Source: an uncultured Candidatus Peribacteria bacterium (GTDB lineage Bacteria > Patescibacteriota > Gracilibacteria > Peribacterales > Peribacteraceae). Taken from it: 51,631 nucleotides of DNA. Made by a program: the position numbers and the translations under genes. The notes beneath the pieces are model-generated. The model saw nothing but the letters and a program-made list of their open reading frames with translations. It was not told the DNA's origin and did no database searches. This document shows, one piece after another, positions 1 through 51,631 of the stretch; positions within the stretch are counted from its first letter, which is position 1, and each line of letters starts with the position of its first letter. The stretch spans positions 1 through 51,631 of the forward strand of contig CAZFCB010000002.1 in the NCBI GenBank assembly GCA_964517585.1, given 5' to 3'.

Positions 1-53
1 AGGGAAAAGGGTGAGAAGACCTTAATCCCTGCGCCAATAACTGGTATATACCC
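1..53. repeat. Left arm of a 53-bp perfect inverted repeat; the partner is at the right end of the window (51577-51629)
   Basis: Bases 1-53 (AGGGAAAAGGGTGAGAAGACCTTAATCCCTGCGCCAATAACTGGTATATACCC) are the exact reverse complement of 51577-51629. Identity stops at base 54. Confidence 0.9.
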
Positions 54-305
54 TCAAGCAGGCACTTGCTAAATAAATCAAAAGATAGTATAATAACAGC
101 ATTACTTCATACTCATACACATATATGAGCCTCCACCTTCTTGATAAGGAGCAGCGCGAAAAGCTCCTTGTACTTTCCACGCTGTGGACAACGTTCGCAG
201 GAGCTTTCCTCCTTGTGATCACCAGTAATTACTAAACGGAATACGAACACTGGATTGTCACCTACACGCACTCCGCGAAAGCGAGGTGCGTTTTTAGACG
301 CAGAA

Positions 306-2012
306 TTACTGGAATCGCGTTCCCTGTGCGATAGGACTGGTACCTTCGATCCAGCGGAAAATACCAGACTCGTCCGTCCACTCCACGCTACCAAGGGACT
401 CCGGTGAGCCTGCAGCTTTTAGTGACGTTTCAAGGATAGCCTGCGTGCCGGGAGGCACGGAGACAGTTGCCTTAAGATCAAGGATGAGTGGTGATCCATT
501 GGACAGAGCTCCAATGGACTGATGAAGAGTTGAACATGTGATTTCCATCGATTGTTCATTGAGCGAGCAGGAAACACTCGCCCCAGATGCTCGATCCATC
601 AGTACCCAATGGCTGACGGTCACTGCGCTATTTTTTACGAGTGAAAATACAAGCTGTCGAAGTTTGAGATTTTTTGTCGGAATAACTGAGCCAAGAAAAG
701 AGTAACTTCCGATGACGATGTCGGTACCTGATGTAAGAGCTGCGGTCTCGGGAGAAACGCGAGTAATACTTGTGATACGACCAAATGCTGTCTGATGCTT
801 GGGGAACGGTCCGCTCAGAGGAATATTCGTCGTCGTATTCGACGTATCGCCTTTGAGCGTTACTGAGAGCGTACGAACTTGCAGCAGCTCATCGGCGAAT
901 CCTGCATTGTCGATAGTACGTATAACTGCCCGAAGGACAACTCGTACATCCGTATCGCTTGGAATAGTAAACTGACTCTCCGGCTGCACCTGAGCTTCGA
1001 ATGTCTGTTTATAATCAGACGTATCGTTATTGGTGCGACGTGTCAGTTTTGCTATGAGCTGCCCCTGCTCAGTCACAAGCTCCAAATACTCGATAGAACG
1101 CACTTCTTGGAAAAGCTTCACCTGTACGATCTGCACTGTTGCCGTCTCACCGTTACGACGGATCACACCATCGGCAATGGCATCTGTGGTGCTGCCGACA
1201 ACGAGAAAATGACTCGTCGACGGCAATGTGAAGAGTGGCGCTACCGATGACGACGACGGGGCTGACGATGTCACTGATGAACTGACGGAAGAAGATGAAT
1301 CCGAGGATGAGCTGGAAGAAGTCGACGGACTGTACTGCCCTGCTTCCGCCAAACGGTACTCCGAAAGTTTACCGGCCTTCTCGGCGATAAAAGCACCTGC
1401 AAGTCGTGCTGCCATGCCGCGTGTCATGGGCGTATCAAACGTGATGCGGGTAGGAATATCCACGCCCTTGGACACTGCAGCTTCATAGTATGGCTGTGCC
1501 CAATCTGCGCCTGTGACATTTGGCACAGAGTATCCAAAAAGAAGCACGAGCATTTTGAGTGCTGCATCGTACGTCACTGTGTCAGCGGGATCGAATGTCC
1601 ACTGATCTTCTGGAAGTGACGCATTGGCGTTGCCACGTACAATGCCTAATTCTTTTGCCGTGCATACATACGGAGCGAACCAATCCGATCCCTGTACATC
1701 CGGAAAACAACTTCGTGGAAATGAAGCCGGACGATAGCCTTCTGGGCTTGCGAGGATAGCAATTTTCAAAAATTCTGCACGATTCACAAGACGAGTAGGG
1801 CCAAAATGCCCCTCACCGTACCCCTGCACAATGCCTTCACTTGTGAGCAGGTTGATACCCGCTGCTTCGTGAGAATCCGGCCGGACATCGGAGTAATAAT
1901 TCGCAGGCTGAATACCGATAGCGAGTGCTGATAAAGGCACGAGAAATGCCGTCAGGAGAAGAATTTGTCTATGCATAGACATATGGTGGCTTGCGAAGGT
2001 CTGCATGCGCAA
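306..2012 (-). CDS. Secreted surface protein with three N-terminal SLH (S-layer homology)-like repeats, a poly-Ser linker and an unassigned C-terminal domain
   Basis: 568-aa ORF. Signal peptide (MHRQILLLTAFLVPLSALA). SLH-like repeats: YSDVRPDSHEAAGINLLTSEGIVQGY...RAEFLKI, FPDVQGSDWFAPYVCTAKELGIVRG, GADWAQPYYEAAVSKGVDI. Ser-rich tract SPSTSSSSSSDSSSSVSSSVTSSAPSSSS. The true start may be an internal Met 10-12 codons downstream. Confidence 0.75.
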   Translation of the reverse strand: MRMQTFASHHMSMHRQILLLTAFLVPLSALAIGIQPANYYSDVRPDSHEAAGINLLTSEGIVQGYGEGHFGPTRLVNRAEFLKIAILASPEGYRPASFPRSCFPDVQGSDWFAPYVCTAKELGIVRGNANASLPEDQWTFDPADTVTYDAALKMLVLLFGYSVPNVTGADWAQPYYEAAVSKGVDIPTRITFDTPMTRGMAARLAGAFIAEKAGKLSEYRLAEAGQYSPSTSSSSSSDSSSSVSSSVTSSAPSSSSVAPLFTLPSTSHFLVVGSTTDAIADGVIRRNGETATVQIVQVKLFQEVRSIEYLELVTEQGQLIAKLTRRTNNDTSDYKQTFEAQVQPESQFTIPSDTDVRVVLRAVIRTIDNAGFADELLQVRTLSVTLKGDTSNTTTNIPLSGPFPKHQTAFGRITSITRVSPETAALTSGTDIVIGSYSFLGSVIPTKNLKLRQLVFSLVKNSAVTVSHWVLMDRASGASVSCSLNEQSMEITCSTLHQSIGALSNGSPLILDLKATVSVPPGTQAILETSLKAAGSPESLGSVEWTDESGIFRWIEGTSPIAQGTRFQ

Positions 2013-2043
2013 GTCAGGAGGCGGAAATGATATGGAATAGTCA

Positions 2044-2466
2044 TTGAAGAAAAGAGTGTTTTACGGTATAATGAATAGAAATTCACATATTCCACACACA
2101 TCCATAGCTGATAGCGCGACTTTCGCCGGCTTGCCACCGCCACCGCTCCTCATGAGCGGCGAGGAATTGTATGAGATGATCATGGGATCTATCGAACCTG
2201 ATCTTTTGCTGTCCAATATGTCACAGATTGTTCTCGAGATGGAATATGACACGCAGGACGTACAGACGGAGCGGATAGAACGTTACAATCGTGCCTTTGC
2301 CGAATATGATCGCAGACTCGCAGAACACAAACGAAATTGGGACAAATCCTATAACGCCTATCGCCGTGCTTCTATGGAAAGTCTTACCGGTTTCCTGAAG
2401 GCAGCGGATACAGATCGTATGGCAGACATCGAGGCGCAGCTCAGTAGTCCAACACTATACATATGA
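2044..2466 (+). CDS. Hypothetical protein, no signal peptide
   Basis: 140-aa ORF with a TTG start in the track; internal ATGs (MNRNSH, MSGEEL) are alternative starts. Its stop overlaps the next start as ATGA (2463-2466). Confidence 0.55.
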   Translation: MKKRVFYGIMNRNSHIPHTSIADSATFAGLPPPPLLMSGEELYEMIMGSIEPDLLLSNMSQIVLEMEYDTQDVQTERIERYNRAFAEYDRRLAEHKRNWDKSYNAYRRASMESLTGFLKAADTDRMADIEAQLSSPTLYI

Positions 2467-4376
2467 AGCATTCTTTTCATATCGACGGCAATATCAATCT
2501 CCGTGAAGCTCGCTTGCTATGCATGTCCCCCTTCGCACACGGGCCTGAGCAGCAGCCACAGGCTGATCCGAATCAACCAGAAGTTCTTCATGTTCATCTT
2601 AGCCCTGACCAACTCACATCAGAGCATCTACGACTTATTGAGGAAAGACTAGGGGGACTCCACAAGCAGACAGAGGAAACTGTGTCGAGTGAACTCGATG
2701 CATTTGTTACGACGGTGCAACGTAATGTTGACGCGATCAACTCAAGTCCAGGAATCTCAAAAGATATCTTGCAACAGTACATAAGGGGATTAAATGACCA
2801 GCTTCATCTCAAGGGATACCACATAGGTATGATTGGAAAGAGGGTGACAATTTCTCCGCATAATCCAAAAGTGTTTGCACCAGAGGTGATTGCACGAAGG
2901 GACAAAATCAGAGAATTGAAAGAAAAAATTGCTGCAATAGACGAAAATATCCGACTCCTCATGCGTGGTTATGCAAAGAATGGTGCTGAATACAAAAGAT
3001 TCAAACATGCTTCAACTCGGCCCAGAAATCAGGCACCCGAAATTACACGTCCTCTCATGGAGCTTGAGCAAACAGCGATGCAGGATCAGTTAGATCCTAT
3101 GCGTCAGCTGAAAGCACAAAAAAATCAATTGCTGCAAGAGCTCGCTGGTATAACATCGGGCGTCATCAAAGTGCCGGTACCATTGGAAGGAGGTCTACCG
3201 GAAGATCCTAGCCTCATCAATGATCCACGCTTTGCCGCAAGTGGAGATAGTGATGGTACGCGCTTCAATCTGACTGGCGCGCCAGGTGGCATCGGTCCTG
3301 ACGGATTACCATTGCAAGAGGGGCTGCCAAATGCCGCTGAACAGGCGCAAATCCTCCGCTACTGCGCACGCTGGAGGGACTGTAAGACACAGGAGGAACG
3401 CGATACCGTCGAAGGCTTCCTGATGATGAGCGGAGTCAATGTGGACAGCAGTGATCTCGCGCATGATGAGATTGTGATGGTGACTCCGGAAGAGCGAGGC
3501 ATCCAATTCCTCATTGGACTCGTGCACGTGCTCAAGTCATTCATCGACCGCTTGAACAAGAAGAAGACGGATATTGAAGGCGCAAATGTTGGTGAGAAAG
3601 ATCCGTCAGAGATGACAACGGAGGAACGACTAACGGAAAAAGAGAGCAACGACAAAAAGCTTATTGACCTTAAGGATAAGAAAGAGAAAACCGAAAGTGA
3701 TATGAAGGACATCGAGAAGAAATTGAATAATGTTTTTGAACCTCCATCCGACGAGGTGAAGACGAAGTTAGAAAGTGATCTGAAGCAGAAGAAAGAAGAT
3801 CTTAAGACCATCGATGAGGAGATCAAAAAACTTGAAGAGCGTAATGTGGCTTTGGCAAATCCAGAAACGTCGAAAGAGGATGAGGAAGGCATTTTGAAAG
3901 AAGATCAGCTGCAAGAAGATCCTGTGTACAAATATTTTATCGAATTCAAAGTAAAGACAAAGTTGATGCTAGGTGAAGCTATGAACCAAATTTTGACGTC
4001 CGGTGATGTCGAAAAGAATGTGCGAAGGCTTGCGAAAGCATTAGGATTTAATCTTTCAGATAGTGTCGATTTAGCTGACATTATTAAAGATATGTCGCCA
4101 ATTTTATTGAAGATATTTGAATCTCAAATCGATGATTCATCGATCGAAAAGAATCGCGAAGGTAAGTATCGCGTTCGACTCGATTGTAGGGAGTCTTTCC
4201 ATCAAGCACAGAATATCGGACTCATAGACAAGACTGAAACTCTGAGCCCAGAAACAATTTCTCAAATCGCCTCACAAATGAGTTCTGGAGGCGGTTTACC
4301 ATGTAGAGGGCAAGGTTTGACGGTTATTTCAGATTTCATGGATTCGAAGGATTTCCGATTCGGTAGAGGAAGATAG
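2463..4376 (+). CDS. Hypothetical 637-aa cytoplasmic protein with a K/E-rich coiled-coil-like central region
   Basis: Long ORF with no signal peptide. Charged low-complexity stretch (EKESNDKKLIDLKDKKEKTESDMKDIEKKL...KKEDLKTIDEEIKKLEERN). No motif I recognise. Confidence 0.75.
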   Translation: MKHSFHIDGNINLREARLLCMSPFAHGPEQQPQADPNQPEVLHVHLSPDQLTSEHLRLIEERLGGLHKQTEETVSSELDAFVTTVQRNVDAINSSPGISKDILQQYIRGLNDQLHLKGYHIGMIGKRVTISPHNPKVFAPEVIARRDKIRELKEKIAAIDENIRLLMRGYAKNGAEYKRFKHASTRPRNQAPEITRPLMELEQTAMQDQLDPMRQLKAQKNQLLQELAGITSGVIKVPVPLEGGLPEDPSLINDPRFAASGDSDGTRFNLTGAPGGIGPDGLPLQEGLPNAAEQAQILRYCARWRDCKTQEERDTVEGFLMMSGVNVDSSDLAHDEIVMVTPEERGIQFLIGLVHVLKSFIDRLNKKKTDIEGANVGEKDPSEMTTEERLTEKESNDKKLIDLKDKKEKTESDMKDIEKKLNNVFEPPSDEVKTKLESDLKQKKEDLKTIDEEIKKLEERNVALANPETSKEDEEGILKEDQLQEDPVYKYFIEFKVKTKLMLGEAMNQILTSGDVEKNVRRLAKALGFNLSDSVDLADIIKDMSPILLKIFESQIDDSSIEKNREGKYRVRLDCRESFHQAQNIGLIDKTETLSPETISQIASQMSSGGGLPCRGQGLTVISDFMDSKDFRFGRGR

Positions 4377-4613
4377 AAATCACCACTGAGAAATCAGGGT
4401 GAAGTGGTATACTGTGACGCATGAATCCAAAACCACTTCCTGTACCAAAGAAGAAACCAAAGACACACATTGCGGGATCCATCTTGGATTTTGTTTCATG
4501 GGGAGTACGTGAAATTGCGCTCCCTGTACCAGACTCACTTGTTGCCGCCATGAAGCGGAAGAAACGGAGGTAGAAGCGTTGGCCTGCCATCCAGAGCACA
4601 GCGAGTGCGTAGG

Positions 4614-4633
4614 ATGGTGCCCAGGAGAGGACT
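4614..4633. repeat. 20-nt duplicate of the 3' end of the adjacent tRNA-Leu gene
   Basis: ATGGTGCCCAGGAGAGGACT at 4614-4633 is identical to 4714-4733 (tRNA-Leu 3' acceptor/T-arm), exactly 100 bp away in direct orientation. Confidence 0.85.
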
Positions 4634-4714
4634 CTTCGATCGCACTTCACTCCGTTCAGCACAAGCTCAGGGCAAGCTTGAACATTGATGGCTTGCCATG
4701 AGATCGAGATCGAA

Positions 4715-4800
4715 TGGTGCCCAGGAGAGGACTTGAACCTCCATATCCTTGCGGATACCAGCTCCTAAGGCTGGCGCGTCTGCCATTTCGCCACCTGGGC
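4715..4800 (-). tRNA. tRNA-Leu (anticodon TAG), CCA encoded
   Basis: The reverse complement reads GCCCAGG-TGGCGAAATGGCAGACGCG-CCAGC-CTTAGGA-GCTGG-TATCCGCAAGGATAT-GGAGGTTCAAGTCCTCT-CCTGGGC-A-CCA. It has a 7-bp acceptor stem, an anticodon loop with TAG, a long variable arm and a canonical T-loop. Confidence 0.9.
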
Positions 4801-4917
4801 ACAGGATTACTGTCTTAAGAAGAAGAATCTAGAAGCAACTGCCATGGAGTTTACCCCGAGTTTTTCGAGGGGCCACCTGGGCAATGCGGTCAGTATACCG
4901 ATACTTGCTCCGAATGC

Positions 4918-5862
4918 TCATGACCTTACAGCGATGAACAGTTGTTTGTACTTCTGCTCTATTTCTTCATACTTTCTCGCAAGCTCATTGCTGATCAGTC
5001 TTTCTGTGCGATGCAGCTCAGATTCCGACTGAGATTTTCGTCCATAGAAATCATTATCGATCTCGTTCTTGCGCCGGATAGATTCTTGCACAATCGCTGC
5101 TTTGCGCTCATTCCATTCATTATCTACTTTCTTGCGCTTCACACGAACCTGCGCTTCTACGGCAGCGCGAATGTGCACTATTTGTGCTGGCATATGCCCA
5201 GATGCTGCAGAAGCAAGCATGCGCATACCTTCGTTTTCGACCTGCATCAACCGGCTTCTCTTCCACTCTTCCAACTGATACTCACGGACTTTGACATCAG
5301 CATCGATGACAGCTTTGCGAGCTCTTGCATCATGCTCTAAGGCTTCTTTGCGAAGAGTATCTGCATGTTCAGCATCATTCATTTTAGATCGATGAGCGTA
5401 CTCCGCTTGCTTTCGTTCACGCTCTTTTGCGGCACTGAGTTCGTTCTGTCTCTTCTCCATTGCCTGTTTGATGAGCGCGTTTTCATGAAGCTCTTTCATG
5501 TAACCCTGCTGCTGTTTTCTGCGCGCATCGCGAACTTTTTGTTCTTCTGCAATGAGCTCCCGTTGCTTGCCACGCCTTTTTTTATCTTCAGCTACTTCCT
5601 GCTCCCGCGTCTTCAGCATGCTGCGAAACTGTTTCTTCTCTTGTGATTTCTCTCTGTTTTTCTCCATCGCTTCCTTCATAGCTTCCTGTGACTTCTGCGT
5701 TTCAGCTTCCCGACTAGCGATGATCTTCTGTTTGATCTCTTTCTCGTGTTCAGCCCGCTTGCGTCCAAGCTCAGCCGCACGCTCAATATCAGCCTCGCGA
5801 CTTTCGCTGGAAGCAGCATCGGGAATTTTTGGTGCAGTGCCGAAAAAATCGGAATCATCCAT
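4918..5862 (-). CDS. Hypothetical highly charged (E/K/R-rich) alpha-helical or coiled-coil protein
   Basis: 314-aa ORF made almost entirely of E/K/R/Q/A runs (KRAEHEKEIKQKIIASREAETQKSQEAMKEAMEKNREKSQEKKQ...). No signal peptide and no recognisable domain. Confidence 0.65.
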   Translation of the reverse strand: MDDSDFFGTAPKIPDAASSESREADIERAAELGRKRAEHEKEIKQKIIASREAETQKSQEAMKEAMEKNREKSQEKKQFRSMLKTREQEVAEDKKRRGKQRELIAEEQKVRDARRKQQQGYMKELHENALIKQAMEKRQNELSAAKERERKQAEYAHRSKMNDAEHADTLRKEALEHDARARKAVIDADVKVREYQLEEWKRSRLMQVENEGMRMLASAASGHMPAQIVHIRAAVEAQVRVKRKKVDNEWNERKAAIVQESIRRKNEIDNDFYGRKSQSESELHRTERLISNELARKYEEIEQKYKQLFIAVRS

Positions 5863-5902
5863 CTCGTTATTATACCAGAAAAATGGCTTCTAGCCTACTT
5901 TG

Positions 5903-6087
5903 GCAGTGTAATTGCTCACTGGTTCTGCTTTGAAAGAAATCAACAGGAGCGGGTTTCCTACCCGCGTTTGGCAACTATCATCAAGCTCGGCAATCCGCAG
6001 GAATGAATCCTGCTCCTGTGGGCAGATGTACTTCTTCAGTCGATGCCACTTTGTTTGCAGCTTCAGTGAGTATTTACTTGGCACTGC
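5903..6087. ncRNA. Candidate structured RNA (~185 nt), family unassigned, strand undetermined
   Basis: Non-coding gap between two minus-strand genes with nested complementary segments: GCAGTG 5903-5908/CACTGC 6082-6087; CTCACTG 5915-5921/CAGTGAG 6064-6070; CTGC 5925-5928/GCAG 6057-6060; ACAGGAGC 5943-5950/GCTCCTGT 6012-6019. Two inner hairpins: CGGGT-TTCCT-ACCCG and GCAGGA-ATGAA-TCCTGC. Confidence 0.4.
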
Positions 6088-7853
6088 TACACCTTCTCCT
6101 CCACGCTAATCTCCAGTTCTTTCAGTTGCTCCGCTGAAACTGGTGAAGGGGCACCAAGCATCAGATCTTTCGCTTTCTGATCTTTCGGAAACGGAGTCAC
6201 CTCACGAATATTAGGTTCGCCTGCAAGGATCATGACGATGCGATCGATCCCGTACGCAAAGCCTCCGTGTGGAGGGGCACCATAGGAGAATGCTTCGAGC
6301 ATGTGACCGAAACGTTTTTGCTGATCTTCGGGAGAAATGCCGAGCATCTCGAAGACTTCTGCCTGAAGAACGGGGTCATGAATACGGATAGAGCCAGAAC
6401 CAAGCTCGTAGCCGTCGAGCACGAGGTCGTAGCAAATAGAATGCACGGTAAGGGCTTCTTCTTTACGACGCTTCCATTCTTCTTTGTTCGGACTCGTGAA
6501 TGGATGATGGCTGAATGTGAGTGAACCATCGTCGTTCTCCTCAAACATTGGAAAATCTGTCACCCAAAAGAGTGCATGCAGAGTGGTGTCAATCAGATTG
6601 AAACGCTTTGCGGCTTCTAGGCGAATGCGGCCAAGGGAAGCACAGACGATCTTCACTGTGTCAGCACCGAAAAAGAGTGCGTCACCTTCTTTGGCACCCG
6701 TAGTTTTCTGCAACTTCTCAAGGAAACCTTCTTGAAAGAATTTCAGGAGAGGAGACTGTGGGCCTTCTGGCTTGAAGAGAATATAGGCAAGTCCTTTGGC
6801 TTTCAGTTCACGTGCAAGTGCCGTCCAGGTATCTATTTCACTTCTCGCGAGTGAAGCACCACCGGGAATTCTGATGGCCCGTACAACGCCTGACTTTGAC
6901 GCGAGAGCATCTTCAAAAACTTTAAACCCACATCCTTTACTGATCTCAGAAACATCGACAATCGGAAGATCGAACCGGAGATCAGGCTTATCTGATCCAT
7001 ACGTATCCATCACGTGTTGCCATGTGAAGCTTTCGACCTTACCCCACTTCAATTTTTTCGGGCTGCACTGTTTGAGTATTTCTTCGATGGAGCCCTGAAT
7101 AATGCTCTGAACGTCTGCCTGTTCACAGAAGCTCATCTCGAAATCGAGCTGGAGAAATTCTGGCTGACGATCGCCACGAAGGTCTTCGTCACGGAAGCAC
7201 CGTGCAATCTGAAAGTATCGATCAAGGCCGCCAACCATGCAAAGCTGCTTGAGTTGCTGCGGGGACTGCGGAAGCACAAAGAAGTTTCCTGGGTAGACGC
7301 GAGAGGGGACGATGTATTCTCTCGCTCCTTCCGGCGTGCCCTTGATGAGACATGGCGTGTCAATTTCTAAGCAATCCTGCGCGATAAAATACTGTCGAAT
7401 AATCTGAAAAACTTTGGAGCGGAGTGCGAGATTTTTCTGCATCTTGGCACTACGAAGATCAAGATAACGATACTGAAGACGTAGTTCTTCGTTGACCGCT
7501 ACAGTATTGTCTATTTCAAATGGAGGAGTTTTTGCACGGCTGAGAATCTCCAGTTTTTCAACGGTAATCTCAATCTCACCTGTTGTAATCTTCGCGTTTT
7601 CCATACCGACAAGACGTTTCGTCACCGTGCCTGTCACTTGAATGACCCACTCAGGACGAATGGTCTCTGCGAGTGCAAAAAGCTCCTTGGCAGTTTCAGG
7701 GTGACAGACGACTTGCGTGATGCCGTATCTGTCGCGGACATCCAGAAAGATGAGTCCACCATGATCACGCCGCGTACTGACCCAACCACAGAGGGTAGTG
7801 GATGACCCCGCGTTTTTTAGGGTGAGTTCGCCGCAGGTGTGGGTGCGCAACAT
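6087..7853 (-). CDS. aspS: Aspartyl-tRNA synthetase (class II)
   Basis: OB-fold N-terminus (LCGWVSTRRDHGGLIFLDVRDRYG), motif 2 region (FRDEDLRGDRQPEFLQLDFEMSF), motif 3 region (GGFAYGIDRIVMIL). The start is set at the internal ATG (MLRTHTCGEL) because the longer ORF overlaps the upstream gene. Confidence 0.93.
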   Translation of the reverse strand: MLRTHTCGELTLKNAGSSTTLCGWVSTRRDHGGLIFLDVRDRYGITQVVCHPETAKELFALAETIRPEWVIQVTGTVTKRLVGMENAKITTGEIEITVEKLEILSRAKTPPFEIDNTVAVNEELRLQYRYLDLRSAKMQKNLALRSKVFQIIRQYFIAQDCLEIDTPCLIKGTPEGAREYIVPSRVYPGNFFVLPQSPQQLKQLCMVGGLDRYFQIARCFRDEDLRGDRQPEFLQLDFEMSFCEQADVQSIIQGSIEEILKQCSPKKLKWGKVESFTWQHVMDTYGSDKPDLRFDLPIVDVSEISKGCGFKVFEDALASKSGVVRAIRIPGGASLARSEIDTWTALARELKAKGLAYILFKPEGPQSPLLKFFQEGFLEKLQKTTGAKEGDALFFGADTVKIVCASLGRIRLEAAKRFNLIDTTLHALFWVTDFPMFEENDDGSLTFSHHPFTSPNKEEWKRRKEEALTVHSICYDLVLDGYELGSGSIRIHDPVLQAEVFEMLGISPEDQQKRFGHMLEAFSYGAPPHGGFAYGIDRIVMILAGEPNIREVTPFPKDQKAKDLMLGAPSPVSAEQLKELEISVEEKV

Positions 7854-7894
7854 GAAGGCAGGAAAGGCAGAAAAGAAAGAGAGGGCAGAAACCG

Positions 7895-8257
7895 TTACTT
7901 TGCTGTCATAAGCTTTGTGAGTAGGTATGTTAAACGGGCACAGTGATCTTGTATATCCTTTTGAGCTTCTTCCGTAACGTACCCTAAGGAAGTAGAGAGA
8001 TCGATATGACAATCTACTTCGACTGCGGAACCGCGTGCTCTTGCATAAAATAATTCACGATTTGCCTGTGTTGGCATTGCAGAACCTTCCGCAATATTAG
8101 CCATCACCGAACTCGACGCTCGACGTAGTTGGCTAGTCAAAATGAACAACTCTTCTTTTGGAAATTTTTTGGTGAGTTCATACACTTTTATTGTTAATTT
8201 TTTTGCCTCCTGCCAAACAATAAGTTTCCTGAAGCCATTGTCATATCTTCTTTCCAT
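7895..8257 (-). CDS. Four-helix-bundle protein of the 23S rRNA intervening-sequence protein family
   Basis: 120 aa with the family signature FRKLIVWQEAKKL...FPKEE...SQLRRASSSVMANIAEG...ARGSAVEV. Confidence 0.8.
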   Translation of the reverse strand: MERRYDNGFRKLIVWQEAKKLTIKVYELTKKFPKEELFILTSQLRRASSSVMANIAEGSAMPTQANRELFYARARGSAVEVDCHIDLSTSLGYVTEEAQKDIQDHCARLTYLLTKLMTAK

Positions 8258-8326
8258 ATCAATATCCTATCAGATCGTTGGGCACTTACTTTGCTGCCCC
8301 TTCTGCCTTTTCTTTCTTTTCTGTCC

Positions 8327-8773
8327 TCATTTAAAGAATCGTCCAAGTTCCTTCTTGAATTCTTCCACATCTTTAAACTCGCGATGAACAGATGCAAAAC
8401 GAATGTAGGCGACTTTATCGAGCTTCGAGAGAACTAACATGACATCTTTACCGATGGTCGCGCTTTCTACTTCCTCTTTATTCTTCCCCCATTTTTCCTC
8501 AAGGTCTGAGAGCATTTTATCGATATTTTTCTGCGTGACCGGACGCTTGGTACACGCGATCCAAATACCGCGCTCTAGTTTTTCTCGGCTGTACGGCTCA
8601 CGTGTACCGTCTCTTTTAATGACAATCAATGACGCTAGTTCCTGACGTTCGAATGTTGTAAATCGATGTTCGCATTTTCCACATTCACGACGACGCCTGA
8701 TCGCTCGCCCCTCTTCTGTAAGGCGCGAGTCGATGACGGCCGTATCGTCGTTCTTGCAACGGGGGCAACGCAT
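8327..8773 (-). CDS. nrdR: Transcriptional repressor NrdR (zinc ribbon plus ATP-cone)
   Basis: MRCPRCKNDDTAVIDSRLTEEGRAIRRRRECGKCEHRFTTFE followed by an ATP-cone-like segment. Confidence 0.92.
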   Translation of the reverse strand: MRCPRCKNDDTAVIDSRLTEEGRAIRRRRECGKCEHRFTTFERQELASLIVIKRDGTREPYSREKLERGIWIACTKRPVTQKNIDKMLSDLEEKWGKNKEEVESATIGKDVMLVLSKLDKVAYIRFASVHREFKDVEEFKKELGRFFK

Positions 8774-8843
8774 AGGAGTGAAAGAAGACGCTCCGGATCA
8801 CTGAAACTTGCCTTCACGCCCTTTTTATCAGCATAACATACTT

Positions 8844-9458
8844 TCATTCGACGATCACATTTCCCTGCCGCAGAATACGAATGCCCCCGACGTTCACGCG
8901 AACAACCGTAGAAGGAGGTGCGACGGGTAGAGCGCCAGCATCAATGATAAGGTCGGGCATCAAGAGAGACTCCTCCCACTGCGCCAGAATTTCGGCAACG
9001 GAGTATGGACTCGGTTTTCCGTGCAAATTTGCAGATGTCGTCGCGATCGGTTTACCAAAAGCTTTGGCTAATTCCATCGCAAATGGATGCGATGAAATAC
9101 GGACGCCGATGTGCTCATCATTTCCTCCGCCAGACGCTGTGACCCAGAGTGGGGAAGCATCATATTTTTTTGTGAGGACAAGCGTCAGAGGACCCGGAAG
9201 ATATTTCGCAGCAAGCTCTTCGGCTTTCGGTGAGACTGTGACGTACGATCGTGCGGCATCGATAGATGAAAATAATGCACTGACCGGCTGATCAACGGGT
9301 CTCATTTTACTATCGAAAAGATCTTTCACTGCATCTTCACTTGTGAGGTCACAGGTGATGCCGTAGCACGTCTCGGTCGCGTGGATGACGATGCCCCCGC
9401 CTCGTAGAGCCAAGAGGGCTTCTTCCAGTGCCTCAGGCGACTCGGGGAGAATTTTCAT
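8844..9458 (-). CDS. tsaC: L-threonylcarbamoyladenylate synthase, YrdC/TsaC type
   Basis: 204 aa with a YrdC-domain pattern (LRGGGIVIHATETCYGITCDL...GPLTLVL...IGVRISSHP...TSANLHGKP). Its start overlaps the dnaE stop as ATGA. Confidence 0.85.
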   Translation of the reverse strand: MKILPESPEALEEALLALRGGGIVIHATETCYGITCDLTSEDAVKDLFDSKMRPVDQPVSALFSSIDAARSYVTVSPKAEELAAKYLPGPLTLVLTKKYDASPLWVTASGGGNDEHIGVRISSHPFAMELAKAFGKPIATTSANLHGKPSPYSVAEILAQWEESLLMPDLIIDAGALPVAPPSTVVRVNVGGIRILRQGNVIVE

Positions 9459-12400
9459 GTTCTGATAGTAAACTTCTTCACTGCTTCTTCAACACGTTTT
9501 TCAAAAATTGGAGACATGGTAACCGTGAGCCCGACTGGGATAATTTCAGTCCCGATTTTGAGCTGAATTTTTTCTCGTCCAGGGAACGTCTCAAAGATTT
9601 CCTTGATCTCGAGCATGAGTTCTTTTGGCGCTCTCTGTGGAAGCTCTACCGTGTGAATGGAGATAGATGCTTGTGCTGCGGGCTCTCGATGTTGAACGTC
9701 AGCTTGTTCTCCTGTCGTATATTTCTCCATCCCAAGCACTGCGAGTGGCTCTTCTACTGGCATGCCTTTCTTGATCCACGTCGTGAGTGGTCCACTCGAA
9801 GTATCCGGAGCCAATGGTACTGGCGCATCTTCCAATGGAATGGAAACGGCTGCGAGAACTTCCCCCTCTTCACCCACCACTTCCACGGTTTCCTCAGATT
9901 CGCGGCGCGCTGTCCCTCTCCAATTTTTTGCCTCATCGTCATTGAACATGCCTGCCTGCTTCGCATTGGACACCATTGTTTCGAGTGATGCTCGTTTCAT
10001 CGCTTCCATCTTCAGCTGTGGAGCACCCATACGCATGTCCAGTGTTCCAGCCATGACGAGAATAGAATCTGCCTTCTCAAGCATGTCTTTATACTGCGCA
10101 TAGGTACGCGGAAACAGCATGACTTCAATTTTACCTGTTGGGTCCTCGACGGTGACAATGCCCATGCTCTCGCCTTTCTTCGTGTGCAGTACTTTGATGC
10201 TCTCGACAATGCCGGCCACAGTGACCTTACGACCCACGTCATCGCCGCTCAAAGTTTCGATAAGACGTGCTTTCTTCCCAATATATTTTTTTAAGCCAGC
10301 AAGTGGATGGCTTGAGACGTACAATCCAAGTGTTTCTTTCTCCCACTGCAGTTTTTGGTAACCGCTGGCTGGTTCCTGCGGATCAAATGCAATCGTTGCG
10401 CCTGAAGATTCTCGGCCAAGGGATTCGAACATGTCAGTCTGCGACGCGCCAACGTCTCCGGCAGATTTACTGAACTGCGCGATTTTATCGTACTGCGCTA
10501 CAAGAACGCCGCGCTCACCAAAACAATCGAGTGCTCCGGATTTTGCGAGAGATTCAAGGAGCTTTTTATTCAGGAGCTTGTTGGAGACGCGTCGGGAAAA
10601 ATCCTCAATTGACGCAAACTTTCCTTCTTTTTCACGGATATCGATAATCTGTCGGATGGAACTTTCTCCGACTCCTTTTACACCCAGTAAACCAAAACGA
10701 ATATTGCCTTCTGGAAGCGCTGTGAAGTGTGCGAGGGATTCATTGAGATCCGGCGGAAGTACGTTGAGGCCCATGGCACGCGCTTCCTCGATCTCAATAG
10801 AGATGCGATCTGTGTCGCCACCCTCGCTACTCAGAAGGGCTGCCATGAATTCTGTGGGATACCGAGCCTTCAGGTACGCAGTTTCGTACGCGATGCGCGC
10901 ATAGCACGCTCCGTGTGACTTATTGAAACCGTAATTGGCGAACGGTGTAATGACGTCATCGAAAATATTCACCGCGAGTTTTTCTGTGTATCCGCGAGAC
11001 ACCGCTCCTTTTATAAATTTATCTCTCTGAGCATCGAGCTCTTTTTTGATTTTTTTACCAATTGCTCGTCTGAGTAAATCAGCTTCGCCAAGAGAGAAGC
11101 CTGCAAAAATTTTGGCCATTTCAAGGATCTGTTCCTGATAGATACCAACGCCGTATGTTGGCTTCAGGATGGGCTCCATGTCCTTGTGAACATACGTTAC
11201 TTCTTTCTCGCCATGCTTACATTTGATGTAGTCTGGGATCTTTTCCATGGGGCCTGGCCGATACAAAGAGACCATGGCGGTAATGTCGCTAAGATGAGTA
11301 GGCTTGAGCTGCTTTAAGTACCGGCGCATGCCGGCAGATTCCAGCTGAAAGACTCCGGTTGTCTCACCGCGCGACAGAAGTTCGAATGTTTGCTTGTCGT
11401 CGGTTGGAATGGATGCGATATCAATTTTTACTTTGTGGATACGATCGATGATCAGAAGCGCTGTCTGAATGATGGTGAGATTTTTGAGGCCAAGAAAGTC
11501 CATTTTTAATAATCCAAGAGCCTCCAATGGCTTTGCATGAAACTGCGTAATAATGGTGTTTTCATCTTTCGGAGCTCTCTGCAGCGCCGTGTAATTCACT
11601 GCAGGTTCAGGTGTGATGACAACACCACACGCATGCACGGAAACATGGCGCGCTTTTCCTTCAAGCTTCAGGGCGATCTCAATGATTTTTTTGTACGTAT
11701 CGTTTGATTCGATCGCATCTTTCAATTCGTCTGTTGCGAGAGCTTCTTCCAAAGTCGTACCCGGCCTATCCGAAATTACTTTCGCAAGTGCATTCATTTC
11801 TGCAAAGGACACACCGAAGGCACGTCCGACGTCTTTCACCGCTGCACGCGCAGCCAGTGTTCCAAATGTACAAATTTGGATGACGCGGTCAGCACCGTAT
11901 TTTTCACGAACGTATTCCAACACTTCATCACGACGAGTATCGGCAAAGTCGATGTCGATATCTGGCATGGAGATACGTTCTGGATTGAGAAACCTTTCGA
12001 AGAGTAGTCCTTCTTCGATGGGATCAAGTGTTGTGATATCGAGAACATAACTCACAATGGATCCTGCGGCAGATCCGCGACCGGGACCCACGGTAATGCC
12101 TCTGCGCTTCGCCTCTTGCACGAAATCTGCGACGATGAGGAAGTAACCAGAAAAACCCATGTTCTTGATGACCTCAAGTTCGTACGCAAGACGCTCAGCA
12201 ACAACCTTTTCTAGTGCGGGATCTTTTTCGATTTGATGCTTGTACTTCTTGATCAGCCCTGTTTCACACTGCTTCATCAGGAGTGACTCCTCTGTATCAA
12301 CGCCTTGGACAGGGAACTTTGGGATGCGGTACTGACCAAACTGAAGAGTGACATTGCATCGCTCTGCGATGACAGCCGTATTGGCGAATGCTTCTGGTAC

Positions 12401-13180
12401 GTGTGCAAACGCAGTACGCATTTCATCGTCAGTACGCATGGAAAAGTCTGAATCACGCATGCTGAATCTGCCAGCATCACCGACGTTCGCATTCTTCTGG
12501 ATACAGAGAAGTACGTCATGTGCTTCGGCATCTTCTGTCCGACAGTAATGACTGTTGCATGTAGCAACGAGGGGGACACCAAGTTCTTTTCCGAAATGAA
12601 TGAGTTGCTGATTTACTTCGCGCTGCCCAGGGACACTCGGGAGATCCATGAGCTCGAAATAGAGATTGTCTGAGCCAAAATACGAACGGTATTGCTCCGT
12701 CAGAAGTTTCACGCGCTCAAAGTCTTCTGCGAGTGCTGCCTGCGGTATGGCACCTCCAATGGGTCCTGTAATTGCAATGAGGCCTTTGCCGTATTGCTTC
12801 AGAAGCTCTGCATCTACGCGTGGCTTGTAGTACATGCCTTCCAGTGCTGCGCGTGTCGCAAGTGCGAGAAGATTCTTGTATCCCTCCTCATTTTCTGCGA
12901 GCAAGACGAGTGGATAACGACGCGTATCCGATGAGGCCTCTTTATCGAGTCGAGTGCGAGCAGCAATATATGTCTCAAGACCCAAGATCGGCTTTATGCC
13001 TACATCCTTGGCAGCTTTATAGAATTCGATGAGTCCATATGTATACCCTTTATCCGCCAACCCAACGGCTGTGTGGTTCAGTTCCTGTGCTCGCTGAACG
13101 ATCTCCTCAGGTGTTGGAAGCCCTTCAAGCAACGAGAATGTAGAATGACAGTGCAGGTGGACAAAACGCTCAGTACTCAT
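9455..13180 (-). CDS. dnaE: DNA polymerase III alpha subunit
   Basis: PHP domain (FVHLHCHSTFSLLEG), polymerase core motifs (GPGRGSAAGSIVSYVLDIT, MPDIDIDF), an OB-fold and a C-terminal extension. The start is set at MSTERFVHLH, 33 codons inside the track ORF. Confidence 0.95.
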   Translation of the reverse strand: MSTERFVHLHCHSTFSLLEGLPTPEEIVQRAQELNHTAVGLADKGYTYGLIEFYKAAKDVGIKPILGLETYIAARTRLDKEASSDTRRYPLVLLAENEEGYKNLLALATRAALEGMYYKPRVDAELLKQYGKGLIAITGPIGGAIPQAALAEDFERVKLLTEQYRSYFGSDNLYFELMDLPSVPGQREVNQQLIHFGKELGVPLVATCNSHYCRTEDAEAHDVLLCIQKNANVGDAGRFSMRDSDFSMRTDDEMRTAFAHVPEAFANTAVIAERCNVTLQFGQYRIPKFPVQGVDTEESLLMKQCETGLIKKYKHQIEKDPALEKVVAERLAYELEVIKNMGFSGYFLIVADFVQEAKRRGITVGPGRGSAAGSIVSYVLDITTLDPIEEGLLFERFLNPERISMPDIDIDFADTRRDEVLEYVREKYGADRVIQICTFGTLAARAAVKDVGRAFGVSFAEMNALAKVISDRPGTTLEEALATDELKDAIESNDTYKKIIEIALKLEGKARHVSVHACGVVITPEPAVNYTALQRAPKDENTIITQFHAKPLEALGLLKMDFLGLKNLTIIQTALLIIDRIHKVKIDIASIPTDDKQTFELLSRGETTGVFQLESAGMRRYLKQLKPTHLSDITAMVSLYRPGPMEKIPDYIKCKHGEKEVTYVHKDMEPILKPTYGVGIYQEQILEMAKIFAGFSLGEADLLRRAIGKKIKKELDAQRDKFIKGAVSRGYTEKLAVNIFDDVITPFANYGFNKSHGACYARIAYETAYLKARYPTEFMAALLSSEGGDTDRISIEIEEARAMGLNVLPPDLNESLAHFTALPEGNIRFGLLGVKGVGESSIRQIIDIREKEGKFASIEDFSRRVSNKLLNKKLLESLAKSGALDCFGERGVLVAQYDKIAQFSKSAGDVGASQTDMFESLGRESSGATIAFDPQEPASGYQKLQWEKETLGLYVSSHPLAGLKKYIGKKARLIETLSGDDVGRKVTVAGIVESIKVLHTKKGESMGIVTVEDPTGKIEVMLFPRTYAQYKDMLEKADSILVMAGTLDMRMGAPQLKMEAMKRASLETMVSNAKQAGMFNDDEAKNWRGTARRESEETVEVVGEEGEVLAAVSIPLEDAPVPLAPDTSSGPLTTWIKKGMPVEEPLAVLGMEKYTTGEQADVQHREPAAQASISIHTVELPQRAPKELMLEIKEIFETFPGREKIQLKIGTEIIPVGLTVTMSPIFEKRVEEAVKKFTIRT

Positions 13181-13236
13181 GCCCTCACGGTAACATTGTG
13201 GAAGCCTCTCGCCAACGCACTCTTGCCGCAATGTCT

Positions 13237-14913
13237 CTACGGTGAGCTTCTCGATGAAGCAAGTGACTCCTCGATGCACGCTGGGATGAATGTGGGCGTA
13301 AGAGCATCATACGTGCCCATATCCTCAGTAAAATCACTCGAACAATACTGCTTCCAAAAATCTGCATCTTTGGACTGAATCTCAGGGTAACAATAACATC
13401 GCTTGTAAGCGTCTTCCTCAAGGTATTTCCCAGAGACGTATGGATGGCAATACGGATTGAATGTGCGTTTGGCTACGGCGTCCAATGTACGCTGACAGTG
13501 GCCATCGACACAGGATCTCGCGAGAAAGAATGTTAACTGTGGAATGTACTTCTTTGGAAGATCGTCATCGACGATCTTGATGAGTGCTTGCACCGCAGCT
13601 TCAAGAGGGACGGAGGAATCTTGCATGCGTTCCAGTGCATCGGTATTCCCCGCCTCAAAGATGCCCATTTCACGCTCAATGTTCGATGTGATCTGCAGTA
13701 ATTTGGTTGACGTATCTGCGGTTCGCGTCAGTGCGTTGAGAAAAGAGTCGAACACTTGTCCAACAAGATAGTTTGGTAATGGCCTACGTAACCCCATTTT
13801 TTCGCGCGCATCGATGTATGAACGTGTCGCAATCCCGGCATTTGGCACGCTCAGGAAATAATCTACGATCGGAAGATGTAGCATGCCTGTTGGCAATGTT
13901 TCATCGGGTGACGGATTGTAGGTAAAGTTACCAGAACCATCATCGCGGAGATTATGCAGCTCAAAATAATCAGGGTATGCACTGAGAATCGCGTTGATCT
14001 GCGCAGGAGAATCTGAGCTGAAATCAGGCTGAAGCGGCTTGAGGCAACCTGTTTTCTCCTCATGCGATGGCGATGGACGAGCGCCGGGAAGAGTATTTGG
14101 TGCAATGGTTCCCGTAAGAACACCTATAACATTATTTATATTAAACAGCGCAAGGCTTACGGTGTTATACAGTGACGTCGAAAAGTTTTCAGTTTCGATG
14201 ATGAAATTTCGTAGTGTCTCCGCTTCTTGATTGTATGGAGCCACAAGCGTTCCGAGAACGTCTTTATCGCAACCAAAACTCCGAACATCGAACGAGGGTC
14301 CGCCAACCACAGCACCACCACCCACGGCAGTAGGAATATACGCAATCGAGTGGACGCCGTAGTCTGTCGTATATGGACAAATTGGCGCAGTGGAGCCGGT
14401 TTCTGTGACAGGATTGCCAGCACCGATGTTCCAGAGCGCACTGTCATGGAATGGATAACGATAGCGGAGGAGATCATTGGTGTATGCAGGATTCGCCCCT
14501 CCTTCAAGAAACGAGTCGTACGCACCAACAAGGAATTTGTATGTTTCTCGGAGGCCTTTTCCTGTGGAAATTTTGCACGCCTGCACTGCTGCGCTCATCG
14601 CTTCCTGCACTTCACGAATCTTAAGTTCAAGCAGATGTTTATCGCTCTGAAAACAGACCGTTCTTTCACGAAGTGATGCAGCCTCCCCCTCTCTTGCTGC
14701 TGCTGGGATTATGAGGGAACGAATCAGCGTCTGATTATTATCAATTTCCGATGCGAGAGTCAGTGGATTACATGACGTCTCAGACAGTCCATTGGCAAAA
14801 CTGACACCAGCATCAGCTCTCTCTAAGACCCCTTGAACCCACGGCGAGAGCGCCTCAGCGTGTACCGCAGTAGGAAGGAGGAGGAAGCCAATGATCAGAA
14901 ATAGGCGCTTCAT
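13237..14913 (-). CDS. Cluster member 5 of 5: secreted cysteine-rich protein, no recognisable domain
   Basis: Start set at MKRLFLIIGFLLLPTAVHA (signal peptide), which makes an ATGA overlap with the stop of the upstream gene. I count 13 Cys, concentrated near the C-terminus (RSCVDGHCQR, NPYCHPY, KRCYCYP). Confidence 0.8.
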   Translation of the reverse strand: MKRLFLIIGFLLLPTAVHAEALSPWVQGVLERADAGVSFANGLSETSCNPLTLASEIDNNQTLIRSLIIPAAAREGEAASLRERTVCFQSDKHLLELKIREVQEAMSAAVQACKISTGKGLRETYKFLVGAYDSFLEGGANPAYTNDLLRYRYPFHDSALWNIGAGNPVTETGSTAPICPYTTDYGVHSIAYIPTAVGGGAVVGGPSFDVRSFGCDKDVLGTLVAPYNQEAETLRNFIIETENFSTSLYNTVSLALFNINNVIGVLTGTIAPNTLPGARPSPSHEEKTGCLKPLQPDFSSDSPAQINAILSAYPDYFELHNLRDDGSGNFTYNPSPDETLPTGMLHLPIVDYFLSVPNAGIATRSYIDAREKMGLRRPLPNYLVGQVFDSFLNALTRTADTSTKLLQITSNIEREMGIFEAGNTDALERMQDSSVPLEAAVQALIKIVDDDLPKKYIPQLTFFLARSCVDGHCQRTLDAVAKRTFNPYCHPYVSGKYLEEDAYKRCYCYPEIQSKDADFWKQYCSSDFTEDMGTYDALTPTFIPACIEESLASSRSSP

Positions 14914-16757
14914 GGTGCTGAGGAGCGGAACATTCCTGTCCAAGGACATGCGCTCTGTGTCAGCGGAGCGTTTTTTAGAGACGAGAAAAGATCTGCAATA
15001 TGCTGCACAAAGTGAGCAAGTTTCCCGAACATTTTTCTTTCAAGTTCTATGGACTGATCAACGGCACTCCTCTGACCAATGGACGCTGCGATGGCATTGA
15101 AATCTTCTCCTCGCTGTGACAGGAATGTACTGAGGCCTTGCGTTGCCTGGCTGTTGAGAAATGGATTTGAAATTGGCAATGCTGCATTCTCATTGTCGTT
15201 ATATGTACATAAGCCCAAGAGAGCCTGAGGTGCGTCTCCATTTTTGGAACAGTACTGGCGCTCGAAATCTTTCACGAGAAATGTGCCGATATATTCTGGT
15301 AGAGGATAGGGCGAATCTTCCGCGATTTCCGTGTACAAACCAAGCTGAGGATCTGGGCGAATGCATGCGAGATACGGAGACGTCGCTTCATTGATGACGA
15401 CTGGATTACGATTGGGAATAAGTGTGTGTCCACTCATCGACTGCAAAAGACATAGGCCGACGTAACACGCATTCGATGTGATGTCATCTTGGTAGAGAAT
15501 CTTTTTCTCCGGAGAACAAATTTTGGCAAGATCTGCCTTCTCCAGTGCGGGATTCAGATGTCCTGGATCATTCGGATCTTCAAGAGGAATACCTGTGTCT
15601 GTAAATAATGTATCGAAGCCACGGCAGATAGCAGGTCCACTCTTGGTTTCTGTAACTTTTTCCGAGCATTGTACAAGTGTAATACTTGATCCATCGCCAG
15701 AGTTATCGCAATGTTCGACTGTCTTTGGAAGGGGGCGACACACGTACCCTTGTCTTCCGATCATGCGACTACACAATGGAGATGTAATGGCATTACCTGA
15801 TGGCGGACCACTACCCTTGTACGCAAAGGGGTATGCAAGATTGTCACCATTCGTCACAAATGTCGGATACGCGTCCGCCGGTTCCAGTGTCAGCCGAAAC
15901 GCATGCGTGGGGTACACCCACATCAACCCGATATCATCCTTACGTGCCCAGAGTGCAACATTTTTTGTGTTCAGTTTTGGAGTCGAAAAAATACCGAGTG
16001 CCTCTGGATCACCAGAAATACCGAGCGCATTTGCGACGTCACCTAATTTGCCACCGACAGAGTCCACCACGCCGGAGAACCGTGGATCCGCTTCGCGTTG
16101 ATCACGGAAATATCCATGATGAAAGCGAAGAATCGCTCTATCGAGATCTTCTTCGCTGAGTCCACTGAGTTCAGCATCAAGATCGGACACCTGGGTATCG
16201 GCACTGCCGTCCCATGGAATGATGGAAGATCCCGTTCCTGACCAAACACGACGAAGTAGTAGAGCATAGAGCGCCATGTCGATTGGCCGATGTGGTTCAT
16301 CTGCAATTGCAAGTTCTGAACCGCTAGCGAGTGTCATCAAGTCTGCACCGAGTTGCTCGACTTCCTGTTCTGCTGTTAGGAGTGCGAGGATATCAGCCTG
16401 TAGTGCGAAACATGATCCTGGCACAAACGCTGCACCCTGAGCGAAATCGTAACCGTTTCCAGACATATCGACTTTGTTCTGACAGAGTCCTTCATTGCCA
16501 TCGAGTGCAAACGTGCCTGCAATGGCGAGATCAATATCGTCAACGGTCAGCTGAATGCCGCGCGTTCCCCATGACTCCATTTCTTTCACAACAAATCTTG
16601 CGATTCGCTCTGTTGGCTTAGCAGTAGGTGAGGCCTTTTGTACTTGATCGTAGAAGAGATCAAATATCGTTGTAGGAGATGGCACCGCAGCAAGCGCTAC
16701 ACGAGGGCTGAGAGCTGCCAGCATCATGCCTGTTGTGAGGACAAGAGTTCGGATCAT
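14910..16757 (-). CDS. Cluster member 4 of 5: secreted cysteine-rich protein, no recognisable domain
   Basis: Start set at MIRTLVLTTGMMLAALSPRVALAA (signal peptide), which makes an ATGA overlap with the upstream stop. I count 14 Cys. Confidence 0.8.
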   Translation of the reverse strand: MIRTLVLTTGMMLAALSPRVALAAVPSPTTIFDLFYDQVQKASPTAKPTERIARFVVKEMESWGTRGIQLTVDDIDLAIAGTFALDGNEGLCQNKVDMSGNGYDFAQGAAFVPGSCFALQADILALLTAEQEVEQLGADLMTLASGSELAIADEPHRPIDMALYALLLRRVWSGTGSSIIPWDGSADTQVSDLDAELSGLSEEDLDRAILRFHHGYFRDQREADPRFSGVVDSVGGKLGDVANALGISGDPEALGIFSTPKLNTKNVALWARKDDIGLMWVYPTHAFRLTLEPADAYPTFVTNGDNLAYPFAYKGSGPPSGNAITSPLCSRMIGRQGYVCRPLPKTVEHCDNSGDGSSITLVQCSEKVTETKSGPAICRGFDTLFTDTGIPLEDPNDPGHLNPALEKADLAKICSPEKKILYQDDITSNACYVGLCLLQSMSGHTLIPNRNPVVINEATSPYLACIRPDPQLGLYTEIAEDSPYPLPEYIGTFLVKDFERQYCSKNGDAPQALLGLCTYNDNENAALPISNPFLNSQATQGLSTFLSQRGEDFNAIAASIGQRSAVDQSIELERKMFGKLAHFVQHIADLFSSLKNAPLTQSACPWTGMFRSSAP

Positions 16758-17719
16758 GGTTTCCTGTCGTGAATAGATGTCGTAGCGTCCCAAATTTTTG
16801 GCATACAACTCACCGCGTCTGCAAGTAAGCTCATTTCATTTTTGAGATCAAGCGATGCGCGTTGATAGCACAACAACTGTTTTGCTGTGGCATAGTTCAT
16901 CTCGAATGAACGGATGGTATTGAGAGTGCGTTCTACTGCCACGCGTGACGTTTGACGCTCTTCAATCACCGCTGAGTGAAGAATAGGCATTCTTGCAGCA
17001 AGATCGGACATATAGAGAAGAACCGGACATGCGCCGTCACATTGAGGGCTATCCGTCAGCGGCGTTTGGCACATGGCCTCATCAGTTTGTTGTCTGCAAC
17101 CTCCAGAATCTCCAACAGCGATGCAACAGAATTGTGCAGGTTTATTGATATCGTTATTCAGTGAGACTTCTGCGATGTTTCTGTCTTGAATCTCGGTCAA
17201 TTTGCATTCGTACTCCCGCTGGAATTCGGCAACAACTGCACCAAAAGATGCAAACGTTACTGGTCTCAGAACAGGAATAGATGCTCCTCCGAATACGAAA
17301 GGCACAGTGACATAGTAATGCCAGCCTGGAAGTGCATCTGCGAGCGCGCGAAGCTTTGGGATGGAAGGTTCGCCCGCAGCACCAATGCCACACTTCCACT
17401 TGGATGGATTTTTTAAAATATCTTCTCTCTCGCCAACAATATTCGACATCGCTTCCCGATACATTGCGCGCGCTTCATCAATATTTTCGATGTTTTCAAA
17501 CATCGTGCCGACAGAATTACATGACCGCAGACTTTCTACCGAGGTACTGGATCCACCTTCGCCTCCGCTGGAACCTGTCCCTAGAATGTCGCCGCGTAGA
17601 AAACGCGTGGAGCCTGCGGCGATCATCAGTACAAGAATTGTCAGGACAATGAATGGGTGACGGACAAGCGCCGTCTTTCCGTCCTTGAAGCCAGTGACGC
17701 AAAATTCGATAATGGTCAT
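16754..17719 (-). CDS. Cluster member 3 of 5: single-pass membrane-anchored cysteine-rich protein, no recognisable domain
   Basis: Start set at MTIIEF, which makes an ATGA overlap with the upstream stop. One hydrophobic helix (HPFIVLTILVLMIAAGS), then a Gly/Ser stalk (GTGSSGGEGGSSTS) and an ectodomain with a dense Cys patch (QFCCIAVGDSGGCRQQTDEAMCQTPLTDSPQCDGAC). Confidence 0.75.
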   Translation of the reverse strand: MTIIEFCVTGFKDGKTALVRHPFIVLTILVLMIAAGSTRFLRGDILGTGSSGGEGGSSTSVESLRSCNSVGTMFENIENIDEARAMYREAMSNIVGEREDILKNPSKWKCGIGAAGEPSIPKLRALADALPGWHYYVTVPFVFGGASIPVLRPVTFASFGAVVAEFQREYECKLTEIQDRNIAEVSLNNDINKPAQFCCIAVGDSGGCRQQTDEAMCQTPLTDSPQCDGACPVLLYMSDLAARMPILHSAVIEERQTSRVAVERTLNTIRSFEMNYATAKQLLCYQRASLDLKNEMSLLADAVSCMPKIWDATTSIHDRKP

Positions 17720-18450
17720 GGTGTGAGGTCGTTCGTATTGGGAAGATCGCACTGTCCGATGAAACACGGAATTTGATGCAGTTTGCCAAGCATATTCACC
17801 ATGTCGGAAATTGCTTTTACTGTTTGGGTTGGAAATCCTTCAAGCATCCAATCCACCATGCCAGCAAGTTGTAGTAAGGACCTGTAACCGCTGTCATATG
17901 CGACAGCGAGCCGCAAGATTGCGCGTTCGGACGCGAGAGTCTCCGCTACAAGTCTTTGGCAATTTCTGACGGTATTTGTGGCGTCTGTCTGGAGCTTGGC
18001 ACTGTCGTCTTGGTTCGATGCAAAATAACATTCTTGATACCGATTCACGGTACGTTCTTTGCAACCAAGAAGATGCATGTCTATTTGTCCGCCATCGGTT
18101 TCAAATGATTTTGCAGCAATCTCACAGACAGCTTGCGAGCGACAGCGATACACTCGGTAACTTTCGATGATGGGTTCAATGAGTTCGGATGTCAGTCTCT
18201 GTTTCGTTTCAAAAATACCTGTGCGTTCTTCGTCAACTTCGCCAGCTGTCAGAGCAAGAATTGTGCCATCAGATGCTCTCCTGCTTCCAAAGAGACGAGA
18301 TCTCCAGTCGTCCTGAATAGCTACGAGTTCTGACGCGACACGTGCAAAGCATGTGTTTTCATTATTTTGAGCAGCGTATGCCACTGGCGATCCAAATGGC
18401 ATGACTAGCGCGATGCCGAGAGCCGCTATTGTCAGAATATTGTTCTTCAC
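17716..18450 (-). CDS. Cluster member 2 of 5: small secreted, probably helical, cysteine-containing protein
   Basis: GTG start overlapping the upstream stop (GTGA). Signal peptide MKNNILTIAALGIALVMPFGSPVAYA. I count 8 Cys. Confidence 0.78.
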   Translation of the reverse strand: MKNNILTIAALGIALVMPFGSPVAYAAQNNENTCFARVASELVAIQDDWRSRLFGSRRASDGTILALTAGEVDEERTGIFETKQRLTSELIEPIIESYRVYRCRSQAVCEIAAKSFETDGGQIDMHLLGCKERTVNRYQECYFASNQDDSAKLQTDATNTVRNCQRLVAETLASERAILRLAVAYDSGYRSLLQLAGMVDWMLEGFPTQTVKAISDMVNMLGKLHQIPCFIGQCDLPNTNDLTP

Positions 18451-21400
18451 GGTGTTGGAGGGGGAATATCAAGCTTCGTTGTTATGGGCAGACTCAATTT
18501 CGGAAAAATACGCTGTAGGGTATCAAGGCTCGCATTGAAGTATGGATTTTTATCGAGATTATCGTTTTCTGGAAGAGACTGTGACCGTAGTGTGTCGCCA
18601 AGAGCGGTAAAATCTCCTCCTGTGACATCCGGCATGAACCACTGCCACGTCGTGCTCGTACGTTTTTCGGGAGGGAGCAAATAGCACACGACCCCTTCAT
18701 GACACTTCGGAGGATTGTTGGGGTTCGGAAAATCTTGCTGACGCCTTGCGACTCGTCCTGCAAAATCCTCTTCGCGTTCTGGTATCCATCGAGAGAAAAG
18801 ACGAGCTAAGCGTTCCTTAAGATCATTCTCGACATGGATAATTTTCGCAGGATTTCCATGCTCCTGATCTGGATCAGGAGGAATGAGAATGCTCGGTGGA
18901 AAGCGACAATACGCACCGCGCATGCTCCCTCGATCAAGTGGGAAATTATCGTCACCACCGTCGATGGATGCTCCTGCGGCAAGTGCTTGTTCTTCATTGA
19001 TCTGTGTACCGATGTCAGTTCCGTCAATCATCTTTCGAAATGTACGCAAAATATTTTTTGCCGGCTCTAAGTCTTGGGTACTTGGCGGTGTGATGAGAGA
19101 CTTCGCCGGAAGATCAACACTTGGCACTGGGAAAGCACTGAATATTGCCTCGTTTGGCAGCGGTGGCAATTCAGGAAAATCGTCAGGAGATGGCGGCTCA
19201 ACACCAATAATTGGCGGAAGAGGTAACCGCACGCGCACTTGCACAGGCCATAACGTAGGAATGAGCCATGGATCACGCGGAAATTTCACATTCGAGAAAT
19301 CAAAGAATTGATCCTTTGGCTGAACGTATCCAAGGTCGGTGAGACTCTGTGGTGTGTAATCCCGGTTACGTTTCTCGCCTGGCTGCCGATCACCCCACCA
19401 GTTATCGAGGAGTGAGTAGATCGGCGCAGAGTAACGATGATTGCTACACCACCGAATCTGGCAGGCGTCTGCCTGAAGCATTCCTCGCTGCAAAAGCCTC
19501 CAGATGCGTTTCAGCTCACGACGCTGGACAGCACGCTGCGCAGATTCTTCAAGGAGCACACTATTCTGTTGGTACCAATCGGCAAAATATTCACGAATTT
19601 GTTTCTGAGAATCGAAAAGCTTGACGAGGTATGTCAGAAGCGAGCCTCGCATGAGCCGAATCTGTTCTACCCTCTCTCTGTATCGCTCTAATTTTTCAAT
19701 GATCGTCACAGCTGCGTCAGAGAAGGAGTTCCGACCTTCCAAGATTGCAGTAGCATCTTCATCAATTTTCCAGAGCTTCCAATCTGCGATCCGCGCATCG
19801 ATCTCTGCAACGGAGATAAGAGGCACGAGTACGGGTATTCTCACCTCCTGAATTGGTGCGACGAAGATCCGCTGAAAAGACTTGAGAACATTACCAAGAT
19901 CCTCAAGACCCGATTTCAGTGTGAGCTCTACCGTGCCATCGGAGCGTGAGACAGTCTGACTGACATACTGAAACAGTGGATCATCATCAGAGAGTCCAAC
20001 AAGGAATCGTGCAGGCATGATGAGTCGCGTCTGTGGATCTGCAGTCATCTTGAGGAGTTCGCGTTGTTGTGCCTCGAAGAAGATCGCCAGATCACGGTCG
20101 TCCGTGTCATCAAATTGATCGGTACGTGCATTTTTTGGCACAGTTTTACTGCCTGTCTGTCGCGTCGTCAGGAGTGTTCCAAAGATAGCCGTTACATCCG
20201 TTGGATCTTCGAAATTCTTCTGTAATTCCTTGAGTTTCTCGATATCAATCAGTGTCAAATTTGTATCTGAATCAGGCTTCCATGGTTCTGGATGATTGCG
20301 TGGATCTCGAGGATTTTCCTGTACTAAGCTCGGGTCTGGCGTGACTGTTTCTTTCTGGGTATGTCCATTACCGTCTTTCCACTCAGGTTTCTTTGGGTTT
20401 TGTTCATCATCAGAAGAGATCACAAATTCACATTGCTCATCGATGCCAGGTGTCACATCAAATTTCGGATCGTAGTCTGTTCCATCTGCATTTGTTTCTT
20501 TGTAATACTCATAACACTCAGCGCGAACTTGCCAGACATTATCTCCGCCAGGCGCCGTTACGGAAATTTTCGGCACCATAAAATTTTCGGCATAGTGCCG
20601 ATAATACGAACTTGCGATTGCCCAGTGGCCACCCCATATATCCACGATGATGCGATATCGTGTTTCGACAAAATTCCCTTCATCATCCATGACGTCATAT
20701 GGTTCCGCATGGCATTCTGTCATTTTATTATAAAATTCCCGATCCCATGGTGTTCTGCACGTCGTGTCTTGCGGTGGGTCGTCTGGCCATGTTGTCGCGA
20801 CCTTTGTGCGCTTGTCGCTTGTACCCCGACACTCAAATGTGTACGGCGGATCAAAGCAGTACCGTTTCTCCGGTCCAACCGGACATCCATCATTTGGTTC
20901 TGGGCACGGACATGCGGCTGCGGGGTCTTCGCGCGGCATGATTGCCGATGCCTGTCTCCATGCATCATAGAGACGTTTGCAAAACTTCGGTGTCGCCTTA
21001 TCTGTGCGTAGGCACCAGTCGTACGGATTGATGTCGACTTTGCCAACGCCATCAACAATTTCTACTGATCCATCCTCGTGAATAACAAGATCCTTTTGTA
21101 AGCGCTTCAGATCATCATCTATGTAACTATCGTCGTACACGCTGCACGCAGAACTGTATCCCCATGCGCTATCGGGGAATTCAAAGTCGCTACGTTCTCC
21201 GATACCTGTTTTTGGATCAAAAAGTGGACCGATATTCCTCCGGCCAGGAAGATCTGGGCTGATGTCAGGAATCGGCACGTCACCATTGACTCTTGTGCCA
21301 GCCACCGTCGCATTCGAGTCTTCATCCCAACCACCGCATTCCACAGAATTGATGTTCTGACGCATCTCATCTAAGCCAAACGTAATGTCTTTGTATGACG

Positions 21401-21527
21401 TTGGCACGTTCATCTTCGGAATAAACGGTGCAGCTAGAGCACTCTTCGTCATGACAAGTGATGACAAGACAACAAATGTCGTCAGTGCATGCCGTACAGA
21501 GATAGCGCGAAAATTCTCACAATGCAT
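18447..21527 (-). CDS. Cluster member 1 of 5: 1026-aa secreted protein with a Cys-rich N-terminal third, a Cys-free middle and a Pro-rich C-terminal part
   Basis: ATG start. Signal-like N-terminus (RHALTTFVVLSSLVMTKSALA). Cys at about residues 63-366, then none until about 689. Pro-rich segment RLPLPPIIGVEPPSPDDFPELPPLPNE. Confidence 0.85.
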   Translation of the reverse strand: MHCENFRAISVRHALTTFVVLSSLVMTKSALAAPFIPKMNVPTSYKDITFGLDEMRQNINSVECGGWDEDSNATVAGTRVNGDVPIPDISPDLPGRRNIGPLFDPKTGIGERSDFEFPDSAWGYSSACSVYDDSYIDDDLKRLQKDLVIHEDGSVEIVDGVGKVDINPYDWCLRTDKATPKFCKRLYDAWRQASAIMPREDPAAACPCPEPNDGCPVGPEKRYCFDPPYTFECRGTSDKRTKVATTWPDDPPQDTTCRTPWDREFYNKMTECHAEPYDVMDDEGNFVETRYRIIVDIWGGHWAIASSYYRHYAENFMVPKISVTAPGGDNVWQVRAECYEYYKETNADGTDYDPKFDVTPGIDEQCEFVISSDDEQNPKKPEWKDGNGHTQKETVTPDPSLVQENPRDPRNHPEPWKPDSDTNLTLIDIEKLKELQKNFEDPTDVTAIFGTLLTTRQTGSKTVPKNARTDQFDDTDDRDLAIFFEAQQRELLKMTADPQTRLIMPARFLVGLSDDDPLFQYVSQTVSRSDGTVELTLKSGLEDLGNVLKSFQRIFVAPIQEVRIPVLVPLISVAEIDARIADWKLWKIDEDATAILEGRNSFSDAAVTIIEKLERYRERVEQIRLMRGSLLTYLVKLFDSQKQIREYFADWYQQNSVLLEESAQRAVQRRELKRIWRLLQRGMLQADACQIRWCSNHRYSAPIYSLLDNWWGDRQPGEKRNRDYTPQSLTDLGYVQPKDQFFDFSNVKFPRDPWLIPTLWPVQVRVRLPLPPIIGVEPPSPDDFPELPPLPNEAIFSAFPVPSVDLPAKSLITPPSTQDLEPAKNILRTFRKMIDGTDIGTQINEEQALAAGASIDGGDDNFPLDRGSMRGAYCRFPPSILIPPDPDQEHGNPAKIIHVENDLKERLARLFSRWIPEREEDFAGRVARRQQDFPNPNNPPKCHEGVVCYLLPPEKRTSTTWQWFMPDVTGGDFTALGDTLRSQSLPENDNLDKNPYFNASLDTLQRIFPKLSLPITTKLDIPPPTP

Positions 21528-21738
21528 CGTGCGTCAGTGTACGCGATGACTCTTCGTTCCTCCTATTATTGAGGCTAAAAAATTTAGTATCGGAAAACAA
21601 AAAAATATTCCTTCAATCTTTTCTTGTTGCACACTCGTTTCAGTGGGTGTACGTTCGTTCACGTCAACTGCTGGCGCTTCTGTGGCGCCACATAATGCAC
21701 CGGCACGTGACCTCCTTTACTCCCATTCCCCCTCAGCG

Positions 21739-22605
21739 ATGTTCTCTCTCAATCGTATCGACATCATCGGATACCAGACACAACCAGTCACCGTTCGCCA
21801 GACACCCGGCGGCGCGAGTGTGACCGATCTTAATATTGTCGTTCCATACTCATTCCAGTCGAGTAAGGGCGAAACGCTTTCCGGCAAAAGCTTCCACACA
21901 GTGACCGTGTGGGGGGCAATGGCGGACGTTGCTGGCCAATATGTCAAAGCTGGTTCTCAGCTTTTTGTTTCTGGTCGCCTTCAAACTGACTCCTGGGATG
22001 ACACGACAAGTGGTGAGAAGCGTAACAAAACAAAAATTGTCGCGATGGACTTGATTCTCCTTGATCCTAAAGACGGCCAGCGCGAGGCTCCATCCGGAGC
22101 TGCTAGTCTCACGAGTTGCGTGAATCGTGCACAAGTTGTTGGTAACGTCACCCGGGAACCAGAAATGCGAACGACGACGAGCGGCCAATCTGTTCTCACT
22201 CTTGGTGTCGCAACGAATGAGCGATGGAAAGAGAAGGCAACAGGTGAACTAAAAGAGCGCTCTGAATTTCACAATGTCGTGGTCTGGGGTGATACGGCCA
22301 AGGCTGTCCACATGAACATCAAGAAAGGCCAACGCGTCTATGTCACTGGCCGCGTACAGACTCGCACGTGGGAAACGCAAGAAGGAAAGAAGCGTGCCAC
22401 AACGGAGATTATCTCAGATCAGGTGACGCTACTTGGCCTCAAGAGTGCTGATGCTATCTCTAACGTCCAGTCTGACGGCGCTACTGAAGTTGAATCCGCA
22501 CAGCCTTCACGCACTTCTGAGAATGCGACTCCCGTCGCTGCCGGAGGCGCGATGCCGGATATTAAATACGAATCCGAAATCAAGCCGGAGGATTTACCGT
22601 TTTAA
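21739..22605 (+). CDS. ssb: Single-stranded DNA-binding protein with two tandem OB folds and an acidic C-terminal tip
   Basis: Two SSB-like modules: MFSLNRIDIIGYQTQPVTVRQTPGG...HTVTVWGAMADVAGQYVKAGSQLFVSGRLQTDSW and VNRAQVVGNVTREPEMRTTTSGQ...HNVVVWGDTAKAVHMNIKKGQRVYVTGRVQTRTWE. A flexible tail ends in EDLPF. The start is set at the internal ATG MFSLNR. Confidence 0.88.
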   Translation: MFSLNRIDIIGYQTQPVTVRQTPGGASVTDLNIVVPYSFQSSKGETLSGKSFHTVTVWGAMADVAGQYVKAGSQLFVSGRLQTDSWDDTTSGEKRNKTKIVAMDLILLDPKDGQREAPSGAASLTSCVNRAQVVGNVTREPEMRTTTSGQSVLTLGVATNERWKEKATGELKERSEFHNVVVWGDTAKAVHMNIKKGQRVYVTGRVQTRTWETQEGKKRATTEIISDQVTLLGLKSADAISNVQSDGATEVESAQPSRTSENATPVAAGGAMPDIKYESEIKPEDLPF

Positions 22606-22613
22606 CCACAAAC

Positions 22614-22693
22614 GTAGAGACAACCCATTGGGGCGTCTCCTGACTGCAATCGTTGCACCCAGTTTCCGAGACGCGCGCACCGCATGTCTCTAC
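22614..22693. terminator. Nested stem-loop element between convergent ssb and murB; possible bidirectional terminator, related to the GTAGAGACGC palindrome family
   Basis: GTAGAGAC 22614-22621 pairs with GTCTCTAC 22686-22693. GCGTCTC 22633-22639 pairs with GAGACGC 22668-22674. It starts 9 nt after the ssb stop. There is no clear U-tract. Confidence 0.4.
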
Positions 22694-22744
22694 CGCAAGA
22701 ATGATCAACCCTTGTCCATTGGCGGCAGGGGTTCTTCAATTGCA

Positions 22745-23629
22745 TCAGAATCGTAACGAGCCATCTCTCTCGAAAAACCGCATCTCTACTTCCAAATTCT
22801 CTGAGATTTTTTTCTTCACCTCTTCTACCACTGCAACCGCATTTGCGTACGTGCCTTCACCGGTATTCATGAGGAAATTTGCATGCTTTGGTGAGATTTC
22901 AATACCTCCTACTTTGTAGCCACGGAGGCCTACCGCATCAATGAGCTTCCAAGCAGGAGTATCTCCTACAGCCTTGAAACACGAGCCTGCGGTTTTTGCG
23001 TGTGGCTGCGTCTCGATGCGCTTCTGCAGCAGTGTTTGAATGTTTGTCGTCATAGCTGCTGGGTCGCTTCTGGGAAGTTTTAGTGTCACCTCCCAGATAA
23101 TCAGGCCGCCTAATGTTCCACTTTCCACTTTCCACTTTCCACTTTTAAAGATGCTTTCTCTATAACCAAACCCACACTCATCTCTGGAAAGTGTCTTCCA
23201 TGTGCCATCGTACACCGTGACGGATTCGACAAAAGAATCAATCCAGACGCCTTTTGGTCCTTGTCCAGCATTGCCAAAAATTGCTCCGCCGATGGTTCCG
23301 GGGATTCCCGTAAGAGACGAAAGATCGAGACCGAAACGTGCTACTTCATTCATAAGCATGGCAAGATTTTTTCCTGCACCGACTGTCACCATGCTGTCTT
23401 GTATATCGGTTTTTGCATGCTTCACCTGTACAACGAGTGCATCAACCGTATCTGCGAAAATTGTATTTGATCCGCTCCCTAACGGTATGATTTTTAGTTC
23501 ATGCTTCATGGAAAACTTCAGCGCCTCTTCTACGTCTTCCTTTGTCTCTACTTCAGCAAAGTATCGCGCAACTCCTCCAATGCGCATGGTTGTTTTTGGC
23601 CGAAGGGTAACATTTAGGATGAACTGCAA
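22745..23629 (-). CDS. murB: UDP-N-acetylenolpyruvoylglucosamine reductase
   Basis: FAD-binding N-terminus (TTMRIGGVARYFAEV...IIPLGSGSNTIFAD) and C-terminal MurB pattern (GSCFKA...LIDAVGLRGYKVGGIEISPKHANFLMN). TTG start in the track. Confidence 0.9.
   Translation of the reverse strand: MQFILNVTLRPKTTMRIGGVARYFAEVETKEDVEEALKFSMKHELKIIPLGSGSNTIFADTVDALVVQVKHAKTDIQDSMVTVGAGKNLAMLMNEVARFGLDLSSLTGIPGTIGGAIFGNAGQGPKGVWIDSFVESVTVYDGTWKTLSRDECGFGYRESIFKSGKWKVESGTLGGLIIWEVTLKLPRSDPAAMTTNIQTLLQKRIETQPHAKTAGSCFKAVGDTPAWKLIDAVGLRGYKVGGIEISPKHANFLMNTGEGTYANAVAVVEEVKKKISENLEVEMRFFERDGSLRF
23116..23143. repeat. Heptanucleotide tandem repeat (TTCCACT x4) inside the murB coding sequence
   Basis: ttccact ttccact ttccact ttccact is read directly from the sequence. 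On the coding strand it encodes part of FKSGKWKVESG. Confidence 0.9.
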
Positions 23630-23746
23630 AGAGAGTTGGGTACGTAAGGTAGGTGGGGTTGGTGGGGTAAGGAGGGGGAGTGAATATTACACCTGAAGAA
23701 TATCAAAAACCTGCCACTCCTATCCTACCACTACTATCTTTCCCTC

Positions 23747-24211
23747 TCACCTACTGATCAAGTCCGTCACTTTCTCCATGGATTCATACAGCTTCTCTGA
23801 AAAAATATCCTTCTTCTGTGTCTTTTGAAGTAGCGCAACAAGAACGACAGCTCCAGCGATGACAGCAAGAATAATACCGAGATCCTGTATTGCCGGCTGG
23901 ATGCGGAAGAGAAGGAGGCCGAGGAATATTGCGACTGCAAGAAAAACACCGGCAATGATGCCGACGCCGAACGTTACGATGACAAGTTTTGTTCGATCTT
24001 CCTGCTTGTCCTGCGGAGCAGATGCGAGTGCAGTAAGAAGATCGCTACTCACGATCACAGGGTCATTGTCGCTGCGCTTAAAGAGTACTTGCACCTTACG
24101 CTGCAAAATAAGGCTCACGAATGTTTTAAAGGGAACAGAGGTCTTACCCTCGATCACTGCCTTGCCGCTTGTGTTACTAATCTCTACTTCGAGCTCGTCC
24201 ATGGAACGCAT
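23747..24211 (-). CDS. Hypothetical membrane protein with two predicted TM helices
   Basis: Hydrophobic stretches LVIVTFGVGIIAGVFLAVAIFLGLLLF and LGIILAVIAGAVVLVALL. The start is set at MRSMDELEV to avoid overlapping the gltX 3' end. Confidence 0.6.
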   Translation of the reverse strand: MRSMDELEVEISNTSGKAVIEGKTSVPFKTFVSLILQRKVQVLFKRSDNDPVIVSSDLLTALASAPQDKQEDRTKLVIVTFGVGIIAGVFLAVAIFLGLLLFRIQPAIQDLGIILAVIAGAVVLVALLQKTQKKDIFSEKLYESMEKVTDLISR

Positions 24212-24221
24212 TGTACCAGAC

Positions 24222-25784
24222 TTAGACTGGTGCAACTGCAAGACGTTTCATTGTTTCAGTTTTACCGAGCAGGTCAGCCACTTCGTACGCACCCGGGCTG
24301 TACTCGCGACCAGTGAGCATGGCTCGTAGCGGCCACAGGACCTGACCCTTTTTAAAGCCAGATGCAGGGAGACCATTTTCAATAGCAGCAACGATGGATT
24401 CGCGATTCCACACGTCTTCTGACACGGAGCCAAGTTGAGTGTTCAAAAAGTGCAGAATTGCTTCCACCTGAGAAGGCTCTATTTTTTGTTTCGGATTCGC
24501 CACGAGTGCCATCGTAGGGCTTACTGGTGCGTAAAAGTACCCGAGCATCTCCGGTGCTTCCTGAAAGAACATAATACGTTCCTGAATGAGAGCGGCGCGC
24601 TTCATAAATACTGAGTCACTCGCTGCTGCAGGAAACTTTTCACTGACAAGAGGGAGGATTCTTGCCGCGAATTCTTCCACAGGAATCTTGCGCATCCACT
24701 GACCTTGGAGCCAATCGAGTTTTTGAAGATCAAAAACGGCGCCTGCTTTCTGCACTCGCTCAAGAGTAAAAGCCTCCACGAGTTCTGGGAGTGAAAATAT
24801 TTCTTGTTCGGTACCCGGATTCCACCCAAGGAGCGCGAGAAAGTTGAGAAGTACCTCCGGCAAGTATCCCTTGTTCAAATAGTCCTCGACTGCGACTGAA
24901 TTTTTTCGCTTACTGAGTTTTGTGCGATCTGGATTTAAGATGAGTGGCATGTGCGCATACTTCGGAGCTTCCCAGCCGAGAAATTTGAAAAGTAAAAGAT
25001 GCTTGGGGAGTGACGACAGCCATTCTTCTCCACGATTCACAAGATCTATCTTCATGAGATGATCATCGACGACGTGTGCGAGGTGATACGTCGGAAACCC
25101 GTCGGATTTTAGGAGAACTTGGTCATCAATGGTGTACCCCTTAAACGTCAATGTCCCATAAATAATGTCATCGTACGTCACAGACTCTTCACGCGGTACT
25201 TTCATGCGGATGACATGTTTTTCGCCAGCGGCTATGCGTTTCTCGACTTCCTTCTGCGGAAGAACGGCACATGTTCGGTCGTACATCGGCGCCTGCTTTC
25301 TCTTCTCTTGGTCTGTGCGCATCTGTTCTAGTCGCTCAGACGTACAGAAGCAGTGATACGCGTGACCAGACTGCAGTAACGCATCGGCGTACGTACGGTA
25401 CACATCGAGACGCTTGGACTGATGATAAGGCCCGTAGGAACCTTTTTCGACAAGCTCACCGTGCGCATCCAGTACGACGCCTTCATCGGGTGCGAGGCCG
25501 ACCTTCGTGAGAGTGCGGACGATATTTTCTGTTGCACCCTGCATCTCACGAGCCTGATCAGTATCTTCGATCCGAAGCGTAAACGTGCCGTGTGTCTTCC
25601 TTGCAACGAGCCACGCAAAGAGCGCCGTACGAAGAGCACCGACGTGAAGAAGGCCTGTTGGTGAGGGTGGAAAGCGAGTGCGCAAAGGGAAGGAAGGGTA
25701 GGTTTGGAACGTAGAGTAGGAAGAACTCGTATTGTCAGAATAACGAAGCCCCATCTTACCTACCAACCCTATCATCCTTACCAC
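24222..25784 (-). CDS. gltX: Glutamyl-tRNA synthetase; start codon uncertain
   Basis: Class I motifs PSPTGLLHVGALRTALF (HIGH-type) and TKLSKRK (KMSKS-type). The catalytic core begins at LRTRFPPSPTG. The roughly 30 upstream codons are encoded by a pyrimidine-rich motif block and may be leader; an alternative TTG start lies directly before RTRF. Confidence 0.9.
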   Translation of the reverse strand: MVRMIGLVGKMGLRYSDNTSSSYSTFQTYPSFPLRTRFPPSPTGLLHVGALRTALFAWLVARKTHGTFTLRIEDTDQAREMQGATENIVRTLTKVGLAPDEGVVLDAHGELVEKGSYGPYHQSKRLDVYRTYADALLQSGHAYHCFCTSERLEQMRTDQEKRKQAPMYDRTCAVLPQKEVEKRIAAGEKHVIRMKVPREESVTYDDIIYGTLTFKGYTIDDQVLLKSDGFPTYHLAHVVDDHLMKIDLVNRGEEWLSSLPKHLLLFKFLGWEAPKYAHMPLILNPDRTKLSKRKNSVAVEDYLNKGYLPEVLLNFLALLGWNPGTEQEIFSLPELVEAFTLERVQKAGAVFDLQKLDWLQGQWMRKIPVEEFAARILPLVSEKFPAAASDSVFMKRAALIQERIMFFQEAPEMLGYFYAPVSPTMALVANPKQKIEPSQVEAILHFLNTQLGSVSEDVWNRESIVAAIENGLPASGFKKGQVLWPLRAMLTGREYSPGAYEVADLLGKTETMKRLAVAPV

Positions 25785-25797
25785 GTCGTTTCATACA

Positions 25798-26490
25798 CTA
25801 TTTCACAACCACGACATTGAACGTGACCTTGTCCTTTGGCATGTCAGATCCATCGCGCGGAACTCTGGCAATAGTATTGACGACGTCCTGACCGGATGTG
25901 ACGCGTCCGAAGATTGTGTAACTTGGCGGAAGTGGATAGTCAGCATCCATGATAAAGAATTGACTGCCGTTCGTATGAGGACCACGGTTTGCCATAGCAA
26001 TGACACCTGCTTTGTAGCCAGTTTTGTACGTTGCTGAATTCGGTTGGATCTCATCTTCGAACATCTCACCAAAGACGCTCTTCCCGCCAGTTCCGTTTCC
26101 ACTTGGATCTCCTCCTTGGATCATGAATCCTGGAATAACGCGGTGAAATGTAACGCCACTGTAATAACCACTCGAAGCGAGTGCCATAAAATTTGTGACA
26201 GTCTTTGGCGCAATGTCTGCGTCGAGCTCAACAGTGATATCCCCTTTACTCGTCTTGATGATAGCTTGGTGCTTACCCTTCATGATGCCACCGTCCCACT
26301 TCCATGCTTCTGGCGCGACTGAAGAAGAAGATGACGAGTCCGATGAAGCAGATGATGTTGGCATGGCGTCGATGGATGAAGAACTAGAAGAAGTTTGGGT
26401 ACCGTTGGTAGTGGAAACCGGAGTCTTTGCATTACATGCGCTTAGGCCAAGTGCGAGTGATAGTGTTAGAAGAGAGATGATTTTCTTCAT
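25798..26490 (-). CDS. Cyclophilin-type peptidyl-prolyl cis-trans isomerase, lipoprotein
   Basis: Lipobox signal MKKIISLLTLSLALGLSAC, a Ser-rich linker and the cyclophilin core FHRVIPGFMIQGGDPSGNGTGG. Confidence 0.9.
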   Translation of the reverse strand: MKKIISLLTLSLALGLSACNAKTPVSTTNGTQTSSSSSSIDAMPTSSASSDSSSSSSVAPEAWKWDGGIMKGKHQAIIKTSKGDITVELDADIAPKTVTNFMALASSGYYSGVTFHRVIPGFMIQGGDPSGNGTGGKSVFGEMFEDEIQPNSATYKTGYKAGVIAMANRGPHTNGSQFFIMDADYPLPPSYTIFGRVTSGQDVVNTIARVPRDGSDMPKDKVTFNVVVVK

Positions 26491-26519
26491 GGGAATGTTG
26501 GGAAGAACGGATCAATACT

Positions 26520-27602
26520 TTACCCCTGGAACGGAAGTACGTCCAGAATGATGTCCGCAACGTTGGCAGCAGCGTCCGTTGGCAGTGCTTTGGAGAGCGC
26601 TTCACCCATTGCTATGCGTCGTGGCTCATCTGAAAGAAGCCGCCCTACGACATGCGCGAGATCTGACAGATGATCCTGCGAAAGAAATTCCACTGCTTGT
26701 CGTGCGGCCAAGAATTCAGCGTTACGAATTTGGTGATCGTGTGCCACTCCTGGAAGTGGGACGACGACGGTTGCTTTTTTGAGAGCAGCAAGTTCAGACA
26801 GGACGCCAGCTCCGGCGCGAGTAATAACGAGGTTCGCAAAGCAGTAAAGATGTGGCAGCTCATCAAGCACGGTTGTACGAGCAAAATATCTTGCATGCTT
26901 GCTGTGTATCGACTTTCCCTCTCCCGTGAGATGGATAATATCGGCGAGATCAAGAAGAGCAGTGAAGTTTTTTTCGACAGCTTCATTGATGGCCACGGAC
27001 CCCTGACTACCCCCGATGATCATGACCACTGGCCGCCGACCCGAGAATCCTGTCATACGTTGCCCTGCAGCATGAGAGCCAAGGAAAATAGATGACCGGA
27101 CAGGATTCCCTGTTTGTACGCATTTCTTCTGCAGAGAGTCAGGAAATGTTGACTCAGGAAATCCGGTGCAAATTTTAGTTGCGATGCGACCGATCAGGCG
27201 ATCACTGAGACTCGGGACGCTATCGGAGGCATGGAGAAGAATCGGCACTCTGAGAAAAAATCCTGCAATACACACTGGGACACTCACAAAACCACCTTTA
27301 CTCAAAATGAGAGCTGGTCTTTGCTGTCGGAGATGAATGCATGACTCGAGAAACGAACGTGCAAACTGTATGGGAAACAGTAGAATTCTTATGGAAAATC
27401 CTCGCGGAAATTTCCCAGCGTGAATGACGACACATTCCTGATTTGTATGTTTGAGTGCCGATATTTCATCAAGACGAGGTGAACAAAAAAAGACTGGTCG
27501 TACGAACGGATTTTTTTGCACCACCGCCTCTGCGATGGCAAGCGACGGCATGAGATGACCGCTGCTGCCTCCGCCGGAGAAAATGATCGTACGGTTCTGC
27601 AC
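26520..27602 (-). CDS. murG: UDP-N-acetylglucosamine:lipid I GlcNAc transferase
   Basis: GGGSSGHLMPSLAIAE N-terminal G-loop and IIGGSQGS in the C-terminal domain. It lies directly downstream of ftsW. Confidence 0.88.
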   Translation of the reverse strand: MQNRTIIFSGGGSSGHLMPSLAIAEAVVQKNPFVRPVFFCSPRLDEISALKHTNQECVVIHAGKFPRGFSIRILLFPIQFARSFLESCIHLRQQRPALILSKGGFVSVPVCIAGFFLRVPILLHASDSVPSLSDRLIGRIATKICTGFPESTFPDSLQKKCVQTGNPVRSSIFLGSHAAGQRMTGFSGRRPVVMIIGGSQGSVAINEAVEKNFTALLDLADIIHLTGEGKSIHSKHARYFARTTVLDELPHLYCFANLVITRAGAGVLSELAALKKATVVVPLPGVAHDHQIRNAEFLAARQAVEFLSQDHLSDLAHVVGRLLSDEPRRIAMGEALSKALPTDAAANVADIILDVLPFQG

Positions 27603-27605
27603 AGG

Positions 27606-28817
27606 TTAATGGTGGATAAACCTTCGAAGGATACTCAAGCTTTCGGTTCTATTCCGACGACGTACGGACACTGTCTCTTCTGTTGAGTGCATAGAAATAT
27701 TCAGGAGGATGCCTACACCCGCAAGTGTAGAGAGGAGTGATGACCCTCCGTAACTAATGAACGGTAATGTCAGGCCGGTAATGGGGAACAGCGAAAGATT
27801 CACGCAAATATTGAGAAGCGTCTGAAATGCGATACATGTTGTAATGCCGGTAGCAACGAGAAGTCCAAATCTGTCTGGAGCATTACGAGCAATCCTATAA
27901 CCGCGATAAACGAAGATCCCATAGAGTGAGAGAATAATGAGAAGACGGAGAAAACCAAGTTCTTCAGCCATCGCTGCAAAGATCGTGTCGGATTGAACTT
28001 CTGGAAGATAACCGAATTTCTGAATAGATTTACCATATCCAACACCAAACATGCCGCCACTCCCGATGGCGATGAGAGCTTGGTACACTTGAAAACCGAT
28101 ACCTTCACGGTACGTCATGTCGTCAGGGTGAAGAAGAACATGAAAGAAAACGGTGAAGCGATTTCGAATGTATTCTTTGTTGAGAATGATCGGAAGCCCA
28201 AGAAGGCCTGCAACACCTGCTCCAAGAAAAAGGTGAAGGATATTGCCCCCTGCAACGAAAAACATGACCGTCGCGATGACCGTAAAGACGAGAAATGATC
28301 CAAGATCCGGCTGCATCGCCACGAAAAATGTCGAGATACACAGAAGAATCACGAATGGAATAAATCCTTCCTGAAAAGTCGCGATAGAAGTTTCTTTTTT
28401 CTGAAGCCATACGGCCAGATAAAAAACGAGTGTGAGTTTCAGAAATTCAGATGGTTGGACGGAAAAGAATCCAACATGCAACCAACTTCGCGCTGTCCCG
28501 TACTGATTGCCAATACCAGGTATGAAGAGCAGCATGAGAAACCCCATATTCATGAGAAAAAGTGTGCGGGCATGACGTTGCCAGAAGTGATACGGAATGA
28601 TGCTCACAACGCCCAGCGCACCAAGAGCGACAACCACGTGAAGAAAACTCCTCCAGAGATAAAACGCATTACTCGGCGCATCCCAGCTTCCACTTTCCAC
28701 AAAACGCTGTGTTAACTGATAACTCTGAAACACGGAGACACTCGCAACCATGGCAAGTCCGAAGAGGGACAAGCCGAGTGCAATGCCAAGAAGGAGAAAA
28801 TCTGCTCTCCGGAACAT
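27606..28817 (-). CDS. ftsW: SEDS-family peptidoglycan polymerase (FtsW/RodA)
   Basis: Polytopic membrane protein with SEDS motifs (VQPSEFLKLTLVFYLA, PEVQSDTIFAAMAEELGF, LPFISYGGSS). Confidence 0.88.
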   Translation of the reverse strand: MFRRADFLLLGIALGLSLFGLAMVASVSVFQSYQLTQRFVESGSWDAPSNAFYLWRSFLHVVVALGALGVVSIIPYHFWQRHARTLFLMNMGFLMLLFIPGIGNQYGTARSWLHVGFFSVQPSEFLKLTLVFYLAVWLQKKETSIATFQEGFIPFVILLCISTFFVAMQPDLGSFLVFTVIATVMFFVAGGNILHLFLGAGVAGLLGLPIILNKEYIRNRFTVFFHVLLHPDDMTYREGIGFQVYQALIAIGSGGMFGVGYGKSIQKFGYLPEVQSDTIFAAMAEELGFLRLLIILSLYGIFVYRGYRIARNAPDRFGLLVATGITTCIAFQTLLNICVNLSLFPITGLTLPFISYGGSSLLSTLAGVGILLNISMHSTEETVSVRRRNRTESLSILRRFIHH

Positions 28818-29319
28818 GGATATTCATCATACTCTGCGAATCGAGGGAGGGGAGGGGGCTTCCGTAAGAATCTCTTGCTACACTTGCCGTGTGATTCTCT
28901 TTCTTAGTTCCATCACGTCATTGGCAGTAGCGCTTCTCATATCATGGGTAGCCTCAGGCATCGTTCGTCCCATTGTTCTTATTCCTGGGTTTTTGACATT
29001 ACAATTATCGAAGAATCCTGGCATAGCATTCTCCATCAACATTCCTTCTCCATGGGAGGAAATTCTTATTCTGTCCGCACTCGGAGCTGTGTGTGTCATG
29101 GCAATTCGATCAACATCACACTGTTTTGGATCCATTGCTTTCGGACTTATTATTGGCGGAGCAATTGCAAATCTCATTGATAGATTTCCTGACGGGCTCG
29201 TGACTGATTACGTCGCCATAGGAACATTCCCTGTTTTCAATGCTGCAGATACCTGTATTACAATCGGAGCAACCTTCTTACTTCTTGAGGCATACGTACA
29301 ACGTCCGCAGAAGCCTTGA
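28816..29319 (+). CDS. lspA: Lipoprotein signal peptidase II; start uncertain
   Basis: LspA motifs NPGIAFS, GGAIANLIDR and FPVFNAADTCITIG. An alternative GTG start near 28891 (VILFLSSITS) would give a more typical length. Confidence 0.82.
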   Translation: MDIHHTLRIEGGEGASVRISCYTCRVILFLSSITSLAVALLISWVASGIVRPIVLIPGFLTLQLSKNPGIAFSINIPSPWEEILILSALGAVCVMAIRSTSHCFGSIAFGLIIGGAIANLIDRFPDGLVTDYVAIGTFPVFNAADTCITIGATFLLLEAYVQRPQKP

Positions 29320-29450
29320 AAATGGCTATTTCCTGAAAAAGTGGTTATACGCTACACTCACCCAGCATGAGAACCCGCCCGAAGAGAGATATTGTACCAA
29401 CGGCAAGTACATCGGCGCTGAGGACGCCTAAAAGCATTATACGTGATGTC

Positions 29451-30743
29451 ATGGAAATGCGCGCCCCCTCAGATACCATCAATGTCCAGTATCGAATACA
29501 GGGTGGACATCCTCTCGCTGGCACTATCGATATTAGCGGCTCGAAGAACGCTGCACTCCCACTGATAGCAGGTGCGGCAATATGCAAAGGAACATCTGTC
29601 TTCACAAACGTCCCACGCCTCAGCGATATTGACACACTCCTCAAAATTTTTACATTCCTCGGTGCGTCTGTGACAGTAGAAGGAACCACGGTCACGATCG
29701 GAACGGACACACTTATGAATAGACCAATTCCTCATGATCTTGTCAGCAAGCTCCGTGGGTCCATCGTACTTCTCGGTCCGCTCCTTGCGCGATTTGGCGA
29801 AGCAGAAATGGCGTACCCTGGCGGATGCGTTCTCGGTAAGAGGCCGGTAGGAGCACACATCGAAGCATTCCAGCAGATGGGCATCGAGGACTTGAGTACG
29901 GATGCAAAACTACATCTGAAAGGAGTGCCAAAGGCCGGACACGTCGTTCTTCCTGAATTCTCTGTTACTGCTACGGAGAACGTCGTACTTGCTGCGGCAA
30001 TTACAGAAGGAAAAACAACCATTGAACTTGCTGCAGCAGAACCGCATGTCCAAGATGTCTGCGCGTTCCTCGTCCATCGTGGTATTGCCATTGATGGTAT
30101 GGGTTCTCATACCATTACGGTGCACGGCAAGAAAGGACTACTCGTAGGAAAAACTCATGCTGTCATCCCAGACTATTTGGAAGCAGGAGTATTTTTACTC
30201 GCGGGAATTTTGACGAAGGGAAAGGTGACAATTCGCGGCGCAGAAATTTCCCATCTGACGTCATTCCTCGGTGCGCTGCGTCGTGCAGGAGCATCGTTCG
30301 TTATTTCAGATAGTGGCGAGATTACAGTGGACGGTGCTGCCTCAAAACTGAAGTCCACTCGTATTCAAACAAATATTTTCCCAGGATTCCCCACAGATCT
30401 TCAGGCGCCGTTTGGCGTTCTGCTTACACAGGCAGAAGGAGTGAGTAGAATTTTCGAAGTGCTCTTCGAGGGACGCATGGCATATCTCTATGAACTCGAG
30501 AAAATGGGTGCTCAGATTGAAATCCTCAACTCACATCAGGCTCTCGTCATCGGCCCGACCGAGCTCCGTGGCAGGCAGGCTGCAAGCAACGATATCCGCG
30601 CCGGTGCCGCGATGGTACTTGCGGGGCTCTGTGCTTCTGGTGAGACGGTCATCACGGACGTGCGATACATCGAACGAGGATACGATCGTCTGGAAGAAAA
30701 ATTGCGTTCGCTCGGAGCTGACATCGTACGAGAGGAAGCCTAA
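29451..30743 (+). CDS. murA: UDP-N-acetylglucosamine 1-carboxyvinyltransferase
   Basis: ISGSKNAALPLIAGA, an active-site region YPGGCVLGKRPVGAHIE, and a C-terminal YIERGYDRLEEKLRSLGADI. The start is set at the internal MEMRAP. Confidence 0.92.
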   Translation: MEMRAPSDTINVQYRIQGGHPLAGTIDISGSKNAALPLIAGAAICKGTSVFTNVPRLSDIDTLLKIFTFLGASVTVEGTTVTIGTDTLMNRPIPHDLVSKLRGSIVLLGPLLARFGEAEMAYPGGCVLGKRPVGAHIEAFQQMGIEDLSTDAKLHLKGVPKAGHVVLPEFSVTATENVVLAAAITEGKTTIELAAAEPHVQDVCAFLVHRGIAIDGMGSHTITVHGKKGLLVGKTHAVIPDYLEAGVFLLAGILTKGKVTIRGAEISHLTSFLGALRRAGASFVISDSGEITVDGAASKLKSTRIQTNIFPGFPTDLQAPFGVLLTQAEGVSRIFEVLFEGRMAYLYELEKMGAQIEILNSHQALVIGPTELRGRQAASNDIRAGAAMVLAGLCASGETVITDVRYIERGYDRLEEKLRSLGADIVREEA

Positions 30744-30894
30744 CGGTTCGAGACGCCTGCGAGGCTCCTCACCGTGGCATTTTGTCACATGTCATACTGA
30801 GGAGCGCGAACATTAGTGAGTGCGTCCCGAAGTATGGTCTCTTGGGGGCATATCGACACTTCCTCACGAATACGTTTTTCTCTATACTCTTTAC

Positions 30895-31425
30895 ATGATC
30901 ACGTTTTCCTCATCTGATGACTCCGCTTGCTCGGTTCAAACGAGCTCAGCAAAGTTTGATGTATTTCCAACGAAAGTGCCGAAGGACTCATGGTGTCTTC
31001 TGAGTCATCCTGAGGAAGAATTGGTGAACAAAAAAGCTATAAGCTGGCCTGGCGAGTACGACTTTGAAGGCGTCACTGTTCGCGCAATAGGTCAGGAGGA
31101 AGGTAAGCAGGTTTCGTACGCATGCCATACCGAGAACGTGCGCTTCGCATTTGTGGATGCGCCTATTCTCGATTGGACAGATACAGAGATTGAAAAGCTT
31201 GGTGATGTGGCTGTGCTCGTTATCGCAGCGGACAATCCGAAGAAAATCACTGCACTCGTAGAAGCTGTAGATCCTCGAGTCATTATTCTTTTCAACGTGA
31301 AAGACGGTGATCTCGTAGGAAGTGCAAAAGCATGTGGTGCTTCCGCACCTGAAACTGTGTCTGAGTACAAAGTAAAAACGAGCTCACTGCCGCAGGATTC
31401 ACGTCACGTTGTCGTTCTGAAGTAA
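30895..31425 (+). CDS. Hypothetical protein
   Basis: 176 aa from MITFSSSDD. Weak resemblance to the C-terminal half of metal-dependent hydrolase-like proteins (VAVLVIAADNPKKITALVEAVDPRVIILF). Not assignable. Confidence 0.5.
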   Translation: MITFSSSDDSACSVQTSSAKFDVFPTKVPKDSWCLLSHPEEELVNKKAISWPGEYDFEGVTVRAIGQEEGKQVSYACHTENVRFAFVDAPILDWTDTEIEKLGDVAVLVIAADNPKKITALVEAVDPRVIILFNVKDGDLVGSAKACGASAPETVSEYKVKTSSLPQDSRHVVVLK

Positions 31426-31598
31426 ATCTATCCTCAATGCTGTATTGTACGGGTCGTTTTGTGGTCCCATAGTTCCCACCTGCGCTCACGAGCTTCGGTG
31501 GGCAAGCAATGGACCCATCTCTGCTCCTTCACTTCGCCTCGAAACTACGGTAAGGACACATAGAACACCCTATCCGCCGTAGTCATTCCTCGTTACAT

Positions 31599-31673
31599 GC
31601 TCTTGTAGTTCAATGGATAGAACGACCCTCTCCTAAGGGGTAAATGCAGGTTCGACTCCCGCCGAGAGCACCA
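31599..31673 (+). tRNA. tRNA-Arg (anticodon CCT), CCA encoded
   Basis: GCTCTTG-TA-GTTC-AATGGATA-GAAC-G-ACCCT-CTCCTAA-GGGGT-AAAT-GCAGG-TTCGACT-CCCGC-CGAGAGC-A-CCA. The acceptor stem has one T-G pair and the T-stem has one A-C mismatch. Confidence 0.85.
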
Positions 31674-31802
31674 TTCGACTCGCTACGCTCGCTCATGGTC
31701 CTCCGCTTCGCTACGGGCCTTTTTTATATACAAAGAGGCGATTGACGGCAATCGAAGTCGCAGCGGAGTCGAACTGCCCATCAACTTTGAATCCTTGAAC
31801 TT

Positions 31803-32348
31803 TTAGAGAGAAACCCAAAATAAAAGTTTCTTCGGGAGCTTTTGCCCCATGTTGGTCGAGCCTTCCAATTTTCCACCATTGGCTTCAATGATTTTTCGTG
31901 AACCAGTATTTGTCTCATCACAAGTGATACGCACCTGAGTAATACCTAATTCCTTCGCTTTTTCTAATCCCATCCTCAGTATTTTTTTGCCATAACCTTT
32001 CTTCCGTTCTGAAGGACGAATCCAATAGCCAATATGGCCACCGACAGTCCGTAAATGCTCAGTAAGTTCATGCCGAATAGTTGTTTCCCCTATGAACATG
32101 TCCCCATCAATGAGCCAGTACGTCGTTGCTGGAATCCAGTTTGGTGGAAGTCGTTCTCCTTTTGCGTGGCAGAGTCGAATGTCTATGTACTCCGAAATGC
32201 TTTTTGGTGAACCAACTTCTTCCCAAAATCCGATTCCTTCGGCTTGTCGCATTTCTTCAACTGCTTCGGAGAAACTGTTTTCGTAGGCCATCGCAGGCAA
32301 AATCAACTGCACCTCTGCATTGTAGCATTCTGCAATTCGCGAAGGCAT
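31803..32348 (-). CDS. GNAT-family N-acetyltransferase
   Basis: Acetyl-CoA-binding core IGYWIRPSERKKGYGKKILRMGLEKAKELGITQVRITCDETNTGSRKIIEANGGKLEG. The start is set at the internal MPSRIAE. Confidence 0.82.
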   Translation of the reverse strand: MPSRIAECYNAEVQLILPAMAYENSFSEAVEEMRQAEGIGFWEEVGSPKSISEYIDIRLCHAKGERLPPNWIPATTYWLIDGDMFIGETTIRHELTEHLRTVGGHIGYWIRPSERKKGYGKKILRMGLEKAKELGITQVRITCDETNTGSRKIIEANGGKLEGSTNMGQKLPKKLLFWVSL

Positions 32349-32408
32349 TTTTGGCCTCGGTACAACAATAACTAACGTAAAAAACAAATAGGAATACTCT
32401 GGCTACCA

Positions 32409-32774
32409 TCAAGCTTCCACAAACGCTTTAAATCCTCCATACGAAAGGCGCTTCATGTCGAAAGGCATTGGCCTATCTTTGTACTGACTAGGTTGCATCG
32501 CGGGATCAGCCATCACCTTCTTATTCACAGCATCACGGTGCTTGCGAGACTTAAAGACGATGAAAGAGAAAAAGACGACCTCATCTGGCTTTGCCTTTGC
32601 TGCTTTTGGAAATGTAAACGTCACACCTTCTGGCGTCATATCATCAGCCATCGCCTCCACGTATTCGAGCGCTCCGTACCTCTTCCACGTCTTCGCACCC
32701 AATTGAGCCATCTTTCTATATTCTTTCAGCTGGTTCTTTTTCACACAGAGGATGAATCCATCAACGTAGCGCAT
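32409..32774 (-). CDS. DUF1428 (YbaA-like) protein
   Basis: End-to-end resemblance to the E. coli YbaA pattern: MRYVDGFILCV...YGALEYVEAMADD...EVVFFSFIVFKSRKHRDAVNKKVMADP...PFDMKRLSYGGFKAFVEA. Confidence 0.8.
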   Translation of the reverse strand: MRYVDGFILCVKKNQLKEYRKMAQLGAKTWKRYGALEYVEAMADDMTPEGVTFTFPKAAKAKPDEVVFFSFIVFKSRKHRDAVNKKVMADPAMQPSQYKDRPMPFDMKRLSYGGFKAFVEA

Positions 32775-32949
32775 AGCGAGTGGGAGAAATTGTTACCAAC
32801 GTCGAACAAATTATAAACAACTTACACATTTTTTGTAGTATTATTCGCTCTAACGTTGAAGCAGTTTTATCTTCGGTAAGATGAAAGCTGAGGTAAAATA
32901 TGCAGGAATACTCTGATGAGCACGAAATAATGTTAGACCGAGATACGAT

Positions 32950-33135
32950 CTACGCTGCATCAAATCTGGCCTTATTGTCGACCATCCACTTCTGACGATA
33001 CTCTTCTGTGTGGCTCGGATCTTTCATGAAATCCGCATGAGCCTCCATGTAATGCGGCATGAGAGCCATCATCCATACTTCAAATGTCTCGCCTTGCGCA
33101 GTTGCGTCACACAGATCGCACTTGAGGGTTTTCAT
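32950..33135 (-). CDS. Small Cys/His protein, tentatively DUF1059-like
   Basis: 61 aa from MKTLKCDLCDATAQGETFEVWMMALMPHYMEAHADF. The longer track ORF overlaps the upstream gene, so the internal start was chosen. Confidence 0.45.
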   Translation of the reverse strand: MKTLKCDLCDATAQGETFEVWMMALMPHYMEAHADFMKDPSHTEEYRQKWMVDNKARFDAA

Positions 33136-33163
33136 AGGTGACAGAGAAAGGGCAAAAATTCGC

Positions 33164-33607
33164 CTAGAGAAAACGGTACACACCGTACGTAGAAAAACCA
33201 AAGAGTAAAAATTGAAAAAAGAGGTAGATGGTTTCCAGCGCAAGAAATGAAACATGTCGCGATTCAGCATGTTTTGCCATCGCCGCGAGGACATGCGAGC
33301 TCCAGAAAAATATTCCAGAGAGAAGCACAAAGATCATCGTCGACAAAAGTGACGACTGATACTGTGGAAGAAACGAAAGCCCTAGTGAAAGAGTAGCGCC
33401 TTGGATCACCATCGACAGTAAGCCGAGTAATGGTTTTGGATTGTCGCCAAAATAGTTCCATTTTTGATAGAGGGGTTTAAAGAGCACCATGTGCCACACG
33501 AGTGCGTACGGAAATGTCACAAGACAGTAAGCAAGTGTACTGAGAATAATGAATTGCATTGGCGTACTGTATCTCGAGTGCCATACATCAACAAAAACTT
33601 GTTGCAC
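33164..33607 (-). CDS. Hypothetical integral membrane protein (about 4 TM helices)
   Basis: 147 aa with hydrophobic segments (FIILSTLAYCLVTFPYALVW, LLGLLSMVIQGATLSLGLSF, MIFVLLSGIFFWSSHVLAA, IYLFFQFLLFGFSTYGVY). Confidence 0.6.
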   Translation of the reverse strand: MQQVFVDVWHSRYSTPMQFIILSTLAYCLVTFPYALVWHMVLFKPLYQKWNYFGDNPKPLLGLLSMVIQGATLSLGLSFLPQYQSSLLSTMIFVLLSGIFFWSSHVLAAMAKHAESRHVSFLALETIYLFFQFLLFGFSTYGVYRFL

Positions 33608-33705
33608 CTCGCCTTCGCTTGGCTACTAGGATGATGACTCCTGACATTCGGGCATTGCTCTCGTAGAAGCCGAAAGACCATCGGCATCAGCATGTTGACA
33701 TAATA

Positions 33706-33733
33706 TTGATTTTAGTATGTATTAGCGTATAAT
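33706..33733 (+). promoter_or_regulatory. Sigma-70-like promoter candidate for the 33835 gene
   Basis: TTGATT (33706-33711), a 16-nt spacer, then TATAAT (33728-33733), about 100 nt upstream of the ATG. The leader ends in a hairpin, GCCCCT 33809-33814 / AGGGGC 33826-33831, that overlaps the purine-rich SD-like AAAGGGG. Confidence 0.35.
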
Positions 33734-33834
33734 ACTTGGGTTGCAGACCCTCGTTGGGTTTGTAGCACGCTCATTGGAAAGCGCTCGATTCTTTTGTTTC
33801 ACCTCAGTGCCCCTAAAGGGCAGAAAGGGGCATT

Positions 33835-34527
33835 ATGTCCCCCTCATTTTTGCGCGCCTTTGCCGCATGCGTTGTTCTTTCTGTGTTCGTAGCTCCGTGC
33901 GTTGCGGAGGATGAAGACTTTTCACGGCTGGATGAGAGCCGGTGGTCAATTCGTTATCCCGGCCCGGGTGCAGCAACCCAACTTCTTCAGAAAGAGTTTG
34001 TTCTCCTGAACCGTCCTTACTTGCTGAGCAAGCAGGAGTGGCCAGGAGGGGAGATCTCTTTCCAATGGAAGCCGTCTGTGTTGGTCAAAGGAGATGACGA
34101 CCGTACCTACGGCGATCACATCGCCGTCCTCTTTTTTTCGGACGGATCAATCCGAGAAGTGAGATCCTACGAACCCCTCACAGGGATCGTGGTTCGGATC
34201 GATTCGGTGACCGGCGATTGCTATATCCAGCAAGCGATCAACGGTCCCGAGTTGTTCGAGAACCTTATACATTTCAAAGGTGTCGAGCCCATCGATCCCG
34301 AAGCTTGGCACACCGTCAAAGTAACGTGTGGCGGCAAAACTGTTGCCGTCGACCTGGACGGAAAGCCTGTCGCCAAAGCGGAGCTCCCAGCTAACGCCAG
34401 AAAGGGCAAAATGTGGGGACTCTACAACCGCGAGGCCGTCGGACCGGGACAACGAATGTCTCTCATCCGAAGCCTGAGCTGGACGACCAAGGGCTCAAAA
34501 GCTGAACTGTTGAATATAGACCCTTGA
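33835..34527 (+). CDS. Secreted protein, possibly with a concanavalin/LamG-like (DUF1080-type) jelly-roll fold
   Basis: Signal peptide MSPSFLRAFAACVVLSVFVAPCVA. The C-terminal pattern WHTVKVTCGGKTVAVDLDGKPV is typical of DUF1080/LamG-like domains. By eye the gene is more GC-rich than its neighbours. Confidence 0.55.
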   Translation: MSPSFLRAFAACVVLSVFVAPCVAEDEDFSRLDESRWSIRYPGPGAATQLLQKEFVLLNRPYLLSKQEWPGGEISFQWKPSVLVKGDDDRTYGDHIAVLFFSDGSIREVRSYEPLTGIVVRIDSVTGDCYIQQAINGPELFENLIHFKGVEPIDPEAWHTVKVTCGGKTVAVDLDGKPVAKAELPANARKGKMWGLYNREAVGPGQRMSLIRSLSWTTKGSKAELLNIDP

Positions 34528-34625
34528 ATTTTTTTTGCTTCCAATGAGCAAATCGACCGGTGTGCAGCAATGCATGCCGGTCTTTTTTGATGCATCGATA
34601 GAGAGAGGAGTATAATCGCTCTCCT

Positions 34626-35279
34626 GTGTCTCTCCGACGTACGATCATCGGCCTGACGTTCGGTTTTGTGCTTCTGTTTTCACAAACGGCGTCAGCCGCA
34701 GAAGATGTTTCCTGTCTCCAGAAAGCGATCGATCGTCGCCAGACAGATCTTAAAGATACGTACATGGAATATTCGAAGATGATGACTGATGCCGTGACTC
34801 GGCTCACGGCAGATGAAAAGTCTGCACTAGGCCAGACTGACTCAGGTTATCGTCAGAACAGTACATCAGCTGCGCTCAGTAATTTTAGGTACGCTGTGGA
34901 TTCGAATTGGCAGCAACTATCGGCACGTTTGTTTCAAATTTGGAGTGGCTACTACCGGGAACGCTACCAGTGCGGATTTGCTCAGGTAGCACCGCCAGCG
35001 TACGGCGGTTACAACAATAATGCGAACTACGGTGTTCGTACTTATTGCACACAACCGGTATTGCAAGCGCCTCCTGCTGGCTGCAACTTCGAATGTGCAC
35101 GCGATAGTAACGGATGTGATCGGTGCCATCTCGCGTGTCGTACTCCTGTTAGTTATTCCGCCTGTGGCTGCCCCCCTCTCCTTAGCCCTGTCTGTTCGCG
35201 AGATAATCGTACGTACGATAACGCCTGCCTTGCATCATGCGATGGCAGAACGATATGGCACATCGGCGTGTGTCAGTAA
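34626..35279 (+). CDS. Secreted protein with a C-terminal Kazal-type (serine protease inhibitor-like) domain
   Basis: GTG start. Signal peptide MSLRRTIIGLTFGFVLLFSQTASA. The C-terminus CGCPPLLSPVCSRDNRTYDNACLASCDGRTIWHIGVC matches the Kazal pattern C-x-PVC-x-D-x-x-TY-x-N-x-C-x(5)-C-x(n)-G-x-C. Confidence 0.7.
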   Translation: MSLRRTIIGLTFGFVLLFSQTASAAEDVSCLQKAIDRRQTDLKDTYMEYSKMMTDAVTRLTADEKSALGQTDSGYRQNSTSAALSNFRYAVDSNWQQLSARLFQIWSGYYRERYQCGFAQVAPPAYGGYNNNANYGVRTYCTQPVLQAPPAGCNFECARDSNGCDRCHLACRTPVSYSACGCPPLLSPVCSRDNRTYDNACLASCDGRTIWHIGVCQ

Positions 35280-35309
35280 CGAATGTACCTGTGGCGTATA
35301 TTCCTTGCC

Positions 35310-38300
35310 TTACTCTGCATCTGCAGGTGTTTCTTCTCCATCTTTCTTCTTGACAGCCTTCGATTTCTTTTTTTGAATCAAAGAAGAAATTTGGACAGTT
35401 AGTTCCGGCAACCACTCATCTGTCTGTGCAGCTTTTTTAAGGTCCGACTCGGAGATACGCAGTGTCGTTCCTACAATGCGCCACTGCGGACAGATGTGGA
35501 GGAGCTGCATGATTTCTGTGGCTGTCACGCGTGGTGCAAGACTGACGACGATGTCGCGCTTTGCAGCAGACACAGTGTCCATCTTGATCCGTACGACTCC
35601 GGCACGACGACATGCCATTTTTAACCGAATAACAGAGAGAAGGCTTTCTGCCTGTTTTGGCAGTGGCCCGTATTCCTCACGGAGGTCTTCGCCGAAATCA
35701 GCGAGCATCGCTTCATCTTCAGAGCCTGCTAATTTTTGGTAGACACTGATTTTCTCTTGCTCGTCGGGAATATAGAATGATGGAATGAGTGCTTCAAATG
35801 GCAGAATAATTTCGATTGTCTGTGGCATCTCGTCCTCAGAACCCTTGCCACCAGCTTTCAGCTCTTCTACTGCGCTCTTGAGTAAGCGTAAATAATGGCT
35901 GACGCCAACGGTTTGCATGTTCCCGGACTGCGATGCGCCAAGGATTTCTCCTGCGCCACGTATCTCAAGATCTCGCATGGCAATTTGGAAGCCACTGCCA
36001 AGCTCACTCGCCTCTACGATGGCTCGCAGACGCTTCTTTGCGTCATCTTTCAGGCGCTGTGAATGATAGAGAAAATACGAGTACGCCTGCACCGTTCCTC
36101 GGCCAACGCGACCACGAAGCTGATAGAGCTGCGAGAGTCCAAACTTCTCGGCCTCATTGACGATTAGTGTATTAGCCCTCGGAAGATCGATACCGTTTTC
36201 GATGATCGTGGAACTTACGAGCACGGAATACTTCCCATTTTTAAAATCCACGATGCGTTCTTCCAGAAGCTCTGGTTTTAACTGTCCGTGGGTCACTACA
36301 AACGTCGCCTGTGGGATAAGCGCCTTGAGCTTCATCGCGAAGGCATCGATCGTCTCAACGCGATTGTGAAGCATGTAGACCTGTCCGCCGCGTTCGACCT
36401 CTTTCATGATGGCCTCACGTACAAGTGCATCTGAATACTTGCGAACTTCAGTGATGATGGGAAGCCGCCCAGGAGGAGGGGTGGTGATCGTTGTGATATC
36501 ACGAAGTTTGTGGAGTCCTAAATTGAGCGTTCGGGGAATGGGAGTCGCCGTCATTGTGAGAATATCGACGGCGGCACGCAACTCTTTTAGCTTCTCTTTT
36601 TGCTTCACGCCAAACCGCTGTTCTTCGTCGATGATCACAAGGCCAAGGTCGCTAAACTGCACGTCGTCTTGGAGGAGCCGATGTGTACCAACGACGATAT
36701 CAACACTTCCTTCACGAAGTTTTCTCAATGTTTCTGTCTGCTGCTGTGGCGTACGAAAACGAGACAGTACATCGATTCTTACGTTGAAGCCGTCCATGCG
36801 TTTCTGAAGACTCCGATAATGCTGATCTGTCAGAATGGTGATAGGGGAGAGAAATGCTACTTGCTTTCCACCTTGAACAGCTTTGAATGCTGCGCGCATC
36901 GCGACTTCTGTTTTTCCGAACCCAACGTCTCCACAAATAAGACGATCCATCGGGTGGCCGCTCTCCATGTCATGTTTGATATCCTCGATGGCCTTGATTT
37001 GTCCGGGTGTTTCTGTGTACGGAAAGGCGTCATCAAATTTCTGCTGAATATCACTATCATCAGGGAATGAATTTCCTTTTGCCCTCGCTCGATTTGCGTA
37101 AATTTCAAGCAGTTCTTTCGCAACTTTTTGCGTCTCTTCATTCACCTTTTTTGTAATCTTCTTCCACTCCGATGACCCAAGTCGTGTGAGGACAGGTTCT
37201 TCGCCTTCTTCATGAACAAATTTACTCAGCTTATCCGCCTGATCAACTGGGACGAATAATTTATCGTTCTCCGCATACGTGATCTCCAGATATTCACGCT
37301 CAACATCATCCACTATTTTCGCCGTCATCCCCTCAAAACGACCAATGCCGTGCTCCATGTGAACGACGAAATCCCCAACCTGCAGAGACGTAATGAAATC
37401 AAGTGCCAAACGCTGTACAGATCTTTGCTTCGCCTCTTTCCTTAGAGAGAAAATTTCGCGATCAGTAATCAGCGCGCACTTCAGGTCTGGATTTTGGAGT
37501 GAATGGGGAAGAAGTTCATCCTGAGCTGCTGGAACAATTGTGACGGAGCCAGGCTTTCGTTCCGGTGCGTCAAGATACTGAATTCTTTCTTCTTGTAGCA
37601 CACCCTTTAGTTCGTCAGAGCGCTTGCTTACGATGACGAGCGTCCAATCTTGCTGCAACTTATCTTTCACATCGTTGATAAAGTCTGGAAGTGTGTAGAA
37701 CTTCAGTACAGACAAATACCGGAGATGGACATGAACACCTTCGTCCTCTGGAAAACTTGTCAATTTTACTAAGTCGCATGTCTGAGGAATTTCCATTTCC
37801 TCTTGTTCATCTGTAACAAGCACTGATGTACCAGGGAACTGCTGAGAAAGTGTTCTTGTCTCACTCCAAGAGATGGGATAGATCACCATGGATTTCAGTT
37901 GATCGGAACCACCCCCATGTTCTATGCGTATGTCTTCCACTTTCCCAAAAGAGAAACTGATTTTGTACTGTGTCTCCTCGCCAATAGGAAAAATATCGAG
38001 CGCATCACCAATACGTCGGTATTCACCAGGGGAAAGATGTTGATCACCTGAGTGCTCATATCCCGCATCAATGAGTAATGAGAAGAACGTTGTAAAATCA
38101 GCAGTCTCACCTACTTTCAAAAGGATTGCATGCTCTTTGATTTCCTCGAAAGACGGTAATTCCACATCCCACGTCGCCCTGTCCATCACAGCGATTCCTT
38201 CGCCTTTCATAATTTTGATGATAGATGAAACATCGTCAGCCGTTGGTTCGGCGCCAAATGTTACGTGAAAGGCGTCTTTACCGAAGAATGAAATCCAATG

Positions 38301-38498
38301 CAAAAGACCCTGCACTCGCTCATCATTCTCTGTGACAAGTACTGCAGGTGCTGGATGTAACGTCAGAAGATGGCTCACAATCATTGCTTTTGCCGTTTCA
38401 TTCGAAAGGCCAGAAATTGTGAGCGCATGCTTACTTCTCAACAGCTGTTCAAGCTCTTGATGAGTTTTTTCACCGATGCAAACGGATGGAATCATCAC
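35310..38498 (-). CDS. mfd: Transcription-repair coupling factor
   Basis: 1062 aa. CarD/TRCF RNAP-interacting region (GDFVVHMEHGIGRFEG), helicase motifs (GDVGFGKTEVAMRAA, IIDEEQRFGV, TATPIPRTL) and a TRG-type C-terminus. Confidence 0.93.
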   Translation of the reverse strand: MMIPSVCIGEKTHQELEQLLRSKHALTISGLSNETAKAMIVSHLLTLHPAPAVLVTENDERVQGLLHWISFFGKDAFHVTFGAEPTADDVSSIIKIMKGEGIAVMDRATWDVELPSFEEIKEHAILLKVGETADFTTFFSLLIDAGYEHSGDQHLSPGEYRRIGDALDIFPIGEETQYKISFSFGKVEDIRIEHGGGSDQLKSMVIYPISWSETRTLSQQFPGTSVLVTDEQEEMEIPQTCDLVKLTSFPEDEGVHVHLRYLSVLKFYTLPDFINDVKDKLQQDWTLVIVSKRSDELKGVLQEERIQYLDAPERKPGSVTIVPAAQDELLPHSLQNPDLKCALITDREIFSLRKEAKQRSVQRLALDFITSLQVGDFVVHMEHGIGRFEGMTAKIVDDVEREYLEITYAENDKLFVPVDQADKLSKFVHEEGEEPVLTRLGSSEWKKITKKVNEETQKVAKELLEIYANRARAKGNSFPDDSDIQQKFDDAFPYTETPGQIKAIEDIKHDMESGHPMDRLICGDVGFGKTEVAMRAAFKAVQGGKQVAFLSPITILTDQHYRSLQKRMDGFNVRIDVLSRFRTPQQQTETLRKLREGSVDIVVGTHRLLQDDVQFSDLGLVIIDEEQRFGVKQKEKLKELRAAVDILTMTATPIPRTLNLGLHKLRDITTITTPPPGRLPIITEVRKYSDALVREAIMKEVERGGQVYMLHNRVETIDAFAMKLKALIPQATFVVTHGQLKPELLEERIVDFKNGKYSVLVSSTIIENGIDLPRANTLIVNEAEKFGLSQLYQLRGRVGRGTVQAYSYFLYHSQRLKDDAKKRLRAIVEASELGSGFQIAMRDLEIRGAGEILGASQSGNMQTVGVSHYLRLLKSAVEELKAGGKGSEDEMPQTIEIILPFEALIPSFYIPDEQEKISVYQKLAGSEDEAMLADFGEDLREEYGPLPKQAESLLSVIRLKMACRRAGVVRIKMDTVSAAKRDIVVSLAPRVTATEIMQLLHICPQWRIVGTTLRISESDLKKAAQTDEWLPELTVQISSLIQKKKSKAVKKKDGEETPADAE

Positions 38499-38618
38499 TC
38501 GAAAAATGGAGTGTCAGCCAGGAAATATTGTTTTTCACTATCGAAATGTCTCCCCTCACCTTCATCTTTGAAGGGTGGTGGGGCGCAGGATCGTCCTGCA
38601 ACTATGTATAAATGTACC

Positions 38619-39776
38619 CTATTCTTCCGTCATGCGCAACGGCATGATGAGATGAAGATACTGTGGGTCATTCGGTAATTTGAATACCGCTGGATGCATT
38701 TTGTCTGAGAGTTCAATAGCAATATTCTCCGCATCTAACCGAGAGAGAAAGTCGATAAGATATGTCGATGAAACAGCTATTTTATTTTCTTTACCTTCGA
38801 CATCACAATTAATAGTTGATTCATCTCTGCCAATTTGCGTCTGTTTTGTCATGAGATGAACACCTGTCTTCGTAAAAGAGAATGTAATGTTGTTGCTCTG
38901 TTCTTTTGCAAAGTAATGCATGCGCTTCACTGCACTGAGAAGGTTTTTAATATTCACAGTTGCTGTGGTGTTTTTTTCCTTTGGTACCACCTGAGCGTAA
39001 TCGGGGAATTTCCCATCGATAAGACGGCTCACAAGCTTGGTATGGCGGAGATGAACCTCTATTTGCTGTGATCCTAAATGAATATCAATAGTTTCTTCTG
39101 GTGATTTCTTTGCACCTTTTTCAGTTTTGTCTTCGCCATCGCGACCACGGTGTAGCGCAATGACAGTTTTAAGTTCCTCAAGAAATTTAGCAGGAATAAT
39201 GCAGGAAACCTCTCCAGAGAGATCGGGGATGCTCACACTGTATTCTGAGAGACGATAACTATCGGTGCCCACCATGATGAGTTTCCCTTTTTCCAGACGA
39301 ACATAGACCCCTGAAATTACTGGCCTCGACGTCGTTCTGGCGCAGGCAAAAGTAACAAGATTCAGTGCTTGTAGGAGTGGTGTAATTGGTATATGAAGAG
39401 TGATATCTTTTTGGATACTTGAAATAGTGGGAAAACCATTTGCTGCTTCTCCTGCAATCACTGCTTTTGCTCGTTTCGAATGAAGTTTTAACTGTGTACC
39501 TTCACTTGTTTCAATAATAATTTCTTCGTCTTGATTGTATTGAATGAAGTTTACAATTGCTTTTGCAGGCACAGTTATTGATCCTTCGTTTTCAATATGC
39601 ACTTCAAAACTTGTGACGATAGATAACTCAAGATTCGTTGCTGATAATGTACATCTCTTTCCTTCAACTGAAATAAGGATGTTTTGTAAAATTGGTAATA
39701 CTTGCTCTGTGCCAATTGCACGACTAACAAGTTGTAGCCCCGAAAGAATATCGACTGTTTTACATGAGAATTTCAT
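38619..39776 (-). CDS. dnaN: DNA polymerase III beta sliding clamp
   Basis: 385 aa with a typical clamp N-terminus (MKFSCKTVDILSGLQLVSRAIGTEQVLPILQNILISVEG), three-domain length and a C-terminal YLHLIMPLRM. Confidence 0.9.
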   Translation of the reverse strand: MKFSCKTVDILSGLQLVSRAIGTEQVLPILQNILISVEGKRCTLSATNLELSIVTSFEVHIENEGSITVPAKAIVNFIQYNQDEEIIIETSEGTQLKLHSKRAKAVIAGEAANGFPTISSIQKDITLHIPITPLLQALNLVTFACARTTSRPVISGVYVRLEKGKLIMVGTDSYRLSEYSVSIPDLSGEVSCIIPAKFLEELKTVIALHRGRDGEDKTEKGAKKSPEETIDIHLGSQQIEVHLRHTKLVSRLIDGKFPDYAQVVPKEKNTTATVNIKNLLSAVKRMHYFAKEQSNNITFSFTKTGVHLMTKQTQIGRDESTINCDVEGKENKIAVSSTYLIDFLSRLDAENIAIELSDKMHPAVFKLPNDPQYLHLIMPLRMTEE

Positions 39777-40193
39777 AACCGAATTGAAGACGAAGTTTTT
39801 TGATTAATCAAGCGGTTCTTTTCATTATTATACAATAAATAGTCCTTCCTGTTTTTCTGATGAAGATAGTAGGTAATATAAAATATATTAATATCGTCAT
39901 AGTCATAGACTATTGTTACTTTTAAAAAATTATCGTGAGGTCATCTGGAAAAACTAGTCTGTCTCTATTTTGTACTCAAACTTTTGCCGTATGAGTATGC
40001 AAAAAAGATATAAAAGTGAACACTTCTCGTGTGTGGAAATACTGTGGATAACCTGTGGATAAAAAAGTGAAGAGCGCTTTGTTCCATTGAAATGGTGATT
40101 AGCTTTTGTTCTAGCCAAAGCCAAAATAACTATGTGTATAAAAGATCCTGGATCAGGAAAGCCAAGGCGAACCTTTCCACAGTGACCAAAAGC
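39777..40193. other. Putative chromosomal replication origin (oriC) region
   Basis: 417-bp non-coding spacer upstream of dnaN. An AT-rich tract lies at about 39830-39960. Three DnaA-box-like 9-mers are spaced 11 bp apart: TGTGGAAAT 40032-40040, TGTGGATAA 40043-40051, TGTGGATAA 40054-40062. Weaker boxes: TGTGTATAA about 40133-40141 and TTTCCACA about 40174-40181. Confidence 0.6.
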
Positions 40194-41501
40194 TTACGCA
40201 AGCCTTTTCCTCAGATGTTCGCGCACATTCTTGCTCGCAGGTACAGCCTTATTGGAACGAATGATTAATTTGCCTGCATTCTCCATTTTTACAAACGAGC
40301 CATCGGGTACATCATCAGAAACGAGCGTCATGGAATTTATAAAAGAACCAGCTCCTATTTTTACCCCTGGAGTGAAACACGTATGAATACCAGTGCGACT
40401 GTCAGAACCGACGATTGCACCGAATTTGCCTAGGCCAGTCGAGACAGCTTCGCCCTGCACAAGTGATGAAATCTCTGTTTCGTCGAGCCGTAAATTCCCT
40501 GTCGTCGTACCAGCCCCTAAAGAAATATTGTTTCCAAGCACCGAATCACCAACATAGCTCGTGTGAGTCCAGACATCGTTTCCAAGTACAGATCTCGCTA
40601 TTTCCGTGTTATACCCAATGACACAGCGCTTACCAATGGAACTACCTCGCACAAGAGCATTATTCGCGATGATACTGTCGTCGCCGATACTGCAGGGACC
40701 CATGATTGTTGCATGAGCGAAAACCCTCACGTTCTTCCCAAGGATCACAGGCCCTTCTATCACAGCGGTTGTATGAATTTTCGCAGTTGTATGAATTTTC
40801 GGCTTCCCCTTTTGCGGCAGGAGAATGCCGAGAACGGATAGGACGTGCCAAGGATACTTTACTGGTTGCCACAGTCCATCGTAGGGCACAAATTCGTATG
40901 GGTGCATTTCAAACATTTTCTGCAGTGCCACTTCATATCCGTCATCTTTCGTCGGCTTCACAGCTCTGAGAGCCTTCAGAAGCTCCCCTGATGATGTGTG
41001 GACATGGGCAACGATATTGACGAGATTACTCGGTTCATTACCTGCGCCAGGCTTTTCTACGATGCCAGTAATACGTTTCCCTTGTACTGTCAGATATCCG
41101 CCGGGAAAATACTCCGTCACTTTTCGCGCGAGGAGAAGTCCGCCGCGCGTTAGATTTTCTGACTGCGTACAGAGGGTTGCGTATGCCTGTGACTCGATGA
41201 CGTCATTACCACTCACAATCATGACCGCCTGGTCTTTGCAATGAGGCAAGGAAGAGAGGAGTGCTCCACGCATGCCCAGGCTCAGATCTTCCTGCTCATA
41301 GACTTGGATCTTCGGAAACAACTCCTCAAACTCAGCCTTATTATGGGCGCCAGCGACTATCACGATTTTTTTTATCCCTGCGGATTGCAATCGTCGCACC
41401 TGTTCTTGGATCAAGGTTGTTTCAACGATGGGAAACAACGTTTTTTCAGAGAGTGGCCAAAAACGCTTCGATCTGCCGGCGACGATGAGTAACGCAATCA
41501 T
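40194..41501 (-). CDS. Sugar-phosphate nucleotidyltransferase with a C-terminal left-handed beta-helix (GlmU/ManC-like architecture)
   Basis: N-terminal NTP-transferase fold with a degenerate G-loop (LIVAGRSKRFWPLSEK). The C-terminus has hexapeptide repeats (IGDDSIIANNALVRGSSIGKRCVIGYNTEI...). The start is set at MIALLIV. Confidence 0.75.
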   Translation of the reverse strand: MIALLIVAGRSKRFWPLSEKTLFPIVETTLIQEQVRRLQSAGIKKIVIVAGAHNKAEFEELFPKIQVYEQEDLSLGMRGALLSSLPHCKDQAVMIVSGNDVIESQAYATLCTQSENLTRGGLLLARKVTEYFPGGYLTVQGKRITGIVEKPGAGNEPSNLVNIVAHVHTSSGELLKALRAVKPTKDDGYEVALQKMFEMHPYEFVPYDGLWQPVKYPWHVLSVLGILLPQKGKPKIHTTAKIHTTAVIEGPVILGKNVRVFAHATIMGPCSIGDDSIIANNALVRGSSIGKRCVIGYNTEIARSVLGNDVWTHTSYVGDSVLGNNISLGAGTTTGNLRLDETEISSLVQGEAVSTGLGKFGAIVGSDSRTGIHTCFTPGVKIGAGSFINSMTLVSDDVPDGSFVKMENAGKLIIRSNKAVPASKNVREHLRKRLA

Positions 41502-41548
41502 GTGCGGCTTAGTGTACACAGGCTTCTTTCCTACGACGAGCCTCTCTC

Positions 41549-42370
41549 TTACCATACTATCTCTATATCACCGCTTTCATCAGTGCGCCGAATCTCCGAG
41601 CCTATACTGTGTAGTCGGCGAAGAACGTCTGCATTTGGATGACCATACGGATTTTTTCTCCCGACTGAAATCACCGAACTCTGAGGGTGAACAGCGAGAA
41701 GAAAACCAGTCGAAGACGATGTTTTGCTGCCGTGGTGTGGAACTTTGAGAATATCTGCACGGAGATCCGCACGCGCCTCTACCAGGGTTTTTTCGACAAT
41801 AGTTTCTATGTCTCCCGTAAAGAGTACGCGTTTCCCGTCGTGTGTGAATCGTAGAGTGAGTGATTCATTATTTTCATTACTATTAAAACCCTTAGGCATG
41901 ACACGAGGTGGCCACAGTACTTCGAGCGAGTCCTTCCCCAATGCTATGGACTGCCCTGCGTACAGATGCAGAATAGGTACGCCACGGAGTGAGGCGCCGG
42001 AAAGCGTTGCTCTGTAGGTGCCGGAGTTATACTCCGTTCCCGCTGTGACGAGTGTGCCGACCGTATACCGTCGTAGCACCTCAGGAAATGCAAGCATGTG
42101 ATCACTATTTGGATGTGATAAGACAAGCATGTCGATGTGCCTATTAAAAAACGGCATATGCGTGCCAAGTTTTTCCAGCGTTGACCAATCGGGGCCACCG
42201 TCAATCAAGATCCTTTTGCCGTCCGATAGCGTGATGAGTGCGCTATCGCCTTGCCCGACATCAAAAAAAACAATATGCACATTTCCATCAGGCTGCAATC
42301 TCCATTCTCTGGCTCCTAACACAACAACAAGAATCACAAGAAAGCCGAAAACCCAGGACATCTTCTTCAT
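41549..42370 (-). CDS. ComEC/Rec2-type metallo-beta-lactamase domain protein, stand-alone with an N-terminal TM anchor
   Basis: MKKMSWVFGFLVILVVVLGA anchor. MBL motifs FFDVGQGDSALI, VLSHPNSDH and KVPHHGSKTSSS...SVGRKNPYGHP. The polytopic ComEC channel domain is absent. Confidence 0.8.
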   Translation of the reverse strand: MKKMSWVFGFLVILVVVLGAREWRLQPDGNVHIVFFDVGQGDSALITLSDGKRILIDGGPDWSTLEKLGTHMPFFNRHIDMLVLSHPNSDHMLAFPEVLRRYTVGTLVTAGTEYNSGTYRATLSGASLRGVPILHLYAGQSIALGKDSLEVLWPPRVMPKGFNSNENNESLTLRFTHDGKRVLFTGDIETIVEKTLVEARADLRADILKVPHHGSKTSSSTGFLLAVHPQSSVISVGRKNPYGHPNADVLRRLHSIGSEIRRTDESGDIEIVW

Positions 42371-42379
42371 TCCCAGAGC

Positions 42380-43636
42380 CTACACTACCTTCTTCCTGCG
42401 TTGTATTCGCCTGCCTGCTCCTAGTCCTGCAATCGCCGCGATTCCAAGGAGTCCAGCTCCTGTCTCTGGTAAAGTGATTGTTTTTTCGATACCTGCAGAT
42501 TCCTGATTATTTCCACGGGACGCGACTTTGAGACCAAAGATTCCTGGTGAAACTCGGCTATATTGAACAGTTGTCTGATCGTGACCGACAACAGAATTCC
42601 AAGCGTACGGGCTTCTATTCTTTGATGTGTACAGAGAATACTCTGTAGCATCAGGCGATCCTATCCAATGCGCTGTGACGTTATATGTCCCGTCTTTTCT
42701 CACAACTGAAGTGAGGTTTAAATGGGAAGGATCCGTGGGTGCTGGTGCCGGTTGATAAGCGCCAGGATTTGTCAGTGCTCCTGGAAGATTTGGATTTTTT
42801 CCATACGAAGGAACCGACGGTGGTGGCTCTGAGGAAGACGTGCTGGATTGCACTATTGATGTGAACCGAACCTGCGATTCAGATGGCGTCGCGTTTGTAC
42901 CATCGGCAGCAGGAATGATAGCGAGAAGTCCAAGCACATATTCAGTTTCCGAGGCTTGAGGACGCGTTGTGATAGATACCCTTCTGTCATTCACTTCGAC
43001 ATTCTCGATGGGGAGTACCGTACCATCCACACTCGTGATGAGAAATGAGTCGCGAGTAACATTCGCACCAGAATCAAGTTCTTTCGAGAACGTTACATCT
43101 AGAACCGTATCTGTCATTGCTACGACAGATTCGATCTTCATCGGCGTAGCGGTGCTTGTGGGGTTTTCTCCACGAGGCATTGTCGCCGCTGATTGCGTGC
43201 TCGACGCCGAGGAAGCTTGCATAACATCTTTGGGGGCAGATGGCTGTTTCTGCAACGGTGGTTCCGTAGAAGATGCTACAACTGCCTCAACTTCAAACCC
43301 CTCACTCTCAAGGTTATCTTTGTCTACCGCGAGGACGCCGATATATATCTTTTCCGATTGTAACGGCGCCTTTTGAAAGACATACAATGTTTGTGCATCT
43401 GGAGTTTGTTCAAAATCATCATAATTACCGCCGTTATTCAAAATTGATTCACGGCTGAAGTAGATACGGTAACTCACGGCATTTGGTACTTGCGACCATA
43501 CGACAGAAATTGTGTCTCCATTTCTATGAGCCTGCACACTTTTCACATTTGCAGGCAAGCTTGCAGCCACAGCAACACCAGTAGACAGGGATACTGCCGC
43601 AACGACGACAATGAATGTTTGTTTGAACGTCATCAT
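42380..43636 (-). CDS. LPXTG-anchored cell-surface protein with FN3-like modules
   Basis: Signal peptide MMTFKQTFIVVVAAVSLSTGVAVA. FN3-like signatures (AVSYRIYFS, ATEYSLYTS). The C-terminal sorting signal is LPETG, a hydrophobic stretch (AGLLGIAAIAGLGA) and a basic tail (RRIQRRKK). Confidence 0.85.
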   Translation of the reverse strand: MMTFKQTFIVVVAAVSLSTGVAVAASLPANVKSVQAHRNGDTISVVWSQVPNAVSYRIYFSRESILNNGGNYDDFEQTPDAQTLYVFQKAPLQSEKIYIGVLAVDKDNLESEGFEVEAVVASSTEPPLQKQPSAPKDVMQASSASSTQSAATMPRGENPTSTATPMKIESVVAMTDTVLDVTFSKELDSGANVTRDSFLITSVDGTVLPIENVEVNDRRVSITTRPQASETEYVLGLLAIIPAADGTNATPSESQVRFTSIVQSSTSSSEPPPSVPSYGKNPNLPGALTNPGAYQPAPAPTDPSHLNLTSVVRKDGTYNVTAHWIGSPDATEYSLYTSKNRSPYAWNSVVGHDQTTVQYSRVSPGIFGLKVASRGNNQESAGIEKTITLPETGAGLLGIAAIAGLGAGRRIQRRKKVV

Positions 43637-43664
43637 GACATTGTAGCACGAATCACCTTTTTTT

Positions 43665-44078
43665 TCAAACGGCCTCTGGCCTCTTTTTTGCTAGGAGACT
43701 GCTTTTGTTAATATGGGGTTGTAACGCTTCTGCACGCTCCCAAGGGCATTGTAGGTCTGCAATAGTGACTCCTGGCGGTAATATTTGATCATATCCTAAT
43801 AGGAGTAGATCAGGCTTTTCTTCTCGGAGTGGCGTTAAGAAGTCTTTTGTTGAGCCTGCTATCACTGAAATATCGGGGAATTCAATCGCGAGCGCATGCA
43901 TGCGTTCTTCGGTCGAGAAGAGTGGTAGCCGATTTTTTATCATACGAACATTTGAGCTAACACCTACCACTGCGACCACACTTCCACGTTCTTGTGCCTG
44001 CTTCACAAGAGAGCGATGTCCATCGTGCAGGCCATCAAAAGTGCCGAAGATCATCACTTTTTTCGTAGGTATTTTCAT
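43665..44078 (-). CDS. Cytidylyltransferase-like (HIGH-motif nucleotidyltransferase) family protein
   Basis: 137 aa. VMIFGTFDGLHDGHRSLV matches the (T/H)xGH signature of the cytidylyl/adenylyltransferase superfamily. Confidence 0.7.
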   Translation of the reverse strand: MKIPTKKVMIFGTFDGLHDGHRSLVKQAQERGSVVAVVGVSSNVRMIKNRLPLFSTEERMHALAIEFPDISVIAGSTKDFLTPLREEKPDLLLLGYDQILPPGVTIADLQCPWERAEALQPHINKSSLLAKKRPEAV

Positions 44079-44121
44079 AAACTCAAAAGAATTCTTCCCT
44101 CATTAAAGTTTCTATGCCACT

Positions 44122-46119
44122 TTACCTCGATTGCAAATCGATGGCGTATAATTTTTTCTCGTCGAGAACGTACAGTCGTGTGTCATCAGCATCTACAAAT
44201 AAATCCTTTAAGCGGCCGACTTGTTCGGAATCGAGAACATATTGTTTCAAATAGAGAGAGTCACCCAGATCACCGTCATTCGTCGTTACGACGACACGTT
44301 TCTTGATCGGATCAAGGAAATAGAAATTGCCGCTTGCAGAGGATTTGAAAATTTTCACAACACCATTCAAAGCGTCAGGAGGAAGGTTGCGAATATTAAA
44401 TGTCTGCTTCTCGCCACGCAGTAGTTTCGTGACTTCTCGTTCGTCTGCCTTGCCACCGGACGAAGATGTGTCTCGTAGCACGTACACAGGGCCTGTGATC
44501 GTCATATCTAGGGCACCAGTCAGATCTCCATTCACATTGTACTCAGCGGGTGGACCATAACGATTTGCCAATCGTTCATATTTATAAATCTGTTTCCGCT
44601 CAGGGGCGAGTACGTATAGGTACCGAAGATATACTTTAATATCCGCACCTGTAATCCAACCTGCCGTATCCTCCGTCTTCATTGTCGTCGGCTGGCCGTT
44701 GATAATTTCGACGACACTATTGCCAGTCGTCATGAAGACCTTACTCTGAAAACGTACAAAATTGTCACCGTCTAGAATGAGTTCCTCAGAACCAAGGCGA
44801 TCCGCACTCTCCACTGTATTCAAGGAGACGCTGTAAAGACTCTGTCTATCGTAGACGAGGAATTCCCCATTATTGAGTCCGATAAATCCTTGCGCGAGAA
44901 TATCAGCTTTTTTGCCACTCAAATTTGCCATCACACGTGGAGGCGTGACGCGGATAACGCGGTTCATCTCTTCGCGCTTCGACTTGATGCGGTCAAGTAA
45001 TTCCAGTGCTTCGCTACGGTACAGCCCGCTTTCATTCGTCATCACCTGTCTGGCGCGTTCATCAGCTCGTTCAAGGATTGCATTTGCGCTATCGGTTTCG
45101 CCTGCAAGTTGTCTATTCTCAGCCGTCGTGAGATCCGTATTAATCTGCTTCACAAGTGCGGCAAGATCACCCTTTGTCTGGCTACGCTGGCTACTTAACG
45201 TTAGCTGTACGAGCATCCAAATCATCAGAAATACAGCGGCAGAACCAGCGAGTAAGAGGAGGTGAGCCCGCCTCTTCCTCTCGGGATCATAGAGATCTCT
45301 TAAAAACTGACGCACAGTCACAGTGAGAGACGATGTTGTGTCTTTCATCTTTGATCCACGAACGCGCGTGAAGAGTTTTGACCAATCAAGTCGGCCAACA
45401 ACTCCGCTCACATTGGAGAGTAGTGATGAAGCACTCGCGTTGCGTGTTCTCTCACGACGAGAAACAGGACGCTTCACTTCGCGTGGCTCGTCGGTTTCTT
45501 GAACATTTCCTACGAGTGAGAGATGCAGAACGCACGCAGATTCTTTTTCAGCAGTTAGTGTTTGGATGATTGTTTGTACGGCTGTTTCCCCTCCATGCTG
45601 CACGGTCTGCGCAAGTTGTGCTGGTGTCATGGCGCGCAGAAGCCTTGTCGTAGAAATAATGAAGTGATCACGATTCTGCACAGGTCCACTGACGATGTGC
45701 ATGAAAGCCATAGGTGCTTTGGATCGTGAGTATTCTGTTATCTGAACAGCCGTTCCATCTCGAATGACGTACGCTTCAGCACGTCCAACATGAGAAAGAT
45801 GCAGTGTTCCACTTTGTTCCAGAAGTCCGACAATGGCGTGGACATCTCTCAAGGCTTCTGACAGTACGAAGCCTTTCAGTAGTCCATTTAATTCCTTTAG
45901 TGCACTTTCGAGTCTGTCGTAACCATCGCCTTCACCCTCTAAAACGGCATGCGTAAGAATACTAGTACATTCCTCTAGAAGATTATCACTACCTGCCGGA
46001 CGTCCTTCGCTATGAATGAGAAGGAAAACTCGATCACCTTTTTGATCACCAAGTATGACTGGCACCAAAACGGTACCCGACGGAGCCTTCGTTTGTCCTT
46101 TCCACATCTCAATCTTCAT
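44122..46119 (-). CDS. Hypothetical single-pass membrane protein with cytoplasmic N-terminal and extracytoplasmic C-terminal domains
   Basis: Start set at MKIEMWKG. One TM helix (HLLLLAGSAAVFLMIWMLVQLTL) at about one third of the length. The N-terminal domain is vaguely PP2C/SpoIIE-like (HAIVGLLEQSGTLHLSHVGRAEAYVIRDG). The C-terminal ~350 aa is beta-rich. Confidence 0.7.
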   Translation of the reverse strand: MKIEMWKGQTKAPSGTVLVPVILGDQKGDRVFLLIHSEGRPAGSDNLLEECTSILTHAVLEGEGDGYDRLESALKELNGLLKGFVLSEALRDVHAIVGLLEQSGTLHLSHVGRAEAYVIRDGTAVQITEYSRSKAPMAFMHIVSGPVQNRDHFIISTTRLLRAMTPAQLAQTVQHGGETAVQTIIQTLTAEKESACVLHLSLVGNVQETDEPREVKRPVSRRERTRNASASSLLSNVSGVVGRLDWSKLFTRVRGSKMKDTTSSLTVTVRQFLRDLYDPERKRRAHLLLLAGSAAVFLMIWMLVQLTLSSQRSQTKGDLAALVKQINTDLTTAENRQLAGETDSANAILERADERARQVMTNESGLYRSEALELLDRIKSKREEMNRVIRVTPPRVMANLSGKKADILAQGFIGLNNGEFLVYDRQSLYSVSLNTVESADRLGSEELILDGDNFVRFQSKVFMTTGNSVVEIINGQPTTMKTEDTAGWITGADIKVYLRYLYVLAPERKQIYKYERLANRYGPPAEYNVNGDLTGALDMTITGPVYVLRDTSSSGGKADEREVTKLLRGEKQTFNIRNLPPDALNGVVKIFKSSASGNFYFLDPIKKRVVVTTNDGDLGDSLYLKQYVLDSEQVGRLKDLFVDADDTRLYVLDEKKLYAIDLQSR

Positions 46120-46432
46120 ACAGTATGAAAGGCTACATCGGGTTGAGGTATATCCGCAAGAAGAGAAGGTGGTGGGTCGATAAAAAAATAGGTTGGGTAG
46201 ACGCAGTAGGTTGGGTAGGTACGTCATAACTCTGTGGAAGTTTTGTAACATTCCTTACCGTACCTATCCTACGTAACCCTCATACCTCACCTAAATCCTA
46301 AACCAATAATTCATTGATTATAAGCCAAAAAAAGGTCATCATGACAAATCATCTGCTTGCTATTTACCACTCAAGAGCGTACGATGACGTCGAGGGTTTT
46401 CCTCACATTCATATTTTTTTTCCAACACACAG

Positions 46433-48283
46433 ATGAAATCTGTTCAAGAGTGGGTGAAGAAGGTGGTGACAAGTGGCGAAGTGCCGCAGGCCAATCAACC
46501 GACTGTACAACCACACAAAGTTTCCTCTCCGCCGTCGAAGGCTGCACCAGCAGTTCCTTCTCCGCGGAATACTCCAGAGACTGCACCAGTCAAAGTACTG
46601 GCTACCGCTCCCGGAGGCAAAGGTCTTAAGCTCTATCCTCTCGGAGGATTTGAGGAAGTAGGCCGCAACTGTTTCGTCATCGACGTTGATGGCGATCTGT
46701 ACATCATCGACCTGGGTCTCCAATTTCCGGAGGAAGACATGCCGGGGATTGACTACCTTATTCCGGATCTCTCTGGACTCCGAGGAAAAGAAAATCGCAT
46801 TAAAGCGATCATCTTTACTCACGGTCACTTAGACCACATCGGTGCCGTGCAACACGTATTGCCTAGCCTCCGATTTCCGCCATGCTATGGCACAAAACTC
46901 ACCATGGCGTTCGTCAAAAAACGCCTCGATGAGGAAAAACTGACGAGCCAAGCCAAGCTTCACACTGTGGATTTTGGCAAGCCTCTCCAGCTTGGGAACG
47001 TCAAGATCGAATTCCTCCGCGTGACGCACTCGATCCCCGACAGTGCCGCTATCGCAGTACACACGCCGTACGGAACGATCGTACATACTGGTGACTTCAA
47101 GTTCGACTTAACACCAATGAACGAACCACCCGCTGATTTTCAGCGTCTTGCTGAACTTGGAGACGAGGGAGTTCTTGCGATCATCGCAGATTCTACGAAC
47201 GCAACAAAACCAGGAAACGCTCTTTCAGAGAAAGCGATTTCTGCGACGCTCTTTCAGCTCATGCGTGACGCGAAAGGTCGACTCATCATCTCTACTTTCA
47301 GCTCACTTTTGAATCGTTTACAGCAAGTGATTGAACACGCGAAGACGCTCAATCGCAAAGTGTATGTTTCCGGTCGTTCCATGGAAACCAATATTGAAAT
47401 TGCTCAGTCACTTGGATACATATCAGTTCCTCGCGGCATGATTCGTAAAGTCGGCCCCGGCATGGACAAAGTTCCAGACCGTGAAATGGTGATTCTCACC
47501 ACTGGATCTCAAGGTGAAGAGCGCGCAAGCCTCGCACGCATGGGACTCGGAGTGCATCAACATGTACGCATGAAAAAGGGCGACACAGTCATTCTTTCTA
47601 GTAACCCAATTCTCGGTAACGAACGCGCGGTTGCCAAAGTCGTAAATAACCTGAATCTTCTCGGAGCAAAGGTACTCACGAATCAGGAACTTGCATTGCA
47701 TACCACTGGTCACGGATATCAGAACGACATTCTTCTGATGCATAGACTTGTCCGAGCCAAGCACGTCATCCCAGAACACGGTGAACCGTACATGCGCGCG
47801 GCGCATGCGGACCTCGCGCGCACTATTGGTTACGAAGACAATCAGATTCATCTCCTCGTGAACGGTGAAATTCTTGAATTCGATTCACAGGGTGCCGCGC
47901 GCAGATCCAAGCATAAGCTACCGGCGAATGACATCATCATCGATGGTCATAGCCAAGGAGCGGAAGGCTCCAGGATTATGGATGATCGTAAGATCATGAA
48001 CAACGCAGGAATCTTCGTCGCTGTTTTGAAGGTCTACGCAGAGTCCATGCGCCTTGTCTCCGATCCACTTCTTCTCTCCCGGGGATTCGTCTACGGGACT
48101 GAGATGCTCAGTACGAACAAAGACGCCACTGCGGTGATCCGCAAAGCGTACGAAGATGCACTTGGCCGTGGTCAGAAAGACATGAAGGAGCTCAAGCGTG
48201 AAGTCACAGGAGCGCTCTTTCGTTTCTTCCGTCACAGGCTCGATCGCGAACCGATGGTGATGCCAATTATCATCGAGGTCTAA
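46433..48283 (+). CDS. rnj: Ribonuclease J with an N-terminal Pro/Ser-rich extension
   Basis: MBL/beta-CASP motifs (GGFEEVGRNCFVIDVDGDLYIIDLG, IFTHGHLDHIGA, HTGDFKFD, HTTGHGYQND). Confidence 0.92.
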   Translation: MKSVQEWVKKVVTSGEVPQANQPTVQPHKVSSPPSKAAPAVPSPRNTPETAPVKVLATAPGGKGLKLYPLGGFEEVGRNCFVIDVDGDLYIIDLGLQFPEEDMPGIDYLIPDLSGLRGKENRIKAIIFTHGHLDHIGAVQHVLPSLRFPPCYGTKLTMAFVKKRLDEEKLTSQAKLHTVDFGKPLQLGNVKIEFLRVTHSIPDSAAIAVHTPYGTIVHTGDFKFDLTPMNEPPADFQRLAELGDEGVLAIIADSTNATKPGNALSEKAISATLFQLMRDAKGRLIISTFSSLLNRLQQVIEHAKTLNRKVYVSGRSMETNIEIAQSLGYISVPRGMIRKVGPGMDKVPDREMVILTTGSQGEERASLARMGLGVHQHVRMKKGDTVILSSNPILGNERAVAKVVNNLNLLGAKVLTNQELALHTTGHGYQNDILLMHRLVRAKHVIPEHGEPYMRAAHADLARTIGYEDNQIHLLVNGEILEFDSQGAARRSKHKLPANDIIIDGHSQGAEGSRIMDDRKIMNNAGIFVAVLKVYAESMRLVSDPLLLSRGFVYGTEMLSTNKDATAVIRKAYEDALGRGQKDMKELKREVTGALFRFFRHRLDREPMVMPIIIEV

Positions 48284-48384
48284 ATTCTTTTAAAAATTTC
48301 CATCCGACTCTTGCCCAGCGTAGCCCGTAGGCGAAGGTCGGTTGATCATGCCGATCATCATCGAGGTGTACGTTCGATTGTGAG

Positions 48385-48412
48385 GTAGAGACGCAAAATT
48401 TTGCGTCTCTAC
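48385..48412. repeat. Perfect 28-bp palindrome GTAGAGACGCAAAATTTTGCGTCTCTAC in the rnj-HAD spacer
   Basis: Read directly from the sequence. Self-complementary over all 28 nt. The 28 nt at 48383-48410 recur identically at 49830-49857. Confidence 0.9.
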
Positions 48413-48498
48413 ACATGAAAACACCTCATACTGTTTTCTCGTCTTTTTCCTGAGCAGACTCTTGAACTACTTCGCTGTCGATGCTTCAATGATCGTTC

Positions 48499-49134
48499 AT
48501 GAAATTTGACGCAGTTCTCTTCGATTTAGACGGCACGCTCATCCATACAACGCATCTGTACGAAGAAGCGTGCATCGCTGGTATGCACTCCATTGGGCTT
48601 GATTTTTCTTCTGACGATTTCCGTAGGCTCTATCCTCTGAGTTATTCCATGGGAAGTTGGATTACGGAAAAAGGTGGTGATCCTACAAGACTCGAAGAAG
48701 TTCGCGCAGCGCGCGACGTCCTGTATCACGAACTTTTAGCAACACGGAGCGAGTACTGCGATGGCGCACTTGAACTGCTGGAATTCCTGAAAGATCATCC
48801 GACTGGCGTCATCACAAATTCGTGGAGGTCGTATGTGGACGCCTCTCATAAGAAACTTTCAATCTACGATTTCCTGAAAGAGATAGTGACTGCCGATGAC
48901 ATGGGTGATTTCTGCAAACCTCACCCACACGGTCTTCTGCTTCTTGCAGATCGGCTCAAAGCCGACCCGAAGAAGTCAGTCTACGTTGGCGATCAAACAT
49001 TCGATCTCCATGCAGCAAAAGCCGCAGGAATGACTGCGTGCCTCGTCCGTGGCTTACATTCACCAAAGGACGCCGAGGAGCACGCAGACATCATCGTTGA
49101 GTCGCTTGCGGAATTGCAGATGGAAATTCAGTGA
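48499..49134 (+). CDS. HAD-superfamily hydrolase (phosphoglycolate phosphatase-like, subfamily IA)
   Basis: Motif I AVLFDLDGTLIHT, motif II GVITNS and motif III/IV KPHPHGLL...VYVGDQTFDLHAAKAAG. Confidence 0.85.
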   Translation: MKFDAVLFDLDGTLIHTTHLYEEACIAGMHSIGLDFSSDDFRRLYPLSYSMGSWITEKGGDPTRLEEVRAARDVLYHELLATRSEYCDGALELLEFLKDHPTGVITNSWRSYVDASHKKLSIYDFLKEIVTADDMGDFCKPHPHGLLLLADRLKADPKKSVYVGDQTFDLHAAKAAGMTACLVRGLHSPKDAEEHADIIVESLAELQMEIQ

Positions 49135-50468
49135 GCGATCACTTGCACAACTTTTCCCTTTACGTGCCAACCTTCAAACGGTGTCCATCCACATTTACTC
49201 TTCAAGTTTTTTCCTGTGATCGTCCATTCGACATCCGGATCAACAAGTGCGATGCGCGCGGGCTTTTTTTCTTCGATACCGTTGGCACCGAGATGGAAAA
49301 TTGTATTGGGATTTGTGAAGCAGAGGCGAACGATGTCGGCATACGGCAGTTGGCAGTTAGTAGTTAGCAGTTGGCCGGAAGGATGAGGAGATTGGCCGCT
49401 CGCGATACTCAGTAGCAACGGCAGCATCGTTTCCACGCCCGGCACACCACTTGGGGCAGAAAGGGGCTCTCCTGTGCGCTTTTCTTCCAGTGTGTGCGGT
49501 GCATGATCCGTCGCGATGCAATCGACAGTGCCATCGTTGATGCCGGCCCACAGTGCGTCGCGGTCTGCAATCGTCCGCAGTGGTGGGTTCATTTTCCCGA
49601 GTGTTCCCAATGTCTGATAATCATCGACCGTGAGAAACAGATGATGCGGGGCGACTTCGCACGTAATCGGTAGGCCCTCTTTCTTTGCTGCTTGTACGAT
49701 CAGGAGGCTTTTTGCCGTCGATAGATGCGCGATGTGTAGCGCAGCTCCTGTTTTCTTTGCCATAGCTACGGCCTCACGGATCGACTTTTCTTCAGATTCA
49801 GGTGGACGCATTTTTGAATGGGCACTCACAGGTAGAGACGCAAAATTTTGCGTCTCTGCGATTGCCCGTTTGGCATTCTCATTCATTTCCGAATCTTCAC
49901 AGTGTGCGATGAGTGGGATCTTGAGATCCGCGCACGTCTGGAAAATTTCTTCGAGAATGCCACCATCTACTTTCTGATCTCCCGTGGAGTGATCGAGGTA
50001 CAGTTTTACACCAGAGCAGTGATGCTTGAGACGCTTCAGTTCCATCGACTCTCCTGTCCACAGGTCTCTGAGTGTTTGCAGATGCGCTGCTTCGGTCACG
50101 CCAAAGTAAAACCGAAGATCACATTGGTCGATGTTTGCAGCACGCCGTACTTTGTCTGCGAGCGCGGCGATGGTGACGGTTGGTGGAATAGTATTTGGCA
50201 TTTCACAGACAAGACCAATACCTCCTGCAAGTGCCGATTCTGATTCAGTTTCCATCGTTGCCTTGTGCTCAAGCCCAGGCTCACGAAAGTGCACATGACA
50301 GTCGATCAGAAGAGGAAAAAGAAGTTTCCCTGATGCATCAATGATATTCGCATCCTTGTGATCTGCGCCTAGTTTCAAGTGCTCGATGATTCCATCAATG
50401 CCGATGAGTATGTCGGTTTTCTCGCCTGTCATTGCCAGTGTACCGCCTCGGATGAGAGTTTTTTTCAT
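49128..50468 (-). CDS. pyrC: Dihydroorotase
   Basis: Metal-binding motifs IDCHVHFREPG, HCED, ALHIAHLST and VDCIATDHAPH. Converges on the HAD gene and overlaps it by 7 nt. Confidence 0.92.
   Translation of the reverse strand: MKKTLIRGGTLAMTGEKTDILIGIDGIIEHLKLGADHKDANIIDASGKLLFPLLIDCHVHFREPGLEHKATMETESESALAGGIGLVCEMPNTIPPTVTIAALADKVRRAANIDQCDLRFYFGVTEAAHLQTLRDLWTGESMELKRLKHHCSGVKLYLDHSTGDQKVDGGILEEIFQTCADLKIPLIAHCEDSEMNENAKRAIAETQNFASLPVSAHSKMRPPESEEKSIREAVAMAKKTGAALHIAHLSTAKSLLIVQAAKKEGLPITCEVAPHHLFLTVDDYQTLGTLGKMNPPLRTIADRDALWAGINDGTVDCIATDHAPHTLEEKRTGEPLSAPSGVPGVETMLPLLLSIASGQSPHPSGQLLTTNCQLPYADIVRLCFTNPNTIFHLGANGIEEKKPARIALVDPDVEWTITGKNLKSKCGWTPFEGWHVKGKVVQVIAH
49830..49857. repeat. Second copy of the palindrome family, embedded in frame in pyrC
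   Basis: AGGTAGAGACGCAAAATTTTGCGTCTCT is identical to 48383-48410. On the coding strand it encodes part of AIAETQNFASLPVS. Confidence 0.9.
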
Positions 50469-50565
50469 AAGCTGTAGTAGGCTGCATCAGCATGCCACGA
50501 AACAGTTTCTTTGTCCCATACATTTGGGTTTTTATTGATATTTTTTCTTACATAACGTCATGTGT

Positions 50566-51483
50566 TCACACTTTTCCAAGGAGCATCGCAAGAAGTGCCA
50601 TTCGTACTGGTACGCCATTTCCAGCCTGCCTGAAATATGCGGCATTTGGGAGTGCATCTACCTCCGTCGCGATCTCACCGACGCGAGGGAGAGGATGCAT
50701 GATGGTGACCGTCTTTCCTTTCAGTTGCTTGGCCGTGAGGATGTATTTGAGCTTCAGTCGCTCGTACTCGCTCTTGTCGGTGAAGCGTTCCTGCTGGACG
50801 CGCGTCATGTACATAATGTCGCAGTCGAGTCCTGCCGCGATGTCATCGTACTGCTGGTACGGGATTTTTTTCTCATCCAAGAAACTCGTTACTTTTTCTG
50901 GCATCGTCAGTTCACTTGGTGAAATGAGCGTGAAGCTCACATCCGAGTAGAGTCCGAGCAGATACGAAAGCGAGTGCACCGTGCGTCCGTACCGCAAATC
51001 TCCGACCATTGCGATCTTCAGTCCATCTACTTTCCCTCGTTCGCTATTGATCGTGTAGAGATCCAGAAGTGCCTGTGTCGGATGCTGGCCTGGGCCGTCA
51101 CCTGCGTTAATGAACGGCACCTTGGATGCAGATGCTGCTTTGTCTGCGCTTCCTTGATCAGGGTGACGCATTGCGATGATGTCGGCGTACTGACCGACCA
51201 TTTCCATCGTGTCTTCAATGGTCTCGCCTTTGTAGAGCGAGCTAAATTGGATTCCTTCCGCGGTTAGCACGTCACCGCCGAGCCGAAGCATCGCAGTCTC
51301 AAAGCTGAGCCGAGTTCGCGTGCTTGGTTCGTAGAAAAGCGACGCGAGGACCTTACCTTTCAGGAGATCACTTTTCCCTTTCGTTCGCACTTTTTCCATG
51401 TCTCCTGCAACCCGAAGAATCTCCTCCGTATCAACTCGACTCAGTTGCTTGGTAGAAGTGAGGTGCGTGAAGGGGAGTGGCAT
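50566..51483 (-). CDS. pyrB: Aspartate carbamoyltransferase catalytic subunit
   Basis: STRTRLSFE (carbamoyl-phosphate site), HPTQALLD and MHPLPR motifs. Confidence 0.93.
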   Translation of the reverse strand: MPLPFTHLTSTKQLSRVDTEEILRVAGDMEKVRTKGKSDLLKGKVLASLFYEPSTRTRLSFETAMLRLGGDVLTAEGIQFSSLYKGETIEDTMEMVGQYADIIAMRHPDQGSADKAASASKVPFINAGDGPGQHPTQALLDLYTINSERGKVDGLKIAMVGDLRYGRTVHSLSYLLGLYSDVSFTLISPSELTMPEKVTSFLDEKKIPYQQYDDIAAGLDCDIMYMTRVQQERFTDKSEYERLKLKYILTAKQLKGKTVTIMHPLPRVGEIATEVDALPNAAYFRQAGNGVPVRMALLAMLLGKV

Positions 51484-51576
51484 CGGCGGTTATTGTACCG
51501 GAAAGCGATAAACGTCACACAGTGCTTACTATAGTTAGTATAACATTATCGTATTTTATGTCAATAAACAGCATCG

Positions 51577-51629
51577 GGGTATATACCAGTTATTGGCGCA
51601 GGGATTAAGGTCTTCTCACCCTTTTCCCT
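51577..51629. repeat. Right arm of the 53-bp inverted repeat (partner 1-53)
   Basis: Exact reverse complement of bases 1-53. Two extra bases (CT) follow before the window ends. Confidence 0.9.
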
Positions 51630-51631
51630 CT

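Follow-up and report, generated by a model that had tools for sequence, protein, structure and literature searches.

When five apparently exported proteins with no recognisable domain are encoded in one tight row between ssb and dnaE of a Candidatus Peribacteria bacterium, the question is what holds them together: do they form a single apparatus at the cell surface and, if so, what could it be for? In the window, that is, the whole stretch of 51,631 nucleotides analysed here, the row comprises, on the minus strand, gene A (18447..21527, 1026 aa), gene B (17716..18450, 244 aa), gene C (16754..17719, 321 aa as counted from its ATG, the maximal open reading frame extending to 17767), gene D (14910..16757, 615 aa) and gene E (13237..14913, 558 aa). 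These genes are translationally coupled: the GTG start of B overlaps the stop of A (GTGA), the ATG start of C overlaps the stop of B (ATGA), the ATG starts of D and E overlap the stops of C and D, respectively, and all four junctions in the window sequence are 4-nt start/stop overlaps, GTGA or ATGA. Across about 30 genomes, nearly all of these junctions fall between -4 and +7 nt. The block spans 8291 nt, or 16% of the window; both this extent (given as 8.3 kb and about 16%) and the five minus-strand frames of 1026, 244, about 321, about 615 and about 558 aa announced in the original prediction were recovered from the sequence. The GC content of the block is close to that of its flanks. The encoded proteins make up five separate families, among which hhalign sees no paralogy, in keeping with a set of distinct subunits and less so with duplicated adhesins.

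The setting of the block had also been described correctly in its main lines: ssb is divergent, separated from A by an AT-rich spacer of about 214 nt (21528..21741, with the ssb start placed according to the Pfam match of 21742-22605), and the ATG of dnaE (13180) lies 56 nt beyond the stop of E on the same strand (spacer 13181..13236), with no terminator-like hairpin found in these 56 nt. The divergent spacer is presumably the promoter region of the operon; a promoter consensus scan of it gave no match. As had been stated, dnaE is followed by tsaC, nrdR and aspS in this order, except that one additional small open reading frame lies between nrdR and aspS. A conserved co-directional run comprises lspA, ftsW, murG, an exported PPIase, gltX, a small TM protein and murB, then ssb, then A-E and dnaE.

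How far does this arrangement extend? The 36 non-redundant related loci all belong to Candidatus Peribacteria/Peregrinibacteria (candidate phyla radiation). Wherever a related locus is long enough, A-B-C-D-E is complete and its order unchanged; ssb adjoins the block and is divergent in every locus that reaches upstream, dnaE is usually found downstream, and A-E are single-copy. In L038-L041, it takes a profile search to identify gene A (E about 1e-30 to 1e-38), yet A-E are collinear. The genes of the block evolve faster than their neighbours, as can be judged from identities of 30-77%, as compared to 71-88% for the flanking dnaE and 64-86% for ssb. No relatives of A-E were found in viral contigs (IMG/VR), and, among the homologues found, none of the five families occurred outside the A-E context. 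As judged from these loci, neither the grouping and order of A-E nor their chromosomal position has changed over the whole sampled lineage. The original view that these are core, non-mobile genes of one operon is borne out by their composition, their universal synteny and the lack of viral relatives, and the neighbourhood comparison suggested along with it finds the five genes co-occurring and syntenic in relatives. The counterparts in Ca. Peribacter riflensis are ORFs 963-967, all of them 'hypothetical protein' in the 2016 genome tables (PMC4736985).

In other lineages, the site between E and dnaE holds unrelated inserted genes, namely, a pilin gene directly after E in L041 (N_methyl 26 bits vs 21.2 cutoff), a LamG surface protein directly after E in L011, a gene for an RRM-like protein in L033 and L036, and a 289-aa open reading frame without identification in L009. 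Apart from the L041 pilin and the L011 LamG protein, these insertions have no surface connection. The window also encodes an SLH-domain protein (306-2012; Pfam E=4e-17) and a secreted Kazal-domain protein; these two, together with the pilin and LamG genes after E, were counted as support for a surface setting.

Export of A-E is inferred from the hydrophobicity/AxA heuristic combined with conservation. The N-termini of A, B, D and E carry a hydrophobic segment followed by an AxA-type site (ALA/A, AYA/A, ALA/A and VHA/E, respectively, the slash marking the predicted cut), and in C about 20 charged residues precede a hydrophobic segment of some 20 aa, which is followed by a Gly/Ser linker; this hydrophobic segment (residues 20-40, approximately) is a putative N-in signal anchor that precedes the ectodomain. 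Nearly all A-E orthologues likewise start with a hydrophobic segment. By this heuristic, the export signals expected for the five proteins are found, but the anchor of C is not universal: in its four most distant orthologues, the N-terminus resembles a cleavable signal peptide and the membrane anchor is missing, which speaks against a universal tether.

Protein A consists of the signal peptide (ALA/AP, near residue 32), a beta-rich, Cys-bearing N-terminal domain (about 90-380), a disordered acidic/Pro-rich linker (387-470) with an alpha/beta region after it, an 89-residue helix (603-691), a Pro-rich stretch and a helical C-terminus. It has 42 full-length homologue clusters (38-100% identity, 12 invariant Cys), and its profile search retrieved 212 representatives; in distant orthologues, profile positions 10-120 and 290-830 are retained and positions about 120-290 are replaced by 500-700 aa. 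Protein D (76 homologue clusters, nearly all full length) is mainly helical; its C-terminal helix (532-596) is 65 residues long. Of its 14 conserved Cys, several lie within low-confidence loops (328-377), and its lineage-specific insertions are located at profile positions about 278-316 and 370-400. In both A and D, large insertions specific to a lineage are set into a conserved scaffold. The AlphaFold2 models cover these two proteins, with a mean pLDDT of 72 for each and about 20% of residues below pLDDT 50; the long helices show no more than a weak heptad signal (P about 0.03-0.05). B, C and E vary very little in length among orthologues. B has 8 invariant Cys; its homologues form 146 clusters, all of them stand-alone proteins of about 205-280 aa, and those clusters that bear an organism name are all from Peribacteria. 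The C ectodomain has 5 invariant Cys and, in most Peribacteria, a 6-Cys insert, and E has 13 conserved Cys, a single DUF4215 Cys-repeat insert being seen only in the distant E orthologue of L040.

A recount of the cysteines gave the same totals as originally reported (19 in A, 8 in B, 12 in C, 14 in D and 13 in E), corresponding to 18, 8, 11, 14 and 13 in the mature proteins or ectodomain. The Cys content of A-E is 1.9-3.7% vs 0-2.5% in most neighbours, an enrichment of 1.1- to 2.2-fold over the reported Peribacteria proteome mean of 1.67% (PMC4736985). The description of the five proteins as cysteine-rich stands as far as the enrichment is concerned, but this enrichment is modest, far under that of the 'very cysteine-rich' Peribacteria proteins, most of which contain 5-11% Cys (PMC4736985). 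In the aligned orthologues, the cysteines of A-E are near-invariant and are gained or lost pairwise: B has 8 Cys in 32/32 orthologues, and the mature Cys number is even in 37 of the 40 orthologues of A and in 67 of the 72 of D. Six lineages have lost Cys48 and Cys113 of E jointly, a pattern suggestive of a disulfide pair, and the last Cys of E (546) is dispensable among orthologues. A disulfide-bond-formation protein has been reported for Peribacteria (PMC4736985).

The odd numbers in C and E had been considered compatible with an intermolecular disulfide between the two, an idea that is weakened by the comparison of genomes. The mature Cys number of C is odd in 33/34 orthologues (5, 7 or 11), and that of E is odd in 24/32 and even in 8/32. 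In seven of these eight genomes with an even E, C is still odd, so that a C-E bond cannot be obligatory; since the C + E sum is odd in 8/32 genomes, no single covalent C-E scheme can apply throughout. A C homodimer or a free thiol would fit the counts better than an obligatory C-E bond.

Could the five proteins belong to an already described system? Pfam and NCBIfam gave no match for the five window proteins, in which Pfam also found no DUF4215 or other repeat; PHROGs and PADLOC yielded nothing below E=0.008 for the five families, and no LPxTG, prepilin motif or lipobox was found in the five proteins. The PDB profile search gave no significant match for any of the families, the best one, EsxB, with E=0.29 over a helical hairpin, being insignificant. 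At a Foldseek threshold of E<=0.001, the best PDB matches had E=1.9 for the A model and E=8 for the D model (mean pLDDT 72 in both cases), and the A model had no match in BFVD. In distant A and D orthologues, Pfam detected no PilY1/PilC, pilin, enzymatic or wall-binding domain. The original statement that no domain can be recognised holds by profile for all five proteins and, as far as models of moderate confidence can tell, by fold for A and D, and the proposed profile and structure checks, with the same coverage, gave no confident match to a known system; at the level of the fold, it is A and D that appear novel.

Several specific assignments can be set aside. For a sortase-anchored protein or Gram-positive pilus, an LPx[TSA]G motif is missing in all five proteins, and their C-termini are polar, ending in Pro. 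An S-layer or SLH wall protein is disfavoured by the lack of SLH or other wall-binding Pfam matches in A-E, a negative that is meaningful, since the SLH protein of the window is readily detected. A component of T4SS, T7SS or another secretion system has no Pfam, NCBIfam or PDB profile match to speak for it, and the operon consists of five exported proteins only, with no ATPase or channel gene. Anti-phage defence and phage structural functions are rejected by the PADLOC and PHROGs results, the lack of IMG/VR relatives and the lack of a BFVD match for A.

Complexes of the GldKLMN/PorKLMN type and of the Mce type span the envelope, are encoded in multi-gene operons and have long helical periplasmic parts. 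A-E share with them extracytoplasmic or anchored subunits, long helices and one N-terminal anchor, but show no Pfam/NCBIfam match, and the operon is devoid of a polytopic membrane or energising subunit. Type IV pilus tip modules of the fimU-pilVWXY1E type comprise an exported protein of about 1000 aa and smaller ones, presumed to form a single surface assembly. The block likewise encodes one exported protein of about 1000 aa and several smaller exported proteins; however, it has no prepilin signals, pilin fold signatures or PilY1 domain, its large gene stands at the beginning, whereas that of the tip operon lies near the end, and its products possess conserved disulfide networks. It seems very improbable that A-E are an accessory tip or anchor module of a type IV pilus or pseudopilus with a role like that of PilY1 and the minor pilins: Peribacteria do possess genes for type IV pili and for a T2SS-like system (PMC4736985), the large protein is indeed followed by smaller exported ones, and a genuine prepilin gene comes straight after E in L041 only, but the class III signal regex matched the first 60 residues in 0/5 proteins, all of which are of the Sec type, the orthologues tested gave no PilY1/PilC or pilin Pfam match, no pilus assembly genes lie near A-E, and the L041 pilin represents one lineage, at a site that also takes unrelated insertions.

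Ca. Peribacter riflensis encodes large, very Cys-rich extracellular proteins (Table S4 of Anantharaman et al. 2016; PMC4736985), of about 1650 aa on average, with weak similarity to pappalysin/Myxococcus Cys-repeats or FG-GAP; many of them are located in a separate 14-gene cluster, and their authors proposed a role in attachment (PMC4736985). A-E resemble these proteins in being from the same lineage, Sec-exported, Cys-containing and unannotated. However, ORFs 963-967 are absent from Table S4, and A-E differ by their lower Cys content (1.9-3.7% vs mostly 5-11%) and by cysteines that are fixed, not repeat-borne.

Are A-E parts of one complex at all? They could be five independent secreted proteins that are merely co-transcribed, form no common complex and have, possibly, unrelated functions; the families are mutually unrelated, and A-E may be co-transcribed with dnaE, so that operon membership here need not mean shared function. 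Nevertheless, such independence appears unlikely, because the joint retention of A-E in a constant order, with stop and start codons that overlap or adjoin, even where the similarity of A is detectable only by profile, is hard to explain without functional coupling, and no family was found outside the A-E context.

A more serious challenge concerns function. Adhesins tend to vary in number and position and are not usually conserved as strict single copies at a housekeeping locus; an envelope-structural or biogenesis role fits this pattern equally well. A-E would, then, be a scaffold of the wall zone required for building or dividing the unusual envelope of Peregrinibacteria, e.g. by organising peptidoglycan, S-layer or secondary polymers, with no part in host contact. 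This possibility, although we consider it rather doubtful, is favoured by the universal retention of the operon as a single-copy core unit, by the presence of lspA, ftsW, murG, murB etc. in the same conserved run, by the great stability of B, C and E in length and Cys, and by the heavy envelope investment noted for Peribacteria (PMC4736985). Against it, no enzymatic or wall-binding domain (SLH, LysM, PG-binding, PASTA etc.) was found in the orthologues searched, the large lineage-specific insertions of A and D are more typical of exposed, ligand-facing proteins, and little can be concluded about function from gene neighbourhood in small genomes that are seldom rearranged.

Taken together, the sequence data are best explained by a lineage-specific core operon of Peregrinibacteria/Peribacteria that makes five unrelated, putatively Sec-exported proteins, and the A-E locus points to a previously undescribed cell-surface complex. 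The five proteins would undergo oxidative folding beyond the cytoplasmic membrane and join in a single hetero-oligomeric complex, which in Peribacteria would be held at the membrane by the signal anchor of C and its flexible Gly/Ser linker. The one unpaired Cys of C would be either a free thiol or engaged in an intermolecular bond, most simply in a C-C dimer and, in many lineages, possibly with E. The scaffold or stalk would be formed by the 89-residue helix of A, the 65-residue helix of D and the conserved portions of A, D and E, and the insertion-prone segments, namely, the region about 120-290 of A and the Cys-rich loops of D, would face outward. At the weakest step of this scheme, the exposed variable part would bind an outside target, for example a substrate or the surface of a host cell, and the complex would be a constitutive apparatus by which these presumed symbionts make contact or attach. 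We infer such a role, in contact with a host or a substrate, from the variable segments; the attachment apparatus of the original prediction, hence, appears plausible and gains new, indirect support from the scaffold-plus-insertions organisation of A and D. The explanation as a whole, an oxidatively folded Peregrinibacteria surface complex with its variable part turned outward, tethered in Peribacteria and possibly involved in outside contacts, is offered tentatively, as one that may hold but should not yet be relied upon. In its most far-reaching form, which we regard as possible and still on the unlikely side, A-E would represent a new kind of disulfide-locked heteromeric surface machine built from new folds, a host-contact organelle found only in Peregrinibacteria, in which the head of A and the loops of D would set host specificity.

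The five genes A to E lie on the minus strand at 13237-21527, between ssb and dnaE: A (18447-21527, 1026 aa), B (17716-18450, 244 aa, with a GTG start), C (16754-17719, 321 aa counted from the ATG), D (14910-16757, 615 aa) and E (13237-14913, 558 aa). In the window sequence, start and stop codons overlap by 4 nt at all four junctions (18447-18450, 17716-17719, 16754-16757 and 14910-14913), as GTGA or ATGA, always preceded by ACC; because every junction reads ACC(A/G)TGA, the proteins A to D all terminate in proline. The C-terminal residue of E is also proline, though its stop codon overlaps no gene. A 4-nt start/stop overlap is the classic arrangement for translational coupling. The stop codon of E is followed, after a 56-nt gap with no terminator-like hairpin, by the ATG of dnaE (13180), and further downstream by tsaC, nrdR, a small extra ORF and aspS, while ssb is divergent from gene A across an AT-rich spacer of ~214 nt. 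Thus, the ORF calls and the window sequence bear out the originally predicted layout of five ORFs, a 56-nt gap without a terminator and a divergent ssb.

With each GTDB species represented by one genome, a scan yielded 32 related loci, all in Peribacteria or Peregrinibacteria MAGs, against which all seven window proteins were run by tblastn. Wherever the region is present, ssb is divergent upstream, and dnaE is usually directly downstream; nearly all of the A-E junctions, in ~30 genomes, fall between -4 and +7 nt. In the complete genome of Ca. Peribacter riflensis, the block comprises ORFs 963-967 (1030, 279, 263, 821 and 521 aa), all five labelled 'hypothetical protein', flanked by ssb (962) and dnaE-tsaC-nrdR (968-970). 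The homologues of A, grouped at 90% identity, give 42 clusters, all of practically full length and with identities of 38-100%, and every named one belongs to Candidatus Peribacteria or Peribacteraceae; the same taxonomic restriction applies to D (76 clusters) and B (146 clusters). When 1.84 billion representatives were searched with the A profile and no word index, 212 proteins matched, 144 of them at E<1e-30, and the few matches with names are all Peribacteria, Peribacter or Peregrinibacteria. Four of the weakest listed relatives of A (profile E ~1e-29 to 1e-38) keep the order ssb, A, B, C, D, E, dnaE, with A of 1347-1836 aa and D of 693-986 aa. Two scans of viral contigs found no relatives.

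Between related genomes, A-E are 30-77% identical where dnaE is 71-88% and ssb 64-86% identical, so that the block outpaces the flanking housekeeping genes in evolution; despite this, it is never lost among the related genomes, being single-copy and retained throughout the sampled lineage. The original prediction took these genes for core ones and named synteny as a check, and indeed A-B-C-D-E co-occur, collinear, in every sufficiently long related locus. A mobile island is rejected, since the block has the GC content of its flanks and the synteny is lineage-wide; the feature is strongly conserved and not mobile.

Several of the surrounding genes have features of their own. The SSB (21742-22605, plus strand) has 287 aa and matches the SSB/OB fold twice within a single polypeptide, and its orthologues in all related loci are similar in length (284-292 aa). 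Between gltX and murB lies a gene for a membrane protein of ~155-164 aa with no Pfam match (23747-24241, minus strand); the intervening gene is similar-sized (147-155 aa) in most related loci with genes called and is absent from L038 and L039, two distant loci related by profile only. The 120-aa ORF between nrdR and aspS (7895-8257, minus strand) has a sequence that may resemble the four-helix-bundle proteins that intervening sequences of 23S rRNA often carry. The GC content, ~0.48 on average in the window, falls to ~0.40 at 38000-41000, around dnaN and its upstream spacer. An exported 568-aa protein encoded at 306-2012 (minus strand) contains two SLH domains (E=4e-17) and, therefore, the organism has SLH-anchored wall or S-layer proteins. 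The most Cys-rich ORF of the window (34626-35279, plus strand) encodes an exported protein of 217 aa, of which 6.45% are Cys; this protein contains a serine-protease-inhibitor domain of the Kazal type (Kazal_2, above the Pfam cutoff at E=7.6e-6), which is unusual in bacteria.

In A, B, D and E, the N-terminus has a basic n-region that precedes a hydrophobic core and an AxA-type cleavage site. C begins with ~20 charged residues, followed by a hydrophobic stretch of ~20 residues and a linker rich in Gly and Ser, and has the appearance of an N-in signal anchor. A motif search of the five window proteins found no LPxTG, lipobox or prepilin motif. The export signals predicted at the outset are, thus, borne out by these sequence patterns, except that the anchor of C is not universal: it is lineage-dependent, and in the four most distant orthologues the N-terminus of C resembles an ordinary cleavable signal peptide.

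The initial cysteine counts for A to E (19, 8, 12, 14 and 13) were reproduced exactly, but the enrichment implied by 'cysteine-rich' is modest, at 1.9-3.7% Cys versus 0-2.5% in most window neighbours and a proteome mean of 1.67% for this lineage (PMC4736985). In the orthologue alignments, B has 8 of 8 Cys columns conserved, D has 14 and E has 13, C has five invariant cysteines and a 6-Cys insert, and A has 12 invariant and several near-invariant ones; these cysteines occupy fixed positions and are not compositional noise. When counted on the mature part only, the number of cysteines is even in 37 of 40 orthologues of A, in 67 of 72 of D and in all 32 of B (always 8), and odd in 33 of 34 orthologues of C (5, 7 or 11) and in 24 of 32 of E. 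The cysteines change in pairs, including Cys48 and Cys113 of E, lost together in six lineages, a pattern that marks structural disulfides, which require an oxidising extracytoplasmic location. A disulfide-formation protein has been reported from the lineage (PMC4736985). Judging from these sequence features, A-E are very probably exported and disulfide-bonded.

The intermolecular disulfide between C and E that was initially envisaged is not obligatory: the summed Cys count of C and E is odd in 8 of 32 genomes, and several lineages lack the last Cys of E yet keep an odd count in C. The putative unpaired cysteine of C is itself a robust feature and would more simply be read as forming a C-C dimer or as a thiol that is free or reactive.

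Searches of Pfam, NCBIfam, PHROGs and PADLOC gave no significant match for any of the five window proteins, and neither did Pfam for the enlarged distant orthologues of A and D, in which inserted domains were sought. At the distant locus L040, the A orthologue (L040:10001-14293) has a sub-threshold collagen-like Gly-X-Y stretch, and the E orthologue (L040:18271-19926) has gained a DUF4215 insert, a Myxococcus-type Cys-rich repeat (30.8 bits, above cutoff). Single-sequence PDB searches of A, D and E returned no significant match, and the profile HMMs of the five families, run against every PDB sequence, gave nothing below E=0.1, the best weak matches (E>0.1) being coiled-coil or helical-hairpin proteins (keratin, EsxB, TRIM63). 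Paralogy among the five families was rejected, as hhalign aligned only the signal peptides and a 9-residue motif of C and D, [IL]V.[ED]F[QE]R[EQ]Y, which is not significant.

AlphaFold2 models were obtained for A (40-sequence alignment) and D (72 sequences), both with a mean pLDDT of 72. Foldseek found no match for A in PDB (best E=1.9) or BFVD, and none for D in PDB (best E=8). The claim that no domain can be recognised, hence, holds for all five families by profile searches and for A and D by Foldseek; putative novelty at the level of the fold covers A and D only, the modelled folds of which are apparently new. The model of A contains a confident beta-rich domain (~90-380, pLDDT ~90) followed by a disordered linker, an alpha/beta region and an 89-residue helix (603-691), and helices predominate in the model of D, the C-terminal one spanning 65 residues, with Cys-rich loops of low confidence; a coiled-coil heptad test of the long helices was marginal. 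In distant A, profile positions 10-120 and ~290-830 are kept and ~120-290 are replaced by 500-700 residues, and the insertions in D, at ~278-316 and 370-400, coincide with its low-confidence Cys-rich loops. A and D are conserved scaffolds with hypervariable, lineage-specific modules.

The spacer between E and dnaE takes inserted genes in other lineages, namely, a genuine prepilin (MKRSGFTLMELL...) at L041:19991-20431, a 1143-aa LamG-domain surface protein at L011:18864-22295, an RRM-like RNA-binding protein alongside an ORF resembling an AAA-type ATPase at L033:17938-20502, an RRM-like RNA-binding protein at L036:12082-12627 and a 289-aa ORF with no family assigned at L009:8235-9104. Surface-type genes were inserted twice (L041 and L011), and unrelated genes were inserted too.

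Taken together, the genes A-E form an operon that is core to the lineage and defines it; they are translationally coupled, and the five exported proteins, unrelated to one another, have conserved disulfide networks. The best-supported mechanism is a disulfide-stabilised surface complex. The proteins would assemble outside the membrane as a single complex, tethered in Peribacteria by C through its anchor and flexible linker; long helices for the scaffold would come from A, D and E, and the insertion-prone parts of A and D would point outward and bind an external partner. We consider it rather probable that A-E form one complex; the invariant gene order and the tight junctions speak against five secreted proteins with independent functions. 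The function of A-E as an apparatus for contact with a host or a substrate is proposed tentatively. Its main rival, a role in envelope structure or biogenesis, draws on the strict single-copy retention of the genes beside the lspA-ftsW-murG-PPIase-gltX-murB run and is, in our view, possible though less likely than not, and a pilus-accessory module is unlikely, since tests for prepilin signals and for PilY1 or pilin domains were negative.

Of what has been described, the 'large, very cysteine-rich extracellular proteins' to which Anantharaman et al. (2016) drew attention in this lineage (PMC4736985) come closest. These are different genes: most contain 5-11% Cys, many are annotated, weakly, as pappalysin-like or integrin FG-GAP, many reside in one 14-gene cluster, and a weak similarity to Myxococcus Cys-repeats is reported in the text; ORFs 963-967 of Ca. 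Peribacter riflensis are not in the high-cysteine protein table of that paper. The literature searched holds no description of A-E beyond 'hypothetical protein', the label under which these undescribed genes, though public, have stood since 2016. By analogy, A-E may function like a pilus-tip or adhesin complex, or like the envelope-spanning scaffolds GldKLMN or Mce; each testable defining feature of these families is absent from A-E. By exclusion, that is, from the negative searches and two moderate-confidence models, A-E would represent a system outside every known kind, categorically new.

Lineage-specific hypothetical operons are common in such genomes. To our knowledge, host recognition and attachment by bacteria of the candidate phyla radiation are largely unknown outside Saccharibacteria, and we know of no host for Peregrinibacteria. 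The succession of ssb, A-E and dnaE offers a clean, synapomorphy-like genomic marker for the lineage. Being universally retained, single-copy, composed of exported proteins only and without relatives elsewhere, A-E provide a concrete handle on host contact and, as a well-defined and experimentally accessible set of genes, a candidate for the cell-surface biology of a symbiotic lineage not yet in culture. If their role is structural, five protein families would still be added and a lineage-defining feature of the envelope identified.
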